Below are positions 1 to 64,000 of a stretch of 64,000 nucleotides of DNA, in pieces; positions within the stretch are counted from its first letter, which is position 1, and each line of letters begins with the position of its first letter. The stretch comes from Gemmatimonadaceae bacterium (GTDB lineage: Bacteria; Gemmatimonadota; Gemmatimonadetes; Gemmatimonadales; Gemmatimonadaceae): contig JADKJT010000017.1 in the NCBI GenBank assembly GCA_016720905.1, positions 24,366 through 88,365 on the forward strand. The letters run 5' to 3'. The translations under genes and the position numbers were made by a program. The notes below the pieces were generated by a model. It was given only the letters and a program-made list of their open reading frames with translations, made no database searches and was not told the DNA's origin.

Positions 1-26
1 TGAGCTTCCCGCGCCTGAGTAACCGA

Positions 27-1691
27 GTGGCTGTCCATCATCTGTTTCGTGGTGTCATCCTGCTGGTGGTCGGCGCGACGTCGAGCCTGCTCAGCACGTC
101 GTGCGCGTCTGTGGGCACCGGTGGCAGCGCGAGCGGGAGCGACACCTTTGGACGTCGCGATGAACGCCGGCTCATTGGCAGCTATGCCGACGTGCGAGCA
201 GTGGGCGTGTCGCGCCGCTATGTGTTCACCGCGACGGCCAGCGGGATCGGCGTATACGATCGACTGTTCAACACCTGGCTGCCGCCCGTGTCACGCGAAA
301 CGGGACTCATCGAAGCGCTGATCACCTTCATGGCCGGCGATCCGGTGGAAGACGCGGTGTGGCTTGGCGTGCCCGGCGCGGTGCTGATGTATCGACCGCA
401 AAGCGAACAGTTGCAGCGGACCATGATCACCGGCGTGCCGGACTACCTCCTGTTTGATCGCGGCATCAACGGCGACGTCTTCGTGCGCGCGGGCGGCCAG
501 TGGACGCGCGTCTCGCGCATCGGCCTTGCAACGCCGGTGGCTGGCCCGCCGGAGGTTAACCAGCGCGCTGCGCCGCGCACGCTCAGCGATGTCTATACCC
601 TGTATCCGGGACTGCGCAGCGCATCACCGTTGCTGTTTCGCAGTCAGACCAGCGACCGGCCGCTGCGAACCTACCCGGTGACCAGCGGCACCATGTCCGC
701 CGACCAACCCAACGACGTGTGGCTCGGCACCAACGGCGACGGACTGTATCGGGTTGACGCGACGTTGCAACAGGCCACGCCCGTGCGCTTTGGACTGTTG
801 GAAAGCGGTATCGGCGCGCTGGCGCTCGCAGCAGACGGCGTCTGGGCGGCCAGGTTGGGTACCTCGGTTGTCCGCAGCGGGCTCACCTTTGCCAGCAATG
901 ACCTGCAACGATGGCGCTGGATTGACGGCACCATCGCGGTGCCGATGATCGGCATGCGCGCTACCGCGATGTCGGTGCGCGCGCAGCGGGCGTGGATTGG
1001 CACCGACCGTGGCCTTGTCCGCGCACGAATCGATGGTGCGGAAGCGATGCAAGTGTGGACGTCGTTGGACGGACTGCCGGATGATCGCGTGTTTGCCGTG
1101 TCGGCCCGCAGCGATGGCGCGTGGGTGGGGACCGCACGCGGACTGGCGTTCGTCAGCGATACCAGCGATATGCGGAGTCCGCGCACACGCGGCATCGGCA
1201 CGCGCCTGCTGGAGAACACGCCGGTGTACGCCCTGGTGAACATCGGCGACACGCTGTGGATTGGCACGGCCGCCGGGCTCGTGGCCTTGCCACCATCCGG
1301 CACGTTGTCGCGACCGCTGGGTGCCGATCCGGCGTTGCGTCGCCGCATTCTTGCCCTCGCGTGGAGTGATTCCGTGTTGTTGGCGGCCACCGACGATGCG
1401 GTGTTGCGTCTGGCACCCAAGGGTGGCGTCGAGCCCGCGCGCGTGCTGGCGCTGGACGTGGCGCAGGTGGGGCAGGTGACCCGACTGGCGATGGACGATC
1501 GCACCATCGTGATGGCCGGCACCGACGGGGTGGTGGTGTTGCAGCGCACGGGCGGGGTGCGCGTGCTGCGCGTGCCCAACGACGTGCCCGGACCAGCGCT
1601 CGACATCGCGATGAGTCACGATTGGTTGTGGATTGCCACGCCCGATGGGTTGGTGCGATTGCGCCGCAGCAGCGACGGCGGATTGCCGTGA
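27..1691 (+). CDS. exported/lipoprotein beta-propeller protein with two-component-regulator-propeller-like repeats
   Basis: 554-aa ORF. Hydrophobic N-terminus with an LLSTSC lipobox-like cysteine. Recurrent W[IVL]GT..GL blade motifs (VWLGTNGDGLYRV, AWIGTDRGLVRA, AWVGTARGLAFV, LWIGTAAGLVAL, LWIATPDGLVRL). Antisense ORFs 624..1619 and 671..1606 are R/A/G-rich shadows. Confidence 0.6.
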   Translation: MAVHHLFRGVILLVVGATSSLLSTSCASVGTGGSASGSDTFGRRDERRLIGSYADVRAVGVSRRYVFTATASGIGVYDRLFNTWLPPVSRETGLIEALITFMAGDPVEDAVWLGVPGAVLMYRPQSEQLQRTMITGVPDYLLFDRGINGDVFVRAGGQWTRVSRIGLATPVAGPPEVNQRAAPRTLSDVYTLYPGLRSASPLLFRSQTSDRPLRTYPVTSGTMSADQPNDVWLGTNGDGLYRVDATLQQATPVRFGLLESGIGALALAADGVWAARLGTSVVRSGLTFASNDLQRWRWIDGTIAVPMIGMRATAMSVRAQRAWIGTDRGLVRARIDGAEAMQVWTSLDGLPDDRVFAVSARSDGAWVGTARGLAFVSDTSDMRSPRTRGIGTRLLENTPVYALVNIGDTLWIGTAAGLVALPPSGTLSRPLGADPALRRRILALAWSDSVLLAATDDAVLRLAPKGGVEPARVLALDVAQVGQVTRLAMDDRTIVMAGTDGVVVLQRTGGVRVLRVPNDVPGPALDIAMSHDWLWIATPDGLVRLRRSSDGGLP

Positions 1692-1702
1692 CCGCGCGCG
1701 AT

Positions 1703-2694
1703 ATGACAGTGCATCGCGCCCATCAGGCCATGGGTCCCGGACACGAGTTCGACACCATTCGCATGCTCATGGACCGGTGGGGCGATCTCGCGGTGGATAT
1801 CGGCGACGACGCAGCCGTGCTGCCCGTGCGCGGTGATGCACTGCGTGTGGTGAGCACCGATGCGTGCGTGGAAGGCGCGCACTTCCGTCGTGAGTGGATC
1901 ACGCCGTTTGACGTGGGCGTGCGCGCGACGGCTGCGGCGATCAGTGATATTGCCGCCATGGGGGCGCGCGTCGACGCCATTCTCGTGGCGCTCATTGTGC
2001 CCGAGGCGTGGCGTCCGCTGTTGGGTGATGTCGCCGACGGCATCGCGCAGGTGGTACGCGCCAGTGGAGCGCGTATTGTCGGCGGCAACCTCAGTCGCGG
2101 CGATGTGTTTGCCATCACCACGACGGCGATCGGCTCCGCCACACGCGTCGTGTCGCGTCATGGCGCCAAGCCGGGTGACGTGATGGTGGTCACCGGCGTA
2201 TTGGGCGGGCCCGGCAACGCCACGCGCGCGCTGTATGCCGGCCAGACGCCGTCGCCGTGGGCGCGGTCGCGCTTCGTGGCCCCAGCGCCGCGACTGGCCG
2301 AGGGAGCCGCACTGGCGGCGGCCGGCGCGCATGCCATGCTGGACATTTCGGATGGACTGGTGGCCGACGCTCGGCACCTCGCCGCGGCCAGTGGCGTCCG
2401 AGTGCGAATCGATGCATCACAGGTCCCGACGGGCGAGGGAATCGACCCGTCGGCCGCACTCTCAAGCGGTGAAGAATACGAGCTGTTGGCGGCGCTGCCG
2501 CCGGAAGCGGCCAAACGGCTGCTGGCCGAGTGGCCGGGCCGCTTCTCGGTCCCCCTCACGGTCATTGGCGCAGTGACGTCGACGGAGGCGGGCGGGTCCG
2601 TGGCTGTCGAAATCAGCGACGGCGTCACGGATTCGAGGCCCAATACCGATCCACGCGTTGAATTCGACTCCGGTCACGATCACTTTTCGCGGTA

Positions 2695-2695
<1 letters not shown>
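1703..2695 (+). CDS. thiL: thiamine-monophosphate kinase
   Basis: AIR-synthase-related fold motifs: EFDTIRML near the N-terminus, DIGDDAAVL, STDACVEGAHF, DVGVRATAAAISDIAAMGA, DISDGL. First ATG after the upstream stop (1691) is at 1703; ATG 1730 is an alternative start. The stop overlaps the plsC start (TAATG). Confidence 0.85.
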
Positions 2696-4807
<2,112 letters not shown>

Positions 4808-4810
4808 CTC

Positions 4811-4885
4811 AGAACTCAGTACCTAGTACTCAGTACCTGGTACTAGGTACCAGGTACTTGGTTCTAGGTATTAGGTACTTGGTTC
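4811..4885. repeat. GTAC-rich heptad repeat forming a long imperfect hairpin (eno-ftsB intergenic region)
   Basis: About 11 degenerate 7-nt units (AGGTACT/TGGTTCT/AGGTATT and their complements) that switch polarity around the palindrome CCTGGTAC-TAG-GTACCAGG. Seven GTAC tetramers within 60 nt. I counted 30 G+C in 4811-4880 (42.9%), against much G+C-richer flanks. Confidence 0.7.
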
Positions 4886-4903
4886 TACTTCCTTCCCCCT
4901 CTC

Positions 4904-5263
4904 ATGGCTTCCAAACCCCGCCCCCTTCTCGTTCGTCGCCTCGCCTGGGGCGCCGGTATTGTCGCGGCGGTGTGGTTCACGCTGGGAGGCGGTGAATACG
5001 GGACGCTCGACCTGTGGCAACAGCGGGGGCGCCGTGCGGCGCTGGACGCCGAGGTCGCGCAGCTCAGACTGGACGTGGATTCGCTGCAGCGGGAGCTCAA
5101 GGCCTTCCGGACCGACGACGCCAAGCTGGAACGATTGGCGCGCGAGAAGTACGGGATGGTGAAGGGCGGGAAGGAGCTGCTGTACTGGGTGGGAAACGGA
5201 ACCAAGCCAACCGGCGATTCGGCGGCTTTGGCGGCTGATTCTTCGGGGAAACGACCGCCCTGA
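4904..5263 (+). CDS. ftsB: septum formation initiator / cell division protein FtsB (DivIC family)
   Basis: 119 aa. N-terminal TM helix, coiled coil (LDAEVAQLRLDVDSLQRELKAF), then the family-typical LERLAREKYGMVKGGE block. It sits immediately downstream of eno, as in many bacteria. Confidence 0.7.
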   Translation: MASKPRPLLVRRLAWGAGIVAAVWFTLGGGEYGTLDLWQQRGRRAALDAEVAQLRLDVDSLQRELKAFRTDDAKLERLAREKYGMVKGGKELLYWVGNGTKPTGDSAALAADSSGKRPP

Positions 5264-5306
5264 GGGGTTGACCTATCGGCTCGCCCCACTAGGTTCCGCA
5301 GACTGA

Positions 5307-5380
<74 letters not shown>

Positions 5381-5406
5381 TAGTGAAGTCTGAAGGAGTA
5401 ATCGCA

Positions 5407-5436
5407 ACGGCCGGTCCTACCAGGGCCGGCCGTTTG
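5407..5436 (+). terminator. stem-loop after tRNA-fMet (terminator-like or processing hairpin)
   Basis: ACGGCCGGTCC-tacca-GGGCCGGCCGT stem (about 11 bp including one G-U) followed by TTT. A second 7-bp hairpin, GGTGCCC-gccggt-GGGCACC, lies at 5441-5460 just before the next tRNA. Confidence 0.4.
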
Positions 5437-5466
5437 CGTCGGTGCCCGCCGGTGGGCACCGTGTGG

Positions 5467-5540
5467 GGCAGGGTAGCTCAGCTGGTCAGAGCGCACGACT
5501 CATAATCGTGAGGTCGGGGGTTCGAGCCCCCCCCCTGCTA
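5467..5540 (+). tRNA. tRNA with CAT anticodon (elongator tRNA-Met, or tRNA-Ile2 if lysidine-modified)
   Basis: 74-nt cloverleaf. Acceptor GGCAGGG/CCCTGCT (G1-U72 wobble), D arm GCTC-AGCTGGTCA-GAGC, anticodon arm CACGA-CTCATAA-TCGTG, T arm GGGGG-TTCGAGC-CCCCC. Met and Ile2 identity cannot be separated by eye. Confidence 0.85.
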
Positions 5541-5632
5541 CTTAGCTAAAACATTGACAAGTAAGCATGCCACGAAGGCAAAGTTGGCGTCGCGGTGCAC
5601 CGGACTTGGAACCCGTCGGACGCAAACGGCGG

Positions 5633-6469
5633 TCACCTTCTGGATCGATCGGGGCCATCGGCGCGCGACCTGTCAATCGCGTTGAACAGCAGGTCGGTTC
5701 GCACGCCAACGACCGTCCGCAGTGACTTACTGTGCTCAATGAATATCGCCACCAGTCGAGGCGGCGCCACGTTGCCGATGTCGACGATTCCGGGGAGTGA
5801 GAACATGCCGCCGCCACTCACACCATTGAGACTGCGCGGCGTCTTCACTCCGTCGCCGATCCACACATCGTCGTGAGGGAAGTCGACCACCAAATGCGTG
5901 CGCGGATCGACCTTGGCACGGGCATACGCGTCGTCCGCGCTGGACAGGCCGGTAAACGGCACCTTTTCTGGGTGCGTTCGACGCTCGGACGCGACGTAGT
6001 TCGTTCCATTGAGCGGATACCCGACGGTGACCACCGGCATTCCTCGTCCGTTCGTCCGGAGGAATGATCCGCCAACACTGGTCGCAGTGGCATCCAGAAA
6101 CGTGCAGTTGTCGAGTGTTTCGGCCGTCTCAGCGTCGATTTCCGTGAATGCCAAATCGAAGGCGTCCGGGCGCAAGTTGGAGTCGGCCCCGACGAGACTG
6201 ATCCATGGTGAACGAATCTCCTGCCACTTTGTGTCCGTGCCGATGTGCACAAAACGATCAGTGTGACTTGCCACGGCGTGATCCGCAGTCACCAGATAGC
6301 GGCGTCCGCGATGCCAGAGTAACACGCAGGATCCCGTTCCCTCCATCCCTCGGAGGCTCTCGGGGACAACCCCCAACGGCCTTACGCTCTGGATGAGCCG
6401 CGCTTCGTGCACCTTCCACCGCGCTTCGCAGTGGTCAAAGAATTCCTTCTCGTTCGAGAGGGGCCACAT
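5633..6469 (-). CDS. trypsin-fold (S1/Trypsin_2-like) serine protease, no signal peptide
   Basis: 278 aa. Catalytic triad motifs occur in the canonical order: His in LVTADHAV, Asp in DLAFTEID, Ser in NGVSGGGMF. The N-terminus (MWPLSNEKEFFDHCEARW) is not signal-like. Third codon positions are visibly more A/T-rich than in neighbouring core genes. Confidence 0.7.
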   Translation of the reverse strand: MWPLSNEKEFFDHCEARWKVHEARLIQSVRPLGVVPESLRGMEGTGSCVLLWHRGRRYLVTADHAVASHTDRFVHIGTDTKWQEIRSPWISLVGADSNLRPDAFDLAFTEIDAETAETLDNCTFLDATATSVGGSFLRTNGRGMPVVTVGYPLNGTNYVASERRTHPEKVPFTGLSSADDAYARAKVDPRTHLVVDFPHDDVWIGDGVKTPRSLNGVSGGGMFSLPGIVDIGNVAPPRLVAIFIEHSKSLRTVVGVRTDLLFNAIDRSRADGPDRSRR

Positions 6470-6481
6470 ACGTTCGCGCCC

Positions 6482-6715
6482 TCAGAAGGTCCAGGCCCAG
6501 TGCACGAAGCGGACGAGTGCGAAGAGGGCGCCGAGAATCAGGACGAGACACGCGATGATGACGCCACCCAGCACCGTCTTGGTCTCTGCAGACTCATCGC
6601 TGCCACCACCGAAGTAGGCCACCACTCGGCCGATCACCCAGGCAGAAAAATAGAGTGCCATGCCGATGACGCAGACGACGATGAGCCATGGCTTCCACTC
6701 GTCGGGAATTCTCAT
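6482..6715 (-). CDS. 77-aa two-transmembrane miniprotein, co-transcribed with the protease
   Basis: The internal ATG at 6715 of ORF 6482..7018 gives MRIPDEWKPWLIVVCVIGMALYFSAWVIGRVVAYFGGGSDESAETKTVLGGVIIACLVLILGALFALVRFVHWAWTF. That is two clear hydrophobic helices separated by a G/S/E loop. The part of the ORF upstream of this ATG is not protein-like. The stop lies 12 nt before the protease start. Confidence 0.5.
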   Translation of the reverse strand: MRIPDEWKPWLIVVCVIGMALYFSAWVIGRVVAYFGGGSDESAETKTVLGGVIIACLVLILGALFALVRFVHWAWTF

Positions 6716-7435
6716 TTCACCCTGCCAACGCTGAGGGAAGTCACGATTGTGCGAACCGCCATAACATGGCAGGAACCGACGCGTTCTGCAGGCGGCTGCG
6801 AGCGCGTTGCCACGATGACGGATGCCGTGCGCGGCGCCGACGGTGCTGGGGATGCGGTGCGGTGCCGTTGGCGAACTCCGGCACCGGGCGGCTTGGCTCC
6901 AAATCCAATTCGCAGGGCATCGGCGCGCGTCGAGCGAATGGCGCCCAGACCGTTCGGGCGTTTGCACCTGCTTGTGTCCCTGTGGCGTCGCGATCATCAC
7001 GAGTGAGGCGCCGCCCAAGGCCGCCGCGCTTCAGAATCCCTCGAACGTGAGATCCGTGAGTTCCGCGATCTCGTCGATGGTTGTCTCGTCAACGCCTTCT
7101 GGTACGTCGATGTCCATCGCACCATGGCGCGCGCACCGGCAAGCGCAAAGTCGAATCGGCGCCAATTGGAAGCGAAATCGGCCGGATTTGGTCGGAATCT
7201 GGTTAAATAAGGGCGACGAACGGCGATTTCTGTAATGTGAAACTCGGTCTGCGGGTCTCCGCATTGAAAATCAGTGAAGAACCTACGAGGCAGGGGGGTG
7301 CCCCTAACGAACTTCCCCGAGGAGCGACAAGATAGCCATCCCAATCAAGGCCTCATGCCCCACGGTCGAATTGCGGTGAAATGCGTCAGCTGCTCCGGGG
7401 AAAGAGCTTGATCGAATCACGTCATCCCTAATTCC

Positions 7436-8566
7436 ATGCTGCGTCTTAGTACGGCAGGGGCGAGAATGAGATTTGCAACACTGTTGAGTCTGCTAGCCTT
7501 TTGTGCCTGCGGAGGAGGGAACGGCGATAGCACAACGCCGAGCCCTGTACTTTCTGTGCTCACAATTGATCTACAATCGAACTCAATACCCGTGGGTACG
7601 TCATCGACAGCGACGGCTTATGGACGCGATCAGAATGGTGCATCGATTGCCACGGGCGTGGTGGCGTGGTCTGCATTGCCAGCGACCGTGGCTTCTGTGA
7701 GCGCTGGCGGAGTCGTCACGGGATTGAGTGTCGGGACGGCCGTGATTACTGCGTCTGTTAGAGAGCTGAGCGCGTCGGTTGGCGTCGCCGTCACGCCTGC
7801 GCCGATCGCAACTATCGCGGTTTCGTTCGCCTCTCCGTCCATCACGGTGGGAACAACCACAAACGCAACGGCCGTCGCTCGCGATGCGGGAGGAAGCACC
7901 CGATCCGGACGAGTATTTGCGTGGAGTTCGGCGAACACCGCGGTAGCCACTGTGAACATCGTAACAGGTGTCATCAACGCTGTTGGACCAGGGGTTGCCA
8001 ACATCTCGGCGAGCAGCGAAGGGCGGGTGGGGTTGGCCACGCTCACGGTGTCCCCCGTACCTGTGGCGACGGTCGCGGTGGTTGTCGGAACCAATCCGCT
8101 TGATGAAGGCCTTAGCACCCTCGCATCAGCGATCGCACGCGACGCGGGAGGGAATGTCCTGTCGGGTCGAACGGTAACCTTTACCAGCAGTGATCCCACA
8201 GTTGCATCCGTGCACCCCGCGAGCGGCGAGATCATTGGCGTGACGGCCGGCACGACTACGATCACGGCGCAATGCGAAGGTCGCAGTGGCACTGTCCCAC
8301 TCGTCGTGCGGCCCGTGGCAACGCGCCTGGTCGTCGCAACCGCGCCGTCGGGCGACTCACCTTCTCGACAGACGCTGGCGATTCAACCGCGAGTTCAACT
8401 CACAAGCAGAACCGGTTTGCAAGTGCCACAGTCTGGAGTACCCCATGACAGCCTCAATCACGCTCGCAACACTGTCGGGAACAACAACTGTTTTCACGGA
8501 CGCCGCAGGGATCGCGCAGTTTGCGACTCTTGCCGTGGGGTGGGAGGGTGGGCGACAAGACGATGA
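7436..8566 (+). CDS. bacterial Ig-like (Big_2) repeat surface lipoprotein, N-terminal part (frame broken near 8441-8444)
   Basis: Lipoprotein signal (MRFATLLSLLAFCACGG). Four Big_2-type repeats (VASVSAGGVVTGLSVGTAVITASV, ATVNIVTGVINAVGPGVANISAS, ASVHPASGEIIGVTAGTTTITAQ). The last ~40 codons (HDSLNHARNTVGNNNCFHGRRRDR...) are not protein-like, while the protein-like sequence continues in another frame. Confidence 0.7.
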   Translation: MLRLSTAGARMRFATLLSLLAFCACGGGNGDSTTPSPVLSVLTIDLQSNSIPVGTSSTATAYGRDQNGASIATGVVAWSALPATVASVSAGGVVTGLSVGTAVITASVRELSASVGVAVTPAPIATIAVSFASPSITVGTTTNATAVARDAGGSTRSGRVFAWSSANTAVATVNIVTGVINAVGPGVANISASSEGRVGLATLTVSPVPVATVAVVVGTNPLDEGLSTLASAIARDAGGNVLSGRTVTFTSSDPTVASVHPASGEIIGVTAGTTTITAQCEGRSGTVPLVVRPVATRLVVATAPSGDSPSRQTLAIQPRVQLTSRTGLQVPQSGVPHDSLNHARNTVGNNNCFHGRRRDRAVCDSCRGVGGWATRR

Positions 8567-9336
8567 CCTTCACGGCCACCGGGCTGTCGGGTGCCAGTGC
8601 GAATGTCACACTCACAGCGGGCTTGCCTACGTCTATCACTGTCGTCGCGGGGAACAGTCAAACCGCGACGATTGGCACGGCGGTGCCGGTTGCACCGTCC
8701 GTTCGAGTAACAGATCTCGACGCCAACTTCGTGACGGACCGACTCGTCACCTTCGCGGTCACGGGAGGTGGAGGTTCGCTCACTGGAGCGAATCAGTTCA
8801 CAGATGATGTGGGTGTAGCGCGCGTCGGGACATGGATACTTGGGACGACCACAAGCGGAAACGCCATGACCGCAAACGTCGGCTCGCTTGCGGGGCCTGC
8901 GTCACTGTTCACCGCGACGGGGACGGGGCGCCCGGCGTCCTGCGGGGTGACCGTGTTCATGACCGTCGACATTATGACGGCTGCTACACTCTCTGCGAGT
9001 CCATGCTTACTACAAAACGCTCCAACCTTTATGATCGGCGGCAATCCGTTCTTCGGATCTCAGGGAGGCGGCACGTACTTCTATGATCGCTACCTAATCG
9101 ACATCCCCGCTGGGGCGATTGTGCGGTTTGAGGTGACAGAGTCGTTCAGCAACAACGGGTTCGGGTACTTCGCCGCGTACATGGAGTCTGGAGCCTTTGT
9201 TGCCTACGAAGCCGGGTTCGGTGCGCTGACTGTGAACAACAACTCTGCAGCGGTTCGGCGATACCAGATCATCCTCACGGCCTCAGGCTCCGGAGTCACC
9301 GGTGCCTACACGATGTTGCCAAGGAGGATTCTGTGA
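8521..9336 (+). CDS. C-terminal part of the same Ig-like surface protein (Ig-like repeat plus PPC-like beta domain)
   Basis: MTFTATGLSGASANVTLTAGLPTSITVVAGNSQTATIGTAVPVAPSVRVTD is Ig-like. The tail (YDRYLIDIPAGAIVRFEV...YQIILTASGSGVTGAYTM) resembles a pre-peptidase C-terminal type domain. ATG 8563 overlaps the upstream stop (ATGA). Continuity through frame-0 ORF 8286..8807 suggests a single gene. Confidence 0.6.
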   Translation: MRLLPWGGRVGDKTMTFTATGLSGASANVTLTAGLPTSITVVAGNSQTATIGTAVPVAPSVRVTDLDANFVTDRLVTFAVTGGGGSLTGANQFTDDVGVARVGTWILGTTTSGNAMTANVGSLAGPASLFTATGTGRPASCGVTVFMTVDIMTAATLSASPCLLQNAPTFMIGGNPFFGSQGGGTYFYDRYLIDIPAGAIVRFEVTESFSNNGFGYFAAYMESGAFVAYEAGFGALTVNNNSAAVRRYQIILTASGSGVTGAYTMLPRRIL

Positions 9337-9795
9337 GCGTGCGCCCTTCATAAGCTACGATTGGCGCCAAGTCGCATGCGAAGATTGATAGTAGTTCTGA
9401 ATCGAAGACTGGACCTCCACCTCGACATTTTTGCAAACCCTTCCCACCACCTTCCGCGCGCTCACCCCCTCGCGGCGGGGCGCTTACAGGGACGCCAGCT
9501 GCCATGGAGCTCGGAGATTTAGGTCTGCACAGCGCGTGAGTCATCGACCATCAATACGGACGACTGGTCGATCACCGACCACCGGGTCGCGACCGTCCGG
9601 GAGTGGTTCACCGGAATGTTCGGGGAGAGACCGAGCGCGCGCATTCTGCCCTGTGCTTTCGATCAGGGTTTGTCGTGGCGGGGTTTTCGCTGCGAGAGAA
9701 ACCGCACAGCGGGTGCGGCAAGCACGGCTCGCCACGGCACCAACTCGACGCTAAGTTCGCTCGCGCCACCTGTTTCCTTCACCTGAGGCCCGTAC

Positions 9796-11241
9796 ATGCA
9801 GCACTCCTTGCCCTGGCGCGTCGGTGTGGTGCTCGCACTGTTCGCGCCACTCGCGAACGCGCAAACGCCGCCTGCGGCGCCAAAACCAGCGGCCGCCACC
9901 GCCGCCGCGCCCCAGCCGGCCTACTCGGCCGGCGCGCTCTCCCTCCCCAACGCCGATCCGTTTCCCAGCACCTACGTGCGCCCAACCGCGCGCCCGCTGG
10001 TGATTCGCAACGTCAACATCTTCACCGGTGCGGGCCCGCTGATTCGCGGTGGCGCAATCGCCGTGCAGGACGGGAAGATCATCGCCGTCGGTGCCACAGT
10101 CACCACGCCGCCAAACGCCGAAGTGATTGACGGCAACGGCCGCTATGTCACGCCGGGGCTCATCGACACGCATTCGCATCTCGGCGTCTATCCGGCACCG
10201 GGTACCGCGGCGCATCAGGATGGCAACGAGGGCACCAGTCCGAATACGGCGCAGGTGTGGGCCGAACACAGCGTGTGGCCGCAGGATCCGCAGTTCCCGC
10301 GTGATCTGGCCGGCGGCGTCACTACGCTGCAGGTGCTGCCGGGTTCAGCCAACCTGTTCGGCGGTCGGTCGGTGGTGTTGAAAGTGGTGCCGTCGCGTTC
10401 GGCCCAGGGCATGAAGTTCCCCGGTGCCAAATACGGACTCAAGATGGCCTGCGGAGAAAACCCCAAGCGCGTGTATGCGCAACGCGGACCGGCCACCCGC
10501 ATGGGCAACGTGGCCGGCTACCGCGCCGCCTGGATTGCCGCCGATCAGTATCGGCGCAAGTGGGATGCGTGGCTGTTGAAGCGCGAAGGCGAGGCACCGG
10601 CGCGTGACCTGGCGAATGAAACGCTGGCCGAAGTGCTGCGTGGCAATATTCTTGTGCACAATCACTGCTATCAAGCCGACGAGATGATGCAGATGATCGA
10701 CATTGCCAAGGAGTTCGGCTACAGCATTCGCTCGTTCCACCATGGTGTTGAGGCGTACAAGATTGCCGACGTGCTGGCCCGTGAGGGCATCTCGGGGTCG
10801 CTCTGGAGCGACTGGGGCGGCTTCAAGATGGAAGCGCTGGACGGCGTACGCGCCAACCTCGCGTTGGTGAATGCGGCGGGCGCGCGTGCCATCGTGCATT
10901 CCGACGATGCCAGCGGCTCGCAGCGACTCAATCAGGAAGCCGCCAAGGCCATGGCGGCCGGTCGCGCGGCGGGCGTCACGGTCAGTGAGGAAGATGCCGT
11001 GAGATGGATCACGGCCAATCCCGCGTGGGCGCTTGGCCTGGACGATCGCATCGGAACGTTGGAAGTCGGCAAGAACGCCGACCTGGTGCTGTGGAACCGC
11101 AATCCGCTCAGCGTCTACGCGCGCGCCGATCGGGTGTGGATTGACGGAGCGTCGCGTTTCGACCGGGCCGATCCCGCACAGCAATGGCGCACGGACTTCG
11201 AACTTGGCTTCGTACCCCGGAACGACGGGAGGAACAAGTGA
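9796..11241 (+). CDS. exported metal-dependent amidohydrolase
   Basis: Signal peptide (ALFAPLANAQ). Amidohydrolase motifs GLIDTHSHLG, LVHNHCYQADEM, SFHHGVEAYK, IVHSDD, ADLVLWN. Confidence 0.85.
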   Translation: MQHSLPWRVGVVLALFAPLANAQTPPAAPKPAAATAAAPQPAYSAGALSLPNADPFPSTYVRPTARPLVIRNVNIFTGAGPLIRGGAIAVQDGKIIAVGATVTTPPNAEVIDGNGRYVTPGLIDTHSHLGVYPAPGTAAHQDGNEGTSPNTAQVWAEHSVWPQDPQFPRDLAGGVTTLQVLPGSANLFGGRSVVLKVVPSRSAQGMKFPGAKYGLKMACGENPKRVYAQRGPATRMGNVAGYRAAWIAADQYRRKWDAWLLKREGEAPARDLANETLAEVLRGNILVHNHCYQADEMMQMIDIAKEFGYSIRSFHHGVEAYKIADVLAREGISGSLWSDWGGFKMEALDGVRANLALVNAAGARAIVHSDDASGSQRLNQEAAKAMAAGRAAGVTVSEEDAVRWITANPAWALGLDDRIGTLEVGKNADLVLWNRNPLSVYARADRVWIDGASRFDRADPAQQWRTDFELGFVPRNDGRNK

Positions 11242-12527
11242 TGCGCACCACCTTCATGCAATCCGCGCGCATCGCGTGTGTAAGTCTCGCCTGCGCCTCT
11301 GCGACGACGCTGTCCGCGCAAACGATCGCGATCACGGGCGGCACCGTGTATCCCGCCGTTGGTCCAAGAATCGACAACGGCACTGTCATTGTGCGTGATG
11401 GCAAGATTGTCGCGGTCGGCGCCAATCTTGCGGTCCCAACGGGCGCGACGCGCGTGGATGCCACGGGCAAGTGGGTCACGCCAGGTCTGGTCAATGCGTT
11501 CACCACCCTTGGCCTCAGTGAGTCGGGAGGGCCGCAGTTCTCCGGCGGATACAACGACACGCAAGCCCAGGTCACCGACGGCATCAGCGCCTCCTTTGAA
11601 GCGGCTGACGGGGTGAACCCGGCGTCGACGATGTTCCGGCCATCCACATCGGACGGCATAACAACAGTGGGCGTCTGGCCCAGCGGCAATTGGGTGTCAG
11701 GTCGCGGCGCGGTCATGGACCTGACGGGCAACACAGTCAGTCAGATGGTCGTCAAGCGCGGCGTGGGCATGCTGCTCAATTTCGATGCTGGCGCGGCCAA
11801 CGCGGGCGCGCGCGCGGCGATGTTCGGCCGGCTGCGAGAACTTCTGGTTGACGTGAAGCAGTACGCGCTGCGGAAAGCCGAGTACGAAGGTAACCGCACG
11901 CGGGCCTTCGCCGCAAAGTCGTCCCAACTCGAAGCGTTGTTGCCAGTCGCTCGCGGTACCATGCCGTTGTTCGTGGTCGCCGAGCGCGCCAGCGACATTC
12001 GTGCGGCAGTGGGCATTGCCAAGGAGTTTGCTCTGCGATTGGTGATCGTTGGCGGCGCGGAAGCCTGGATGGTGGCGGGCGAGCTTGCGACGGCAAAGGT
12101 GCCGGTGATGGTGGGGGCACTGAATAACATCCCGGAAACGTTTGACGCGTTGGGACAACGACAGGAAAACGCTTCGCTGCTGCGTGCCGCCGGTGTGGCC
12201 GTCACGCTGATTGGCAACGGTCCGGGCGACCCCCTGTCGTTCAACGTGCGCAACGTGCGTCAGGAAGCCGGGAATGCTGTGGCGTACGGCATGTCGTGGG
12301 ATGATGCACTGCGCGCCATCACCGCGGCGCCCGCCGAGGCGCTGGGCGTGGCCGACCGAGTGGGCGCACTGGCGGTGGGCCGCGAAGCCAACATCGTGGT
12401 ATGGGATGGCGATCCATTCGAATTCACCACGCGCGCCACGCACGTGTACATCCGCGGGGTACTGCAGACGGGTTTGTCGCGTGAGGACGAGCTGACGGCA
12501 CGCTATCGGAAACTGCCGCCGGGCTGA
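11241..12527 (+). CDS. exported amidohydrolase-family protein (paralogous partner)
   Basis: ATG 11241 overlaps the upstream stop (TGATG) and is preceded by GGGAGGAA. Signal peptide (ACVSLACASATTLSAQ). Amidohydrolase-fold N-terminal barrel-cap motifs (IAITGGTVYP, VIVRDGKIVAVG, ATGKWVTPGLVN) and the C-terminal ANIVVWDGDP block. Confidence 0.8.
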   Translation: MRTTFMQSARIACVSLACASATTLSAQTIAITGGTVYPAVGPRIDNGTVIVRDGKIVAVGANLAVPTGATRVDATGKWVTPGLVNAFTTLGLSESGGPQFSGGYNDTQAQVTDGISASFEAADGVNPASTMFRPSTSDGITTVGVWPSGNWVSGRGAVMDLTGNTVSQMVVKRGVGMLLNFDAGAANAGARAAMFGRLRELLVDVKQYALRKAEYEGNRTRAFAAKSSQLEALLPVARGTMPLFVVAERASDIRAAVGIAKEFALRLVIVGGAEAWMVAGELATAKVPVMVGALNNIPETFDALGQRQENASLLRAAGVAVTLIGNGPGDPLSFNVRNVRQEAGNAVAYGMSWDDALRAITAAPAEALGVADRVGALAVGREANIVVWDGDPFEFTTRATHVYIRGVLQTGLSREDELTARYRKLPPG

Positions 12528-12545
12528 TTGTGATGCCGCAAGAAC

Positions 12546-12624
12546 ATTGAACCGCGAAGTACGCCAAGTTCGCCAAGGTGCGCGCCAAGACACTTCGCGT
12601 ACTTCGCGTACTTCGCGGTTCAAT
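12546..12624. repeat. 19-bp perfect inverted repeat with internal tandem repeats (bidirectional terminator-like element between convergent genes)
   Basis: ATTGAACCGCGAAGTACGC (12546-12564) pairs perfectly with GCGTACTTCGCGGTTCAAT (12606-12624). The 41-nt loop contains three CGCCAAG motifs. The 9-nt unit ACTTCGCG(T/G) is repeated three times at 12592-12618. Confidence 0.65.
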
Positions 12625-14953
12625 CGTTGCCGCGTTGCCGTACGCTCTGAGGTCTCCTCGCCGTCACCAATACCTCATCAGCAAACAACCACGCCGGCTG
12701 CCCCGCACCAGGATGGCCGGCCGGCAATGGTCCAGCAGACCGCGCCTGAACGCGAATAAATCGCACGCGCCGTCCGGATGGCACCGCCACAGCAAACGGC
12801 TGACGAACGGCGCCTTCGCGACTGACCGGCACGTCATGCCGGGCGATCAACGGCGCCGACCATTCCACACCGTCAAGCGAAAACGAAAACGCCACCGTAG
12901 CCGGCAGCACAATCCACGACCGCACATTCTGCAGGAAATCCACCTGTAAGCGCGCGACATCCGTGGGCACGGCCAGTTCAAGGGTGACGTCCACATCGGG
13001 TACCCACCACCCCTGCCACAGCCCGTCACCATGCTCGGTACTGCCCAGCAACCCGTCGGCGAGACTCCAGGGCCCGGTGCCGGGATAGCGCGCATCAACG
13101 GCGGGCGTCGTACGCACTCGCGCGCCGATGCCATTGTGCCGCACCATCGTCACGCGTCGCTCTTCCAGCACCGGACGCGCGCCCCAGAACGCCTGCAAGC
13201 GCACAGTTCTTGCCGCGGCCAACGTCGCTCCATCCACATAGCGTCGTGATGCGGACGTTGGCCGACTCCCGTCGGTTGTACCACGCATGACAATGCCATC
13301 GGCAAGCGACCGGACTGACAGCATCGGGCGGCGCGCGATCGAGTCGTACCGTACCGCCACCGATGCGATCGACTGGTCGGCAGGACCCACCGCATAGCCG
13401 GCGGAACGAAGCGCCGGTACATGCGACACCTCCAGTCGCCGTTGCAGGTTGCCCACATCGCGCGACGGGCCACTCCACAGCACCTCGGCGAACGCCAGCA
13501 ATCGCGGCAACGCCATCAGTTCGAGATTGGCACCCGACACAATGTGCTCGCTCCACAACGGCACCTCTCCGCCGCGCACACGTGCTGCCTGCTCCTTGCC
13601 CAGCGCATGGGGCATGGGGTCGAATCCGTACACGCCCGCCACCGTCAGCTCAGCCGCCGAGCGATTGAGATACGTGAAGTCGCTGGGTGAAGCCACCACG
13701 TCGAATCCGCGCTCCACGGCCTTGCGTGTGTACAAGGAATCCCGCCACGACTGCACCATCCCGCCCGGTACGTACGGTCCGTCCAGCACTTCATCCCAGC
13801 CCATCACCGTGCGGCCGCGCTGCGCGACATGCGCGGCCACGCGACGCATGAACCAGCTCTGCAGCTCTTCCTCGTTGGCCAGACGCTCACGCGTCATCAC
13901 GGCTTGACAGACCGCGCAGGCTTTCCAACGATCCTTGGGGACCTCGTCGCCGCCCAGATGAATTACCGGTGACGGGAAGAGATCCATCACTTCATCGAGG
14001 ACGCCAAACAGGAACGTGAAGGTCTCTTCCTTGCCCGCGCAGTACACGTCGGCGAAGACACCCCACGTGGTGGGTACTTCGATGCGGGCGTCAGTGCAGC
14101 CAAGTTGTGGATAGGCCGCCAGCGCCGCCGAGGAATGCCCCGGCATCTCGATTTCCGGAACGATAGTGACGCCGCGATGGCGCGCGTACTCCACCAGCGA
14201 GCGAACCTGCGCTTGGGTGTAGAAGCCGCCGTAGCGAGAACCATCGGCTTCTCGCCGCCAGGCGCCCACACTGGTGAGGCGCGGATAGCGCTTGATCTCG
14301 ATGCGCCAACCCTGATCGTCGGTAAGGTGCCAGTGGAGCGTGTTCATCTTGTAGCGCGACAGCAGGTCGATGTGCCGTTCGATGTCGCGTACCGGCAGAA
14401 AATGACGCCCCACATCCACCATCGATCCACGCCAGCCGAATCGCGGAGCATCGCTGATGCGCACGGCGGCGATCGACCATGAGGTCGCGCCTCGGCCGAC
14501 CGATGGTTCAAGGAGTTGCAGGAGAGTTTGCGCACCCCATCGTGCTCCGGCCGCGGAAGCGCCGCGAATGAACACGGACTGTGCGCCCGCCTCCAACTCG
14601 TACGCCTCGGCGTTGGCGGATGCGAGCAGGGTATCGAGATGAATGCCGTCGAGACGTCCAGTGCCTTCACGCACGACACGCGTCGTCAGACCGGTCTTAC
14701 GAGAAAGCTCGGTGGCCAGCAGTTCGGCGACTTCGCGCATCGCACCGGTACCCGACGGGATCACAATCCGCACCGTGTCGGGCAACACGAATGGTGACCC
14801 TGACATCAGCTCCGCACGCAGCGGACGTGGCAGCAGGTTCGCCGCTGCGCTCTGCGCCGCTGCGCTCTGCGCATCGGCACGGTTTCCCGCGATTAGTCCC
14901 GCGGCGACTACGAGCCAGCGTGCCCAGCCGACGAAATGCCCACGATTCAGCAC
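12620..14953 (-). CDS. beta-N-acetylhexosaminidase (GH20) with C-terminal discoidin (F5/8 type C)-like domain
   Basis: 777 aa. Signal peptide. GH20 catalytic region (MNTLHWHLTDDQGWRIEIKRYP, IVPEIEMPGH, IHLGGDEV, WDE). The C-terminal ~150 aa form a beta-sandwich-like domain (RFIRVQARS...WLFADEVLV). Confidence 0.9.
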   Translation of the reverse strand: MLNRGHFVGWARWLVVAAGLIAGNRADAQSAAAQSAAANLLPRPLRAELMSGSPFVLPDTVRIVIPSGTGAMREVAELLATELSRKTGLTTRVVREGTGRLDGIHLDTLLASANAEAYELEAGAQSVFIRGASAAGARWGAQTLLQLLEPSVGRGATSWSIAAVRISDAPRFGWRGSMVDVGRHFLPVRDIERHIDLLSRYKMNTLHWHLTDDQGWRIEIKRYPRLTSVGAWRREADGSRYGGFYTQAQVRSLVEYARHRGVTIVPEIEMPGHSSAALAAYPQLGCTDARIEVPTTWGVFADVYCAGKEETFTFLFGVLDEVMDLFPSPVIHLGGDEVPKDRWKACAVCQAVMTRERLANEEELQSWFMRRVAAHVAQRGRTVMGWDEVLDGPYVPGGMVQSWRDSLYTRKAVERGFDVVASPSDFTYLNRSAAELTVAGVYGFDPMPHALGKEQAARVRGGEVPLWSEHIVSGANLELMALPRLLAFAEVLWSGPSRDVGNLQRRLEVSHVPALRSAGYAVGPADQSIASVAVRYDSIARRPMLSVRSLADGIVMRGTTDGSRPTSASRRYVDGATLAAARTVRLQAFWGARPVLEERRVTMVRHNGIGARVRTTPAVDARYPGTGPWSLADGLLGSTEHGDGLWQGWWVPDVDVTLELAVPTDVARLQVDFLQNVRSWIVLPATVAFSFSLDGVEWSAPLIARHDVPVSREGAVRQPFAVAVPSGRRVRFIRVQARSAGPLPAGHPGAGQPAWLFADEVLVTARRPQSVRQRGND

Positions 14954-17900
14954 CGTGGCGGAACCTCCGCGCGCGGCAGCGTCAACGGCGCAATCTGATG
15001 ACGCGATAGAATGGCGTTGGCCACCGGTACGTCACGCTGCACCAGGCGCTGCCACGACGTGTGGGCGGTGGCAAGATCGCGGCAGGTCGCCGTAAATGCG
15101 GCGCGCATGGAAGGAGTCGGCGCAAAGTCCGCATTGTCCTGAGCGGTCAACTGGCTGGCCAACGCGCCATTCAGACTACGGAACGTCACGCGTGCCGTTT
15201 CGCTGCCCACTGCCGCATCCAATGCGGCACGAAGTGTGGCAATAGCCGCAGTCACTTCGGTATTCGCACCGGAGGTTTGCGACAGCGCCGTACGCAACGC
15301 GGTCACTTGTTGTTGTGCGTCCCAGGCGGCGCGCATCCCGGCCGTGATCTGCATCATCAGGTCATGCTGCGCCGCCAGCGCCGCTGGCGTCGCGGTGGAA
15401 CGCGGGTCGTTGCGCACTGTCACGGTCTGCGACATGGGCGTGCCACCGATCGTCAGCCGCACCGTGTACACCCCAGGCGGCGCCAGTGCGCCTTCCGGTG
15501 TGGCGGGCGTCAATCCCGGAGTAGCGTTGATTTCAAAGCTGTGCGAGAACGCGGGCGGCGCATCGTATCGCAAATCCCAGTTCACGCGGTGCATGCCGAC
15601 ACTTGTTGGCAAAGCGGTAGGCGGCGCCACCCAGAAGTTCGGATGCGGAGGCCTGGCGGCTTCCGGTACCGGCGCCGACAACACACTCGTGAGATGTCGC
15701 ACGACGGCCCCACTCGCGTTCAGGATATCAACCGCAATCGTACCCGACGGCGACGCGCCCAGCCAATAGTCGATGATTACACCATCCAGCGGATTCACCG
15801 CGTGCGGGATTTCCGGCGGCAACGGCGTATCGTCGTTCACGTTGCGGCGCACTCGCGTGGTGAGCCCAGGCGCGAAGAGGTGCGCGGGCTTGGCCGCGAT
15901 GGTTGAGTTGACCTGACGCAGCATCGAGATGTCGTCAATTACCCACAGTCCGCGACCATGCGTGGCCACCAGCAGGTCATTCCCCTTGATCAGCAGGTCG
16001 CGCGCGGGGCTATTGGGCAGATTCATCGCCAGCGACTGCCATAGGTCGCCATCATTGAACGACACATAGACACTGCTTTCGGTCCCGGCAAACAACAGTC
16101 CGGCCTTCTTGGGATCGGCGCGTATCACCCGGGCAAAGCTGCCACTGGGCTCATCCGCGGGGAGGCCGGTGACAATCTTCGTCCACGTCTTGCCGAAGTC
16201 GCGCGTGCGGAAGAAGTACGGCGTGTGCTCGCCGATCCGCAGGTACTCCACTGCGACATAGGCCGTGCCTGCGGCATGGGGCGACGCATCGATCGCCGAG
16301 ATCATGGCGCGGCGTGGACTCGGGATGTTGGGAATGCTCACATCGGTCCATGTGGCGCCACCATTGCGGGTCACGTGAATGAGCCCGTTGTTGGTGCCCG
16401 CCCAGATCACGCCGGGCGCCGCCGGCGACGCGGCCAGCGATTCAATCGCGCCGCGTCCGCCCAGCGTGTTCGCCGCAGTGGCCGAATCCATGCCGGCCGG
16501 GATGGCCAACTCGGGGCTGATACGCGTCCAGTGCGCACCGCCGTCCACCGTACTCGCCACAAAGTTGAGTCCCACCAGCAACTGACGTGAATTCCACGGC
16601 GCCCACACCAGCGGCTGCGATGAGGTGGTGCGTGCCTTGGCGGCCGGGTCGATGGCCGGACTCACATTGATGCGCTGTTCACTGGGATAGCTCATGCGCA
16701 CCAGACCGTTGCCACTGGCAAACACATTCTGTGGATTGAGCGGATCGGCGACGATGGTGCCCCATTCCCAGCCGTTGACTGAGTTCCAATCAAACATGGT
16801 GACGGCGCCGTAGTTGCCCCGGATGCGCGTGCGAATGGCGCCGGCGTCCTGTTGCGTGGCGTACACCCAGTACGGGAACGAGTTGTCGGCCGACAGATGG
16901 TAGAGCTGTTCGGTGGACTGGTTATACCAGGAACTCCACGTCGCGCCGCCGTCCAGTGACACCGTCGCGCCTTGGTCAAGCCCCATGAAGATGCGCTGGC
17001 CGTTCGTGGGATCAATCCACATCTGCTGCGGATCGTCGCCGCCTGGGGCCCCCTTCATGCCGGTGAATGTCTTGCCACCATCCGTGGACTTGTATGCGGC
17101 GGTGTTGATGGTGTACACCAGATCCGGATTCTTCGGGTCGACATACACGCCGCAGCTGTAGCCACCCTGTCCATTGTGAATGCGGTCGTCATCGGCGGCC
17201 ATGCGCTGCCAGGTGGTGCCACCGTTGTCCGAACGATACAGCGCGCTGTTGGTGATGAGGTACACGCGCTGCGCGTTGGTGCCCATGGCGATGGCCACCG
17301 ACATCCGACCGTCATGCCGTGGCAGGCCGCCGCCAACGATCTCCTTCCATGTGACGCCCCCGTCCAGCGACTTGTACAGTGATGCACTGGTGCGCCCGGT
17401 ATCGGGCAGCGGACGCGCGGCCACACTGAACTGCCACGAGCGATACGATCCCACCGCATAGCCCGGCGGCGCGTAGTGGCGCGTGGACGTGGCAAACACC
17501 ACGTCCGGCGTGTCGTAGGCGCGCGACACTTTGGTGACGCCCGTTTCGTTGTCGATGAACAAGGTCTTGGCCCACGTTCGCCCGCCATCGGTGCTGCGAT
17601 ACACGCCGCGCATGTCGCTGTGATTCACATGGTCGCCCAGCGCGCCTACCAGCAAAACATCGGGCGATCTCGGATCCACGGAAATCGTCTGGATATGTCG
17701 GGTGCCTTCGAGTCCGAGCGAGGTCCAGGTGGCACCGGCATCCGTGGACTTGTACACCCCGTTGCCCTGATCCAGCGTGCCACCGGTGATCATGTCGCCC
17801 GTGCCCACGTACACCACATTGGGGTCTGATGGAGCGACCTCCACGGCGCCTACCGACGACACGGTCTTGATCGCGTCGAACACTGGGAACCAGGTCTGAC

Positions 17901-18153
17901 CGGCACTGGTGGTCTTCCACAGCCCGCCGCCCGGGTAGCCAGCGTAGAACACACCAGGCTGGCCAATCGCCCCAGACACCGCGCCCACTCGTCCGGCGCG
18001 GAAGGGGCCAAGGTTGCGCCAGGTGAGGCCCGCGTAGAGTCGCGGATCGACAGTCGATGCGGACGGCTGGGCGGCCGCGGGAGCGGCCAGAGCGGCAAGG
18101 AGACACACCGGAACAACGAGCGGCCTGCTACCGATGACGAATGCGCGCTTCAT
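14947..18153 (-). CDS. exported BNR/Asp-box repeat protein (sortilin/VPS10- or GH74-like tandem beta-propellers)
   Basis: Start moved to ATG 18153 (MKRAFVIGSRPLVVPVCLLAALAAPAAAQ signal). Multiple Asp-box motifs (YKSTDAGATW, YRSTDGGRTW, YKSLDGGVTW, YRSDNGGTTW, YKSTDGGKTF, VSLDGGATW, STVDGGAHW, TRNGGATW). The stop overlaps the hexosaminidase start by 7 nt. Confidence 0.8.
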   Translation of the reverse strand: MKRAFVIGSRPLVVPVCLLAALAAPAAAQPSASTVDPRLYAGLTWRNLGPFRAGRVGAVSGAIGQPGVFYAGYPGGGLWKTTSAGQTWFPVFDAIKTVSSVGAVEVAPSDPNVVYVGTGDMITGGTLDQGNGVYKSTDAGATWTSLGLEGTRHIQTISVDPRSPDVLLVGALGDHVNHSDMRGVYRSTDGGRTWAKTLFIDNETGVTKVSRAYDTPDVVFATSTRHYAPPGYAVGSYRSWQFSVAARPLPDTGRTSASLYKSLDGGVTWKEIVGGGLPRHDGRMSVAIAMGTNAQRVYLITNSALYRSDNGGTTWQRMAADDDRIHNGQGGYSCGVYVDPKNPDLVYTINTAAYKSTDGGKTFTGMKGAPGGDDPQQMWIDPTNGQRIFMGLDQGATVSLDGGATWSSWYNQSTEQLYHLSADNSFPYWVYATQQDAGAIRTRIRGNYGAVTMFDWNSVNGWEWGTIVADPLNPQNVFASGNGLVRMSYPSEQRINVSPAIDPAAKARTTSSQPLVWAPWNSRQLLVGLNFVASTVDGGAHWTRISPELAIPAGMDSATAANTLGGRGAIESLAASPAAPGVIWAGTNNGLIHVTRNGGATWTDVSIPNIPSPRRAMISAIDASPHAAGTAYVAVEYLRIGEHTPYFFRTRDFGKTWTKIVTGLPADEPSGSFARVIRADPKKAGLLFAGTESSVYVSFNDGDLWQSLAMNLPNSPARDLLIKGNDLLVATHGRGLWVIDDISMLRQVNSTIAAKPAHLFAPGLTTRVRRNVNDDTPLPPEIPHAVNPLDGVIIDYWLGASPSGTIAVDILNASGAVVRHLTSVLSAPVPEAARPPHPNFWVAPPTALPTSVGMHRVNWDLRYDAPPAFSHSFEINATPGLTPATPEGALAPPGVYTVRLTIGGTPMSQTVTVRNDPRSTATPAALAAQHDLMMQITAGMRAAWDAQQQVTALRTALSQTSGANTEVTAAIATLRAALDAAVGSETARVTFRSLNGALASQLTAQDNADFAPTPSMRAAFTATCRDLATAHTSWQRLVQRDVPVANAILSRHQIAPLTLPRAEVPPRC

Positions 18154-18317
18154 GAAACACTTCCTCGATTGGGAGAACGCGCCGAGGTGAACAGGCGCGA
18201 ACCTGAACTGACTCCGAACTGAAGAAGGTACCACCGGAAAGCGAGTGTGGTGTCGCGGGAATCCATCGCGACAATCCGATGGTTCGGCTCCGATGCGTCG
18301 CGACCGGCCGCTGCCGG

Positions 18318-18480
18318 GAGAGGGTGGAGCGTTGAGAGTCCGGAGGGGCGAGCAACCGAAGCGTCGAGCGTCAGAGGGGCGAGCCGGTGAGGGCAGGACG
18401 GAGTTCTCCCCTCGCCGGCTCACCCGTCACGCCCTCAACGCTTCCCTTGCTCACCCCTCCGGCCCCTCACCGCTCACACT
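18318..18480. repeat. nested imperfect inverted repeats in a 361-bp intergenic region
   Basis: Outer arms 18318-18355 and 18445-18480 match at about 80% (CCGGAGGGGCGAGCAA vs reverse complement CCGGAGGGGTGAGCAA). An inner 17-bp stem pairs 18377-18393 (GGGCGAGCCGGTGAGGG) with ~18408-18424, with one mismatch and one wobble. The motif GAGCGT(T/C)(G)AGAG recurs in both orientations. Confidence 0.5.
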
Positions 18481-18514
18481 CAGCCTTCAGTCAAGTCGCC
18501 TTGAATACACAGTC

Positions 18515-20089
18515 CTAGAAGTGCATCGCGTTCGCATGCTCCCACGCCCGCGACATCCCCGTCGTGGCCGGACTGGTCAACAGCTGACCCGGCTCCAGGT
18601 GCGGATAGATGTCCGCATAGCTGCGGATTTCCATGGCGCTCACCCGCTTCATGATGAACCACGGCTTGAGTTCCTGGGGCTGCTGCAGCCCGGTGGCGCC
18701 CAGCACCTCGAAGAAGCTCTTCACGGTCTCACGATGATAGCGGGCCACGCGCTGTGACTTGTCGCCCACATGCAGCCCCGCCACCAGTTCGGGGTTTTGC
18801 GTGGCCACGCCCGTAGGGCAGTGATTGCTGTTGCAGCGCAGCGCCTGAATGCACCCAATGGCAAACAGCATGGCCCGAGCGGCATTACACATGTCGGCGC
18901 CTAGCGCCACTTTGGTGGCCAGTGCAAATCCGGTGTTCACCTTGCCCGAGGCAATCACGCGAATGCGGTCGCGCAGGTTGACGCCCACCAGCGCATTGTG
19001 CACGAATGACAGGCCTTCATTGAGCGGCGTCCCCACCGAGTCGGAGAATTCCAACGGGGCCGCGCCGGTGCCGCCCTCACCACCATCCACCGTGATGAAG
19101 TCCGGCGTGATCCCGGTGTCCAGCATCGCCTTCACAATGCCCAGAAATTCATGTCGCTTGCCCACGCACAACTTGAATCCAATAGGCTTGCCACCCGACG
19201 CATCACGCAGGCGCTTGATGAACAGCAACAGCTCGGTCGGCGTGGAGAATGCCGTGTGGGCGGGAGGCGAGATGACATCCTCACCGGGCACGACACCGCG
19301 AATCTCGACAATCTCCGGCGTCAACTTGGCCGCCGGCAGGATGCCCCCGTGTCCCGGCTTGGCGCCTTGCGACAGCTTGATCTCCACCATCTTCACATTG
19401 GGCAGCACCGCCTTGTTGGCGAACTCGGTCTCATTGAATCGACCCTGCTTGTCGCGACAGCTGAAGTACCCGGTGCCAATCTGCCAGAAGAGATCGCCGC
19501 CCGGTTCCATGTGATACGGGCTCAGGCCACCCTCACCCGTGTTGTGCGCAAAGTTGCCAAGCCTGGCGCCCGTGTTGAGGGCCAGAATGGCGTTCTTGCT
19601 GAGCGATCCATAGCTCATGCTCGACACGTTGAAAATCGACGCCGAGTACGGCTGCAGGCAGTCCGGGCCACCTACGGTAACGCGCGCATGCGTGGGATCG
19701 GGATGCACGGGGGCCAGCGAGTGGTTGATCCATTCGTAGCCCGTGGCATACACGTCCTTCTGCGTCCCGAAGGGCAGGGTATCGAGTTCTCCCTTTGCCC
19801 GTTGATAGATCACCGAGCGATCGTTGCGACTGAACGGCTTGCCGTCGCTGTTCGACTCGATGAAATACTGGTTCACTTCGGGACGGATCATCTCCAGCAA
19901 GTATCGCGCATGCCCGATGAGCGGGAAGTTGCGCTTGATGGCCTGCTTGGTTTGCACCATGTCGGCCACCCCGCGCGCGACCAGCGGCAGGACCACGACG
20001 TAGGTCCACAATATCGGCGGCCACGCGAACGAGATTCCCGCCACGGCAAGCACCAGGGCGGCTGACACGACAATGAAGAGGGTACGCAT
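18515..20089 (-). CDS. FMN-binding glutamate synthase family protein (GltB FMN-domain-like, membrane-anchored)
   Basis: 524 aa. Two N-terminal TM helices, then the family-typical blocks (FNVSSMSYGSLS, KLSQGAKPGHGG, ISPPAHTAF, ITVDGGEGGTGAAP, ASGKV, GADMCNAARAM). Confidence 0.85.
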   Translation of the reverse strand: MRTLFIVVSAALVLAVAGISFAWPPILWTYVVVLPLVARGVADMVQTKQAIKRNFPLIGHARYLLEMIRPEVNQYFIESNSDGKPFSRNDRSVIYQRAKGELDTLPFGTQKDVYATGYEWINHSLAPVHPDPTHARVTVGGPDCLQPYSASIFNVSSMSYGSLSKNAILALNTGARLGNFAHNTGEGGLSPYHMEPGGDLFWQIGTGYFSCRDKQGRFNETEFANKAVLPNVKMVEIKLSQGAKPGHGGILPAAKLTPEIVEIRGVVPGEDVISPPAHTAFSTPTELLLFIKRLRDASGGKPIGFKLCVGKRHEFLGIVKAMLDTGITPDFITVDGGEGGTGAAPLEFSDSVGTPLNEGLSFVHNALVGVNLRDRIRVIASGKVNTGFALATKVALGADMCNAARAMLFAIGCIQALRCNSNHCPTGVATQNPELVAGLHVGDKSQRVARYHRETVKSFFEVLGATGLQQPQELKPWFIMKRVSAMEIRSYADIYPHLEPGQLLTSPATTGMSRAWEHANAMHF

Positions 20090-20129
20090 GGAGTGATAGT
20101 ATCGGCCCCCAGCGTGCGGAGTTGAGTCG

Positions 20130-21587
20130 TTAGCGACCCAGCCCCAACTTGGTCCACACCCACACCGCGCATTGGTACTGCAGCTTCGTCATCAAGGTCC
20201 CAGGTAGCTTGGTCGCGCGACTGTACACCTCCACGGCCGCCACGCTGAGCGGATCGAGCGTCTCGACCGCTTCAACGGTTGTCGGATGGCCGTCAATCCG
20301 AAAGTCCACCTGATCGCGGATGGCCGCGCACTGCCGCGGTGTACCGATGCCAAAGACCAGGTTCTTCAGTCCGCGCCCCCGGATGGCAACATTGGGCACC
20401 GTGCGCAACACCGAGGAGAGATCCGGATATCGCTTGATGTCGGTTGAATCGCGAACCACTCCCGATCCGGTGCGCCGCCGCTCCTCGAAGTCACGGATTC
20501 GCACCGACATCACGGTTGCCCTCACCGTGACCGCTTCGAGGGTCTGCGCCGTGCTCATGGGAACTGTCAACCGCACGGTGTCGCCGGCCATCAGGTTGAT
20601 GAAGCTGGTGTACGGCTGCAGGCCAATGGACACGACGGTCACCTGTCTTGAACCCGCAGGGACATCGCGCACCATGAAACGGCCGTCCTCGCCGCTGCGG
20701 ACCTCAGCCATGGTTTCCACGGCGATGGCGGCGTTGGCGATGGGCGCACCGGCCGCATTGGTCACCAGGCCGATCACCACGCCGGTTGGCGTCGCGGCTG
20801 TTGGCGCGACGGGCATACTGTCGCGCGCAACACCAGACCCCGTGACGGCGGGAGCCGCCACTACTCGCGAGACGAGCACGTCACGTCTCCGAACCCGCAC
20901 GGTGGTGGCCTCCAGCTCAAGCGCGCTTACCGAAAGCGTATCCGCCGAATCCAGCGCTGCGCGCAACGTGAGCGGCGTGCCGGCAGGTACGCCGCACAAC
21001 GCAAATTCTCCGCGGGCATCAGTGATGGATTGCCGACGCCAGCGCCGCTGCCCGATGCTGGCCAGCGAACTGCCGCCGCCCACCAGATCAATCCACGACA
21101 CGTCAACCAGGGCACCCGCCTGCGCAAGCCCGCCAACCGCGTCGCGCACCGTGCCGTACACCAGGGCGCTGTCACGGGGGGCGGGCACCTCACCGCACGC
21201 CGCGCGCCACAGCGTTTCGAACGACGGCACGGCGAGAACAACCTTCGGTGTCTTCGGCTGCACCATCACGCGTGCCGACACGCCGGAAAGGCCGAGACTG
21301 TCAAACGCGGCATGCTGCATGGTGAACTGCTGTTGGCCCTCGGGCACGCTATCGAGCCGAAATCGTCCCTTCTCATCGCTGGTGGTGCTTCGACTGGTTC
21401 CAACAACGGAGATGAACGCATCGCGCAGCGGTCGTTTGGCCAGACTGTCGTAGGCCATGCCTTCCACTCGAGCGAGACGTGCGGTCGATTGCGCCGACGC
21501 GTACGATGCCGCCGCCGTCGCGGCACTGACGAGCGCCCACAGCGCAGTCAGCACGCGCCGCACATTCGGCCGGTGGATGCGTTTCAT
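20130..21587 (-). CDS. CarboxypepD_reg-repeat protein with C-terminal Plug-like domain (no beta-barrel), paralogue 1
   Basis: Start ATG 21587 (MKRIHRPN...) overlaps the upstream stop (ATGA). Signal peptide. Repeated carboxypeptidase-regulatory-like units (TTSDEKGRFRLDSVPEG, TDARGEFALCGVPAG, SGEDGRFMVRDVPAG). The C-terminus (LRTVPNVAIRG...RIDGHP...VEVY...CAVWVWTK) resembles a TonB-receptor plug. Confidence 0.7.
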   Translation of the reverse strand: MKRIHRPNVRRVLTALWALVSAATAAASYASAQSTARLARVEGMAYDSLAKRPLRDAFISVVGTSRSTTSDEKGRFRLDSVPEGQQQFTMQHAAFDSLGLSGVSARVMVQPKTPKVVLAVPSFETLWRAACGEVPAPRDSALVYGTVRDAVGGLAQAGALVDVSWIDLVGGGSSLASIGQRRWRRQSITDARGEFALCGVPAGTPLTLRAALDSADTLSVSALELEATTVRVRRRDVLVSRVVAAPAVTGSGVARDSMPVAPTAATPTGVVIGLVTNAAGAPIANAAIAVETMAEVRSGEDGRFMVRDVPAGSRQVTVVSIGLQPYTSFINLMAGDTVRLTVPMSTAQTLEAVTVRATVMSVRIRDFEERRRTGSGVVRDSTDIKRYPDLSSVLRTVPNVAIRGRGLKNLVFGIGTPRQCAAIRDQVDFRIDGHPTTVEAVETLDPLSVAAVEVYSRATKLPGTLMTKLQYQCAVWVWTKLGLGR

Positions 21588-23053
21588 TTTCCGAGCGCCG
21601 CCTTGGTCCAGACGACTATGGTGCACTTGGCTGGAATGACCAGATCGGAGGGATACAGTCGACGATAGACTTCGACCACCGCGACCTCCCGGTTATCGAT
21701 CAACGGGAGTTGATCGAGCAGCGCCGGGTGACCATCAAGCACGAGCCGGAACGAGGGGCAGACACGCCCCGCCGACAAGGCAAACCGCCCAGGAGTACCA
21801 CGAACGTCGAGGAACGGGATCGTGGTGAGGGCGGTGTACATGGTCGCGTACTTCCCAACCTCGGTGGAATCACGGATGGTGCCAAGCCCAAGCCGCTTAT
21901 GGTCCTCGATGGTGCGCTCGCGCATACCCACTATGGTATTGGCCTTCACCTTCACGGCTGACAGTGTCTGCACACTGGTCATCGGCACCACCAACTGCGC
22001 CGTGTCGCCCACGCGCACGTCAAACGTCACCACGTACGGCTGCATCCCGATCACCACCACAGCGGCCTGGCGAGTGCCGGGCGGTACGTGTCTCACCAAA
22101 AACCGACCGTTCTCACCTGTACGGACTTCCGGCATCGTGTCGATGGCCACCGCCGCATTCGACAGCGGCAGCCCTGCCGCGTTGGTGACAATGCCGCTCA
22201 CGGTACCGGTGGACTGGTCCAACTCGCTGTCTGTTGGCGGCCGGGAACCGGTCGCGCGTCCCGGCACCGAATCAGCTGACCGAGCAAAGCCAACGCCGGT
22301 GCGTGTTGCCACCAGCAGGTCGAGCCGACGTACCCGCGACGCGATGGGTGTCAATTCGATTGACGTCACCGGCGCCGAATCGCGATGGGCCTGCAGCGTC
22401 AAGGCGGTATTCGCCGGTACACCGCACAAGGCATACTCGCCGCGTTCATCGGTGTTCGCGAGGCGGTGCCATCGTCGCTGACCAATGCTGGCCAGGGAAT
22501 TCCCGCCGCCGACGAGATCCACCCACGACGCGTCTACCGTCGCACCTGCGATTTCGCGTTGTGTGCCAAGATCGCGCACCGTGCCGTACATCAACGCACT
22601 GTCCCGCGGCGCAGGGATCTCGCCGCACGCGGCGCGCCACAGCGTTCCGAACGACGGCACCGCGAGCACCACACGCGGCATGCCGCGCTGCACCAACACG
22701 CGCGAGGACATCCCCGACAGCCCGAGGCTGTCAAACGCCGCGTGTTGCATGGTGAACAGCTGCGGACCTTCCGGAACACTGTCCATGCGAAAGCGCCCCT
22801 TGTCATCAGTAGTGGCGGTTCTGCCGATCGCCACGATGGAGACAAAGGCCTGGCGCAAGGGCACTCTGGCCAGGCTGTCATAGGCGATGCCGTCAACGCG
22901 AAACAGGCGCGGCGCATCCTGTGCGTCGGCGCACGAAGCCGCGAAGGCCAGGCCACCAATGCTCGCCAGGCTCATCAGCGCGGTACGTCGAAGTCCAGCC
23001 AAGCGGCTAGGTGGCCGCGACACGCGTGCCGTGGATGAAGGCATCAGCATCAA
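21584..23053 (-). CDS. CarboxypepD_reg-repeat protein with C-terminal Plug-like domain, paralogue 2
   Basis: Readily alignable with the downstream paralogue (e.g. FTMQHAAFDSLGLSG, LAVPSF.TLWRAACGE.PAPRDSAL.YGTVRD, SLASIGQRRW). Ends CTIVVWTK. Confidence 0.7.
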   Translation of the reverse strand: MMLMPSSTARVSRPPSRLAGLRRTALMSLASIGGLAFAASCADAQDAPRLFRVDGIAYDSLARVPLRQAFVSIVAIGRTATTDDKGRFRMDSVPEGPQLFTMQHAAFDSLGLSGMSSRVLVQRGMPRVVLAVPSFGTLWRAACGEIPAPRDSALMYGTVRDLGTQREIAGATVDASWVDLVGGGNSLASIGQRRWHRLANTDERGEYALCGVPANTALTLQAHRDSAPVTSIELTPIASRVRRLDLLVATRTGVGFARSADSVPGRATGSRPPTDSELDQSTGTVSGIVTNAAGLPLSNAAVAIDTMPEVRTGENGRFLVRHVPPGTRQAAVVVIGMQPYVVTFDVRVGDTAQLVVPMTSVQTLSAVKVKANTIVGMRERTIEDHKRLGLGTIRDSTEVGKYATMYTALTTIPFLDVRGTPGRFALSAGRVCPSFRLVLDGHPALLDQLPLIDNREVAVVEVYRRLYPSDLVIPAKCTIVVWTKAALGK

Positions 23054-23071
23054 TCGTCTTGCCTCCCGTGC

Positions 23072-24244
23072 CTACGGCACGATCCCCGCCAGCGCTTGGC
23101 GGAAATGCACCCGTTGCCGCTCCCGCTGCGTTTCGTCAAACCATTCCAGTTTGTCCAGCATGGACAATGCGTCAGTGAGCGCGCGCCGGGCCGCGCCATT
23201 GTCGCGACGCGCCAGCAATCCATCGGCCAGCAGCGCGTAACCCAGCAGCTCTTCGGGGTACGCGGCGGTCATGCGTTGCCCGGCCACCACCGCCGAGTCA
23301 AGCGCACCGCGCGCCAAATATCCGCGCACCACCTCAGCCATCCACTTGGACGACGGTGCAACGCCAAATCCGACGCGTGCGCTGACCACGGCAAGCGCCT
23401 GGTCCAGCACGTTCCGCGGATCGCCACGGTGCCCGATCAGGCTGTCGGCCGCCGTGCGACCGAGCTCCCACATCGCGGTCGCAAACACGAATCGCAGTCC
23501 CGCCGGGATCGTGACGAAGGGCGTCTCGGTGTGGCCAAGCCCGTCACCGTTCACCCGCGTGACGCGCCAGCGCGAGTCGAGGGAATCGCGCACAAATCCT
23601 TCCAGGCGAACGACGCCGGCCAGGCTGCGCGACTCGAGACTGCCGGCGGACAATACCAACTGTCGCACGCGTGTCGGTACCTGCTCCGCCTGCTGGCGCA
23701 AACACGACGTCACCGCTTGGGCAACCGAATCAGATACTGACGGGCTGATTGCAATGGTCGACGAGAACTGCTGCGGAGCCCGACACAGTGCCAACAACGC
23801 AAACCGCCCTCCCAGCGAGTGCCCGATCAACGTGCGATAGGGCACCGTGCGATACTCCCGATCGACATAGGGCAGCAATTCGTCGGTGAGAAAGCGCAGG
23901 AACGCCACATCATTGCGCGAGAGGTCAACACTCCGGTCGCCCTGCTCAATCCCCACCACAATCTGCGGTGGCATGGCAAAGTCGCGCGCATCACCAACCA
24001 GATCGTAGCCAACCGCGGCCACGGCCAGATCGAAAAACGGCCGCGCCTGTCCATCCAGCAACACCACCACGGGATACCGTTGCCGGGCCAATCGATAGTT
24101 GGGCGGCACGCTGATGTGCACCACGCGCGTTTCGCCCAGCACCCTGGAGGGAAGGCGCACCACGCGCGCCTGCGCGCCAGCCGTGGAGGCGCTGAACCAC
24201 GCAAGCGCCAGCACCAGTCGCTGAGCCAGCGAACGAGGCGCCAC
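23072..24244 (-). CDS. exported alpha/beta hydrolase (putative-esterase family) with C-terminal helical-repeat extension
   Basis: GTG 24244 overlaps the upstream stop (TAGTG) and gives the signal peptide VAPRSLAQRLVLALAWFSASTAGAQA. YPVVVLLDGQ and the nucleophile elbow GHSLGG are present. The C-terminal ~130 aa are TPR-like. Confidence 0.7.
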   Translation of the reverse strand: MAPRSLAQRLVLALAWFSASTAGAQARVVRLPSRVLGETRVVHISVPPNYRLARQRYPVVVLLDGQARPFFDLAVAAVGYDLVGDARDFAMPPQIVVGIEQGDRSVDLSRNDVAFLRFLTDELLPYVDREYRTVPYRTLIGHSLGGRFALLALCRAPQQFSSTIAISPSVSDSVAQAVTSCLRQQAEQVPTRVRQLVLSAGSLESRSLAGVVRLEGFVRDSLDSRWRVTRVNGDGLGHTETPFVTIPAGLRFVFATAMWELGRTAADSLIGHRGDPRNVLDQALAVVSARVGFGVAPSSKWMAEVVRGYLARGALDSAVVAGQRMTAAYPEELLGYALLADGLLARRDNGAARRALTDALSMLDKLEWFDETQRERQRVHFRQALAGIVP

Positions 24245-25020
24245 TATTTCTTGCGTGCCGCGATCCAGGCGGGCACGTTGGCCAGCAGCGGTTGGAATAT
24301 CGTGTCGTCCAACGGCACGTCGGTCTTGATCTCCGAGTAGAGCTCTCGCTGGGCCATCCGGCCGCCCTGATAGAACACGATCTCGGACTCCACCCACCCC
24401 TGTCCCGCGCGCGCGTACTGCGCCACGCGTGTGTCGGCGATTCCCGCACCCGGACGCGCTTCCTTCTCGATGAGTCGCACCACGAGCTGCCGGTCGTTCT
24501 CAATCCAGAACTGCGACGATATCGAGTCGCCAACGCCAGCACCGATGACCGTGACCGGCCTCCCCATGTACGAATCGGTGCGCGACCGGGAGAGATCGAT
24601 GCCCAATCCGACGACTTTGGCGATGGTCGTGGCCGGATCGTTTTCGGCAATGTCGGTGAACAGCACCATCAGCGGGTGCACGAACGGTCGACCCACCACG
24701 TTGCGGCCTGCGCGGCCCTGATACATCGAGTCACGTCGCACCAGCATCAACCGGGCGTTGGCGTCGCCCGGCGCGATGTCAATGCGCAGCAGACCGGGCG
24801 CCTTGAGCGACTCGTACCAGATTTCCTTTCGGCCATCGCCGAATTGCGTTTCCTGAACGAAGGTCAGCGTTTTGTAGGTCTTGCCGTGCCACCGGGCGTG
24901 GATGCTGCGGATGGCCGTTTCGCCAACGGATTGGGCCGCGACGGCAACCGGACCGGTCACCAATGCGATCGCGGTACCCAGCGACAGTGCCACGCGAATT
25001 CCAAGGCGGCGCCGTCGCAC
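24244..25020 (-). CDS. hypothetical exported protein (LolA/lipoprotein-sorting-like fold suspected)
   Basis: 258 aa, signal peptide (RVALSLGTAIALVTGPVAVAAQ). Beta-rich sequence of the kind seen in outer-membrane lipoprotein-sorting-like proteins. No catalytic motif recognised. Lies in the same operon as the TetR gene and the esterase. Confidence 0.45.
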   Translation of the reverse strand: MRRRRLGIRVALSLGTAIALVTGPVAVAAQSVGETAIRSIHARWHGKTYKTLTFVQETQFGDGRKEIWYESLKAPGLLRIDIAPGDANARLMLVRRDSMYQGRAGRNVVGRPFVHPLMVLFTDIAENDPATTIAKVVGLGIDLSRSRTDSYMGRPVTVIGAGVGDSISSQFWIENDRQLVVRLIEKEARPGAGIADTRVAQYARAGQGWVESEIVFYQGGRMAQRELYSEIKTDVPLDDTIFQPLLANVPAWIAARKK

Positions 25021-25022
25021 GG

Positions 25023-25670
25023 TCAGGCCACCTGCAGGTAGGCGCGCATGGCACCGGTGAGGTGATCCACCAGTTCATCGTCGGTGACCTGTGGCTCGTC
25101 GCCACGGTGATCGTTGAACAGGATCACCGACTGTACCGTCGATTCCATCATGACGACCGCCATGGGAATGGCATGCAACGGATCGGCGTGGCGCCACTCC
25201 GCGCGACGCGCTTCGAGCAGGGCACTGAGTCGCTGCAACGCCGGCAATTGCAGTTGCGCGGCGTACGGTTTGAACTCCGGCGCGGGACGACCCCGCACAT
25301 ACAACAACAACGCTTTCAGCAGCTTGCGATTCTTGCGATAGTGCAGCACCCGCGACTGCACCCACCCCCGAATGACTTCGGCGGCGGGTCGCCCGTCCCA
25401 CATGGCGTCGGAGAACGCGCGATCAAAGGTGACGCGACCGCGCTTGAAGAACCGCTCGTACCAGAACAGCAGCAGGGCGTCCTTGTCAGGAAAGCGCCCA
25501 TAGAACGTTCCCACGGCCACACCCGCGCGCTCACAAATCTCCGAGACGGTCGCCTGCGCAATGCCCACCTCGGCGAACACGTGTTCGGCGGCGGCCAGTA
25601 GGGCCTCCTGCGTTTCGCGGCTGCGGGCCTGCTGCGGCGGGGTGGGCGTGAGGAGCCGGGATTTGTGCAT
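25023..25670 (-). CDS. TetR/AcrR family transcriptional regulator
   Basis: Start moved to ATG 25670. TetR helix-turn-helix (ALLAAAEHVFAEVGIAQATVSEICERAGVAVGTFYGRFPDKDALL). Confidence 0.85.
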   Translation of the reverse strand: MHKSRLLTPTPPQQARSRETQEALLAAAEHVFAEVGIAQATVSEICERAGVAVGTFYGRFPDKDALLLFWYERFFKRGRVTFDRAFSDAMWDGRPAAEVIRGWVQSRVLHYRKNRKLLKALLLYVRGRPAPEFKPYAAQLQLPALQRLSALLEARRAEWRHADPLHAIPMAVVMMESTVQSVILFNDHRGDEPQVTDDELVDHLTGAMRAYLQVA

Positions 25671-25687
25671 CCTGTCCGGGAGAGGGT

Positions 25688-25707
25688 ATCCGAATACGTA
25701 TTCGGAT
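25688..25707. promoter_or_regulatory. perfect 20-bp palindrome, probable TetR operator
   Basis: ATCCGAATACGTATTCGGAT is exactly self-complementary. It lies 17 nt upstream of the TetR ATG, in the divergent region shared with the S9 peptidase gene. Confidence 0.6.
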
Positions 25708-25862
25708 TCAAATTGTGGCCCGGTTGACGGGCGGTCAAGTCGGTGGTGACCAGACGCGTCGGCCGGGGCCGCAGTCACTCATCAAGGGCCGCGCGGTGCG
25801 GTAGCTTTTGCCAGTCCAGTCGCAGGGTCATCAGCTGCAGAACCTTCTTCACGAGGTGGTTC

Positions 25863-28157
25863 GTGGTTCTCGTCCGCAAAGTTGGCACGTTCGCCTGCTG
25901 GTTGCTGGCACTCCCCCTGGTGATCGCGAGCGCCCAGTCGGCGGCCACCAAACGCCCCATGTCATGGATGGATCAGCAACGCATGCGCGCCGCCGGTGCT
26001 CCCGCCGTGTCGCCTGACGGGAAGTGGGTCCTGTATACCGTCACCACGCCCGACTGGAAAGACGCGCGCACGCAATCCGACGTGTATCTCGTCTCGGCGG
26101 AACGGGGATTGCCCAGCACACGCCAGCTCACCTATACGCGTGACAAAAATGAAGCCAGCCCGCGCTGGTTGCCCAACGGTCAGGCGTTTGTATTCGCCTC
26201 CAATCGTGAAGCGCCGGCAGCCCAGGCGGCGCAACAACAGCTGTTCGTGATGCGCCCGGATGGCGGTGAAGCGCGCCGCATCACGGACGCCAAGGACGGT
26301 GTGTCCACCTTTGCCGTGGGTGCGGACGGGAAGTGGCTGGTGTACCGCACGGGCAAGGCTGACGAGGAGCAACTCTACGCCATCGCCATTGCGGAGATCG
26401 CGGCCGGAACGCCGGTGGACTCGCTCAAGCCAACCCAGCTGACCAAACATCCCACGGGCGTGGGGCCGTGGCGCTTTGCGCCCGATGCGAAGCGTGTGTA
26501 CTTCACCACCGCCGACACGGTGGACAAGGACGAGAAGACGCGCGTGGAGAAGAAGTTCACCGTGAACGTGCGCAACGCCGAAGCGCCGGTGTCGTCACTG
26601 TGGGCGGTTGATCTCAGCGGCGGTGCGGCGCGACCCGCTACGCGTCTGACGCGCGACACAACATATGCCGTGACGGGATTCACCGTGTCGCCGGACTCGC
26701 GCTATGTGGGCTTCACCGGGGTGGCCAACAACCGCTACAAGCGCAACATCACCGAGCAGGGCATCTATGGCGATCTGTACCTGCTGGACACGCAGACCAA
26801 CACCGTCGAGCGACTGACGAACAACGCCGAGACCGGCGAAAGCGCCTTGTCCTTCTCGCCCGACTCGAAGTCGATGGCCTTCTCGGCGTCGGACGACATG
26901 ACGGCGTACAACATGAAGAATGCGCGCGTCTACTGGCGCGGGGTGGCCGACAAGGGCGCGGCGTGGCGCAAGCTGGGTGATCTCGATGGCGACGTCAGCG
27001 TCGGATGGTGGTCGCGCGATGCAAAGACGATCTATTTCAACGAAGGATGGCGCGCCACCAACCAGCTGTTCGCGCTGGACGTGGCCAGTGGGAAGGTGCG
27101 TCAACTCACGGATGTGAAGGCCTCGCTGTCGGTCAGTGAGGATGAAGACACGCGCCGCCTGATGGTGAACTACTCCGATCCCGCCACGCCACCGACGATG
27201 TTCACGGTGAACACGCTCGACGATATCACCTCGCGGGCGAAGTGGGTCGCACTCACCGATCCCAATCCGTGGATTCGCGAGCAAGTGGCCCTGGGTGAAG
27301 AGAGTGAAGTCACCTGGAAGTCGAAGGACGGCAAGATGGTGGGCGGTGTGCTGGTCAAGCCGGTGGGGTACGTGCCGGGCAGGAAGTACCCGCTGCTGGT
27401 GGCGATTCACGGCGGGCCGGCCGGGGCAGATCTGCTCAGCTTCAACGGGGGTTATGGCGCGCAGACGTACGCGGGGCAGGGGTGGGTGATCCTGCAGCCC
27501 AACTATCGCGGCTCGACCAACTACGGCGAAGCGCACAAGAACGGCATTGTGGGGAACTACTTCCCGCCCGGCTATGACGACATCATGACGGGTGTCGATG
27601 CCCTCATCGCGCAAGGGATGGTGGACTCCACGAAGATGGGTGTGCTGGGGTGGAGCGCGGGTGGCCACTGGTCCAACTGGATTCTCACGCACACCAACCG
27701 CTTCAAGGGCATCTCGTCGGGCGCTGGTACATCGAACTGGATTTCCATGTATGCGCAGTCCGACGTGCAACGCAATCGCCAGTACTATCTGGGCAACAAG
27801 CTACCCTATGACGACTTCGACGCGTACTGGAAGCAGTCACCCATCAAGTACATCAAGAATGCGAAGACGCCCACCATGATTCATGTGGTGGAGGGCGACC
27901 CGCGCGTGCCGAGTCCCCAGAGTGTGGAGCTGCACATGGCGCTCAAGCGACTCGGGGTGCCCACGGAGCTGTTCATGTATCCGGGCGCGTCGCACGGCAT
28001 TCCCGATGCGCGCAATCGACTGGTGAAGAGCGAAGCCGAGATGGCGTGGATGAACTACTGGGTGCTCGGAACCGGTACCAAGTTCTCGTGGCGAGATGTC
28101 CTGAAGACGCTTGAAGATGCGCCGGCGGAGACCAAGCCGACCATCAGGGGACCGTGA
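25863..28157 (+). CDS. S9 family serine peptidase (prolyl oligopeptidase / acylaminoacyl-peptidase type)
   Basis: N-terminal beta-propeller and C-terminal alpha/beta hydrolase with GWSAGGHWSNW (GxSxGG nucleophile), then later Asp and His (PGASHG). The ORF opens at 25743. The start is uncertain: GTG 25863, preceded by GAGGTGG, gives a signal peptide (VVLVRKVGTFACWLLALPLVIASAQS). Confidence 0.85.
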   Translation: MVLVRKVGTFACWLLALPLVIASAQSAATKRPMSWMDQQRMRAAGAPAVSPDGKWVLYTVTTPDWKDARTQSDVYLVSAERGLPSTRQLTYTRDKNEASPRWLPNGQAFVFASNREAPAAQAAQQQLFVMRPDGGEARRITDAKDGVSTFAVGADGKWLVYRTGKADEEQLYAIAIAEIAAGTPVDSLKPTQLTKHPTGVGPWRFAPDAKRVYFTTADTVDKDEKTRVEKKFTVNVRNAEAPVSSLWAVDLSGGAARPATRLTRDTTYAVTGFTVSPDSRYVGFTGVANNRYKRNITEQGIYGDLYLLDTQTNTVERLTNNAETGESALSFSPDSKSMAFSASDDMTAYNMKNARVYWRGVADKGAAWRKLGDLDGDVSVGWWSRDAKTIYFNEGWRATNQLFALDVASGKVRQLTDVKASLSVSEDEDTRRLMVNYSDPATPPTMFTVNTLDDITSRAKWVALTDPNPWIREQVALGEESEVTWKSKDGKMVGGVLVKPVGYVPGRKYPLLVAIHGGPAGADLLSFNGGYGAQTYAGQGWVILQPNYRGSTNYGEAHKNGIVGNYFPPGYDDIMTGVDALIAQGMVDSTKMGVLGWSAGGHWSNWILTHTNRFKGISSGAGTSNWISMYAQSDVQRNRQYYLGNKLPYDDFDAYWKQSPIKYIKNAKTPTMIHVVEGDPRVPSPQSVELHMALKRLGVPTELFMYPGASHGIPDARNRLVKSEAEMAWMNYWVLGTGTKFSWRDVLKTLEDAPAETKPTIRGP

Positions 28158-28175
28158 GCGTATTGCGGTCGTAGT

Positions 28176-29063
28176 TCAACAGCCTTTCGGGGGCTTGGGC
28201 ACCGGACACGAGGTGCCTGCGCGTCGACACTGTTCGGCGCGCAGGACCAGCCGGTCTCCAAGGCGGACAGTCGGGAAGGGGGTTGCTCCGGGATCGTCCA
28301 CCACGTCCCATGCCGCCAGGAGGAGTCCCATCACGCGTGCCGACTCGCGCGCCGACGCGATAGATGGGCTCTTGGCATGCGCGCGCAGCTGCGCGAGATC
28401 GAAGAGCACCCAGGCGTTTTCGGATGTCACCTCACCGGATGCGTGGATGTCGGTCGTATCGTTGGCATCGCCTTCGTGCAGCCTGGTCGCAATGATGAGC
28501 GCTTCGTTGTAGGTGGACAGCGCGGCGGACTCCTGTCCGCCGGCCCGCTCCACCACAGCGCGTCCCCGCAGGTAGGCGATGCTCTCGCGGGTGATCGTGC
28601 GGCCCACGCCGCCCACATCTGCATACGCCGCCACCAGCGCCGCGCGCGCCGCTGGCACGTCGCCACGGGACGCCAGCAGCCGTACCAGCGCTTCGGCGGC
28701 TGAACGATCGCCGGGCGGTGCTGATGCCTGCGCGTCGCGCAAGATACGCACGGCGCTGTCCGCGCAGCCGCGGAGCACCAACCACACATCGGCTCGCCCC
28801 CGCGCAGCGGCAACAGTCATCGCCTCGGCGCCGCTGCTTTTCGCGTCGGTCCACGCGCGCGTGAAGTACAACAACGACGAGTCGGCGTGTCCGATCAGGC
28901 CGGTACGCTTGCCTTCCTCAAACCAGTGTCGCGCGTCCTGCGGGATTTGCGTGGCCGCGACCCGCGGCACCAGCAGGCACAGCAGCGGCCACAGCGACCG
29001 CACCGACGCACGGGGCACCGACGCACGGAGCGTCGGCGCGCGAACAATCAATGAGTATTCCAT
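28176..29063 (-). CDS. hypothetical exported helical-repeat protein
   Basis: 295 aa with balanced amino-acid composition, unlike the antisense ORF 28579..29112. Signal-like SLWPLLCLLVPRVAATQ. TPR-like helical content. Cys-containing tail (CRRAGTSCPVPKPPKGC). No family recognised. Confidence 0.5.
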   Translation of the reverse strand: MEYSLIVRAPTLRASVPRASVRSLWPLLCLLVPRVAATQIPQDARHWFEEGKRTGLIGHADSSLLYFTRAWTDAKSSGAEAMTVAAARGRADVWLVLRGCADSAVRILRDAQASAPPGDRSAAEALVRLLASRGDVPAARAALVAAYADVGGVGRTITRESIAYLRGRAVVERAGGQESAALSTYNEALIIATRLHEGDANDTTDIHASGEVTSENAWVLFDLAQLRAHAKSPSIASARESARVMGLLLAAWDVVDDPGATPFPTVRLGDRLVLRAEQCRRAGTSCPVPKPPKGC

Positions 29064-29123
29064 GCATGAAACATGGTCCAGACGCCTTCGGCGCGCTGGC
29101 CCCTCGCGCTGACCCCTTGATGC

Positions 29124-29603
29124 TCAACGCAAGGGGATACCGGCAAACGCGCTCGGCGTCGTGAGAGCAGCCTCTGCCGCATGGATGACGGCCGCTGGAA
29201 GCGGCGCACCGCCTCCACGTCGCGCGGCTTCAACCACCATGGTCAACGCACGCGCCTGGGCGGCATAGGCGACCAGCAACGCGCCTCCGGCACCAGGGGT
29301 GGCCACGATATCGTGGGCGAGGACGTCCAACTGATCGTGCAGTTCGTTTTCGGCGCGGTGCAAGGTCGACATCGCATCGTGGTCGCTGCTGGCGTACGCC
29401 TCGGTATCGAAGAACCCGGGGAACGCCGACGGCGACAACGCTTCCTGGACCCGCTGATTGGTCGCGGCGATGGCCGCGAGACGCCGACGGGCGGCGCGTG
29501 ATGATTCAAATCCCACAGGTACTTCTCCGGAAAATCGTTCGGCAGACCTTGACAGAAGGCGGTCTGTTACATAAATGCGACAGTGGTTGTACAGCGCCGT
29601 CAA
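29124..29603 (-). CDS. hypothetical protein
   Basis: 159-aa ORF with a TTG start; the internal ATG 29372 would give 82 aa. Helical and acidic C-terminal half (ENELHDQLDVLAHDIV). No recognised motif. Co-directional with 28176..29063. Confidence 0.35.
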   Translation of the reverse strand: MTALYNHCRIYVTDRLLSRSAERFSGEVPVGFESSRAARRRLAAIAATNQRVQEALSPSAFPGFFDTEAYASSDHDAMSTLHRAENELHDQLDVLAHDIVATPGAGGALLVAYAAQARALTMVVEAARRGGGAPLPAAVIHAAEAALTTPSAFAGIPLR

Positions 29604-29812
29604 TGCGGCGATAACCGTATGCGGTAGCTTTGGTTGCGCTACAGGTTGCGCGGTCGGTACCGCGAGCGGTCTGGACAGTACCGGGAGAGGGGTTGGCGTC
29701 GCCGCAACAGCGGTCGTCGGAGCCCTCTACGGTTGAGGTCGGCAAGCCACCACGTCCGGTGGCTGTCGAAGCAGTTGGGATACAGATCCACCCCTCCCTC
29801 GGAGGCGGCGGC

Positions 29813-30754
29813 ATGCAGGTGCTCAGCCCGGCAGCGGAGCGTGATCTCGCGGCGCGTGAACTGGCGACTCTGGCCAGAACCACGCTCGACGAGCATTGGG
29901 CGGTCGCTGCTGTTCCCGCGGAACGACGCGCCTTGTTGCTCGAACGAGCCGAGGCGGCCTCGCTGGTCTCCGGCGACGGACTTGGCGAGCCCATTGCGGA
30001 CGGACTCGCTCTCCTTGGCACGGCCTACGAACTGGCCGCCCTGAGCCAGCTTGAAGCGGCACTGCAACCGGTCGCCAATGCATCGCGCGATCTGGCTCAG
30101 GCGGTTTTGGCACTTGGTGCCGCCCGTGCCTTCCGATGCAGCGCCGCCTTGCGCGCCCCCACTGATGACGGAGAGTCCACGGTGAAGTGGGCCCTTCGTC
30201 TGGGTGCCTTGGCGCTCGTTTCCCACCAGACCGAAAGCTACGTGAAGTGGTGGGAGGTGCGTCGAGGTGTCGCCGACACCGTGCGACGCGTGTCGCTGGG
30301 ACTTGAGCAGGAACCTTGGGAACCCTACGCGCGGGGCACGCTGTGGATTGCCTGGCTGGGGCTTCTGGGAGCGCCCGTCGCCGTTCTCCCCGAGCACGTC
30401 GGTGACGAGTTGCCCGTAGTGTCGGCCACGCGCAGCAGACTGGCGGCCTTCCGAGAGCGTCGCGCCGACCATGAAGTGCCGGGCGAGTCTCAAGTGCTCA
30501 ACGCCACCGCACTTCGTGCCCGAATGACGGAGTTCGCGATCCGTCATCTCGCGGACGCGACCGAGCTGCTGACGGTCGCGGTCCTTCGACGGACGCTGCC
30601 CGACGTCTCCGCAGAGTTCAAGCTGCATCTGAGCGCGGCGCGCTCCGCCCTTGCCGGCGATCACGGGCAGGATCTCCTCCTGGCGTGGTTACAGGCGGCC
30701 GGCGTTACGCTGGCCGGCGGCGTGACCGCGCAGCTCGAACTTCCAGGATTCTAG
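29813..30754 (+). CDS. hypothetical all-helical protein
   Basis: ATG 29813 is preceded by GGAGG with a 7-nt spacer. 313 aa, L/A/E/W-rich helical sequence. Third codon positions (many CTT, CGT, CGA, GGA) are more relaxed than in core genes. No recognised family. Confidence 0.45.
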   Translation: MQVLSPAAERDLAARELATLARTTLDEHWAVAAVPAERRALLLERAEAASLVSGDGLGEPIADGLALLGTAYELAALSQLEAALQPVANASRDLAQAVLALGAARAFRCSAALRAPTDDGESTVKWALRLGALALVSHQTESYVKWWEVRRGVADTVRRVSLGLEQEPWEPYARGTLWIAWLGLLGAPVAVLPEHVGDELPVVSATRSRLAAFRERRADHEVPGESQVLNATALRARMTEFAIRHLADATELLTVAVLRRTLPDVSAEFKLHLSAARSALAGDHGQDLLLAWLQAAGVTLAGGVTAQLELPGF

Positions 30755-31112
30755 TCTTTCCACCGTCGGCGGCCGCGCCGGTGCGCCAAACGCGGTAGAC
30801 GCGTCGTCCGCTGCTTCCAACCGGAAAGGCCACTCGGCCACCCCCGATCGGGGTGATGGTCGCCATGAGCTTGCCCAGAGCCACCCGCTCGGCCAACGGG
30901 CTTTCCACAGCCACGTCGCCACCGTCGATTCGGTACCACTGTGGCGCATTCGCTTCCGTACCGTACTCGTCGCCGGCGCGAACATAGTAGGCATCGTCGC
31001 CACCCCAGAAGGCCGAAAGCACAGTATTCCCCAAAATCGATGCCAGCGGCAGCGATGTGATGGGCGCTGGCTCTAGCGTACCGATTGGTGCGGCGCAGGC
31101 GACTACGTGCAT
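30705..31112 (-). CDS. hypothetical small beta-rich protein
   Basis: ATG 31112 (MHVVACAAPIGTLEP...). The middle part is protein-like (FWGGDDAYYVRAGDEYGTEANAPQWYRIDGGDVAV). The R-rich tail overlaps the convergent ORF by 50 nt, so the 3' end is doubtful. Confidence 0.35.
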   Translation of the reverse strand: MHVVACAAPIGTLEPAPITSLPLASILGNTVLSAFWGGDDAYYVRAGDEYGTEANAPQWYRIDGGDVAVESPLAERVALGKLMATITPIGGGRVAFPVGSSGRRVYRVWRTGAAADGGKTRILEVRAARSRRRPA

Positions 31113-31205
31113 GGTCGATTCCAGGTCAGAATTCGAAACGTGACGATGCGCCGGTTTGATTTGTCGGCGGGCGAGGATGTTATGACGAACGACTCGCTCA
31201 CGCAA

Positions 31206-31440
31206 TACAGCACGAACGCCTAAGTTGTTGACATGATTGTTGATACGTGTTGGAAGTCATGTGGGAAAGTAGGTAACATCAGAATCTGGTTGAAGCTGAG
31301 GATTGCCGTGATGTGGATAAGTGGGGTTAGGTAAGCGGTCCGTTTTGGCAGCGTTGAGACAAACTTGTCCACATTCGCGATTGTCACATTTATTGTATTT
31401 TCTGGATTGCAAACACTACTCGGATGTACGCGTGGCGCTG
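31206..31440. other. ORF-free AT-rich intergenic tract (divergent promoter/leader region or ncRNA locus)
   Basis: No ORF of 60 aa or more in any frame. I counted 85 G+C in 31221-31420 (42.5%). Contains TTGACA (31228-31233) and TTGTCC-N17-ATTTAT (around 31366-31394). Confidence 0.6.
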
Positions 31441-31573
31441 CCCAAGGCGTGATGCGCGGCGGAAGTTCCCGGGAAGGCTGAGGCGCGGAAAACCCGCGCG
31501 CCCCCTATGGCGACTCGACCGACAATCGACCATTCTGCGCTAAACCTTTCGCACCCTTTGGAGAGTTCTCATC

Positions 31574-32515
31574 GTGACCGTCGAACCACGGATCGGATTG
31601 CTTGTTGGGCGGGAGTGGTCATTTCCCCCCGCATTTCTCGAAGCGGTCGCCAAGCGGCAGTCTGGCGTGCCGGCCGACTACATCAAGCTGGATGCGACGC
31701 GGATGGGGCAGCCGGTCCCGTACACGCTGATCATTGATCGCATCTCGCACGAGGTCGGCTTCTATCGCGCCTACCTCAAGCATGCGACGCGAATGGGCGT
31801 GACGGTGGTCAACAATCCGTTCATGTGGTCGGCCGACGACAAGTTCTTCGACGCCACGGTGGCCCTGCAGAACGGCGTGGCGCATCCAAAGACGATGCTC
31901 CTGCCCAACAAGGATTACATCCCGGGGATCTCGCACTCGGAGTCGTTGCGGAACCTCGCCTACCCGCTGGATTGGCGCGGGGTGGCTGAGCACATCGGCT
32001 TCCCCTGCGTGTTGAAGGACGCCCACGGCGGTGGCTGGCGGGATGTGTACGTCTGCCACTCCATGGAGGAGTTGCTCCATCACTACAACACCAGCGGCCT
32101 GCTGACCATGGTGGTGCAGGAGTTTGTGAAGTGGGACTACTATGTGCGTTGCATGGCGTTGGGCCGCGAACACGTGCTGCCGATGCCCTACGATCCCCGT
32201 GAGCGCAAATACATTCCCGATCCTGGCTACTTGCCGAAGGACATCGAAGATCGCTGTGTGGCCGACTCGCTCACGTTGTGCAAGGCGTTGGGCTATGACA
32301 TGAACACGGTCGAGTTCGCGGTGCGTGATGGCATTCCCTATGCCATCGACTTCATGAATCCGGCGCCGGACATGGACATCTACTCGTTGACGCCCAGCTA
32401 CTTCGAGTGGGTGGTGGAGCACATGGCCGACCTGGCGATCAAACTGGCCACGGCGCCGAGACCCGCGGTGGCGCCGGGCGCGCCAATCGGTGAGTCATTG
32501 CCGTCGTCCCGCTAA
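31574..32515 (+). CDS. ATP-grasp domain protein (RimK/glutathione-synthetase-like fold)
   Basis: GTG start preceded by GGAGAG. Motifs GFPCVLKDAHGGGWRDVYV, MVVQEFV and EFAVRDGIPYAIDFMNPAP fit the ATP-grasp nucleotide- and Mg-binding blocks. Confidence 0.7.
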   Translation: MTVEPRIGLLVGREWSFPPAFLEAVAKRQSGVPADYIKLDATRMGQPVPYTLIIDRISHEVGFYRAYLKHATRMGVTVVNNPFMWSADDKFFDATVALQNGVAHPKTMLLPNKDYIPGISHSESLRNLAYPLDWRGVAEHIGFPCVLKDAHGGGWRDVYVCHSMEELLHHYNTSGLLTMVVQEFVKWDYYVRCMALGREHVLPMPYDPRERKYIPDPGYLPKDIEDRCVADSLTLCKALGYDMNTVEFAVRDGIPYAIDFMNPAPDMDIYSLTPSYFEWVVEHMADLAIKLATAPRPAVAPGAPIGESLPSSR

Positions 32516-32528
32516 CGGAGCGGCCGGC

Positions 32529-33881
32529 ATGCTTGCGAGTGCAATTGCGCGCTATCACGACGTCCTGACACAGGGCGACACGGCGGTGGCCTCGGCGGAA
32601 CTCCTCGACCGTCTGCTGCGCAGTGAAGGGCTGTTCTTTGGTGATCGTCCGTTGTGCGGCGTGCTGCGGCCGCGCCTGCTCAGTGTCGGCGAATACCGGC
32701 ACATTGCGCAGGCGTGCGCCCTGGTCGGCTCGGCGTTTGAGGCGGTGCGCCGCGCCGCCATGGAGCAACCGACGCTGCGCGCGCAGTTCGGGTTGACCGC
32801 GTGGGAAGAGCAGTTGATTCACGCCGATCCGGGTTTCGCCGTGGCCAGCCCGACGTCGCGTCTGGATGCGTTCTTTGCCGCGGGTGACGACGGTCTCAAG
32901 TTCACCGAGTTCAACGCCGAGACGCCGGCCGGGGCCGCGTACAACGACGCGTTGTCGCGGGTGATGATGGCCATGCCGGTGATGCACGAGTTCTCGCGCA
33001 GTCACGCGGTGCTGCCCATTCCGGCGGCGCCATCGGTGATTCACGCCCTGCTGGACGCGTACCACGCCTTTCGGGGTGTGCGGGAGCGTCCGACGGTGGT
33101 GATCCTCGATTGGGCGGATGTGCCGACACGCAGCGAGTTCGTGCTGTTCGAGCGGGAGTTTGCCGCCCTGGGCATCGAGGCCTTCATCGGCGATCCGCGC
33201 GACGCCGAGTACTCCGGCGGTACGTTACGCGTTGGCGGACGCCCGGTGACGCTGATCTACAAGCGCGTGCTGATCGATGAGTTGGTGACCCGTGAGGGGT
33301 TGGCATCGCCGGTGGTGCGCGCGGTCCGCGATGGAGCGGTGTGCATGGTCAATCCGTTCCGCTGCAAGCTGCTGCACAAGAAGGCGTCGTTGGCGGTGGT
33401 CAGTGACGAGCGTCAGGCGGCCCTGTTGAGCCCGGCGCAGCGCGCCGCGGTGGCCCGGCACGTGCCGTGGACACGGGTCGTGGAGGAACGGAGCACCTCG
33501 TATCAGGGCAATCAGGTGGACATGCTGCCGTTCATCGCCGATCGTCGCGAGACGATGGTGCTCAAGCCCAACGATGAGTACGGTGGCAAGGGGATCGTGC
33601 TGGGGTGGACCGTGGACGATGCGACCTGGCAGGCGGCCATTCGAACGGCGTTGGGCGAACCGTTCATCGTGCAGGAGCGCGTGGAAGTGCCCAGCGAACC
33701 GTGGCCGGCCTGGGTGGACGGTGGCCTGCATATCAGCGATCGGATGCTGGATACCGCGCCGTTTCTGGTGGACGGGACGGTGATGACGGGATGTCTGACA
33801 CGGATCGCTACTGATCCGTTGCTGAACGTGACAGCCGGTGGCGGCTCGAACGTGCCAACTTTTCTTGTCGAGGAGCGCTGA
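32529..33881 (+). CDS. circularly permuted ATP-grasp type 2 protein (glutathionylspermidine-synthase-like amidoligase)
   Basis: ATG 32529. Motifs LKFTEFNAETPAGAAYND, LIYKRVLIDEL, MVLKPNDEYGGKGIVLGW, FIVQERVEVP. Confidence 0.75.
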   Translation: MLASAIARYHDVLTQGDTAVASAELLDRLLRSEGLFFGDRPLCGVLRPRLLSVGEYRHIAQACALVGSAFEAVRRAAMEQPTLRAQFGLTAWEEQLIHADPGFAVASPTSRLDAFFAAGDDGLKFTEFNAETPAGAAYNDALSRVMMAMPVMHEFSRSHAVLPIPAAPSVIHALLDAYHAFRGVRERPTVVILDWADVPTRSEFVLFEREFAALGIEAFIGDPRDAEYSGGTLRVGGRPVTLIYKRVLIDELVTREGLASPVVRAVRDGAVCMVNPFRCKLLHKKASLAVVSDERQAALLSPAQRAAVARHVPWTRVVEERSTSYQGNQVDMLPFIADRRETMVLKPNDEYGGKGIVLGWTVDDATWQAAIRTALGEPFIVQERVEVPSEPWPAWVDGGLHISDRMLDTAPFLVDGTVMTGCLTRIATDPLLNVTAGGGSNVPTFLVEER

Positions 33882-34705
33882 TGTCAGCGTTGTTACGCCC
33901 GGTGATCGGGTTGACCACACAAACCCTGCATTCGATCGACGGCATTCCGCCGGCGTTACCCGCATCGTGGGTCATGAACCAGCGGTATTTCCTGGCGGCC
34001 ACGATGGTCGGCGCCGTGCCGTGGATGATTCCGTTGCTGGACGACGACCTGAACACGTTGCGTGAGATCTACGAGCGTCTGGATGGCATTCTCATTCCGG
34101 GCGGGGTCGACGTGAGCCCGCTGGAATACGGGGAAGCGGTACGCCCCGAATGCGGGAATCTCGATCCGGCGCGCGACCGGGTGGAATTGCAGCTTACGCG
34201 GTGGGCGATGGAGGATGGGAAGCCGCTGCTGGGTCTGTGCCGTGGCCTCCAGATCATCAACGTCGCCTCAGGGGGCACCCTGTGGCAGGACCTGGCCATG
34301 CAAAACGGCACATTTCAGAAGCACGACTACTTCCCAACCGCCGGGTACGAGCGCGATCATCTGGCACACGAGGTGGACGTCGTTGCCGGTACGAAACTGC
34401 GGCGGTATCTCGAGTCGTCGCGGGTGTCGGTCAACAGCATGCATCATCAGGGCATCAAGCAACTCGGAGGGGGGCTGGTGGCGTCGGCCATCGCGCCGGA
34501 CGGGTTGATCGAGGCGGTGGAAGGGGGAACCGACGCGTTTGTGGTGGGCGTGCAGTGGCACCCGGAGGTGTTCGAGATGGCGGATCCGCACATTCGACAC
34601 CTGTTTGGCGGGTTCATCCGGGCATCCATCGGCTGGGCGCAGGCGCATACTCCGACACGCGTTCCTGAGGGTGGCAGAGCGGGATTCACAGTCAGCACGA
34701 CCTAA
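33881..34705 (+). CDS. class I glutamine amidotransferase-like hydrolase, peptidase C26 (gamma-glutamyl-GABA hydrolase family)
   Basis: TGATG overlap with the upstream gene. Nucleophile elbow LLGLCRGLQIINVASGG, then HHQGIK and VGVQWHPE (Cys-His-Glu triad). Confidence 0.85.
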   Translation: MSALLRPVIGLTTQTLHSIDGIPPALPASWVMNQRYFLAATMVGAVPWMIPLLDDDLNTLREIYERLDGILIPGGVDVSPLEYGEAVRPECGNLDPARDRVELQLTRWAMEDGKPLLGLCRGLQIINVASGGTLWQDLAMQNGTFQKHDYFPTAGYERDHLAHEVDVVAGTKLRRYLESSRVSVNSMHHQGIKQLGGGLVASAIAPDGLIEAVEGGTDAFVVGVQWHPEVFEMADPHIRHLFGGFIRASIGWAQAHTPTRVPEGGRAGFTVSTT

Positions 34706-34720
34706 GCCGACGAGGAAGCA

Positions 34721-35944
34721 ATGCGGGCGCCCAGTCTGACAGTCGGCATCGAAGAGGAGTACCAGATCATCGATCCGGTGACGCGTGATCTTACGCCCGG
34801 ATTCGACGCGCTGGTCACCAGCGAGCACGCCGAGCTGGCCGATGTCAAAGCGGAATTGCACCAGTGCCAGGTGGAGATCGGGACCAAGGTCTGTCATTCG
34901 ATCGCCGAGTTGCGGCAGGAGTTGACGTCGCTGCGCGGCCTGGTGATCAAGGCGGCGGCGCAACACGGACTCACCATCGCGTCGGCCGGGACGCATCCGT
35001 TCTCGAACTGGATGAACCAGGAAATGACGCCCAAGGAGCGCTACCTGGGCGTCAAGGCGGAGCTGCAGGATCTGGCGCATCGGCTGCTGATCTTCGGGAC
35101 GCACGTACATGTCGGCATCGAAGACAATGAGTTCCGCATAGACTGTCTGAATGCGGCGCGCTACGTGCTGCCGCATATTCTGTGTCTGTCCACCAGTTCA
35201 CCGTTCTGGTTTGGCCGCAACACCGGACTGCATTCGTATCGCAGCATCGTGTTCAAGAACTTTCCGCGCACCGGTGTGCCGCGCATTTTGCAGGGGTGGA
35301 GCGACTACTCCGATCTGGTCGACACGCTGGTGAAGACGCGCAGCATCCCCGACGGATCGAAAATCTGGTGGGACGTGCGGCCGCATCACGTGTATCCGAC
35401 GCTCGAGTTCCGCATCTGCGATGTGAACACGCGCATTGACGAAGCCATTTGTGTCGCCGCCATTCTGCAGGCCGTGGTGGCCAAGATGTGGAAGTTGCGC
35501 CGGGACAACCTCACGTTCCGCGTGTACGCGCAGGATCTCATCGAAGAGAACAAGTGGCGCGCGGTCCGGTGGGGATTGAGCGGCAAGCTCATCGACTTCG
35601 GCAAGAAGACCGAAATGCCCGCGCCGGTGCTCATCCGCGAACTCATCGAGTGGTTCCTGGACGATGTGCTGGATGAATTGGGGACGCGCAAGGAAGTCGA
35701 GTATGCGTTCAAGATTCTTGAGGAGGGCTCAAGTGCCCAACGGCAGTTGGCCACGTATGCCCGTACGGGCGACCTGCGCGCGGTGGTGGATCAACTGATC
35801 CGCGAGACGGCCGAAGGGGTGTGCGAGCCGACACTGGGTCCTCCGCTGGAGCGGTCGGATCGGGTGGACGCGTCGTCGTCGGCGACGCCAACCGGCGTCA
35901 ACGCAATCCCGTCGGGATCCGCCCGCGGCCAGTCGATGCCCTAG
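34721..35944 (+). CDS. carboxylate-amine ligase, glutamate-cysteine ligase family 2 (YbdK/GCS2)
   Basis: TVGIEEEYQIIDP, FGTHVHVGIED, SSPFWFG, WWDVRPHHVYPTLEFRICD. Confidence 0.85.
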   Translation: MRAPSLTVGIEEEYQIIDPVTRDLTPGFDALVTSEHAELADVKAELHQCQVEIGTKVCHSIAELRQELTSLRGLVIKAAAQHGLTIASAGTHPFSNWMNQEMTPKERYLGVKAELQDLAHRLLIFGTHVHVGIEDNEFRIDCLNAARYVLPHILCLSTSSPFWFGRNTGLHSYRSIVFKNFPRTGVPRILQGWSDYSDLVDTLVKTRSIPDGSKIWWDVRPHHVYPTLEFRICDVNTRIDEAICVAAILQAVVAKMWKLRRDNLTFRVYAQDLIEENKWRAVRWGLSGKLIDFGKKTEMPAPVLIRELIEWFLDDVLDELGTRKEVEYAFKILEEGSSAQRQLATYARTGDLRAVVDQLIRETAEGVCEPTLGPPLERSDRVDASSSATPTGVNAIPSGSARGQSMP

Positions 35945-36652
35945 GTGTCGTCGGCCGATGCGCGCACCGTGAACGACCGCACCAACGCGTCGCGGCAGCA
36001 GGCCAGCTGGATTGCCAATGCCGCCGCGTGGACCACGGCCGTACGGGGCGGACAGATTGCCAGTCGTCGGAGCGGCACCGACGCGGCCATCGTCGATGCG
36101 TGCCAGTCGGAAGCCGGCATGCGCATCCTTGATGTCGGATGTGGCGAGGGCTGGCTGGCGCGGGCGCTTTCGGCGCAAGGCGCGCAGGTGACCGGGGTCG
36201 ATGCCAGCGAACCGCTGATAGCGGCGGCGCGCACGGCCGGCGGCGCTACGTACGAAGTGGCGGACTATGCGTTGCTGAGTGCGCAACGGACGGTGGTCCC
36301 GGGTCCTTTCGATGTGATCGTCTGCAATTTCGCGTTGCTCGACCGGGATTTGGTTCCGCTCTTGCGCGCCTTATCCAAGCGATTGGCCTTATCGGGGCGT
36401 TTGCTCATCCAGACGGTGCATCCATTTATTGCTGCGGGCCCGGATGGCTATGTGGATGGATGGCGCGAGGAGCGATTCTCGGCGTTTGGTGACGGGTTCT
36501 CGGCGCCGATGCCCTGGTACTTTCGCACCTTCGAGAGCTGGCAGCGCACGCTGTGGGAGAGCGGGCTGACGGTGTACCGGTTACGGGAACCGCGCAATGC
36601 CGAGGGGGCGGTGCTGTCGTTGTTGTTCGAGTGTCAGGCGGCATCCGGCTGA
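35945..36652 (+). CDS. class I SAM-dependent methyltransferase
   Basis: GTG start immediately after the upstream stop. Motif I RILDVGCGEGWLARAL, then DVIVCNFAL and GRLLIQTVHP. Confidence 0.8.
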   Translation: MSSADARTVNDRTNASRQQASWIANAAAWTTAVRGGQIASRRSGTDAAIVDACQSEAGMRILDVGCGEGWLARALSAQGAQVTGVDASEPLIAAARTAGGATYEVADYALLSAQRTVVPGPFDVIVCNFALLDRDLVPLLRALSKRLALSGRLLIQTVHPFIAAGPDGYVDGWREERFSAFGDGFSAPMPWYFRTFESWQRTLWESGLTVYRLREPRNAEGAVLSLLFECQAASG

Positions 36653-36702
36653 GCGGCCGCGAAACGCGCACCGCAGCGGTCCGCCACGCTTGCCGGATCG
36701 CG

Positions 36703-36719
36703 CACATTTGACGAATGTG
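36703..36719. promoter_or_regulatory. inverted repeat CACATT-N5-AATGTG upstream of the SusC-like gene (possible operator)
   Basis: Perfect 6-bp arms about 70 nt upstream of ATG 36791. Short enough to arise by chance. Confidence 0.25.
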
Positions 36720-36790
36720 TTGCCCAACTGAGTCGGATAAGACGACCGTCGATCGCGTCGGTTGATCGTTCCACCTTCCGGAGGTCAGGC

Positions 36791-39700
36791 ATGCCCTGGC
36801 AACACATTCGACGCGGAATCGCCCTCGCGGTTCTTGCAGCGCTGCCGGTGGTCGCGACGGCGCAAGTCGCCACGGGAACCGTGCGCGGGCGCGTCACCGA
36901 CGCCGTCACCGGCCGCGCCATCGTGGATGCGCAAGTGCAGGTGACGGGCACGCGTATCGGGGCGGTGACCGGCACCACCGGCGACTATCTCTTGACCCAG
37001 GTGCCGATCGGATCGCGAATCATCAGCGTGCGTCGATTGGGCTTTCAGCCTGCCACGCAGGCCGTGACGATTGTCGCGGACGGATCGGTCACGGCGAATT
37101 TCGCGTTACGCGAGAGTGCCGTGAACCTCAGCGAGGTGGTGGTTACCGGTTCGGCGGCGCCGACGGAGAAACGCAAGATCGGCACGAGTGTGGCATCGGT
37201 CGACTCCACGATGATCGCACGGGCGGTGGCCGTCACAGTGGATCAGGCGCTGCAGGGCAAGGTACCCGGCGCGCAGATCACGCAGAATTCCGGCGGCCCG
37301 GGTGGCGGTGGCATCTCGGTGCGACTGCGGGGCACCAATTCCTTCATCTCCGGCTCCGATCCGCTGTACATCGTGGACGGCGTCATCATCGACAACAGCT
37401 CGGCGCAGCTGGCCGATCTGGGTGGCCGGTCAAATCCGCAGAACCGACTGGCCGATCTCAACCCGTCGGATATCGAGCGCATCGAGATCATCCGGGGCGC
37501 CGCCGCGGCCGCGCTGTACGGGTCCCGCGCCAACAACGGCGTGGTGCAGATCTTCACCAAGCGCGGCAGCATCGGCCGCCCGCGATTCTCGCTGTCGTCG
37601 CGGTATGCGTCCAACGAGTTGCGCGAGCAGCAGCCGTTCAACTTCTATCCGTACGACGTGAGCGGGCTGCCCATCGCGCGCTACAACTATCAGGACGACA
37701 TTTTCCGGCGGTCCAACACACTCGAGCAGAACCTGACCGTCGAGGGCGGCAACGACCAGACGCGCTATTTCATGAGCGCCAACTCGGCGGCCGACGACGG
37801 CATTCTCAAGTCCACCCGGTCGAATCGACAGGGGGCGCGCATCAATCTGCAGCAGCAACTGGCGTCGAAGGTCATCGCCAATGTCACCGCCAATTATATC
37901 ACCACGCGCAACGATGTGCAGGCGTTTGGCGAGCAGAACGACTACGGCATCATGGGTTCGCTGTTCTTCGCGCCCACCAGCGTGAACTTCCGCCCGGTCA
38001 ACGGCATCTACCCGCTGCCGCCGGCGCTGGGCACGAATCCGCTGCTGGCCATCGATCGCATCAAGAATCCGCAGACCATCAATCGCTTCATCGGATCGAC
38101 CAAGCTCACCTGGACGCCGCGTCCCGCGTTGTTGCTGGACTACACGCTGGGCATAGACGCCTACAACTTTGCCCAGAGCCAGTTCATTCCGCGCAACGCC
38201 GTGCTGGGCACGGCGCTGCTGTCCACCGGTCGCTCGCAGTCGGTGATGTCGAACAACCGCGTGGTGAATCAGGATGGCGTGGGCACGTACTCCTGGAAGG
38301 TTGGCGACCGCTTCGACCTGCGCACCACGGGCGGCTTCAACTACACGCAACAGACGGTGAACACCACCAGTGCCGTGGCCAACGGCCTGGCGCCGGTGGG
38401 CGAACTGGTGGGAGCGGGCTCGGTGTTCTCCGCCGGCCAGACCTCGGTGGAATTGCGCACGCTGGGATTCTACGGCCAGCAGGAAGTGGCCTGGAACAAC
38501 CGGTTGTTCCTGACCGGCGCGGTGCGGTACGACGCGTCCAGCACGTTCGCTCCGTCGGAACGCTGGCAGGTGTTTCCCAAGTTCTCGCTCTCGTACGTTG
38601 CCGTGGAGAATCGGCAGGGTGCCTTCAACAGCCTGCGGGTGCGCAGCGCCGTGGGTTGGGCGGGCAGCCAGCCGGGCATCGTGAATGCGTATTCGCAGTT
38701 CGTGGGCTTCACGCAACTGCCGTTTGCCGGACGACCGGGATTTGTGAACGACGTGACGTACGGCAACCCGACGCTGCGCAACGAGCGCGCGCGCGAAGTG
38801 GAGGTGGGTGCCGACGCCAGTTTCCTGTCGGGCAAGGTCAGCGCGGAAGCGACCTACTACAACCGCCTGGTGTCGGATCTGCTGTTCTTCCGCCCACTGG
38901 CCACGAGCACGGGATTCTCGCGCCAATTCTACCCGATCGGCTCGATGTCCAACAAGGGACTGGAGTTGCTTATCCATACGGTGAATGCCGACTCGAAGCG
39001 TTTCAAGTGGGAGTCGACCGTCACCTATTCGACCAACAAGAACCTGGTGGAATCGTTGGCGATTCAGGACTTCCAGTCGGCCGGCGGGTATCCCAATCGC
39101 ATTCGGACGGGCGAGCCGGTAGGCGTGTTCTACGGCTCGTATGCGGCGCGCAACTGCGTGACAGGGGCCTTGCTGCTGGACTCGCTGGGGCGCTATCGCC
39201 GCAGCAACCAGACGGCGGACATGGGCTCCCAGGCGCAAGCGCGCGTGCTCAGTGGCGGCACCTGCAACGACTCGCTCAACAAGGTGATCGGTGATCCGAA
39301 TCCGAAATTCCTCGGATCCTTGCTGAACGAGTTCACGCTGGGCGGCAAACTGCGCTTCCGCGTGCTGCTGGACGGTGTCTTCGGCAACGACATCATGAAT
39401 CTTTCCACGCGCGCCCAGAACGCCGGTGTGGCCAGCAACTCCAAGGAGTACGAGCGCGAGTTGCTGCCCTACGGCGATCCGCGCAAGCTGCCGCCAACAT
39501 TCAACTCCCGAACGCAAGGGATCTTCGAGTACTGGATCGAGGATGGCAGCTTCGTGAAACTGCGCGAACTGTCGGCCAGCTATTCACTCAACACGCCCGC
39601 GGTACGTCGCGTGTTCCGGGATGGCATCGACCTGACGGTGTCCGGTCGCAACCTCGCCGTGTGGACCAAATACTCCGGCTACGATCCCGAGATCAACCTG

Positions 39701-39820
39701 TTCGGCACGAATGCCGGCGGACTCGGGTCGGCGCAAACGACATCCGCCGATCGCGGATTCGATTTCGGTGGCTATCCGATCCCACGGGTGTGGTCGGTCA
39801 GCGCCCGGTTCACCTACTGA
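36791..39820 (+). CDS. SusC/RagA-family TonB-dependent outer-membrane receptor
   Basis: 1009 aa. Signal peptide, CarboxypepD_reg domain (GTVRGRVTDAVTGRAIVDAQVQV), Plug (IERIEIIRGAAAAALYGSRANNGVVQIFTKRG), a long barrel, and a terminal aromatic residue (SARFTY). Confidence 0.9.
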   Translation: MPWQHIRRGIALAVLAALPVVATAQVATGTVRGRVTDAVTGRAIVDAQVQVTGTRIGAVTGTTGDYLLTQVPIGSRIISVRRLGFQPATQAVTIVADGSVTANFALRESAVNLSEVVVTGSAAPTEKRKIGTSVASVDSTMIARAVAVTVDQALQGKVPGAQITQNSGGPGGGGISVRLRGTNSFISGSDPLYIVDGVIIDNSSAQLADLGGRSNPQNRLADLNPSDIERIEIIRGAAAAALYGSRANNGVVQIFTKRGSIGRPRFSLSSRYASNELREQQPFNFYPYDVSGLPIARYNYQDDIFRRSNTLEQNLTVEGGNDQTRYFMSANSAADDGILKSTRSNRQGARINLQQQLASKVIANVTANYITTRNDVQAFGEQNDYGIMGSLFFAPTSVNFRPVNGIYPLPPALGTNPLLAIDRIKNPQTINRFIGSTKLTWTPRPALLLDYTLGIDAYNFAQSQFIPRNAVLGTALLSTGRSQSVMSNNRVVNQDGVGTYSWKVGDRFDLRTTGGFNYTQQTVNTTSAVANGLAPVGELVGAGSVFSAGQTSVELRTLGFYGQQEVAWNNRLFLTGAVRYDASSTFAPSERWQVFPKFSLSYVAVENRQGAFNSLRVRSAVGWAGSQPGIVNAYSQFVGFTQLPFAGRPGFVNDVTYGNPTLRNERAREVEVGADASFLSGKVSAEATYYNRLVSDLLFFRPLATSTGFSRQFYPIGSMSNKGLELLIHTVNADSKRFKWESTVTYSTNKNLVESLAIQDFQSAGGYPNRIRTGEPVGVFYGSYAARNCVTGALLLDSLGRYRRSNQTADMGSQAQARVLSGGTCNDSLNKVIGDPNPKFLGSLLNEFTLGGKLRFRVLLDGVFGNDIMNLSTRAQNAGVASNSKEYERELLPYGDPRKLPPTFNSRTQGIFEYWIEDGSFVKLRELSASYSLNTPAVRRVFRDGIDLTVSGRNLAVWTKYSGYDPEINLFGTNAGGLGSAQTTSADRGFDFGGYPIPRVWSVSARFTY

Positions 39821-39836
39821 TCGCGGAGACCAACTC

Positions 39837-41210
39837 ATGCGCATGATCAAGCAGTGCGCGGTGGTCATCACCGCCGCGTCATTCACTATGGTCGGGGCGT
39901 GCAGCCTCGACCTGCAGAATCCCAACGCCCCCACGGAAGCGCAGGTCACCACCAGCGCGGACGGGGTGATCGCGCTGGCCACCGGCCTGCAGTCGCGGTT
40001 TGCCACGTCGTATTTCAACTACGCCTACGCGGCCGGGCTGGTCACCGATGAGTTTTCGGCCACCAGCGCGGCGCTCATCTCCATTTCCGATGCGGAGCAG
40101 GGCTCGGTGCCGTCGGGGACGGGCATTGCCGACAACGTGTTCAATTCGGTGTATCGCACCGTGCGCACGGCTGACGATCTGCTCAACGGCGCCGATGCGC
40201 TGTCGGCGCAGTTTGACGCCGGCACGCGAGCCGGATTGCGCGCGCTGGCCCTCACACTGAAGGCCGAGGCGCTGGGCGAGGCCCTGCAATCGTACCAGAC
40301 GATTCCGATCGCCACGTTTGGCGTCACGGCGCCGACGTACGTGTCGCGGTCGGTGGCCCTGCCGTACGTGCGCGGGCTGCTCGACTCGGCGGCCACGATC
40401 ATTGCGGCGGCCCCGCCGAGCTCGTTCTTCACCACCAGCATCCTGACGCCGGGTGTCAGTCTGTCCAATGTCATTCAGCTCTATCGGGCGCGGTATGCCC
40501 GCATGGCGAATGACGATGCGGCGGCGCTGGCGGCGGCGAATCTGGTGGCGCGTACGGGAACGGCGGCGCTGTCGGTACTGACGTTTCCCGCGCCAACGGT
40601 CAACCCGTTTGCCAATGTCACGGGCGGCACCAACGGCATTGCCCCGCGCCGCAACTGGCGGCTGAGCATGACCGGCGGTGATCAACGGTTTGCGTACTTC
40701 GTGACGCCATCGACGGCCCTGACGGGTCGCATCGGCGCGCCGTTGGACAACTGGAACCGGTACGCCAGCACGCAGGCGCCGCTGCCGCTGTATTTGCCCG
40801 ACGAGGCGTTGCTCATCAAGGCCGAGGCGTTGGCGCGTACGAACCAGTTGTCTGCGGCGCAGGCAGTGATCGACTCGGTGCGCACCGATTGCACCGGCGG
40901 GCGCGGACTGGACGATCCGAAGGCCTGTCTGACGCCCCTGACTGGCGCGCTGACGCAATCGCAGCTGCTGGATGAAATCTATCTGCAGCGTCGCTACGAG
41001 TTGTTCAGCAGCGGACTGCGGTGGGAAGACGCCCGGCGTCGTGGGGCGATTCGTGGCCCCGCGTCGTCACCCAACATTCCGCTGGACGGTCAGCGCTGCT
41101 GGCTGCCGTACTCGATTGGTGATCGCAACGCCAACCCGAACGCGACTTTTGCGGTGCTGCCCGATCCGGCAGAGCCGACCGCGTTTCCCGCCACCTGTGC
41201 GACGCCGTGA
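39837..41210 (+). CDS. SusD/RagB-family outer-membrane lipoprotein
   Basis: ATG 39837, lipoprotein signal (AASFTMVGACS). Helical TPR-like body. Family-typical C-terminal block (EIYLQRRYELFSSGLRWEDARR). Lies immediately after the SusC-like gene. Confidence 0.8.
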   Translation: MRMIKQCAVVITAASFTMVGACSLDLQNPNAPTEAQVTTSADGVIALATGLQSRFATSYFNYAYAAGLVTDEFSATSAALISISDAEQGSVPSGTGIADNVFNSVYRTVRTADDLLNGADALSAQFDAGTRAGLRALALTLKAEALGEALQSYQTIPIATFGVTAPTYVSRSVALPYVRGLLDSAATIIAAAPPSSFFTTSILTPGVSLSNVIQLYRARYARMANDDAAALAAANLVARTGTAALSVLTFPAPTVNPFANVTGGTNGIAPRRNWRLSMTGGDQRFAYFVTPSTALTGRIGAPLDNWNRYASTQAPLPLYLPDEALLIKAEALARTNQLSAAQAVIDSVRTDCTGGRGLDDPKACLTPLTGALTQSQLLDEIYLQRRYELFSSGLRWEDARRRGAIRGPASSPNIPLDGQRCWLPYSIGDRNANPNATFAVLPDPAEPTAFPATCATP

Positions 41211-41221
41211 GGACGCGACTG

Positions 41222-42034
41222 ATGACCCATACTTTCTCTCCGTCGGAGACGTCCCGCATGTTGCCTCGCCTCTCGCGTCGTCTGACCATGGCTGCGCTCG
41301 GCGGCGTGTCGGTGTTTGCCGTCGCCTGCGGGACCACCGAGGCGCCGGATCCCCTGTCGCCGTCCGGTGCACAAGGCCGGATTCGTTTCGTCAATCTGAT
41401 CACTGACACCACGCGCGGACGCGTCAACGCGATTCTCGAATCGGTGCCGTTCGGGGTGAATCTCACGTACACGGTGAGCACTCCGGCGGCGCTGCCGTCG
41501 CCGGCGACGGCCACCTACTCCCCGATTCTCACCGGCAGTCGCACACTGGTCCTCAAGCGCACGATCGACACGAACACGGTCGTGAGCACGTTCGCGGTCA
41601 CCATTACCGAGGGACAGGATCGCACGGTGTATGCCGTGGGCGGGACGGGGGGATCGGCGATTGCGTCGTTCGTCACCACCGATGACAACACGTTGCCGAC
41701 GGTGGGCACGCAGGCGAAGGTCCGGGTGGTGCACCTGAGCCCTACCCCGGGTGCGGTCGATCTCTTCGTGACAGCGACCGGCGCCGACCTGGCGGCCGCC
41801 ACGCCGGTGCTGACGAACATCGCCAATCAATCGGCGTCGGCGTATCTGAACCTCAACGCCGGGACCTATCAGGTGCGGGCTGTTCCCGCTGGAACCGCCG
41901 CGGGCTCTCGTGCGGCGAGTGTCATCATTACCGCCAGTGTCGCCCTGAATGGCGGGACGGTTCGCACGATCGTGGCGGCCGACAACAACGTTGGTGGTGC
42001 ACCACTGCGTGCGTTTGTGCTCACGGACCGCTAG
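41222..42034 (+). CDS. DUF4397 domain lipoprotein
   Basis: Lipoprotein signal (GGVSVFAVACG). Two DUF4397-type repeats (RIRFVNLITD..., KVRVVHLSPTPGAVDLFVTATG...YLNLNAGTYQVRAVPAG). Confidence 0.7.
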   Translation: MTHTFSPSETSRMLPRLSRRLTMAALGGVSVFAVACGTTEAPDPLSPSGAQGRIRFVNLITDTTRGRVNAILESVPFGVNLTYTVSTPAALPSPATATYSPILTGSRTLVLKRTIDTNTVVSTFAVTITEGQDRTVYAVGGTGGSAIASFVTTDDNTLPTVGTQAKVRVVHLSPTPGAVDLFVTATGADLAAATPVLTNIANQSASAYLNLNAGTYQVRAVPAGTAAGSRAASVIITASVALNGGTVRTIVAADNNVGGAPLRAFVLTDR

Positions 42035-42058
42035 TCGCGCGTGCGCGTGATTTCCCGT

Positions 42059-42090
42059 CGGCCCGCCTTCGCTCTCGCGTTGGCGGGCCG
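42059..42090 (+). terminator. GC-rich stem-loop after the DUF4397 gene
   Basis: CGGCCCGCC (42059-42067) pairs with GGCGGGCCG (42082-42090) around a 14-nt loop. No clear T-run follows. Confidence 0.35.
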
Positions 42091-42122
42091 GCGTCTTCTG
42101 CCACCATCCGTCCTCTCGCATC

Positions 42123-42896
42123 ATGTCCAATCGCACCATCGTGATCACGGGCGCCAGCGGCGGCATTGGTGCCGCGTTGGCGGAGCAGCTGGCCCCGACT
42201 GGCTGTGCGCTCGTGCTGGTGGCTCGACGCGCTGACACTCTTGCGGCGGTCGCCGCGCGGTGCGGTGCCAATGTGATGACAATCACCGCCGATGTGACAT
42301 CCCGTGCCACTGTGCGCGCGATCGTGGCCGACACCCTGGCCCGATTCGGCCGCATCGACGTCTGGGTGAACAACGTGGGGCAGGGCATTTCGCGGATGCC
42401 CAGTGAACTCACCGGCGACGATGTCGACGAGATGATGCGCATCAATGTGAAGTCCGCGCTGTACGGCATGCAGGAGACACTGGACCACTTTCGCGAACGT
42501 GGGACGGGTCACGTGATCAACGTGTCGTCGATGCTGGGGCGCATGCCACTGGCGCTGCAGCGGTCGGCCTACAGCGGTGCGAAGCACTTCCTGAATGCGC
42601 TCACGGCGAATTTCCGCGCGGAGATTCAGCAGACGCATCCGGACATTCAGTTCTCGCTGGTGTCGCCGGGCGTGGTGCGGACCGATTTCGGCTTGAATGC
42701 CGTGCATGGCGGGATCGACTCGCGCGCCTTGCCGTATTCGCAGAGCGCCGAGGAAGTGGCGGCGGTGATTGCACAGGTCATCGAGTCGCGCGCCCCGGAC
42801 GTCTATACGCGAGCTGGGGCACGTGACCACGTGGCCGCGCACTTCGCCGTGATCGGGGTGGACCCGACGTTGCCCCCCGGAAATTCCCCTACGTAG
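42123..42896 (+). CDS. short-chain dehydrogenase/reductase (SDR)
   Basis: TGASGGIGAALA cofactor motif, NNVG, and the S...YSGAK catalytic motif. Confidence 0.9.
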   Translation: MSNRTIVITGASGGIGAALAEQLAPTGCALVLVARRADTLAAVAARCGANVMTITADVTSRATVRAIVADTLARFGRIDVWVNNVGQGISRMPSELTGDDVDEMMRINVKSALYGMQETLDHFRERGTGHVINVSSMLGRMPLALQRSAYSGAKHFLNALTANFRAEIQQTHPDIQFSLVSPGVVRTDFGLNAVHGGIDSRALPYSQSAEEVAAVIAQVIESRAPDVYTRAGARDHVAAHFAVIGVDPTLPPGNSPT

Positions 42897-43013
42897 TGCT
42901 GGGCACAAGTACGGATCGTGCGACACCGGTACAGCCGCTAGCCTCCGGAGAACAGCATCTGCGTGGCATGGTTTGACGCCACGCGCCTTGCCACCATCTC
43001 CGGACGAGTGTCC

Positions 43014-44093
43014 ATGTCTTCGATCATGCGTCAGTACTTTCGGGCAGCGCTCCCTCTGCTGGTAGTCGCTTCGGCGGCCTGTTCAGAATCTGAAGCCAAT
43101 CCGACCGGGCCCAACGGCCAAATCCCCGAGCCGGCGATCAACCAGATCGTGACGTACGGTCCGCTCAATGCCAGCAGCTCCGATACACTGGTGTACTTCA
43201 GCTTCGCGACCGGCGGGCTGGTGGCCAGATCGGCCGACTGGGATCTGGCGTTTCGGCGCTATGAGCTTCGACTGAACAGCCCCGCGATCGCCGGGTCCGG
43301 CAGCAAGAACGTGCTTGGTTTTCCGTTGGACAACAACAAGGCGGCCAGCGACGCGCAGGTGCTGGCCTTCACTCCGGCGGCGACACTCGACGCGTTCAAC
43401 CTGGTGCGTGATGCGCAGATCCCGCCCGACGATCAGTTCCAGACTGATCGCCTGACGGAGAACCGGCAGGGATTCCTGAATCTCAGCGGCGTGCCGTCCG
43501 CCAATGCGGCGGCGTACTGGAAGGTGCGACTGGCGAACGGCTCATTTGCCTTGCTGCGGGCCACGGCCATCGCCTTCACCCCGCAGTTCCAGGTGCAGTC
43601 GCTTACTCTGGAATCCCGCGTGCAGAGTGGCTCGACGCTTGGCGCGCCACAGACCTTGACACTGACGCCCGCAGGTCAGACCACCGCCGTCAGCCTCGTG
43701 ACGAACGGGGTTGTGGCATCTCCCAGTGGCTGCAATTGGGATTTCCAGTTCAACCCGGCGGCAAACCAACTGGCCATTACCGTCAACACGGTGTGCGGTG
43801 TGGGCAGCTATCCCGGTGCCTCCTCCCCGACATTTGCCAACGCCACGGCGGCCAGCGACGCGCCACAGTACGCCGCGTATCTGGCCCAGCTGGTCGGACC
43901 CATCCCGAATTCGGTGACCGACAAGAGTGCACCATTCCGATATAACCTGACCGGCAACGATCGCCTGCACGCCTCTTTCAACACCTACCTGGTGCGTTCC
44001 GGCGTGAAGACGTACAAGGTCCAGGTCACCGACTACTACAGCAACACCGGCGTGGCCGGATTCCCCACGATTCGCTACGCGCGCATTCGGTAA
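43014..44093 (+). CDS. HmuY-like lipoprotein
   Basis: ATG 43014, lipoprotein signal (LLVVASAACS). DWDLAFRRYELRLNS and the C-terminal YKVQVTDYY...YARI resemble the HmuY family. Lies directly upstream of a TonB-dependent receptor, as in hmuY-hmuR loci. Confidence 0.55.
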   Translation: MSSIMRQYFRAALPLLVVASAACSESEANPTGPNGQIPEPAINQIVTYGPLNASSSDTLVYFSFATGGLVARSADWDLAFRRYELRLNSPAIAGSGSKNVLGFPLDNNKAASDAQVLAFTPAATLDAFNLVRDAQIPPDDQFQTDRLTENRQGFLNLSGVPSANAAAYWKVRLANGSFALLRATAIAFTPQFQVQSLTLESRVQSGSTLGAPQTLTLTPAGQTTAVSLVTNGVVASPSGCNWDFQFNPAANQLAITVNTVCGVGSYPGASSPTFANATAASDAPQYAAYLAQLVGPIPNSVTDKSAPFRYNLTGNDRLHASFNTYLVRSGVKTYKVQVTDYYSNTGVAGFPTIRYARIR

Positions 44094-44097
44094 TACG

Positions 44098-46302
44098 GTG
44101 CGCCAGATGACGAGGCGAAGGGGCGTCCAGATGGCGACGGTGATTGGCACCCGCATCGCGATCGCGCTCATCGTGATCCCGATATCGTCGGCGGGTGCCC
44201 AGACGACACCAGCCGCCACCGAGCGCGTCAGCACGATCCGCGGCGTGGTGCTTGGCCGAGGCGATCGGGTGGGAATTCTTGCCGCCGAGTTGCAGGTGTT
44301 GCGCACCAACGCCCGCACGCGCACTGACGAAGGAGGTCGCTTTCGGCTCGTCGCCAGCATCGGCGACACGGTGTCCGTGCGCGCCCTGGGCTTTCGTCAG
44401 CGGCGCCTGGTGGTTTCGGACGATTCGCTGTCGGTGACACTGGAACCGCTGCCTACCGTTCTGCCGGTCTTCACCACCACCGTCGGCCAACGAGTGATTC
44501 GGGCCAGCGAATCACCGCGCAGCGTGACGGTGCTCGATCAGCGGGCGATTGCCGCAACGGCCGCCGTGTCGGCAAGTCAGCTGCTGCGGCAGATACCCGG
44601 CCTGCAGGAGTTGCCGGCGCCGCCGTCAAAGACATCGATCTCCATTCGCGGCTTTGATAATTCGCGGGTGCTGGTGCTGGTGGATGGCGAGCCGGTGGCC
44701 GGTTCGCTGGTGGACAGCCGCGACATCGGTCGATTGTCCACCCTGGCCACCGAGCGCATCGAAGTCACCAAAGGCCCATCAAGCGTGGAGTTCGGAAGCG
44801 ATGCACTGGGCGGCGTGATCAATGTGGTGCAGGCGGCACCATCAGCACGTCTGTCGCTGGATGGTCAGCTCCGTACCGGTGAACTGGGACGACAGGAAGC
44901 AACCGTTGGCGCGAGTCAGCAGTTGGGCCGGCTGGGCTATCGGTTCACTGGTGGATGGCGCCAGTCGGATCGACTGACGGGCTACAATGCGATCGGGTCC
45001 ACCTTCAATCGGCTGTACGACGTGCGGAGCGACCTGCGATATGCGGTGAGCGATCGGTGGACGATGCGGCTCGATCTGCAGGGTGCGCAGGAACGGCAGC
45101 GTTTTCCCGTAGACGCACAGTTCAACGGATTCATCGACAATCACGGGGGACAGGGATTTCTCGAATTGTCAGGCTCCGTCGGCGGTGGCAGTGTGAGAGC
45201 GAGGGCCTTCGAGCAGCGATTTGCCTACGAGTATCGCCAGTCGCGCGGCGCCTTGCCGATTCGCGGCTCGGCCGATTCGCTGCGACAGCAGGAGCGACAG
45301 GGACGATACCTGCTGTCCTATACGCGGTCGCTCGCGGCCCACACCGTGGACATCGGCGTGCAGCATTCGGCGCGCACGTTGGTGGCGCCCGCCAAGGTGG
45401 ACGGCGATAGCGCGCGCGACAACGTGAATGAAGTGTTCGCCCGCGATCAGTGGACCGTGGGCCCCGTGCTGCTGACGGCCGGCGCGCGTCATACGGCCAG
45501 TTCGCTCTGGGGCAGCTCCACCAATCCGTCGGTTGGACTCGCCTGGCAAGTGGCCAGCGTCGTGCGGATGCGCGGCAACGTGGCGCGTGGATTTCGCGCC
45601 CCAGGCTTCAAGGAGATTCGCTACACGTTCTTCAATCCCGCCGGCGGCTATACGCTGGTTGGCAATCCGAACCTGCAACCGGAAACGTCCTGGAGCAGCA
45701 CGCTCGGCGGCACCTGGGCGCCGTCCGCCACCGTGTCCATCGACGTGGAAGGGTATCGCAATGACGTCGACGGGCTGATTGACTGGCGTTTCCAAGGCAA
45801 CAACGCCGCCGGCTATCAGGTGTATGCCAACGTCAACGTGGCGCGAGCGCGAACACAAGGCGTGGAGACGGCGGCGCGATGGTCATGGCAGGCCACCGCC
45901 TTCACACTGGGGTACGACTTCCTGCGCGCGCGGGATCTGGGCACCGGACTTCCCCTCAGTCGCCGCGCCTCGCATACGGCGCGCTTCACCGCCGCGCGCG
46001 AATGGCGCGTGCGTCGAGGCCTGTCGTCCGATCTGTCCGTGCGATACACGGGCAACGCGCCGCTCATCGGCATCCCGATCGGCGCACCGATCACCGGACC
46101 GTTCTCCACGGAATCGGGGATCATCGGGCGACAAGGCGCGCTCTTGTCGGTTGACGGACAGCTTCGGCTGATGATGACCACCCGGGCGGAATTGTCGGTT
46201 GGCGTCAATAACGCGTTCAATCAGCAACCGGCGCTGTGGACGCCGGCGTTTGCGCGTCAAGTCTATGTGGGAGTACGGGTCCACTGGGTGGACCAGCCGT
46301 AG
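44098..46302 (+). CDS. TonB-dependent outer-membrane receptor (with N-terminal CarboxypepD_reg domain)
   Basis: 734 aa. IRGVVLG...DEGGRFRL (CarboxypepD_reg), Plug (SISIRGFDNSRVLVLVDGEP, IERIEVTKGPSSVEFGSDALGGVINVV), and a barrel with the RAPGFKE motif. Confidence 0.9.
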   Translation: MRQMTRRRGVQMATVIGTRIAIALIVIPISSAGAQTTPAATERVSTIRGVVLGRGDRVGILAAELQVLRTNARTRTDEGGRFRLVASIGDTVSVRALGFRQRRLVVSDDSLSVTLEPLPTVLPVFTTTVGQRVIRASESPRSVTVLDQRAIAATAAVSASQLLRQIPGLQELPAPPSKTSISIRGFDNSRVLVLVDGEPVAGSLVDSRDIGRLSTLATERIEVTKGPSSVEFGSDALGGVINVVQAAPSARLSLDGQLRTGELGRQEATVGASQQLGRLGYRFTGGWRQSDRLTGYNAIGSTFNRLYDVRSDLRYAVSDRWTMRLDLQGAQERQRFPVDAQFNGFIDNHGGQGFLELSGSVGGGSVRARAFEQRFAYEYRQSRGALPIRGSADSLRQQERQGRYLLSYTRSLAAHTVDIGVQHSARTLVAPAKVDGDSARDNVNEVFARDQWTVGPVLLTAGARHTASSLWGSSTNPSVGLAWQVASVVRMRGNVARGFRAPGFKEIRYTFFNPAGGYTLVGNPNLQPETSWSSTLGGTWAPSATVSIDVEGYRNDVDGLIDWRFQGNNAAGYQVYANVNVARARTQGVETAARWSWQATAFTLGYDFLRARDLGTGLPLSRRASHTARFTAAREWRVRRGLSSDLSVRYTGNAPLIGIPIGAPITGPFSTESGIIGRQGALLSVDGQLRLMMTTRAELSVGVNNAFNQQPALWTPAFARQVYVGVRVHWVDQP

Positions 46303-46348
46303 CGCGGCGGCCCTTGACGTCGCACACACCGGGTGGGATTGTCGAGGT

Positions 46349-46831
46349 GTGCGCATACTCGGATCGGTCCTCGGTGGCCTTGGCGCGACGCTGCTGTTGA
46401 GCGGTCTGGCCGTGACGATGCTGTCGGCGCAGGGCGTGCGTGGCGTGGTCGTCCAACGCCATGGCACCACGCCGGCAAGCGGTGTCATTGTGGTACTCGA
46501 GAATGCGGCGGGAGCCGTCGTTGGTCGGACATTGTCCGATGGCCGTGGTGATTTTCGGCTCCCCCTGACGTCAACGGGCACGTATCGCGCGCGTATGCTG
46601 CGCGTCGGCTTTCAGCCAACCATCATTACCGGCATTGCTGTTCGGGACACCGGCACGACGGCACTGCATGTGGTACTGACCAGCGCGCCCGTCACCTTGC
46701 CTACGGTCTCCGTTCGCAGTGAAGACATCTGTCGCGGCGATCGCAGCGACGGGGCGTTGGTGGCCGCGGTGTGGGAAGAAGCGCGCAAGGCCTGTTGGCG
46801 TCGGAACTGTCCGACGCGTCGGCGCCCCTGA
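46349..46831 (+). CDS. CarboxypepD_reg-Plug protein paralogue 3, N-terminal fragment (frame broken near 46790)
   Basis: Signal peptide (VRILGSVLGGLGATLLLSGLAVTMLSAQ) and a CarboxypepD_reg unit (GVVVQRHGTTPASGVIVVLENAAG...DGRGDFRL). The sequence becomes junk (CWRRNCPTRRRP) after ...VAAVWEEARKA. Confidence 0.6.
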   Translation: MRILGSVLGGLGATLLLSGLAVTMLSAQGVRGVVVQRHGTTPASGVIVVLENAAGAVVGRTLSDGRGDFRLPLTSTGTYRARMLRVGFQPTIITGIAVRDTGTTALHVVLTSAPVTLPTVSVRSEDICRGDRSDGALVAAVWEEARKACWRRNCPTRRRP

Positions 46832-48756
46832 TCGCCGAGTGGATTGAATACGAGCGGACGCTGGACACCACCGCGCGCTTTGTGCGCGCCCAGCGCATTC
46901 GCTCGACCCGCTCGGCCACCACGCACGCCTTTCGCAGTGCGTCGTGGAGCGAATTGGCGGACCAGGGATACGTCGTGGATCAGGATGACGGCACCGTTTT
47001 TCACGCACCGGATGCCGACGTGCTGCTGTCCGATTCGTTCGCGTCGCTGCACTGTTTCCATGTGGAGCCGGCGGGTCCGGACCAACCGAATGAGATTGGT
47101 GTGGCATTCCGCCCGTCCCGCGAGCGCCGCCGGGTGAGCGACATTGAAGGCACCTTCTGGATTGACCGCGCGAGCAGCGAGCTGCGGAGACTGGAGTATC
47201 GATACACCAACCTGCCCGCCATCGCCGAACGGGCACGGCCGGGCGGTCTGGTGGAATTCCTGCGATTGGCGTCGGGCTCGTGGCTGGTGCAACGATGGAG
47301 CATTCGCATGCCGCAACTCATGCTGACAGCTCCAACCACCATGCGGCGACGCGGTGTGACCGTCACGGCGTCAGCGACGACCCTGCAGGCTGTGCGCATG
47401 GTGGGTGGCGAGGTGTCGCGGGTGGAGCGTGCCGACAGCACCCTGTACGTCGGGCGCGGCGCATCGCTGGTGGTTCGTGTGTCGTCGTCCGATTCAACGC
47501 TGTCGCGCGCCGACACGCGTATCACACTGGATGGTTCGGACTATGAACTCCTGACCGACACCGACGGTCGCGGACGGCTCACGCCGATCCTGCCAGGGCA
47601 GTATCGTCTCCGTGCACAGACGCCGCTCATGGATTCGCTGGGCGTGTTGTCCGATCCGGTCGACGTCACGGTGCGCGTTGACGACGTGCGCGAAGTGACG
47701 GTGCTGTTGCCCGATGCGATCACCTTGTTGCGCCGTGTGTGTGGTACGGAGTCCGGCACCGCGCTCGGCACGCATGTCCGCGGCGTTGTCGTGGACTCCG
47801 CCGCTATGCCCGCGGCCGGGGCATCAGTCCGGGTGTCCTGGCAACGACAGATTGCGGTGGTCAGCGATCGGGTCATGTGGAGCGATCAATCGGTCTCGAC
47901 GCAAACGGATAGTCTGGGTCTGTGGCAGCTGTGCGACGTGCCGCGGGAGGTGGGTGTGCTGGTACGCGTGCAGTCAAGTGTCGGGGAAGGGCGAGCGTCG
48001 ACACGTCTGGCCACGGGCGCACGCTTCGGATCGTTGCGCGTGGTGGCACGCGCGGTGGATGGGCCGGCGATGGCGCGCGACGGCGGGGAAGCCATTGTCA
48101 CCGTCAGCGTGATGGACAGCCTGTCGCGTCCCGTGCCTGAGGTCCTGGTGGTTGTCACGGCGGCGAACGGTGTACCACAGCGCTTGCGCTCCGATTCACT
48201 GGGGCGCGCCGTTGCGAGGCTCGGGTCACCGGGTATGCTCACGGTGGATGTGCGCAAGGTGGGATTCGCCTCGGGCACTGTCACCGCCGACGTGGACCGC
48301 GGCGAGAACACGATTCCCATCGTCCTCGAGGGGTCGTCCGTGCCTCGACTCTCGGCGGTACGCGTGGTGGGTGACCGGCCGGTCAACGCACGGCACAGTG
48401 ATTTCGAGCGCCGTCAAGCGCGCGGCGACGCCACGACATCACTTTCTGCAGCGGACATCGAACGGCGGCGACCGGCCAGCACATGGCAGTTGCTGACCCG
48501 CGTTCCATCGCTGCAAGTCCTCGACAGCGCCGGCTACATCTATGCCAAGTCATCGCGCATGTCGACCATCCTCTGCTGGCCCCGCGTGGCGATCGACGGC
48601 ATCGTCCAGACCGGGCGCCCGAATCTGGCGCTGCTCCCTCCACCCACTGAGATTTTTGGGATTGAGGTCTTCGCGGGAAGCGCGCGAGTGCCTCTCGAGT
48701 ACGGGGGGGAGGGCGAGGAGCGCTACTGCGGGTTGATCGCGATCTGGACGAAATAG
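46771..48756 (+). CDS. CarboxypepD_reg-Plug protein paralogue 3, main fragment
   Basis: Protein-like from LLASELSDASAPLIAEW onward. Further regulatory-like units (TDTDGRGRLTPILPGQY, TQTDSLGLWQLCDVP). Plug-like C-terminus (LLTRVPSLQV...VAIDGIV...IEVFAGSARVPLEYG...CGLIAIWTK). Confidence 0.65.
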   Translation: MGRSAQGLLASELSDASAPLIAEWIEYERTLDTTARFVRAQRIRSTRSATTHAFRSASWSELADQGYVVDQDDGTVFHAPDADVLLSDSFASLHCFHVEPAGPDQPNEIGVAFRPSRERRRVSDIEGTFWIDRASSELRRLEYRYTNLPAIAERARPGGLVEFLRLASGSWLVQRWSIRMPQLMLTAPTTMRRRGVTVTASATTLQAVRMVGGEVSRVERADSTLYVGRGASLVVRVSSSDSTLSRADTRITLDGSDYELLTDTDGRGRLTPILPGQYRLRAQTPLMDSLGVLSDPVDVTVRVDDVREVTVLLPDAITLLRRVCGTESGTALGTHVRGVVVDSAAMPAAGASVRVSWQRQIAVVSDRVMWSDQSVSTQTDSLGLWQLCDVPREVGVLVRVQSSVGEGRASTRLATGARFGSLRVVARAVDGPAMARDGGEAIVTVSVMDSLSRPVPEVLVVVTAANGVPQRLRSDSLGRAVARLGSPGMLTVDVRKVGFASGTVTADVDRGENTIPIVLEGSSVPRLSAVRVVGDRPVNARHSDFERRQARGDATTSLSAADIERRRPASTWQLLTRVPSLQVLDSAGYIYAKSSRMSTILCWPRVAIDGIVQTGRPNLALLPPPTEIFGIEVFAGSARVPLEYGGEGEERYCGLIAIWTK

Positions 48757-48856
48757 CCTGCCGGAGGCCTGACCGGTAGCGCCCTGCGCGCCCCGCGCAC
48801 ATCGTTCCGGACGGTCATTCGCGGTCCCACGAAAACCTTTCGCGTCCAGCCCTGAT

Positions 48857-51800
48857 ATGCCTCCAGCCGATCTGCGCCCTAGTGCCTCCACTGCCGCGCG
48901 TACGAAGCCCAAGTACCCCGGCATCCGGGTCACCTGCAGCGGAAATCAGCTCGTTACGCAATACGTCGAGACACGCGTCACCGAAGGTGGTGTCTTCTAC
49001 CCGATCACGCCGTCGACCGAGGGGGGCGAGATCTATCAGGCCTCCTTCGCATCGGGGGAGTTGAATGTCTGGGGTCAGCAGAAGGTGGCGGCCGAAACCG
49101 AGGGTGAGCACGCCGCGCAGGGGGGGGCCACGGCCTACGCCGTCACCGGTCGGCGCACGGTGAATTTCACCTCGGGGCAGGGCCTCGTGTATGCGATGGA
49201 GCAGTACTATCACGCGCCGGGCAAGCTCTCCACGATGGTGCTGCAGGTGGGCGCCCGTGCACTCACCAAGCATGCGCTGAACGTCCATTGCGGCCACGAC
49301 GATATCTACTCGGCGCTCGACACCGGCTGGACCATGCTGATGGCGCGCGACGCCCAGCAGGCCGCTGATCAGAGCATCATCCTGCGGAAGGTCGCTGAAC
49401 TGGCGCTCAATCCCGGCATGAACATTCAGGACGGCATGCTCACCACCCACAGTGAGCGGATGTATCTCGCGCCGGAGGCGGAATTCCTCCGCGAGTATCT
49501 GGGGGGGTCTGACGATCAGATCGAGAGTCCCACCCCCGCGCAACGCGAGCTCTTCGGGCCGATGCGCCGCCGTGTCCCGCAGATGATGGATCTCAAGAAT
49601 CCGGTGCTGCTGGGTCCTGTGCAGAACCAGGAACACCACATGAACGGTGTGGTGGCGCGCCGGAACAACTTCAACGAGCATATCCTGCCGATGCTCGGGG
49701 AGGCCTATGAGGAATTCGGGAGACTCACGGGACGTCACTACGGCTTCGTCAGCGAGTACAAGACCGACGACGCGGAGACGGTGTTCGTCTCCCTGGGATG
49801 TGCCGCCGAGAATATCGAGGCGGCGTGCGATTACCTGCGCGACCAGCGCAACGCCAAGGTCGGCTCGATCCACATCAACGTGATTCGCCCCTTTCCCGAA
49901 GACGCCGTCGTCAACGCGCTGCGCGGGAAGAAGAACGTCATCATTCTCGAACGCACCGACGAAGGACTGGCCGGCGACAACCCGCTCGCGCGCGACATCC
50001 GCGTCGCGTTGGGCAAGGCCAACGAGGTCACGAAATTCGGCGGCGCGCACGCGGCGCTCACCCCCGCCGAGACGCCGCGGCTGTTCCGTGGCGCGTATGG
50101 CATTGGTTCGCGCGACTTCCGGCCTGAGCACACCATTGGCGCGTATGAGTTTGCCACGGGAGTGTCGCGCCGTACTGACGGCCGCGGCGCCGACGACGGC
50201 GAGACGTTCTTTGTGCTCGGCGTCGATCATCCGTATGCGGTGATCAGCAAGGATACGCCCTCGCTGCTGCCGGACGGCGCCATCGCCGTGCGGTTCCACT
50301 CGATTGGCGGGTGGGGCATGATCACCACGGGAAAGAATCTCGGGTCGATCATCGGCGACTTCGGTCAGTTCATTTCCGAGCAGACGCCCACTTACGAGGA
50401 GGACGGGACGCTCACCGAGAAGCTGTTCGTGATGGCGAATCCGAAGTACGGATCGGAGAAGAAGGGCGCGCCCACGAACTATTATCTGACCGTGGCGCCG
50501 TCGCAGATCAAGGTGAACTGCGAACTGAACCATGTGGACGTGGTGCTGTGCTGCGATCCGAAGGCCTTCACGCATACGAATCCGCTGGAAGGGCTGAAGC
50601 GCGGTGGTTCGCTGGTGTGGGAATCCAGCGAAGCCCCTGATGTCGCCTGGCAACGCATTCCGGCGAAGCACCGCCAGTTCGTGCGGGACAACAACATCCG
50701 GGTGTTTATCCTGCCGGGATTTGACATTGCGCGGAAAGCCACCGATCAGACCGAACTGCAGTTGCGGATGCAGGGCAATTCCTTTCTCGGCGCGTTCTTC
50801 CGTGTCTCGCCGTTCCTGAAGACGTTCGGGATTTCCGAGGCGCAGTTCCAGGACGTGGTGCACAAGCAGTATGTCAAGAAGTTCGCCCGGTTCGGCGATG
50901 CCGTGGTCACGTCGAACATGACCGTGATGAACGAAGGATTTGCCGGGGTCACGGAAATCACGATCGGTCGGGAAGACGAGCCCGATCGTTCCTCGATGCG
51001 CAATCCGCTACTGGCGCCCATCGGGGACCATTATTTCCCGCCCACGGCCGGGTGCGGCTCCTGTGGCGGTGGCGGCGTCCCGATGCCGGTCACGCAATTG
51101 GCGCGCGCCCCGTTTCAGACCATTGCGAAGTTCGATTCGGAGTTCCGCGCCGGTCTCGAGTATCACCAACCCGCCAGCGCCCTGGCGTCGGTTGGCGTGA
51201 TGGGTGCGGGAACCGGTGCGACCCAGTCCAAGTACGTGGCCCGCCGCGAAACGCCGGTGTACATCGCGGAGAACTGCACGCAGTGCATGGAGTGCATTTC
51301 GGTCTGTCCCGATACGGCGCTGCCCAACACGGCGCAGGAGGTCACGACCGTCCTGCGCACGGCGGTCAACAACTACGTCACGGATACGGCCGAGCGTCGC
51401 GCGTTGGTGAGCGAACTGTCGGGCATCGAGCAGCGCGCCCGCGTGAAGATGAACGAGTCGGTCAAGGCGAAGAGCAACGTGCCGTTCAAGGACATCATCC
51501 GCGACGAAGTCACGGCGCTCACGTCGGTCTCTGACCACGCCAAGGCCGAATTCACGGGCATCATCGACAAGCTGCCGATGTCGTACAGCAATGTTCCCGC
51601 CATCTTCCGCACCGTCGAGACCAAGTCGCCGGGCGCCGGCGGGCTGTTCTCCATTTTTGTGTCGGATCTCTGCAAGGGGTGCGGCGAGTGCGTGCAGGTG
51701 TGCGGTGACCACGATGCGCTGCGCATGACACGCGAGACCGAGGAACTGAACGCCGACCTCACCACCGCGCAGGTGTTCTCCCGGTTGCTGCCCGACACGC

Positions 51801-53590
51801 CGCAGAAGTATCTCGGACTGTACAACGACGACGACATTGCCGGCTCACGTGACGCGACGCTGCGCAATCACCTCATGGTGCGGCGTAATTACGAGGCGCT
51901 GGTGTCCGGTGACGGCGCGTGCGCCGGGTGCGGTGAGAAGAGCATCCTGCGATCGGTCGCCAGCGTGACCGAGGCGTACATGCGCCCGCTCTATCACAAG
52001 AAGGCCGATCGCCTGCGAGCCAAGGCCGTGCGCCTGGCCGCGGAAGGCGCAGACAAGCTGGCGGCGCTCAAGGCGCGCAGTGACGCCGAGTATCGCCTGT
52101 TCCGCACCACGTTCGCGCATGTGATTGTCGGACTGGGCGGTGAAAACGATGCCGACACGGCGCAGCGCATTGCCGACTATGAGGCGACGCACGGCGCGAT
52201 CACCGACGAACAGCTCGTGCACGGGCTGGTGGCGGTGCTCAATCAGGACGCCTTCAACCACAAGGAGTTGCAGTCGGTGGACGGCCGTCGCGCCAACGGC
52301 ATGTCCGTGATGATGATGGGTGCCAGCACCGGCTGCAACACGGTGTACGGATCCACGCCGCCGGGCAATCCGCATCCGTATCCGTGGATGAACTCCCTGT
52401 TTCAGGACGGTGCGACCATTTCCTGGCTGATGGCGGAATCGGTGATTGTGGCGCATGCGAACCGGTCGGTGTCACCGGAGCGGCTGGCGGATGCGCTGCT
52501 CGACCGGACCGAGCGCGTGATGACCGAGGAGGACTACTTCACGCTGACGCATCTGGACGACGCGCTGATGACCGAGCAGGAAATCCGCGAGCTCCCGAAG
52601 ATCTGGGTGGTTGGCGGCGACGGCGCCCTGGGCGATATCGGCTTCCAGAATGTGTCCAAGGTGATCCTGCAGAATCGGCCGAACGTGAAGATCATGATGC
52701 TCGACACGCAGGTGTATTCCAACACCGGCGGACAGAACTCCGATTCGTCCACGATGCTGGGTGGCTATGACATGAACCAGTTCGGCGTGGCGTCCCAGGG
52801 CAAGCTGATCGAGAAGAAGAATGTGGCCGAGGCGTTCACCAGCGGACACGGGTCGCCGTATGTGGCGCAGGTGTCCATGGCCAACGCCGCGAAGCTCTAC
52901 AAGGCGCTCATCGAGGGGCTGGAGTACCGGGGCACCGCGTTCTTCCAGAGCTACACCACGTGTCAGCCCGAACATGGCGTCGGCGACAACATGAGCGCCG
53001 ATCAGGCGAAGATGGTGCGCGACGCGCGTGGCATGCCGGAATTCGTGTTCAATCCGCGTCGCGGGGAAACGTCGCAGGAGGCGTTTGATCTCAAGGGCAA
53101 CCCGAGCATCGACCGCGATTGGTGGCGCACGAAATACGCCAGCACCGGCGAGGAGTACAGCTTTGGCGTCGGGCACTGGGCCCTCACGGAAGGCCGCTTC
53201 CGCAAGCACCTCAAGGCCATCACGGAGGCCGACGCCGCGACGTTGACGCCGTTTGATGACATGCTGTACTTCGTCACGCAGGATGACGTGATTCACCGGC
53301 GGGTGTTCGACAAGGCGCACCGCAGCTTTGTGCCGAACTTCGGATGCTATATCAAGGTTGAGACCGGTGGCGCCTTCAAGTTCTACGCGGTGTCGCGACA
53401 GATGGTGTTGTTTGCCGTCGAGCGCCGCAAGGCGTGGCGCATGCTGCAGAGCAAGGCCGGCGTGACCAACAAGGACTACCTTGCCCAGAAGTCCTTCCTC
53501 GCGAAGATCGACAAGGGCGAGCTGTCGGTGTCGGATGCGAAGGCCAACGTGCGGGAGCGCGTGTCGGCGGAATTGGCGGCCGTGCACTAA
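48857..53590 (+). CDS. pyruvate/2-oxoacid:ferredoxin (flavodoxin) oxidoreductase, single-chain PFOR-like, unusually long (1577 aa)
   Basis: Alpha-type N-terminal domains (YPITPSTEGGE, EGEHAAQGGATAYAVTG). Two ferredoxin-type motifs (CTQCMECISVCP, CKGCGECVQVCG). Beta-type TPP domain (GDGACAGCGEKS, GGDGALGDIGFQN). Confidence 0.9.
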   Translation: MPPADLRPSASTAARTKPKYPGIRVTCSGNQLVTQYVETRVTEGGVFYPITPSTEGGEIYQASFASGELNVWGQQKVAAETEGEHAAQGGATAYAVTGRRTVNFTSGQGLVYAMEQYYHAPGKLSTMVLQVGARALTKHALNVHCGHDDIYSALDTGWTMLMARDAQQAADQSIILRKVAELALNPGMNIQDGMLTTHSERMYLAPEAEFLREYLGGSDDQIESPTPAQRELFGPMRRRVPQMMDLKNPVLLGPVQNQEHHMNGVVARRNNFNEHILPMLGEAYEEFGRLTGRHYGFVSEYKTDDAETVFVSLGCAAENIEAACDYLRDQRNAKVGSIHINVIRPFPEDAVVNALRGKKNVIILERTDEGLAGDNPLARDIRVALGKANEVTKFGGAHAALTPAETPRLFRGAYGIGSRDFRPEHTIGAYEFATGVSRRTDGRGADDGETFFVLGVDHPYAVISKDTPSLLPDGAIAVRFHSIGGWGMITTGKNLGSIIGDFGQFISEQTPTYEEDGTLTEKLFVMANPKYGSEKKGAPTNYYLTVAPSQIKVNCELNHVDVVLCCDPKAFTHTNPLEGLKRGGSLVWESSEAPDVAWQRIPAKHRQFVRDNNIRVFILPGFDIARKATDQTELQLRMQGNSFLGAFFRVSPFLKTFGISEAQFQDVVHKQYVKKFARFGDAVVTSNMTVMNEGFAGVTEITIGREDEPDRSSMRNPLLAPIGDHYFPPTAGCGSCGGGGVPMPVTQLARAPFQTIAKFDSEFRAGLEYHQPASALASVGVMGAGTGATQSKYVARRETPVYIAENCTQCMECISVCPDTALPNTAQEVTTVLRTAVNNYVTDTAERRALVSELSGIEQRARVKMNESVKAKSNVPFKDIIRDEVTALTSVSDHAKAEFTGIIDKLPMSYSNVPAIFRTVETKSPGAGGLFSIFVSDLCKGCGECVQVCGDHDALRMTRETEELNADLTTAQVFSRLLPDTPQKYLGLYNDDDIAGSRDATLRNHLMVRRNYEALVSGDGACAGCGEKSILRSVASVTEAYMRPLYHKKADRLRAKAVRLAAEGADKLAALKARSDAEYRLFRTTFAHVIVGLGGENDADTAQRIADYEATHGAITDEQLVHGLVAVLNQDAFNHKELQSVDGRRANGMSVMMMGASTGCNTVYGSTPPGNPHPYPWMNSLFQDGATISWLMAESVIVAHANRSVSPERLADALLDRTERVMTEEDYFTLTHLDDALMTEQEIRELPKIWVVGGDGALGDIGFQNVSKVILQNRPNVKIMMLDTQVYSNTGGQNSDSSTMLGGYDMNQFGVASQGKLIEKKNVAEAFTSGHGSPYVAQVSMANAAKLYKALIEGLEYRGTAFFQSYTTCQPEHGVGDNMSADQAKMVRDARGMPEFVFNPRRGETSQEAFDLKGNPSIDRDWWRTKYASTGEEYSFGVGHWALTEGRFRKHLKAITEADAATLTPFDDMLYFVTQDDVIHRRVFDKAHRSFVPNFGCYIKVETGGAFKFYAVSRQMVLFAVERRKAWRMLQSKAGVTNKDYLAQKSFLAKIDKGELSVSDAKANVRERVSAELAAVH

Positions 53591-53608
53591 ACGCCCGCAG
53601 CGCCTCAC

Positions 53609-53661
53609 GCGCGTCAGCCGGTCAGCGCGTCAGCCGGTCAGCGCGTCAGCCGGTCAGCGCG
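53609..53661. repeat. 16-bp tandem repeat, 3.3 copies
   Basis: GCGCGTCAGCCGGTCA occurs perfectly at 53609, 53625 and 53641, plus the partial copy GCGCG. It spans the convergent gap and the last codons and stop of the minus-strand GH57 gene. Confidence 0.85.
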
Positions 53662-55436
53662 GCATCATCCAGGACGTGGGCGCGCAGCAGGACGGTGGCA
53701 ATGGATTCCGGCATTTCGTGCACGGCGACAACCCGCTCGTCGTGCATGTCTGCCGCAGCATCTTTCACGGTGACGCACCGTGACGGACCCAGGCCGGTGA
53801 CACGGCCGATCACCCGGCTCACGCGGCCGGTGCGCCGATGGACAAGCGTCGTGGCGTGCGGGAAGGCGGCGGACGGCGACGGCGCGTGCGTGATGTCATA
53901 CGCCGCCACCTGCGGGCAGGGATAGCCGGCGGCGACCATCGCCATGGCGCCGGCCGCGATTCGCCAGGCCGCGTGCTGATAGGGCGCGGCGTCGCGCACG
54001 AACAGCGCGCCCGCCGATAACAAATCCGGGCCGGCCCGCGCCCGATCCAGTCCCTGGATCAGTTCCGGTTCCAACTGGGCTGCGAACCCTGACAACTCCA
54101 ACACGCGCGCTGCGTAGCGCAGCACCTGCCGCGTCTCAATGCGCTCCACCTCGTCGAAGAACCACGCGCAGGACGTGAACAGCCGCAGCGTGGCCCGCTG
54201 CATCTCGAGCAGTTGCTGCGCACGCTGCACGCCGACCGCGTCGAGGTCTGCCCGGGTCTGGCCGCGCACGAAGCGTCGCAACGGCGCACCGTCCGTCGCC
54301 ACGACGGTCCCGTAGGCATCACGCACATGCCACGGGTCGTCCGCAAACAGGGAACGTCCTTCCTGTTCAAACAGCGCGTCACTCTGCTGCGCGAGGGCCG
54401 AAAGGGCCTCGCGCAGCGGGCCTCGCCATTGCTGGGCCGCCGGCTTGCCGTGGTCAATGCGACAACCGCAGTTGCTGCGCCAGCGCTCGATCCCGTGCGC
54501 GCAACTCCACGAGGACGGCGAGACCAGGTGCGCGTCCTGTGTCGGAGCGTGCATCGCGACCATCGCCGCCGCGTTGATCAGTCGCGCATCGGGGCGCTGG
54601 GCAATCAGGGCCATGGCCAACGCCAGGGTCCGGTCGCCGTTCTTGTGGTGATGACCAAACGTTTCGCCGTCGGTGGCGAGCGTGGTACAGCGTGGCTGCC
54701 CATCGGCAATGGCGGGGGCCAGTCGTTGCGCGAGCGCTGTCGGGTTGCGCAGCAATCCGCCGAACGCCACCTCACCAGCCAGTCCGCCATCGTACGGCAG
54801 GATCGTGAGGGTTCGGCCGTGGGCTCCGCGCCAGCGCACTGGCAGCCCGTGGGTCTCACCGGCCGTCTGCACCTGGTATGGCGCCAGAATGGTGAACCGG
54901 ATGCCTTCCTGCGCCAGCACGTCGAGTGTCTCGTCATCCGCCGCGCATTCCGGGAGCCACATGCCTTCGGGCGTGCGACCAAAGCGCCGCTGAAAATCCG
55001 CGATCCCCCATCGCACTTCGGTGCGACGGTCGCGCAGCGAGGCCAGCGGAAGAATCACATGGTGATACGGTGCCGCGATGGCATTGCCATGCCCCCATCG
55101 GCGTACGCTGGCCGCGTCGCCGTCGATCATCGCGCGCAGCGTGTCGGGCGCTTCGCGCTCCAGCCATTCGCAGAGCGTGGCACCGACATCGAAGGTGCAC
55201 CAGGCATACAAGTTGACCAGACGCGCAATGCCCGACGGCGCATCGGGATCGCCGACCGTCGCGCCCGCATGACGCTGACGGACCTCGGCCTGCGCCAGTC
55301 GTGCGTAGCACTCCCGATCGATGCGCGCGTTCCAGTCGTGATCCGGCGCGGCCGACGGTTCGGTTTCCACGGTTTCCAGCCAGGGATCTTCCCGCGGTGG
55401 CTGGTAGCAGTGCGCGTGAACGACGACGTGATGCAC
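53646..55436 (-). CDS. glycoside hydrolase family 57 protein (with DUF3536-like C-terminal region)
   Basis: Start set to GTG 55436, just after the glgA stop (TGACCGTG). N-terminal VVVHAHCYQPPRE and ATDGETFGHHH match GH57 conserved regions. Long helical C-terminal part. Confidence 0.8.
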   Translation of the reverse strand: MHHVVVHAHCYQPPREDPWLETVETEPSAAPDHDWNARIDRECYARLAQAEVRQRHAGATVGDPDAPSGIARLVNLYAWCTFDVGATLCEWLEREAPDTLRAMIDGDAASVRRWGHGNAIAAPYHHVILPLASLRDRRTEVRWGIADFQRRFGRTPEGMWLPECAADDETLDVLAQEGIRFTILAPYQVQTAGETHGLPVRWRGAHGRTLTILPYDGGLAGEVAFGGLLRNPTALAQRLAPAIADGQPRCTTLATDGETFGHHHKNGDRTLALAMALIAQRPDARLINAAAMVAMHAPTQDAHLVSPSSWSCAHGIERWRSNCGCRIDHGKPAAQQWRGPLREALSALAQQSDALFEQEGRSLFADDPWHVRDAYGTVVATDGAPLRRFVRGQTRADLDAVGVQRAQQLLEMQRATLRLFTSCAWFFDEVERIETRQVLRYAARVLELSGFAAQLEPELIQGLDRARAGPDLLSAGALFVRDAAPYQHAAWRIAAGAMAMVAAGYPCPQVAAYDITHAPSPSAAFPHATTLVHRRTGRVSRVIGRVTGLGPSRCVTVKDAAADMHDERVVAVHEMPESIATVLLRAHVLDDAALTG

Positions 55437-55438
55437 GG

Positions 55439-56956
55439 TCAGCCGCGGTGCCTGGCGATCGCGCGCGCGCGGCGGTACAGGTGCGCGTAGCGTTCCGCCG
55501 TTCGTTCCCACCCGAAGTCGCGATGCATCGCGGTGGCCATGCGCGGCTCCCAGCTGGCCGGATCGGAGAAGCGCACCAACGCGCGCGATATCGCCCAGTC
55601 CATGGCGCCGGCGGTGTATTCGTCGAAGAGAAATCCGGTCACGTCGTCGTCGACGGTATCCGCAATCCCCCCCACGCGTCGACCGATTGGCAACGCCCCG
55701 TACCGCTGGGCGCGCATCTGCGTGAGTCCGCACGGTTCATACTGCGACGGCATGAGGAACATGTCGGCGCCCGCCATCAGGCGGTGTTCCAGCCGGTCGG
55801 TGAAGTCGAGTTGCACGCCGACGTGACGCGGGCGTGCGGCCGCCAGTTGCAGCAGCGCGCGCTCGTAACGGCTTTCACCGGCGCCCAGGAAGACGAACTG
55901 GGCATCGAGGTTTCGCACGAGGTGCGAATTGAGAATGAGATCGAGACCCTTCTGCGTCACCATGCGTCCGGTCATGCCGAACAGCGGGGTGCGACGACGC
56001 TGTGGCAGCCCAAAGGAGCGCTGCAGCGCCGCCTTGCACTTGGCTTTGTTGGTGGTCGGGTCGTCGCGCGTGTAGTTGGCCGTGATCTGATCGTCGTGCG
56101 CGGGATCCCACACCGATTGGTCGATGCCGTTGATGATGCCGGTGAAACGGTCTCCCAACCACTGAAAGACCTCCTGCAGGCCAAATCCGCCGCCGGGCGT
56201 GCGCAGTTCCGAGGCGTGGGTGGGACTGACGGTGACGACCATGTCGGCGAACGTCAGTCCGGCCTTGAGAAAATTGATCTTGTCGTACCACTCGACGTGC
56301 CGGAATGTGAAGAGTTCCGGCGGAATGCCGCACTCGTTCAACTGCGACGACGGGAAATGCCCCTGATAGCCCGCATTGTGCACGGACAGCACCGTCGGCG
56401 TGCTGAGATAGCGTTCGCGCAGTCCGGCATAGGAGCGCATGTACATGAGCGCCAGCGACGTGTGCCAATCGTGCGCATGAATCAGCAGGGGTCCGGCAAT
56501 CAGGCGCGGAATGGCATCGAGCACGGCTCGCGAAAACAGGGCAAACCGGCGTGCATTGTCGGCGTAATCCCGACCGCCCTCGCCATACAACCCGAGGCGG
56601 TTGAAATACTCGGGGATGTCCACAAAAACCACCTTGGGGCCCGGCGACGGATGCACCTCGCGGAAGAACCGCACTTCTTCCCCTTGGAACCCGAGATCAA
56701 TCCGGATGGGCCGACCGAGGGGCGCGAGATCGGGTGCAAAATCGCGGACCGTGCGATACAGCGGCACAAAGACCACGACCGTGGCGCCCGAGCGCACCTG
56801 ATAGTTCGCCAATCCCATGACGGCCTCGGCCAGTCCGCCGCTCCGCGCAAACGGACTGTACTCGGACGTCAGGTGCACTATGGTGGGCGCGTCGCTGCTC
56901 GTCGATGATGGCACCGGCGGACTGAAGTTCGGCGTGGGCATTGCCGGGGAAGTCAT
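55439..56956 (-). CDS. glgA: glycogen (starch) synthase
   Basis: N-terminal SEYSPFARSGGLAEAV (K/R-x-GGL motif), IHAHDWHT, and the C-terminal MPSQYEPCGLTQM block of GT5 glycogen synthases. Confidence 0.9.
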   Translation of the reverse strand: MTSPAMPTPNFSPPVPSSTSSDAPTIVHLTSEYSPFARSGGLAEAVMGLANYQVRSGATVVVFVPLYRTVRDFAPDLAPLGRPIRIDLGFQGEEVRFFREVHPSPGPKVVFVDIPEYFNRLGLYGEGGRDYADNARRFALFSRAVLDAIPRLIAGPLLIHAHDWHTSLALMYMRSYAGLRERYLSTPTVLSVHNAGYQGHFPSSQLNECGIPPELFTFRHVEWYDKINFLKAGLTFADMVVTVSPTHASELRTPGGGFGLQEVFQWLGDRFTGIINGIDQSVWDPAHDDQITANYTRDDPTTNKAKCKAALQRSFGLPQRRRTPLFGMTGRMVTQKGLDLILNSHLVRNLDAQFVFLGAGESRYERALLQLAAARPRHVGVQLDFTDRLEHRLMAGADMFLMPSQYEPCGLTQMRAQRYGALPIGRRVGGIADTVDDDVTGFLFDEYTAGAMDWAISRALVRFSDPASWEPRMATAMHRDFGWERTAERYAHLYRRARAIARHRG

Positions 56957-56986
56957 GAAATCGTGACGGCAGAGTATGAACGACGG

Positions 56987-59179
56987 TCAGGCGGTTGGCG
57001 GATCGTCGGGCAGGACGTCGCCAAGAATGCTGGGCGCGTAGTACGCGCGGGCATATTGCTCCACCATGCGACGCGCGGTGAACTGCTGCCCGGCGACACG
57101 CATCGCGTGCTTCATGGTGAGGATCCAGCGGCGGGGCAGGTCGAGCGCGTCGCGCTCATAGAAGCGCGGCACCACTTCCTGCTCCAGCAGCGTATACAGG
57201 CGCTCAACGGTCCCATTGGCATCGTCCGAATCGACGGCGGCCGGGATGGCCCAGCCATTGTTGCCCTCATAGCCCTCCTCCCACCACCCGTCGATCGTAG
57301 ACAGGTGCGGCACACCGTTCAGACCCGCCTTCATGCCGCTGGTTCCGGAGGCCTCCATCGGCACCCGCGGCAGGTTCATCCAGACATCGACACCCTGCAC
57401 CAACAAATGGGCGAGATGCATGCCGTAGTCTTCGACGAACGCGATGCGTCCCTCGAATTGCGGATCGCGCGTGAATTGGTAGACGTTCTGCAGAATCTGC
57501 TTGCCGGGATTGTCCGCCGGGTGCGCCTTGCCGGCAAAGACGATTTGCACGGGGCGCGACGTGTTGGTGACCAGCTTGCGCAGTCGCTCCACGTCGCGAA
57601 AAATCAGGTCGGCCCGTTTGTAGGTCGCAAACCGACGCGCGAATCCGATGGTCAGCACATGTGGATCGAGCAGGGTCCCGGCGCCGACCAACTGCACGGT
57701 TTCCATCGTGCGCTGCGCGAACGACCGCCGGGCCTCATCACGCACCAGTCGCATCAGGATGTGCTTCAACCGCAGGTGCGTGCCCCAGAGCTGGTCGTCA
57801 TCAAGCAGCAGCACCTGTTCCCAGAGTGCCGGATCGTTGGCGTGGCCCCACTGCGGGCCCAGTTGGCGGTCGAGCAGCTGCATGATGGGGTTGGCCATCC
57901 ACGTCGCGAGATGCACGCCATTCGTGACGTGCCCCACGGGGATGCTGTCGGCGGTTCGCCCCGGCCACAGCGGTTTGCACAGTTCACGGGAGACGACGCC
58001 GTGACGACGCGCCACCGCGTTCACCCGACGCGACAGGCGAATGGAGGCGGCGGTCATGTGGAACATCCCGGCGCCGGCCTCCGGGTGATAGCCAATGCGC
58101 AGGAATGCCTCGACGTCGATACCCATGGCCAGCCACATGCCGTTGTTCGTTCCGCCGGCGCATTCGCGCACATCGCTGACGGCGAATTGGTCGTGACCGG
58201 CGGGGACTGGGGTATGCGTGGTGAAGACACTGCACGAGCGTACCTGCTTGACGGCCTCGGCGTACGACAGGCCGCTCTCGCAGAGTTCGCGGACACGTTC
58301 GACCATCATGAAGGCGGCATGCCCTTCGTTGGCGTGCCACGCCGCCGGGGCGACGCCCAGCGCGCGCAGCGCGCGCACGCCGCCGACACCCAACAGCCAC
58401 TCCTGGCGCAATCGCAGGGCGGGTCCGCCCGAATAGAGGCTCGACAGCAGCGGCCGATCGTCGACGTGGTTCTCGTCGAGATCAGAGTCCAACAGGTAGA
58501 CCGGCACCCGCCCGACCTGCATGCGCCACACACGAATGTGCACGTCGCGTCCAAAGGTGTTCACGGTTACCAGGTGACGCGCACCGTCGGGACCCGGGAT
58601 CGGCACGATCGGCACCTGATCGAACGAAATCGTGTCGGCGGAGTTCTCCTGCCAGCCGTCGGTGCGAATTCGCTGATCGAAGTAACCGTGACGGTACAGG
58701 ATGCCCACTGCCACCACGGGTACACCCAGATCCGACGCCGTCTTGAGGTGATCACCGGCAAGGACGCCAAGACCACCGGAGTAGATCGGCACCGAATTGT
58801 GCACCCCGAATTCCGCGCAGAAGTACGCGACGGGCTTGCCCCGCAGTTCGGGAAACGTCCGCGCGTACCAGGTGTGCTCGTCGGATTCCTCGGCCTTGAG
58901 CCACGCGATCAGGCGATCGTAGCGCGCGCAGAATCCCGCATCCGTGGCCAGTGCGGCCAGACGCTCGGGCGCGACCTCCTGCAACAGGACAATCGGGTTG
59001 TGGCGCAGCCGATTCCACAGCGCCTCGTCGACTTCGCGAAACAGTGCGCGGGCGTCGCGATTCCAGCTCCACGCGAGATTCCTCGCCAACTGGGTGAGTC
59101 CGGCGATGCGTGGCGGCAGCGACTGGAAGGCGCTGACTGAGGTGGGGGTTGGCGAGTGGGCGGTGGCTGTTGCGGTCAT
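56987..59179 (-). CDS. glgP: alpha-glucan (glycogen/maltodextrin) phosphorylase
   Basis: Start moved to ATG 59179. GT35 alpha-glucan phosphorylase blocks (YFCAEFG, GGLGVLAGDHLK, WLNLPRVPMEASGTSGMKAGLNG carrying the PLP lysine). Confidence 0.85.
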   Translation of the reverse strand: MTATATAHSPTPTSVSAFQSLPPRIAGLTQLARNLAWSWNRDARALFREVDEALWNRLRHNPIVLLQEVAPERLAALATDAGFCARYDRLIAWLKAEESDEHTWYARTFPELRGKPVAYFCAEFGVHNSVPIYSGGLGVLAGDHLKTASDLGVPVVAVGILYRHGYFDQRIRTDGWQENSADTISFDQVPIVPIPGPDGARHLVTVNTFGRDVHIRVWRMQVGRVPVYLLDSDLDENHVDDRPLLSSLYSGGPALRLRQEWLLGVGGVRALRALGVAPAAWHANEGHAAFMMVERVRELCESGLSYAEAVKQVRSCSVFTTHTPVPAGHDQFAVSDVRECAGGTNNGMWLAMGIDVEAFLRIGYHPEAGAGMFHMTAASIRLSRRVNAVARRHGVVSRELCKPLWPGRTADSIPVGHVTNGVHLATWMANPIMQLLDRQLGPQWGHANDPALWEQVLLLDDDQLWGTHLRLKHILMRLVRDEARRSFAQRTMETVQLVGAGTLLDPHVLTIGFARRFATYKRADLIFRDVERLRKLVTNTSRPVQIVFAGKAHPADNPGKQILQNVYQFTRDPQFEGRIAFVEDYGMHLAHLLVQGVDVWMNLPRVPMEASGTSGMKAGLNGVPHLSTIDGWWEEGYEGNNGWAIPAAVDSDDANGTVERLYTLLEQEVVPRFYERDALDLPRRWILTMKHAMRVAGQQFTARRMVEQYARAYYAPSILGDVLPDDPPTA

Positions 59180-59372
59180 TGGGCGGTAGTGCAGGGAGCG
59201 TGGCGCCACGGATCGGCCACCACCGATGAGACGAAGATAAACGTATGTACTTTCAGACGGCCGTGTCCACCAAAAGGACACCACAAAACGCCGGATTCCC
59301 CCGGCCCATGGCGGGCTGCCGCGCAATCGTTTGCGAGGCGAGTCGTCGATGAAACGGATCGCGTGTTAAACT

Positions 59373-60725
59373 GTGTCCGGTATGACCACTGCCTCCGACC
59401 TGTTCCTCGCCCCCGGCGACGCCAGTATACAACGTTGTGCACGGTGCGGAGCGACGTGTGGCGCGCTCGACGCATCGCCGGCATGCCCGTCGTGCGGTGG
59501 GCTGCTGGACATTGTGCACGCACCGCCCTGCGACGCCAAGGGCCAGACGCTGGACGCCGCGACGCTGCGTGCCGGCTTTTCGCAGCACTGCTGCGCGCGA
59601 CCACTCGGGTCGCCCTCCGGCGTCTGGCGTTTCGAGTCGCTGGTCATGCCCGGCGCTGGTTCGGCGATCGTCAGTCATCCGGAAGGCAACACCCCGCTGA
59701 TCACTCGCGGAACGATCGATCGCTTCGTTGGCGTGGAGGGGCTGCGTGTCAAGCACGAAGGACACAACCCCACCGGGTCGTTCAAGGATCGGGGGATGAC
59801 GGTTGGCGTGACGCAAGCGGTGCGACTCGGCGCAACGGCCGTGGCCTGTGCGTCCACGGGAAACACCTCCGCGTCACTGGCCTCGTACGCGGCACAGGCC
59901 GGCATTCCCGGACTGGTGTTTGTCCCCGCCGGCAAGATCGCCCTCGGCAAGTTGGCGCAAACCCTGGGATACGGCGCACGGACCCTGATGGTTCGTGGCG
60001 ATTTCGATGCCTGTCTCCGCCTCGTGCAGGAGGCCGCGCGCGACTTGGGGATCTACCTGCTCAACTCAATCAATCCGTGGCGCGTGGAAGGGCAGAAGAC
60101 CATCGTGCTCGAACTGTTGCAGCAGCTCGACTGGCAGGCACCGGATTTCATTGTGCTGCCGGCCGGCAATCTGGGTAACACCGCGGCGTTCGGGAAAGCA
60201 CTGCGAGAGGCACTCGCGCTGGGCCTCATCGATCGTCTGCCACGACTGGTCGCCGTTCAGGCCGCCGGGGCCGCCCCATTCGCCCGGAGCTTTCGCGAAG
60301 GGTTTGCCACCCGGCACACAGTCGTGGCCGATACGATCGCCACCGCCATCCGCATCGGCGATCCGGCGTCGTGGGATCGCGCGGTGCGGGCGATCCGCGA
60401 AACCAACGGCATGGTCCTGTCGTGCACTGATGAGGAGATCGTGGCGGCGAAGATCACCATTGATGCCTCCGGCGTCGGGTGCGAACCAGCGAGCGCCGCC
60501 AGCATTGCGGGTGTGCGACGCCTGGTGCAGGATGGAGTGATCACGTCAGCCCATCGGGTGGTGGCCGTGTTGACGGGGCATATTCTCAAGGATCCCGGTA
60601 TGCTGGTAGACTTGCATCAACGCGACGATTTCGCGCTGGCCAACCGACCCATCGAGATCGACGCCGATGTGCGCGCCGTGGCGCGCGTGCTGGCGCACCT
60701 GACACCCGCGGGACCCTCCGCATGA
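59373..60725 (+). CDS. thrC: threonine synthase (with N-terminal CxxC...CxxC zinc-ribbon)
   Basis: CARCGATCG...CPSCGG ribbon. PLP site HEGHNPTGSFKDRGM, ASTGNTSAS, GNLGN. Confidence 0.92.
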   Translation: MSGMTTASDLFLAPGDASIQRCARCGATCGALDASPACPSCGGLLDIVHAPPCDAKGQTLDAATLRAGFSQHCCARPLGSPSGVWRFESLVMPGAGSAIVSHPEGNTPLITRGTIDRFVGVEGLRVKHEGHNPTGSFKDRGMTVGVTQAVRLGATAVACASTGNTSASLASYAAQAGIPGLVFVPAGKIALGKLAQTLGYGARTLMVRGDFDACLRLVQEAARDLGIYLLNSINPWRVEGQKTIVLELLQQLDWQAPDFIVLPAGNLGNTAAFGKALREALALGLIDRLPRLVAVQAAGAAPFARSFREGFATRHTVVADTIATAIRIGDPASWDRAVRAIRETNGMVLSCTDEEIVAAKITIDASGVGCEPASAASIAGVRRLVQDGVITSAHRVVAVLTGHILKDPGMLVDLHQRDDFALANRPIEIDADVRAVARVLAHLTPAGPSA

Positions 60726-61459
60726 TGTCGCCGTCTCCCCGACGAACGCTGGTGACGGGCGCCGGACGACCACTGGGCATCGAGCTTGTTCGACAAAGCT
60801 TGTTGCGCGGCGACAAGGTGTATGCGGCGTCGAGAAATCCGGCTCGCATACCGGTGCTGGCCGATCTGCGTGCCGAGTTTCCCGGACTCGAGTTGCTGGC
60901 ACTCGACCCGGCCGACGCGGCGTCGGTGGCGGAGGCCATTCCGGTGCTCGAAGCGCTTACGTCGTCGCTGGATCTGCTGGTGATTGCGCCGGCGGAAGCG
61001 GGCGCCCACGAACGCGTGAGCGACGCTGCGCGCGATGAGTCGCTGTCCACGATGTCGGGAACTGGTTTGGTCGAGCACTATCGCCGCCACGCGGTGGCGC
61101 CCGTGCTGCTGGTGCGGACCCTGTTGCCGTGGCTGTCCACCGGCGATGGCGCGCGGGTCCTGATGGTCACCACCGGTCTGGGATCGCTCGCCAACAAGAC
61201 GGCCGGTGGCGAGTACGCGAGCAGCGCCAGTGCGGCCGCACTGCACATGCTGACGCGCGCGTTGGCCAATGACCTTTCCGAACACGGCATCACGGTGTGC
61301 CTGGGTAATCCGGGCGATTATGCGGCGATTCCGGATGAACCGGCCTTTCGGATTCCGATGGATGAAGCGGCGCTGGGGTTGCTTTCCATCACCGATCGTC
61401 TGGCCCGTGAGCGGAGTGGTGCCTATCTCGATTACACCGGGGCCGAACGTCCTTGGTGA
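60722..61459 (+). CDS. short-chain dehydrogenase/reductase (SDR)
   Basis: ATG 60722 overlaps the thrC stop (ATGA). TLVTGAGRPLGIELV cofactor motif and Y..SASAAAL in place of YxxxK. Confidence 0.8.
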   Translation: MMSPSPRRTLVTGAGRPLGIELVRQSLLRGDKVYAASRNPARIPVLADLRAEFPGLELLALDPADAASVAEAIPVLEALTSSLDLLVIAPAEAGAHERVSDAARDESLSTMSGTGLVEHYRRHAVAPVLLVRTLLPWLSTGDGARVLMVTTGLGSLANKTAGGEYASSASAAALHMLTRALANDLSEHGITVCLGNPGDYAAIPDEPAFRIPMDEAALGLLSITDRLARERSGAYLDYTGAERPW

Positions 61460-62856
61460 CGGTTGTGGCGCCGCGGCGGTTCGCCAGCCGTACATGGTGG
61501 GGCGCTGCCGTTGGTGTGTGGGCGCTGGCCTGCGCAAAGAACACGCCGGTCGGCGAAGATCCCCCACCCGTTGCGATGCCGCCGGATGCCGCCGGCACGT
61601 TGGCGGTCATCCCCGTGCAGGTCACGTACGTGTTGCGCAGTCTGCGTCCGGCCCTCGATTCGCTCTTCCCCATCAGGGATTCGCTGAATGCGCCCCAGTG
61701 CACGGCCGTCGGGGGACTCTTCTGTCATCAGTATGTGTATCGACGGGATTCGCTGACCCTTCGGACCACGGCCGATCGCCTGCAGATCGATACGCGCCTG
61801 TCCTATCGCGCGCAGATGGGCATGTTGGGCGGCGCCCGGTTCGCCAGTTGTGGGTATCCACCCGAGCAGGCGCGACGGGCATTGCTGACAATGTCGACGT
61901 CGCTGTACTGGCGGCGTGACTGGCGGGTGGGCGCCCGTGATACCAAGCTGACAGCCACCCTGCTCGATCAGTGTCTCGTGACGTTGGTGGGCATGAACGC
62001 CACGCGCGCGCTGCATGACCTGTTGGATCGACAACTACACGACTTTGCGGCGGAAGCGGACACCACGATTCCGCGAGTCGCGGATTTCAAACCGTTGGCC
62101 GATTCATTGTGGCGAAGTTTCCTGGAGCCAACGGCACTGGATTCCATGGGGACACTCTGGCTGTTGATGGAACCCGAGGCCGTCCGTGTGACACCATTGG
62201 TGGGCACCGGGCCCAGCATCACGACGTCGTTGGTGCTGTATGCGCGACCGCGCGTCGTCAGCGGCCGACGTCCGGCCACACGTTTTCGCGCCCTGCCGGC
62301 ATTGGCGCTTGGGGAAGCCCCTGCGCAGTTCTCGGTGCCCGTGAGTGTCGAATTGCCGTTCGAGGATGTAGCGCGCCGAGCGAGCGTGTTGTTGTCGGCA
62401 GAAACGGTTGGGGGCGGGGTCCATGTCGATAGTGTGCAGGTGCGCGGCACCGGCGACAGCGTCTCGATCGACCTCGATGTGTCGGGCAGTCTGCGCGGTC
62501 GACTGAATCTCGGCTCGCGTCTTCGGTGGGATGCGGCATCACGCGAGTTGCGACTCGACAATCTGGAGTGGTCATTGGAGAGTCAGGGCATTCTTTCGCG
62601 CGTCAAGGCGACGCTTGGTGCGCCGCTGGTCGCGCGCGCGGTACGGAGAGCCACGCTGGGCGGACGCATCCCGCTTGGCGCGCAACTCGATTCGGTTCGC
62701 GCGGAACTGATGTTCAAGCTCAATGGTCCGGTCGGGCCGGGCGTGGTCATGGGCAGCAGCGTCAGCAACGTGCAGATTGTCGGGGTCACGTCGAACGCGA
62801 CGGCATTCGTGGTGCGAGCGCGACTCACGGGCACGTCGGGTGTATGGATTCAGTGA
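61453..62856 (+). CDS. hypothetical exported/lipoprotein (DUF4403-like)
   Basis: 467 aa, signal with LACA lipobox. Beta-rich. The repeat-like C-terminal half (VSIDLDVSGSLRGRLNLGSRLRWDAASRELRLDNLEWSLES) resembles DUF4403 proteins. Assignment is tentative. Confidence 0.45.
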   Translation: MVTVVAPRRFASRTWWGAAVGVWALACAKNTPVGEDPPPVAMPPDAAGTLAVIPVQVTYVLRSLRPALDSLFPIRDSLNAPQCTAVGGLFCHQYVYRRDSLTLRTTADRLQIDTRLSYRAQMGMLGGARFASCGYPPEQARRALLTMSTSLYWRRDWRVGARDTKLTATLLDQCLVTLVGMNATRALHDLLDRQLHDFAAEADTTIPRVADFKPLADSLWRSFLEPTALDSMGTLWLLMEPEAVRVTPLVGTGPSITTSLVLYARPRVVSGRRPATRFRALPALALGEAPAQFSVPVSVELPFEDVARRASVLLSAETVGGGVHVDSVQVRGTGDSVSIDLDVSGSLRGRLNLGSRLRWDAASRELRLDNLEWSLESQGILSRVKATLGAPLVARAVRRATLGGRIPLGAQLDSVRAELMFKLNGPVGPGVVMGSSVSNVQIVGVTSNATAFVVRARLTGTSGVWIQ

Positions 62857-62895
62857 TGTCACGCGTCGGGTTCACCCGCTAACTGGAAGTGTCCT

Positions 62896-63435
62896 ATGTT
62901 CGCTCGAAACATGATGTGGCTCGCGACGGTGGGGCTCAGCGCGATTGGCGTGCTGATCGCTCCACCGGCGGGGGCACAGGCGGCGGATGCGCAGACGACG
63001 CGCTTGATGGCGCGGCTGTCCGCGTTGTCGGCCGATTCCATGGAGGGGCGTCGTGCAGGCACCCCCGGATCGAAGCGCGCGCGCCAGTGGATTATCGGCG
63101 AACTGACGGCGATGGGGGCGAATCCCGTAGGAACATCATTCGAACAGGCGGTCACGCTGCCGGCACGCGCCGGAAGCGACACCAGTGGCGCCAATGTGAT
63201 TGCCCGCATTCCGGGCACACGTCGCGACGGACCGGTGATCGTGTTGAGTGCGCACTACGATCATCTGGGGGTGCGCAACGGACAGGTGTTCAACGGAGCT
63301 GACGACGATGCGTCGGGGTGTGTGGCGCTCCTGACCATCGCGGAACGCCTGCTCAAGGACCCGCCGCAACATGACGTGATCCTGGCGTTCTTTGACAACG
63401 AGGAAGGGGGATGCACGGCTCCCGCACCTTCGTGA
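62896..63435 (+). CDS. M28 family metallopeptidase, N-terminal fragment (frame broken at G-run 63406-63410)
   Basis: Signal peptide. M28 metal-ligand blocks SAHYDHLG, NGADDDASG, FFDNEE. The sequence then turns to junk (GCTAPAPS). Confidence 0.7.
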   Translation: MFARNMMWLATVGLSAIGVLIAPPAGAQAADAQTTRLMARLSALSADSMEGRRAGTPGSKRARQWIIGELTAMGANPVGTSFEQAVTLPARAGSDTSGANVIARIPGTRRDGPVIVLSAHYDHLGVRNGQVFNGADDDASGCVALLTIAERLLKDPPQHDVILAFFDNEEGGCTAPAPS

Positions 63436-63854
63436 CGTCGGGAATGATTCCACTGGAAAAGATGGCACTCGACATCAGTCTCGACATGGTGGCGCGTCAG
63501 GACGGCAAGGCGCTGTGGGTATCGGGCACGTCGCACAATCCGGCGTTCAAGCCGATGGCCGAGGCGGCCGCGAACGCAGCGGCGATTCCCATTCGGTTCG
63601 GACATGATACCAAGGACCTGAAACCCGGCGACGACTGGACCAACTCGTCGGATCATGCGGCGTTTCACGGCAAGGGCATTCCGTTCCTGTATCTCGGCGT
63701 TGAAGATCACGTCGACTATCACAAGAGCGGCGACGACGCAGACAAGGTCGATCCGGTGTTCTACCGTGGCGCGGTGGACTTTGCCCATCGATTGGTACGC
63801 GAAGCGGATGCGCGCATTGATGGCCTGCCCCTCAAATCAGTGCCGGGGCGCTAA
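63411..63854 (+). CDS. M28 family metallopeptidase, C-terminal fragment
   Basis: Continues with MHGSRTFV (the EE.G..GS block), DMVA, and NSSDHAAFHGKGIPFLY (His ligand). Confidence 0.7.
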   Translation: MHGSRTFVTSGMIPLEKMALDISLDMVARQDGKALWVSGTSHNPAFKPMAEAAANAAAIPIRFGHDTKDLKPGDDWTNSSDHAAFHGKGIPFLYLGVEDHVDYHKSGDDADKVDPVFYRGAVDFAHRLVREADARIDGLPLKSVPGR

Positions 63855-64000
63855 GACACGCCTTCGCGCGCCTTGAACGTGCGCTTCCGTTCGGCGGTAT
63901 AGTGCCACCACGGATGCGGAGGCGCCCCTTCCATGAACCGTACTGCGGCGATGAAGACGTCGGCGACGCAGGGATCCTGCCGACATTGTGTCAGCGCGCA
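63851..64000 (-). CDS. 3' end of an unidentified gene running off the window (partial)
   Basis: My own translation of the minus strand gives ...CALTQCRQDPCVADVFIAAVRFMEGAPPHPWWHYTAERKRTFKAREGVS, ending at TAG (63853-63851). No family recognised. It is not in the ORF track because there is no in-window start. Confidence 0.3.
   Translation of the reverse strand, partial: CALTQCRQDPCVADVFIAAVRFMEGAPPHPWWHYTAERKRTFKAREGVS

What the first reader, a model, noticed from the sequence alone, without database searches (positions are those of the whole stretch)
5633..7117. tRNA-adjacent two-gene module: signal-less trypsin-fold protease coupled to a 77-aa two-TM miniprotein (possible conflict or abortive-infection-type effector pair)
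Seen: a 77-aa ORF (6482-6715) lies on the minus strand, right after the tRNA(CAT) pair. It consists of little more than two hydrophobic helices and ends 12 nt before a 278-aa ORF. That ORF has His/Asp/Ser motifs in trypsin order (TADHAV, DLAF, GVSGGG) but no signal peptide or TM segment. Both genes use visibly more A/T at third codon positions than the flanking core genes. About 300 bp of apparently non-coding DNA (6716-7030) and a possible 28-codon highly acidic ORF (7031-7117, MDIDVPEGVDETTIDEIAELTDLTFEGF, no convincing SD) lie upstream.

Established: housekeeping trypsin-fold proteases in bacteria (the HtrA/DegP type) are normally exported. Cytoplasmic stand-alone trypsin-like proteases are typically found as effectors in phage-defence and other conflict systems, and tRNA genes are classic insertion hotspots.

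Inference: the pair may be a small acquired toxin/effector module (membrane sensor or pore plus protease), or a peptide-processing cassette if the acidic mini-ORF is real. I recognise no described system with this composition.
Basis: partly seen in the sequence, partly recalled or inferred. Interest (0 to 1): 0.68.

Follow-up and report, generated by a model that had tools for sequence, protein, structure and literature searches.

The report
Orphan membrane miniprotein beside accessory trypsin-fold protease
Next to two tRNA-Met genes, a Gemmatimonas-like genome carries a small acquired operon encoding a cytoplasmic trypsin-fold protease from a large uncharacterised family plus a two-helix membrane miniprotein, but the miniprotein is an orphan rather than a conserved partner, so the "two-gene system" is not established.

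Summary
There is a 278-aa ORF (5633-6469, minus), a 77-aa ORF (6482-6715, minus) 12 nt upstream of it, and two tRNA-Met(CAT) genes.

The large protein is a true trypsin-fold serine protease. Its AF2 model matches only S1/PA-clan proteases, and His64/Asp105/Ser218 are conserved in 71-72 of 72 relatives. It has no signal peptide, TM segment or PDZ domain.

It belongs to a large unnamed family of about 270-aa single-domain proteases (2,193 representative clusters at E<=1e-10). Sampled members sit on plasmids, next to IS elements and recombinases, and next to restriction or other defence genes. They share no conserved neighbour.

Synteny with a relative ends exactly at the second tRNA, and that relative carries a VapBC-like pair there. 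The site is therefore a variable hot spot.

The miniprotein is a predicted helical hairpin with coding-like codon composition. Its only homologue lies in one roughly 97%-identical copy of the module, where codon 10 is a stop. None of the other independent family loci, about ten in all, has such an ORF.

The "coupled effector pair" is therefore unproven, and the acidic mini-ORF and the A/T-rich third-position claim are not supported. This is a new member of a known kind, of modest interest.

The parts
5633..6469 (-). 278-aa cytoplasmic single-domain trypsin-fold (PA clan, Trypsin_2-like) serine protease with catalytic His64, Asp105 and Ser218 (GVSGGG). The true start is the ATG at 6469. The source annotation's 213-aa version starts at Val66 and lacks the catalytic His.
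   Evidence: ORF. Triad invariant in alignments A1, A3 and A4. AF2 model has pTM 0.75, and all top Foldseek PDB hits are S1 proteases such as uPA, tPA, thrombin, HtrA1, DegS and DegQ, at E about 1e-6. The profile aligns the His and Asp regions to HtrA. 38 of 72 relatives hit Pfam Trypsin_2. Homology to relatives starts near Arg17, which supports the long ORF.
6482..6715 (-). 77-aa ORF predicted to form a two-helix transmembrane hairpin with an acidic GGGSDESAETKT loop. It is lineage-specific (orphan) and its functional status is uncertain.
   Evidence: ORF. Two TM segments by hydropathy. AF2 helices 7-36 and 43-76, pLDDT 80. Coding-like GC1/2/3 of 0.58/0.45/0.77. Annotated in the source record (P0198). 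Its only homologue is P0009 on L006, where codon 10 is TAG. No Pfam, PADLOC, NCBIfam or PHROG family.
6470..6484 (-). Junction between the two ORFs. The mini-ORF TGA stop (6484-6482) overlaps a GAGG Shine-Dalgarno-like motif (6483-6480) that lies 9-10 nt before the protease ATG. The two ORFs are in the same reading frame (..WTF*GRERMWPLS..).
   Evidence: Sequence and translation through the junction. The junction is identical in L006.
6716..6741 (-). 26-nt conserved leader of the module, with an AGGG SD-like motif. 6741 is the upstream boundary of the DNA shared with the second copy, L006. Beyond it the two contexts are unrelated.
   Evidence: Pairwise DNA alignment and BLAST of L006 against the window.
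5467..5541 (+). Second tRNA-Met(CAT). Its 3' end is the point where synteny with a related genome stops, which makes it the hot-spot boundary. The first tRNA-Met is at 5307-5380.
   Evidence: ARAGORN and Rfam. BLASTN of L022 and L021 against the window ends at 5540 and 5502 (L021 ends with its contig); L022 continues with an RHH/PIN-like pair.
6742..7435 (.). About 700 bp with no recognisable gene or RNA, including the doubtful 28-codon acidic ORF at 7031-7117. It is not part of the conserved module. It is probably an intergenic or decayed region shared with the divergent Big_2 lipoprotein gene at 7436.
   Evidence: No coding-like frame. No Pfam, PHROG or Rfam hit. RNA fold z = +1.41 for 6716-7030. 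No sigma-70-type promoter match. No homology to L006.

Best explanation
A roughly 1.1-kb accessory cassette (window 5633-6741, minus strand) has landed in a variable hot spot immediately 3' of the tRNA-Met pair of a Gemmatimonas-like chromosome.

Shown:
- Its main gene encodes a catalytically competent, cytoplasmic, single-domain trypsin-fold serine endopeptidase.
- This protein belongs to a large, unnamed, sporadically distributed family of about 270-aa stand-alone proteases.
- Sampled family members travel with plasmids, IS elements and recombinases, and often sit beside restriction or other defence genes. They have no conserved partner gene.
- The 77-aa two-helix membrane ORF upstream is a lineage-specific add-on. 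It moves with this particular protease copy but is not a component of the family's system.

Inferred:
- The protease acts on its own as a conflict or addiction-type effector, for example an abortive-infection-like protease activated by an invader or by stress. In that case specificity or latency must reside in the protease itself, perhaps in its N-terminal helix.
- If the miniprotein is expressed, it most plausibly tethers or modulates this copy at the membrane and is produced by translational coupling.
For: Fold and catalysis:
- Foldseek hits against PDB and against viral proteins are all PA-clan proteases.
- The triad is conserved in 71-72 of 72 relatives.
- The family profile aligns the His and Asp regions to HtrA.
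- 38 of 72 relatives hit Trypsin_2.

Cytoplasmic and single-domain:
- No hydrophobic N-terminus, and lengths cluster at 260-290 aa.

Family size:
- 4,132 representatives at E<=1e-3, 2,193 at E<=1e-10 and 294 at E<=1e-30.

Accessory and mobile character:
- Synteny with L022 breaks at the tRNA 3' end, with a VapBC-like pair at the same site.
- A roughly 97%-identical copy (L006) has a completely different upstream context.
- Homologues lie next to IS110, IS21, IS5, a recombinase, a Y1 transposase, ParE/RelB, and a relaxase with T4SS genes.
- Homologues also lie next to:
  - type I R-M plus AlbA_2 (PDC-S50) and HNH (L007);
  - a type IV restriction enzyme, E 1e-99 (L012);
  - Mrr_cat (L010);
  - HmaB/HmaC (L017);
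  - PDC-S19 (L014).

No conserved partner:
- All-vs-all BLASTP of neighbours finds nothing shared between independent loci.
- No upstream 2-TM ORF in any locus except L006.

Miniprotein is an orphan:
- Its 90% cluster has 2 members among about 15 billion proteins, and no other homologue was found.
- Scans of metagenome and viral contigs were negative.

Coupling:
- The stop overlaps the SD, and the spacer is 12 nt.
Against: - No experiment and no quantitative defence-island enrichment. The association rests on about ten independent contexts.
- In the window itself there are no defence genes or integrase within about 18 kb. Neighbours are tRNAs, Big_2 lipoproteins, amidohydrolases and GH20.
- No att-type direct repeat of the tRNA end, so the mode of acquisition is unknown.
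- A sensor-less, constitutively encoded cytoplasmic protease needs some latency mechanism, and none was identified.
- The conserved boundary just upstream of the mini-ORF (6741) and its coding-like composition argue that the miniprotein may matter more than an "add-on" would.
- L006 is a 957-bp short-read contig and could be chimeric or carry errors.
Confidence: 0.55

Rival explanations
1. The pair is a genuine two-component effector module. One version: the protease cleaves the upstream membrane miniprotein to unleash or disable a membrane-damaging peptide, following the logic of the Pepco/Trypco-, EACC1- or gasdermin-protease modules. The other version: the hairpin is the membrane sensor or anchor that controls the protease.
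For: - The small gene sits immediately upstream of the protease, as in Pepco/Trypco- and MBL-protease modules (bioRxiv 10.1101/2025.11.14.688446; PMC7159879; PMC12799240).
- The stop overlaps the SD, which suggests translational coupling.
- The two genes are carried together in the only other copy, with the shared DNA starting 26 nt before the mini ATG.
- Coding-like GC3, and conservative TM substitutions with pN/pS 0.38.
- One family member (P0153, 407 aa) is a natural fusion of two N-terminal TM helices to the protease.
- Kaur et al. note trypsin-like peptidases fused to TM segments in conflict systems.
Against: - None of the about ten independent loci of homologues has such an ORF.
- The miniprotein has no homologue outside one near-identical copy.
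- That copy has W10->stop.
- No Trypco, EACC1 or other family match, and no sequence similarity to the P0153 extension.
- No sensor domain anywhere in the locus.
- The pN/pS estimate rests on only 11 substitutions.
Confidence: 0.2
2. The 77-aa ORF is not a functional gene. It is a decaying or fortuitous ORF in the 5' leader, and the locus is simply a solitary accessory protease gene.
For: - Orphan status.
- Premature stop in L006 while the protease ORF there stays intact over the 151 codons available.
- Nucleotide divergence is higher in the mini-ORF (11 differences in 234 nt) than in the protease (12 in 453 nt).
- Long spurious ORFs are common in this GC-rich DNA.
- Other family members function without it.
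Against: - GC3 of 0.77 with GC2 of 0.45 is the pattern of real genes here.
- The strongly hydrophobic, Arg/Pro-poor composition is unlike spurious GC-rich ORFs, and AF2 predicts a confident helical hairpin.
- In L006 a 59-aa product from Met19 would still contain both hydrophobic segments.
- SD-like motifs are positioned for both genes.
Confidence: 0.2
3. Peptide-processing (RiPP-like) cassette. The acidic 28-codon ORF (7031-7117) encodes a precursor or leader peptide that the protease matures and the 2-TM protein exports or provides immunity against.
For: Acidic, leader-like composition of MDIDVPEGVDETTIDEIAELTDLTFEGF, with GC1/2/3 of 0.62/0.31/0.69. This is a resemblance only.
Against: - The ORF lies outside the segment conserved with L006 and about 315 bp from the operon.
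- No convincing SD.
- No modification enzymes or transporter nearby.
- No family hit.
- No homologue of the protease family shows such a neighbour.
Confidence: 0.03
4. Housekeeping HtrA/DegP-type quality-control protease.
For: The weak profile match of the N-terminal half to mycobacterial HtrA1 (E about 0.01) and the structural matches to HtrA1, DegS and DegQ reflect the shared fold.
Against: - No signal peptide or TM segment, and no PDZ domain.
- Absent at the syntenic site of a relative.
- Its 90% cluster has a single member while the neighbouring enolase has 7.
- Closest relatives are at most 37% identical and scattered over unrelated contexts.
Confidence: 0.02

Closest known systems
Trypsin_2 (PF13365)-type bacterial S1 serine peptidases, PA clan
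   Same: Double beta-barrel fold. His-Asp-Ser in trypsin order with a GxSGG nucleophile motif. 38 of 72 relatives hit the Pfam model.
   Different: The window protein itself is too divergent to hit any Pfam, NCBIfam or PADLOC model. The family has a characteristic N-terminal helix and is a compact stand-alone protein of about 270 aa, without PDZ, signal peptide or sensor domains.
Protease-activated small pore-forming effectors (Pepco/Trypco1-2, EACC1) encoded directly upstream of defence proteases (Kaur et al. 2020, PMC7159879; Evans et al. 2025, bioRxiv 10.1101/2025.11.14.688446)
   Same: Gene order: a small non-enzymatic protein lies immediately upstream of a trypsin-like protease. A membrane-directed small partner is plausible.
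   Different: - The known small proteins form beta-barrel or beta-rich pores and are soluble pro-forms. Here the small protein is an alpha-helical 2-TM hairpin with no family match.
- The known proteases are fused to sensors (Avs/STAND, VMAP, FGE and others). Here there is no sensor.
- The known pairs co-occur and co-evolve. Here co-occurrence fails.
Lamassu with a protease-type LmuA effector (PADLOC PDLC03855)
   Same: 32 of 72 relatives give weak hits (best E 3.5e-8) to this model through the shared trypsin-like domain.
   Different: Only profile positions about 14-161 of 425 match, which is the protease domain alone. The window protein does not hit. The rest of the LmuA profile is unmatched and no LmuB/LmuC genes are nearby.
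HtrA/DegP/DegS (MEROPS S1C)
   Same: Fold, and local sequence around the catalytic His and Asp.
   Different: No export signal or anchor, no PDZ domain, and not syntenic or housekeeping.
tRNA-flanking integration hot spots and genomic islets
   Same: Synteny with a relative ends exactly at the tRNA 3' end, and each genome carries different accessory cargo there: the protease module here, a VapBC-like pair in the relative.
   Different: No integrase within about 18 kb downstream of the tRNAs (the core genes upstream of them stay syntenic with the relative) and no direct repeat of the tRNA 3' end. The islet is only 1-2 kb (up to 4 kb if the Big_2 genes belong to it).

Membership tests
PA-clan (S1, Trypsin_2-like) serine peptidase | Chymotrypsin-type double beta-barrel fold | tested here: met
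   AF2 model has pTM 0.75. The top 50 Foldseek PDB hits are all S1, HtrA or 3C-type proteases, prob 1.0, E 1e-6 to 4e-5. Viral library hits are S39 and trypsin-like proteases.
PA-clan (S1, Trypsin_2-like) serine peptidase | Catalytic His, Asp and Ser in that order, with Ser in a GxSGG motif, conserved in relatives | tested here: met
   H64, D105 and S218 are invariant in A1. They are present in 71/72, 72/72 and 72/72 sequences of A3.
PA-clan (S1, Trypsin_2-like) serine peptidase | Match to the curated family HMM (PF13365 or PF00089) | tested here: inconclusive
   The window protein has no Pfam hit even at E<=1. 38 of 72 relatives hit Trypsin_2 and 9 hit Trypsin at E<=0.01. The profile-to-PDB search gives HtrA at E about 0.01.
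HtrA/DegP housekeeping proteases (S1C) | N-terminal signal peptide or membrane anchor (periplasmic or extracytoplasmic location) | tested here: not met
   Maximum 12-residue hydropathy in the first 50 aa is 1.03 (family median 1.03). No 19-residue TM-like window.
HtrA/DegP housekeeping proteases (S1C) | One or two C-terminal PDZ domains | tested here: not met
   The protein ends about 10 residues after the protease domain. No PDZ hit.
Protease + small pore-forming pro-effector modules (Pepco/Trypco, EACC1) | The small partner belongs to the Trypco1/Trypco2 (Pepco) or EACC1 families | tested here: not met
   No such Pfam hit for the 77-aa protein at E<=1. The predicted all-alpha hairpin differs from the beta-barrel or beta-rich proteins described in the paper (paper).
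Protease + small pore-forming pro-effector modules (Pepco/Trypco, EACC1) | The small gene is directly adjacent to the protease gene (typically upstream) | tested here: met
   12-nt spacer, same strand, upstream.
Protease + small pore-forming pro-effector modules (Pepco/Trypco, EACC1) | The pair co-occurs and co-evolves across genomes | tested here: not met
   Apart from the near-identical copy L006, none of the 15 other loci with upstream sequence (about ten independent contexts) has an upstream TM mini-ORF. No shared neighbours.
Protease + small pore-forming pro-effector modules (Pepco/Trypco, EACC1) | The protease is fused to, or operonic with, a sensor (STAND/Avs, VMAP, Hachiman, Lamassu and others) | tested here: not met
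   Single-domain 278-aa protein. The flanks are tRNAs and a Big_2 lipoprotein gene.
Protease + small pore-forming pro-effector modules (Pepco/Trypco, EACC1) | The protease cleaves the small protein and thereby activates toxicity | not testable with these tools
   Requires biochemistry and genetics.
Lamassu (protease-type LmuA) | Full-length LmuA (the remaining ~260 positions of the 425-position PADLOC model beyond the protease domain), plus LmuB (SMC-like; known to me from the literature, not tested here) in the operon | tested here: not met
   The window protein has no PADLOC hit. Relatives match only profile positions about 14-161 of 425. No large ATPase gene is adjacent.
tRNA-associated integrated genomic island | Synteny with relatives breaks at the tRNA 3' end | tested here: met
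   The L022 alignment ends at window 5540. Different cargo follows in L022.
tRNA-associated integrated genomic island | Integrase gene and a flanking direct repeat of the tRNA 3' end (attL/attR) | tested here: not met
   No second copy of the 22-nt tRNA 3' end within 3 mismatches in 64 kb. Only a 73% inverted partial match at 7283-7308. No integrase among the ORFs up to about 24 kb.

The most novel reading that the evidence does not exclude
The 2-TM hairpin and the protease form a minimal, sensor-less membrane-protease conflict module. It would take one of two forms.

Form 1: a protease-gated alpha-helical membrane toxin, an all-alpha analogue of the Pepco, EACC1 and gasdermin logic.

Form 2: a split or readthrough form of a membrane-anchored protease. 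The two ORFs are in the same frame, separated only by TGA plus four codons. One family member is a natural 2-TM-protease fusion.

More broadly, the family of about 270-aa stand-alone proteases (more than 2,000 clusters) could be an unrecognised single-gene defence or abortive-infection family.
Probability: 0.13. Interest if true: 0.55.

Novelty: new member of a known kind. Interest (0 to 1): 0.3.

Why it matters
Protease-licensed cell-death effectors are emerging as a common logic in bacterial immunity. So far they have been described with sensor-fused proteases and conserved partner proteins.

This locus points to a large, unnamed family of compact, sensor-less, cytoplasmic trypsin-fold proteases that circulate on mobile and defence-rich DNA without any fixed partner. 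If these are autonomous defence or addiction genes, they would be among the simplest protease-based conflict systems.

The specific protease-miniprotein pairing seen here is restricted to one lineage, so on present evidence it does not define a new system.

Practical by-products:
- The source annotation truncates the protease so that it lacks its catalytic His.
- The tRNA-Met 3' flank is a variable hot spot in this Gemmatimonas-like lineage.

Tried and rejected
Protein family scans
- Direct Pfam, NCBIfam, PADLOC and PHROG scans of both proteins gave nothing usable.
- A single-sequence search against PDB sequences gave only spurious fimbrial hits.

Collection scans
- Alignments A3 and A4 were too diverse for the search for related loci.
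- Genome contigs was scanned with A5 and with the single protease, and no relatives were confirmed. The source genome is not retrievable there.
- Metagenome contigs was scanned with the miniprotein and with A5, without result.
- Viral contigs was scanned with A5 and with the miniprotein, without result.
- An exact look-up of the window's own protease (the 213-aa annotated form, P0001) and of its miniprotein found no contig on record.

Hypotheses rejected
- HtrA-like housekeeping protease: rejected for lack of signal peptide, PDZ domain and synteny.
- Lamassu-protease: rejected because only the protease domain of the LmuA model matches, and only in relatives.
- IetAS: I did not test IetS directly. 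From my own knowledge IetS is subtilisin-like; the paper excerpt calls it only a serine protease. The IetA-like ATPase in L007 is 3 kb away on the opposite strand.
- Integron-cassette or att-site boundaries: no attC-like or direct-repeat signature was found.
- A structured RNA or riboswitch in 6716-7030: rejected, with z = +1.41 and no Rfam hit.
- The L006 upstream ORF has no counterpart in the window.
- There is no sequence similarity between the miniprotein and the TM extension of P0153.
Full report
**1. What is in the sequence**

On the minus strand, ORF 5633-6469 encodes 278 aa with T-A-D-H64-A-V, D105-L-A-F and G-V-S218-G-G-G. ORF 6482-6715 encodes 77 aa (MRIPDEWKPWLIVVCVIGMALYFSAWVIGRVVAYFGGGSDESAETKTVLGGVIIACLVLILGALFALVRFVHWAWTF). 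A 12-nt spacer separates them. Two tRNA-Met(CAT) genes lie at 5307-5380 and 5467-5541 on the plus strand, convergent with the protease gene.

The mini-ORF stop (TGA, 6484-6482) overlaps a GAGG motif 9-10 nt before the protease ATG. An AGGG motif precedes the mini ATG. The two ORFs are in the same reading frame, reading ...WTF*GRERMWPLS....

The organism is Gemmatimonas-like. The window's enolase clusters at 90% identity or more with a MAG Gemmatimonas sp. protein.

**2. The protease**

No Pfam, NCBIfam, PADLOC or PHROG model matches it directly. A word-indexed search found only seven relatives, but His64, Asp105 and Ser218 were invariant among them.

An AlphaFold2 model built on that alignment (pLDDT 68, pTM 0.75) matches only S1/PA-clan proteases in the PDB. 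These include uPA, tPA, thrombin, HtrA1, DegS, DegQ and viral 3C, at E about 1e-6 to 1e-5 and probability 1.0. In the viral structure library it matches S39 and trypsin-like proteases. The family profile aligns the GS..V....Y.VTAaHV and D.A. regions to mycobacterial HtrA1 at E about 0.01.

An exhaustive profile search shows that the family is large. There are 4,132 representative clusters at E<=1e-3, 2,193 at E<=1e-10 and 294 at E<=1e-30. Almost all are single-domain proteins of 260-290 aa.

In a 72-sequence alignment:
- the triad is present in 71/72, 72/72 and 72/72 sequences;
- no member has a signal-peptide-like N-terminus;
- only P0153 has an N-terminal extension with TM-like segments. Two others (P0045, P0076) reach the hydropathy threshold within or near the protease domain, which I read as core beta-strands;
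- 38 of 72 members hit Pfam Trypsin_2;
- 32 of 72 weakly hit the PADLOC LmuA model PDLC03855, but only over its N-terminal protease domain, profile positions about 14-161 of 425.

So the "signal-less trypsin-fold protease" is confirmed, and it is neither an HtrA/DegP type nor a Lamassu protein.

Homology to relatives begins around Arg17. The ATG at 6469 is therefore the real start. The source annotation's 213-aa product (P0001) starts at Val66 and would lack the catalytic His.

**3. Accessory nature and the tRNA hot spot**

A related genome fragment, L022 (about 80% nucleotide identity), keeps the order PlsC, enolase, DivIC, tRNA-Met, tRNA-Met exactly up to window position 5540. After that it carries an RHH/PIN-like (VapBC-like) pair instead of the protease. 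The tRNA 3' flank is thus a variable site.

I found no integrase and no direct repeat of the tRNA end. The next 18 kb encode ordinary metabolic or surface proteins.

Base composition is not distinctive. GC3 is 0.72 for the protease and 0.77 for the miniprotein, against 0.755-0.787 for flanking core genes.

**4. Context of relatives**

About ten independent loci were examined:
- Paraburkholderia (L001, L002): IS21 and a recombinase.
- L003: HNH, a Y1 transposase and ParE/RelB.
- L004, L005: IS110.
- L007-L009: a type I R-M system, then an AlbA_2 protein (PDC-S50), then the protease, then an unknown gene, then HNH.
- L010: Mrr_cat upstream.
- L011-L013: a type IV methyl-directed restriction enzyme nearby (E 1e-99).
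- L014-L016: an AlbA_2/PDC-S19 protein downstream.
- Plasmids of Rhizobium (just downstream of HmaB/HmaC genes), Diaphorobacter (IS5, IS110), Agrobacterium (between the relaxase and T4SS genes) and Hymenobacter (metal-resistance genes).

All-vs-all comparison of the neighbours finds no protein shared between independent loci. The family therefore behaves as a solitary accessory gene that often sits in defence-rich or mobile DNA. This association is qualitative and was not tested statistically.

**5. The miniprotein**

Evidence that it is a real gene:
- Hydropathy predicts two TM segments.
- AlphaFold2 predicts two long helices (7-36 and 43-76, pLDDT 80).
- Its GC1/2/3 pattern (0.58/0.45/0.77) is that of real genes in this genome.
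- It is annotated in the source record.

Evidence that it is not a conserved partner:
- Its 90% cluster has two members among about 15 billion proteins.
- The only other homologue, P0009, lies on L006, a 957-bp contig that is a roughly 97%-identical copy of the module.
- In that copy codon 10 is TAG. The gene caller therefore reports a 59-aa product from Met19.
- The other differences are five synonymous and five conservative replacements, giving pN/pS 0.38. The protease gives 0.26 over 151 codons. Both estimates rest on about a dozen substitutions.
- No upstream same-strand ORF with two TM segments exists in any other homologue locus.

The DNA shared by the window and L006 begins sharply at window 6741, 26 nt upstream of the mini ATG. 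Beyond that point L006 carries a truncated, unrelated Trypsin_2-like ORF. So the mini-ORF and the protease travel together in this lineage, but only in this lineage.

One distant family member, P0153 (407 aa), has two N-terminal TM helices fused to the protease. It has no sequence similarity to the miniprotein. This is a weak "Rosetta-stone" hint that membrane tethering can occur in the family.

**6. The upstream region**

The stretch 6742-7435 shows no coding-like frame, no Pfam, PHROG or Rfam hit and no sigma-70-type promoter match. The 6716-7030 part was folded as RNA and shows no excess structure, z = +1.41. The 28-codon acidic ORF is outside the conserved segment and lacks support. The peptide-processing idea is rejected as unsupported.

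**7. Comparison with the literature**

Small proteins encoded immediately upstream of trypsin-like or caspase-like defence proteases are known to be protease-activated pore formers. Examples are Trypco1/2 (also called Pepco) and EACC1. MBL nucleases and alpha/beta-hydrolases are protease-activated zymogens.

In those systems the protease is fused to a sensor such as Avs/STAND, VMAP, HamA or LmuA, and the pairs co-occur and co-evolve (PMC7159879; bioRxiv 10.1101/2025.11.14.688446; PMC12799240).

The present locus shares the gene order and, conceivably, the logic. It fails three membership features:
- the small protein is not in any of those families;
- there is no sensor;
- there is no co-occurrence.

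**8. Conclusion**

Shown:
- An accessory cassette at a tRNA-flanking hot spot encodes an intact, cytoplasmic, single-domain trypsin-fold protease of a large uncharacterised family with mobile and defence-island associations.
- An orphan two-helix membrane ORF is physically coupled to it.

Inferred:
- The protease is an autonomous conflict or addiction-type effector.
- The miniprotein is, at most, a lineage-specific tether, modulator or substrate.

The finding is a new member of a known kind. Interest is modest at 0.3. There is a roughly 13% chance that the pair, or the family, represents a new minimal protease-membrane system.

Noticed in passing
window 6467-6490 (minus strand): The mini-ORF and the protease ORF are in the same reading frame, separated only by TGA plus four codons (..WTF*GRERMWPLS..). 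The junction is identical in L006. TGA readthrough, or an ancestral fusion, would give a 2-TM-anchored protease of about 360 aa. The chance of a shared frame is 1 in 3.
   Followed up: partly
window 5633-6274 vs 5633-6469: The source annotation (P0001, 213 aa) starts the protease at Val66 (GTG), just after the catalytic His64. Family alignments show homology from about residue 17, so the annotated start is almost certainly wrong.
   Followed up: yes
L022:2520-3096 (JGI 3300049437), equivalent to window position 5541 onward: A related genome carries an RHH-type antitoxin-like gene at the same tRNA-Met 3' flank, followed by what looks like the start of a PIN/VapC gene. The site holds different accessory cargo in different relatives.
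   Followed up: partly
L006:1-261: In the second copy of the module, the DNA upstream of the shared segment encodes the N-terminal part of a different Trypsin_2-like protease (..GFATGFLVAHGLLMTNQHVL..). It is truncated at the junction. This is either a recombination scar between two protease genes or a chimeric short-read contig.
   Followed up: partly
P0153 (407 aa, from the representative library): The only one of about 185 retrieved family members with an N-terminal extension. The extension contains two predicted TM helices fused to the protease domain.
   Followed up: partly
L007:4819-5943 and L014:1457-2416: SLFN_AlbA_2-domain proteins (PADLOC PDC-S50 and PDC-S19) lie directly next to protease homologues in two independent loci, upstream in one and downstream in the other. 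The two proteins did not match each other in BLASTP, so this may be a defence-island coincidence.
   Followed up: partly
window 7283-7308 and 7200-7600: An inverted, 73%-matching partial copy of the tRNA-Met 3' end (with a C/G run) lies in a local GC trough (0.535) just upstream of the Big_2 gene. It may be chance or a relic of an old rearrangement at the hot spot.
   Followed up: partly
window 7436-9336 (+): Two overlapping ORFs (376 aa with a lipoprotein-like signal and Big_2 repeats; 271 aa) have atypical GC3 of 0.60-0.70. The first has an out-of-frame-looking C-terminus. This may be one frameshifted surface-protein gene, and perhaps also part of the variable region.
   Followed up: no
window 4810-4866: A near-perfect palindrome just after the enolase stop gives spurious miRNA-family hits on both strands. 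It is most likely a bidirectional terminator hairpin.
   Followed up: no

Follow-up and report, generated by a model that had tools for sequence, protein, structure and literature searches.

A conserved four-gene amidoligase module in a Gemmatimonadaceae genome, a candidate for NRPS-independent assembly of a small gamma-glutamyl-type peptide

Do five tightly packed genes that encode three ligases of different families, a hydrolase, and a methyltransferase belong together, and if so, what might they make? This question is raised by a locus in a 64,000-nucleotide stretch of Gemmatimonadaceae DNA (hereafter, the window), for which an original prediction had proposed a five-gene ligase pathway. 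The genes are as follows.

31574 to 32515, forward strand: gene 1, divergent classical ATP-grasp ligase, RimK/Ddl-like, 313 aa
32529 to 33881, forward strand: gene 2, type-2 circularly permuted ATP-grasp ligase (PF14403), 450 aa
33881 to 34705, forward strand: gene 3, Peptidase_C26/class-I GATase-fold gamma-glutamyl amidohydrolase (PF07722), 274 aa
34721 to 35944, forward strand: gene 4, GCS2/YbdK-family carboxylate-amine ligase (PF04107), 407 aa
35945 to 36652, forward strand: gene 5, class I SAM methyltransferase, start at 35945 or 35969

The ORFs lie nearly end to end, and the earlier description of five co-directional, tightly packed reading frames was confirmed in coordinates and strand. 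Read directly from the sequence, the junctions are +13 nt between genes 1 and 2, −1 nt (TGATG) between genes 2 and 3, and +15 nt between genes 3 and 4, all as previously described, while the 0-nt junction described for genes 4 and 5 requires GTG 35945 as the methyltransferase start; from GTG 35969, where the public gene call on the same contig begins (P0391, 227 aa), the gap becomes +24. A Shine-Dalgarno motif (GGAG/GAGG) precedes each of genes 1–4, and neither of the two methyltransferase starts has one.

All five predicted domain assignments were borne out, by Pfam and NCBIfam profiles for genes 2–5 and by combined sequence and fold matches for gene 1. For gene 1, the Pfam search returned nothing above threshold, rimK_fam matched weakly (5e-10; 39 bits, below the cutoff of 143), and PDB matches were likewise weak, with LysX also among the weak sequence matches. 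Its AlphaFold (AF2) model (pLDDT 82) was closest in Foldseek to Ddl, RimK, and LysX/ArgX (TM 0.6–0.74), and residues K148, G152-154, Q182-E183, E247, D259, and N262 are invariant; judged from the rimK_fam, PDB, and AlphaFold/Foldseek lines, gene 1 is an ATP-grasp enzyme. Gene 4 is matched by GCS2 (PF04107, 3e-54) and the YbdK structures 1r8g/1tt4, and scores 532 bits against the NCBIfam equivalog PRK13515 (“carboxylate-amine ligase”), above its cutoff of 371, while the glutamate-cysteine ligase equivalogs all score below cutoff. Gene 3 is matched by Peptidase_C26 (PF07722, 8e-60), and its Cys-His-Glu triad is intact (LCRG Cys120, QWHPE His227/Glu229), in motifs that align with those of PuuD and SpuA-like structures.

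Gene 2 passes CP_ATPgrasp_2 (PF14403; E 6e-12, 45.6 bits, cutoff 32) and matches PDB 3n6x at 1e-7; its family comprises 3628 clusters (50% identity) at E<=1e-3. Its top Foldseek matches are eukaryotic glutathione and homoglutathione synthetases, Cp1B, YgiC/YjfC, GspS, and trypanothione synthetase, at a TM of just about 0.5 because the AF2 model is of moderate confidence (pLDDT 67) and poor over the last 100 C-terminal residues. A type-1 permuted ATP-grasp was ruled out, as PF04174 reached 21.7 bits, under its cutoff of 23.1. The earlier remark that the usual partners (alpha-E and transglutaminase) are absent thus mixed two permuted families: the type-1 system shares the circularly permuted ATP-grasp superfamily with gene 2, but alpha-E/transglutaminase neighbours occur in none of the close loci. 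Type-2 enzymes keep other company: the Pfam note on PF14403 and the comparative genomics of Iyer, Abhiman, Burroughs, and Aravind in 2009 reportedly predict that they make small peptides together with GCS2, alpha/beta-hydrolases, amidohydrolases, and M20 peptidases. As GCS2 and hydrolases are the partners described for this family, the usual partners are not missing here. The partners that we found across the type-2 family (GCS2, alpha/beta-hydrolase, and M20) match that prediction, but the amidohydrolase at this locus has a C26 class-I GATase fold rather than the class-II type of the description, the obligatory partner is a classical ATP-grasp that lacks a Pfam model, and the subclade of this locus has lost the esterase and gained the methyltransferase.

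How far the five genes hold together was assessed in evaluable species-representative loci of the close family (64 for adjacency; 58 for GCS2, C26, and methyltransferase; 57 for esterase) and in more distant members. Gene 1 lies directly upstream of gene 2 in 64/64, GCS2 is present in 45/58 close and 11/13 distant loci, and the association of gene 1, gene 2, and GCS2 holds down to 33–45% gene 2 identity (21/28 and 11/13). C26 is found in 36/58 close loci and 0/7 distant ones, and is therefore not core. Genes 1–4 recur in hundreds of species of four phyla (Gemmatimonadota, Chloroflexota, Planctomycetota, and Rubricoccaceae), which places the arrangement far beyond chance, and lineages differ in gene order yet retain the same members, a signature of functional linkage. 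Hence, genes 1–4, enzymes of recognisable families with intact catalytic motifs, are a real conserved module, and on this count the original prediction of co-conservation stands for them and fails for the methyltransferase. A chance juxtaposition of unrelated genes, to which we assign a negligible probability overall, fits the methyltransferase alone, patchy as it is among near-identical relatives, and is refuted for genes 1–4 by the co-occurrence counts. The module is kept across several soil bacterial phyla.

The methyltransferase is accessory and lies outside the conserved module. The gene product is itself well matched (Methyltransf_23/25/11 at 1e-11 to 1e-14; PDB 3e8s at 1.8e-52), with stand-alone homologs in Pseudomonas and Pirellulales, but a methyltransferase was found at 0/58 close and 0/7 distant module loci; it is missing from close relatives with 89–93% gene 1 identity (L086, L088/L089) and from L006. 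It is restricted to a small subclade (L090, L092, and L093), where it always leads a SusC-SusD-DUF4397-SDR block and has diverged to 64–76% identity, versus 85–96% for the ligases. Close relatives instead have GCS2 followed directly by the SDR or by HmuY and a TonB-dependent receptor (TBDT). The corresponding features of the window are as follows.

36791 to 42896, forward strand: variable block travelling with the methyltransferase
36791 to 39820, forward strand: SusC-like TonB-dependent receptor
ending at 41210, forward strand: SusD-like gene
41207 to 42034, forward strand: DUF4397 gene
42123 to 42896, forward strand: SDR gene
42963 to 46302: HmuY and TBDT

A recent neighbour confined to this lineage, the methyltransferase more probably forms part of the SusC/SusD block than of the module and at most decorates the product within its subclade. 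The claim of a conserved five-gene unit is accordingly dropped, and of the proposed NRPS-independent ligase pathway, dedicated amide formation is retained and methylation as a module step is not.

With confidence slightly better than even, we read genes 1–4 as an NRPS-independent type-2 amidoligase module for the cytoplasmic assembly and trimming of a small peptide of gamma-glutamyl type or of a peptide-amine conjugate. We infer its substrates, reaction order, and product, modelling the order on the ligases of glutathione and glutathionylspermidine synthesis and on peptide-spermidine ligases. The GCS2 ligase would first form a gamma-glutamyl (or similar carboxylate-amine) amide, to which gene 1 (RimK/Ddl-like) and gene 2 (glutathione-synthetase/GspS-like) might each attach another amino acid or amine via an acyl-phosphate; always side by side, these two probably act as a pair. 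C26 would then cleave a gamma-glutamyl amide, whether in turnover or to take off a gamma-glutamyl group that is only temporary, and in other lineages this partner would seemingly come from PF00756 esterases or an M20 peptidase. This biosynthetic reading draws on the resemblance of gene 1 in fold to the amino-acid ligases Ddl, RimK, and LysX/ArgX, on that of gene 2 to its glutathione-synthetase-like and GspS-like fold matches, and on co-conservation with shuffled order, an attached hydrolase, an MFS variant, and no conserved small ORF. Among those matches, Cp1B joins an acid to an amino acid in the E-64 pathway, and YgiC/YjfC are cited as peptide-spermidine ligases (PMC12568646).

The resemblance in fold of gene 1 to RimK and LysX/ArgX, whose targets are protein C-termini, and its weak sequence matches to rimK_fam and LysX could instead point to tagging, as the original prediction also raised: gene 1 would add amino acids to a protein or carrier peptide, at the C-terminus or on a side chain, as RimK does with S6 or LysX/ArgX with LysW, gene 2 would help, and C26 or esterases would take the tag off. 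We consider this improbable. Gene 1 shares just 15–19% identity with these ligases, remains far under the rimK_fam cutoff, and matches Ddl, a small-molecule ligase, equally well; GCS2 and the glutathione-synthetase-like gene 2 belong to small-molecule enzyme families; and a search of the module and its flanks across lineages found neither a conserved small ORF suited to be a protein or peptide substrate nor a carrier-like, S6-like, or LysW-like gene. In one variant (L005), an MFS gene is translationally coupled to gene 1, which points to a small molecule and shows that the transporter noted as missing at this locus is not missing universally.

A hydrolase is nearly always attached to the module, being C26, PF00756, or, in the deepest branch, M20. 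The PF00756 alpha/beta-hydrolase (esterase) is the commonest extra component (40/57 loci), with none in this window. Counting against biosynthesis, the many hydrolases (C26, two esterases, and a nearby S9 peptidase) suit degradation or recycling equally. A catabolic or salvage role of Puu/Ipu-like logic, in which an imported amine or peptide is gamma-glutamylated or ligated with ATP, processed, and released by C26, esterase, S9, or M20, would agree with a C26 closest to PuuD/SpuA-type gamma-glutamyl-polyamine hydrolases, with hydrolases as the most variable and numerous partners, with recurrent S9 peptidases nearby (including 25743–28157 in the window), and with a deep-branch gene (L095) that adjoins a Liv-type amino-acid ABC importer. 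However, no oxidase, dehydrogenase, or aminotransferase accompanies the module, although such an enzyme should act between gamma-glutamylation and deglutamylation, and catabolism would scarcely call for three different ligases that each consume ATP; we regard this role as unlikely. The Puu/Spu pathway likewise combines C26, with the same catalytic motifs, and an ATP-dependent carboxylate-amine ligase, but its ligase is the glutamine-synthetase-type PuuA where GCS2 stands here, its PuuB/PuuC oxidoreductases are absent here, and gene 3 reaches 119.8 of the 266 bits that the PuuD model requires.

The esterases and receptors also suggested a metallophore- or siderophore-like system, with the ligases making a carboxylate-amine chelator, PF00756 esterases freeing the metal, and TonB-dependent receptors importing it. 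The closest solved relatives of one esterase (E1) are IroE-like, fusarinine, enterobactin, and bacillibactin esterases (9e-13 to 4e-6), and in the Gemmatimonas clade, the immediate downstream neighbours of GCS2, on its own strand, are either HmuY and a TonB-dependent receptor or SusC/SusD. This reading is nonetheless very unlikely: the receptor adjacency is limited to that one clade and varies even inside it, E1 occurs in just 18/49 loci with similarity at the family level only, PF00756 spans many unrelated esterases, and neither an exporter nor a Fur-type signal was seen.

Returning to the biosynthetic reading, no module gene passed the equivalog models for gshA, gshB, PuuD, RimK, or LysX, in keeping with the earlier view that the locus lies outside characterised pathways. 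The nearest parallels are glutathione, glutathionylspermidine, and trypanothione biosynthesis (GshA, GshB/eukaryotic GS, GspS/TryS, and E. coli YgiC/YjfC), which share a GCS-type ligase, an ATP-grasp, a permuted ATP-grasp, and an amidase acting on the product, and which supply the best folds for gene 2. They differ in that equivalog-level matches are absent, GshB has no sequence-family match and only a weak fold match, and GspS carries a CHAP amidase domain that gene 2 lacks, the amidase here being C26. Dapdiamide DdaF/DdaG, E-64 Cp1B/Cp1D (Cp1B ranking among the five best fold matches for gene 2), and tabtoxin TabS likewise form stepwise NRPS-independent amides with discrete ligases, but sit in clusters of narrow distribution alongside enzymes that make warheads or precursors, whereas the present module is widespread across phyla and has hydrolases in place of warhead enzymes.

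Upstream of gene 1 lies one further feature.

31115 to 31573, no strand assigned: divergent intergenic regulatory region

This region, previously described as a 460-bp leader with an AT-rich tract, is shared with a divergently transcribed gene and is not a leader. The intergenic distance is 368 nt to the divergent ORF (30705–31205), or about 459 nt when counted to the ATG at 31114 that homology supports as its start, and Rfam searches of the region gave zero matches. Alignment with 14 Gemmatimonas-clade loci showed conserved blocks, including a candidate promoter of the ligase operon (TGGCGA 31508–31513, 17-nt spacer, CATTCT 31531–31536), downstream of which lies the operon's Shine-Dalgarno GGAG at 31561–31564. 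The AT-rich tract itself is real (31371–31420) and contains the top AT-rich 30-mers of the entire window (73% AT). Four DnaA-box-like nonamers are present, at ~31237, ~31259, 31312–31320 (TGTGGATAA, a perfect DnaA-box-like nonamer), and 31365–31373 (TTGTCCACA), with positions and spacing conserved, and clusters of at least three such boxes occurred in 12/174 sequences examined, at the intergenic spot only.

The five genes were delineated by ORF calling as follows:

31574-32515, plus strand: gene 1, classical ATP-grasp
32529-33881, plus strand: gene 2, type-2 circularly permuted ATP-grasp
33881-34705, plus strand: gene 3, Peptidase_C26 amidohydrolase (C26)
34721-35944, plus strand: gene 4, GCS2/YbdK carboxylate-amine ligase (GCS2)
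35945-36652, plus strand: gene 5, class I methyltransferase, 235 aa from GTG 35945

Direct reading of the sequence gave junctions of +13, -1 (TGATG), and +15 nt for genes 1-4, as originally predicted, while the 0 nt predicted between GCS2 and the methyltransferase depends on the start codon: it applies with GTG 35945 and becomes +24 with GTG 35969, the start used by the public gene call on the same contig (227 aa). Because that call takes the later start, an exact look-up returned no identical public sequence for the 235-aa version. On inspection, Shine-Dalgarno motifs (GGAG/GAGG) precede genes 1-4, and none was seen at either candidate methyltransferase start (35945 or 35969). The source is a Gemmatimonas-like bacterium, and the closest homologues carry the names Gemmatimonas or Gemmatimonadaceae.

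ATP-grasp and GCS/glutamine-synthetase-like ligases activate a carboxylate with ATP and then couple it to an amine. The domain reading proposed earlier for all five genes was borne out by Pfam and NCBIfam profiles or, for gene 1, by residues and fold. Gene 1 reached threshold with no Pfam model, even when searched to E ≤ 10, and gave weak matches in NCBIfam and PDB searches to rimK_fam (39.2 bits, cutoff 143.4), LysX (23.9 bits, cutoff 275.6), biotin-carboxylase, and Ddl; it retains the conserved ATP-grasp residues K148, the G152-154 loop, Q182-E183, E247, D259, and N262, and its AlphaFold model (pLDDT 82, pTM 0.82) best matched the folds of Ddl, RimK, and LysX/ArgX (TM 0.6-0.74, 15-19% identity). 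Gene 2 (450 aa, a single domain with no second one in Pfam) passed the type-2 profile PF14403 (CP_ATPgrasp_2; 45.6 bits vs a cutoff of 32, E 6e-12) and fell below the type-1 model PF04174 (21.7 vs 23.1 bits), and NCBI names its homologues "circularly permuted type 2 ATP-grasp protein". Its AlphaFold model is of moderate confidence (pLDDT 67, the last 100 C-terminal residues being poor), and its fold matches were, in rank order, eukaryotic glutathione and homoglutathione synthetases, Cp1B, 3n6x (a putative glutathionylspermidine synthase), YjfC/YgiC, GspS, and trypanothione synthetase. In that moderate-confidence model, TM was about 0.5 at 13-17% identity against the eukaryotic-type glutathione synthetases, and fold comparison with GspS gave E 5e-5 and TM 0.4. 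Neither gene 1 nor gene 2 matched a GshB sequence family in Pfam or NCBIfam. Gene 3 is a Peptidase_C26 protein (Pfam, E 8e-60) with an intact Cys-His-Glu triad (Cys120 in LCRG; His227 and Glu229 in QWHPE), whose motifs align with ICRG and QWHPE of PuuD (6vtv) and a SpuA-like protein (7d4r). Gene 4 is a GCS2 protein (Pfam, E 3e-54) that passed the NCBIfam equivalog PRK13515 "carboxylate-amine ligase" (532 bits vs 371), while all NCBIfam models named glutamate-cysteine ligase stayed under cutoff (the best gshA-named one, NF010043, at 346 bits vs 409); its sole solved relatives are YbdK structures.

At 50% identity the permuted-ligase family falls into 3628 clusters with E ≤ 1e-3 and 562 with E ≤ 1e-30, and when one genome per GTDB species was scanned, at least 585 genomes proved to carry a relative. 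From these, the best 80 loci were compared with the window's proteins by tblastn, and only loci with enough flanking DNA were scored; the 80 came from Gemmatimonadota, Chloroflexota (Anaerolineae, Ardenticatenaceae, Ktedonobacteraceae, and Chloroflexia), Planctomycetota (Fimbriiglobus and Gemmata), and Rubricoccaceae. The components were recovered at the evaluable loci among these best 80 as follows:

gene 1 immediately upstream of gene 2: 64/64
GCS2: 45/58
C26: 36/58
GCS2 and C26 together: 35/58
E2, a 239-aa PF00756 alpha/beta-hydrolase: 40/57
E1, a second PF00756 esterase: 18/49
methyltransferase: 0/58

The order gene1-gene2-C26-GCS2 characterizes the Gemmatimonas clade and E2-gene1-gene2-GCS2-C26 most other lineages; membership is kept though the gene order is shuffled, and we regard a chance juxtaposition of genes 1-4 as practically negligible. 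The co-conservation anticipated in the original prediction thus held for genes 1-4 and failed for the exact five-gene set. No further neighbor was conserved beyond local synteny among the close-family loci. The window's own module lacks a PF00756 esterase, and an ORF of that family at 23072-24397 was rejected as a displaced operon esterase, being 29% identical to E1 and not an E2 orthologue.

A second scan, seeded with distant permuted-ligase members, extended the pattern: where gene 2 was 33-45% identical, gene 1 was adjacent in 21 of 28 loci and GCS2 present in 11 of 13, usually in the order GCS2-gene1-gene2, with esterases in 4/7 and with neither C26 nor the methyltransferase found (0/7 each). 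In the deepest branch (gene 2 identity below 33%, 30-32%), an M20 peptidase lies directly upstream (loci L098, 6832-9341, and L095, 101-5963, the latter also adjoining Liv-type amino-acid ABC transporter genes), and neither gene 1 nor GCS2 occurs at the loci. Among variants, four Anaerolineae or related loci (L051, 1420-2679; L071; L023; L063) carry after gene 2 a third ligase of about 419 aa (ATP-grasp_4 + ATPgrasp_N) that sometimes replaces GCS2, and an S9 peptidase adjoins the module in six loci, Chloroflexota or other. Locus L005 (6457-10138) combines C26, a PF00756 esterase, a gene 1 homologue (69% identical), and an MFS transporter whose start overlaps the ligase stop, with no gene 2 or GCS2 nearby.

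The methyltransferase, originally placed in the operon as its fifth gene, falls outside this conserved set: besides its absence from the close and distant loci (0/58 and 0/7), it is missing from L086 and L088/L089, where gene 1 is 89-93% identical, and from the 5.3-Mb contig L087. In all of these, HmuY plus a TonB receptor, or different genes, come after GCS2. It is present in the close contigs L090, L092, and L093, with SusC next in each and, where the contig is long enough, SusD-DUF4397-SDR after that, as in the window. Synteny mapping showed that about 6 kb (methyltransferase-SusC-SusD-DUF4397) separates GCS2 in the window from SDR, HmuY, and TonB-dependent receptor (TBDT) genes that in relatives elsewhere follow GCS2 directly. 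The protein is a generic class I methyltransferase (closest structure the uncharacterized P. putida protein 3e8s, 1.8e-52). Because it is patchy in close relatives, diverges faster than the ligases between contigs (64-76% vs 85-96% identity), and belongs to a family of stand-alone genes in Pseudomonas and Pirellulales, the methyltransferase is accessory to the module and belongs to a variable region; its distribution led us to reject it as a pathway member.

The block at 35945-42034 occurs or is missing as a unit among relatives with 85-96% identical ligases and behaves as an indel hotspot immediately downstream of GCS2, where relatives carry an SDR, HmuY plus TBDT, or a CarboxypepD_reg protein.

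The Pfam entry for PF14403, after Iyer et al. 2009, reportedly predicts small-peptide synthesis for neighborhoods that join a GCS2-like ligase to an M20 peptidase, a GAT-II-like amidohydrolase, and an alpha/beta-hydrolase peptidase. The contexts recovered here (GCS2, PF00756 hydrolases, M20) agree with those neighborhoods: the window's gene 2 passes the profile, GCS2 shares its operon with only C26 between, and the hydrolase link appears as C26 in the window, as PF00756 proteins in most close loci, and as M20 in the deepest branch. The window differs in having C26 rather than a class-II amidohydrolase and in its obligatory, unmodelled ATP-grasp partner, and it has lost the esterase and gained the methyltransferase. 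For the type-1 system, PF04174 stays below threshold, and no alpha-E or transglutaminase neighbors were seen in the window or close loci. The locus is therefore a member of a computationally predicted, experimentally uncharacterized kind, and our literature search found no characterized module member. One lead comes from P. putida, where PP_2688, a gene annotated as a type-2 permuted ATP-grasp, shows about 16-fold induction when nitrate replaces ammonium (PMC8050072). It adjoins a proteasome-beta-like gene, a different neighborhood from which the response may not carry over to the module.

We slightly favor, at a little better than even confidence, the assembly and trimming of a small peptide or amide metabolite. 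Given GCS-type and Ddl/RimK-like ligases, a PuuD-like amidase, and the folds of gene 2, a gamma-glutamyl-type assembly is the most economical reading: the three ligases would build a gamma-glutamyl-type peptide or peptide-amine conjugate stepwise and independently of NRPS, and the hydrolase would serve turnover or deprotection. Among the fold relatives of gene 2, Cp1B of the E-64 pathway joins epoxysuccinate to an amino acid (PMC12568646); the reference list of that paper cites YgiC/YjfC as peptide-spermidine ligases. By suggestive, family-level analogy, GCS2 may correspond to GshA/EgtA, the permuted grasp to GS/GspS, C26 or M20 to gamma-glutamyl and Cys-Gly peptidases, and PF00756 to thioesterases and siderophore esterases; that the chemistry would be specifically glutathione-like is considerably less probable than small-peptide assembly in general. 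The GCS-type ligase passes no glutamate-cysteine ligase equivalog as GshA would, and gene 2 lacks a second domain, whereas GspS has a CHAP amidase fusion.

Tagging of a protein instead of a small molecule, as by RimK or LysX, whose folds are among the best matches of gene 1, is unlikely: gene 1 scores far under the model cutoffs, no substrate protein gene (S6/LysW-like) is linked, and the MFS-coupled variant L005 points to a small molecule rather than a protein as substrate. The same preference follows from the lack of a conserved small ORF beside the module: clustering of the 2184 small ORFs around it yielded nothing but shadows of conserved genes and intergenic DNA confined to single clades, and a precursor peptide or carrier protein was rejected. 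Catabolic or salvage gamma-glutamylation, for which the closeness of C26 to PuuD might speak, is similarly improbable. The window's C26 does not pass the PuuD model of the Puu pathway (NF008471, 119.8 bits vs 266), and the module holds no GS-type PuuA-like or oxidoreductase (PuuB/C) genes. A metallophore product is very unlikely. Genes 1-4 matched no PADLOC defence model, so membership in a defence system was rejected; gene 5 gave only a generic methyltransferase-domain match (mad2).

A bolder and doubtful proposal is that the gene1-gene2-GCS2 core, whether or not C26 or an esterase joins it, makes an undiscovered low-molecular-weight gamma-glutamyl peptide (perhaps a thiol or peptide-polyamine conjugate) that Gemmatimonadota, Chloroflexota, and Planctomycetota would use much like glutathione, as a redox or protective cofactor, with expression in the Gemmatimonas clade perhaps tied to DnaA via boxes upstream. 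If true, such a thiol or peptide-amine cofactor would fill a gap in the picture of what takes the place of glutathione, mycothiol, or bacillithiol in these phyla. The module is widespread (at least 585 species-level genomes; 3628 permuted-ligase clusters) and belongs to phyla that are abundant in soil and water yet little studied, and the unmodelled ATP-grasp family of gene 1 pairs with the permuted ligase at every evaluable close-family locus. The experimental target narrows from five genes to a three-ligase core with interchangeable hydrolases, and the methyltransferase should not steer product prediction. The finding is real and worth follow-up, yet less novel and less "five-gene" than first proposed; because such amidoligase clusters have reportedly been predicted since 2009, by Iyer et al., it is a solid lead, not a surprise.

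Upstream of gene 1, the AT-rich tract of the original prediction is present, but most of the region is not a transcribed leader, since a 134-aa gene of no assigned function that runs divergently (ATG at 31114, minus strand) shares it. Rfam, searched with gathering thresholds across the full window and at E ≤ 5 across 30900-31700, returned nothing relevant upstream, and a riboswitch or known RNA was rejected. Alignment with 14 clade relatives revealed conserved islands amid divergent DNA, among them a YATGGCG-N17-CATTCT element (TGGCGA 31508-31513 and CATTCT 31531-31536 in the window) that nearly every clade relative shares some 40-65 nt ahead of the start of gene 1. This is likely the operon promoter, with a 5' UTR of about 30 nt, a proposal drawn from conservation, as sigma-70 and terminator consensus scans yielded no promoter and a single terminator-like site, no more than chance would give. 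Another of the islands is a putative minus-strand TTGCGT-17-TAACAT element ahead of the divergent gene.

Four DnaA-box-like nonamers (nTnTCCACA) with fixed spacing of about 22, 52, and 53 bp lie within 31230-31420, including:

31312-31320: perfect DnaA-box nonamer TGTGGATAA
31365-31373: DnaA-box-like nonamer TTGTCCACA

The window's most AT-rich 30-mers (31371-31420) come right after the boxes, and both the boxes and this tract are conserved, the array in at least 12 Gemmatimonas-clade genomes. Across 174 sequences totalling 1.9 Mb, with a background of 0.12 boxes per kb, at least 3 boxes clustered within 300 bp 12 times, all in Gemmatimonas-clade loci and always at this upstream spot, and the array is absent from other lineages bearing the module. 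Possible readings are oriC, a site through which DnaA regulates or is titrated, and an operator for some other regulator. The cumulative GC-skew minimum falls near 24-30 kb of the window, and plus-strand genes left of the array show positive skew; because local skew follows gene strand and hence transcription, it lends oriC no support. With no replication genes near the array in the window or relatives' loci, strand-bound skew, and absence elsewhere, we treat the array as a trait of one clade's chromosomal location, not of the module.

Farther upstream, a gene for a protein of about 313 aa (29630-30754, plus strand) overlaps the 134-aa gene (30705-31114, minus strand) convergently by about 50 nt; both genes are conserved and hold their syntenic place ahead of the module across the Gemmatimonas clade. 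The former weakly matches the PADLOC candidate-defence model PDC-M23B (8.9e-10), and the latter has no family match. The PF00756 esterase paralogue (23072-24397, minus strand) and an S9 (prolyl-oligopeptidase family) peptidase (25743-28157, plus strand; 3.4 kb from the module) are found 3-8 kb upstream, in a synteny that clade relatives share. Two tRNA genes (5307-5380 and 5467-5540) are the window's only Rfam gathering-threshold matches. Large paralogous CarboxypepD_reg proteins (20130-23053, minus strand; 46771-48756, plus strand) and multiple TonB-dependent receptors (36791-39820 and 44098-46302 among them) surround the locus, so that outer-membrane uptake genes abound in this region.
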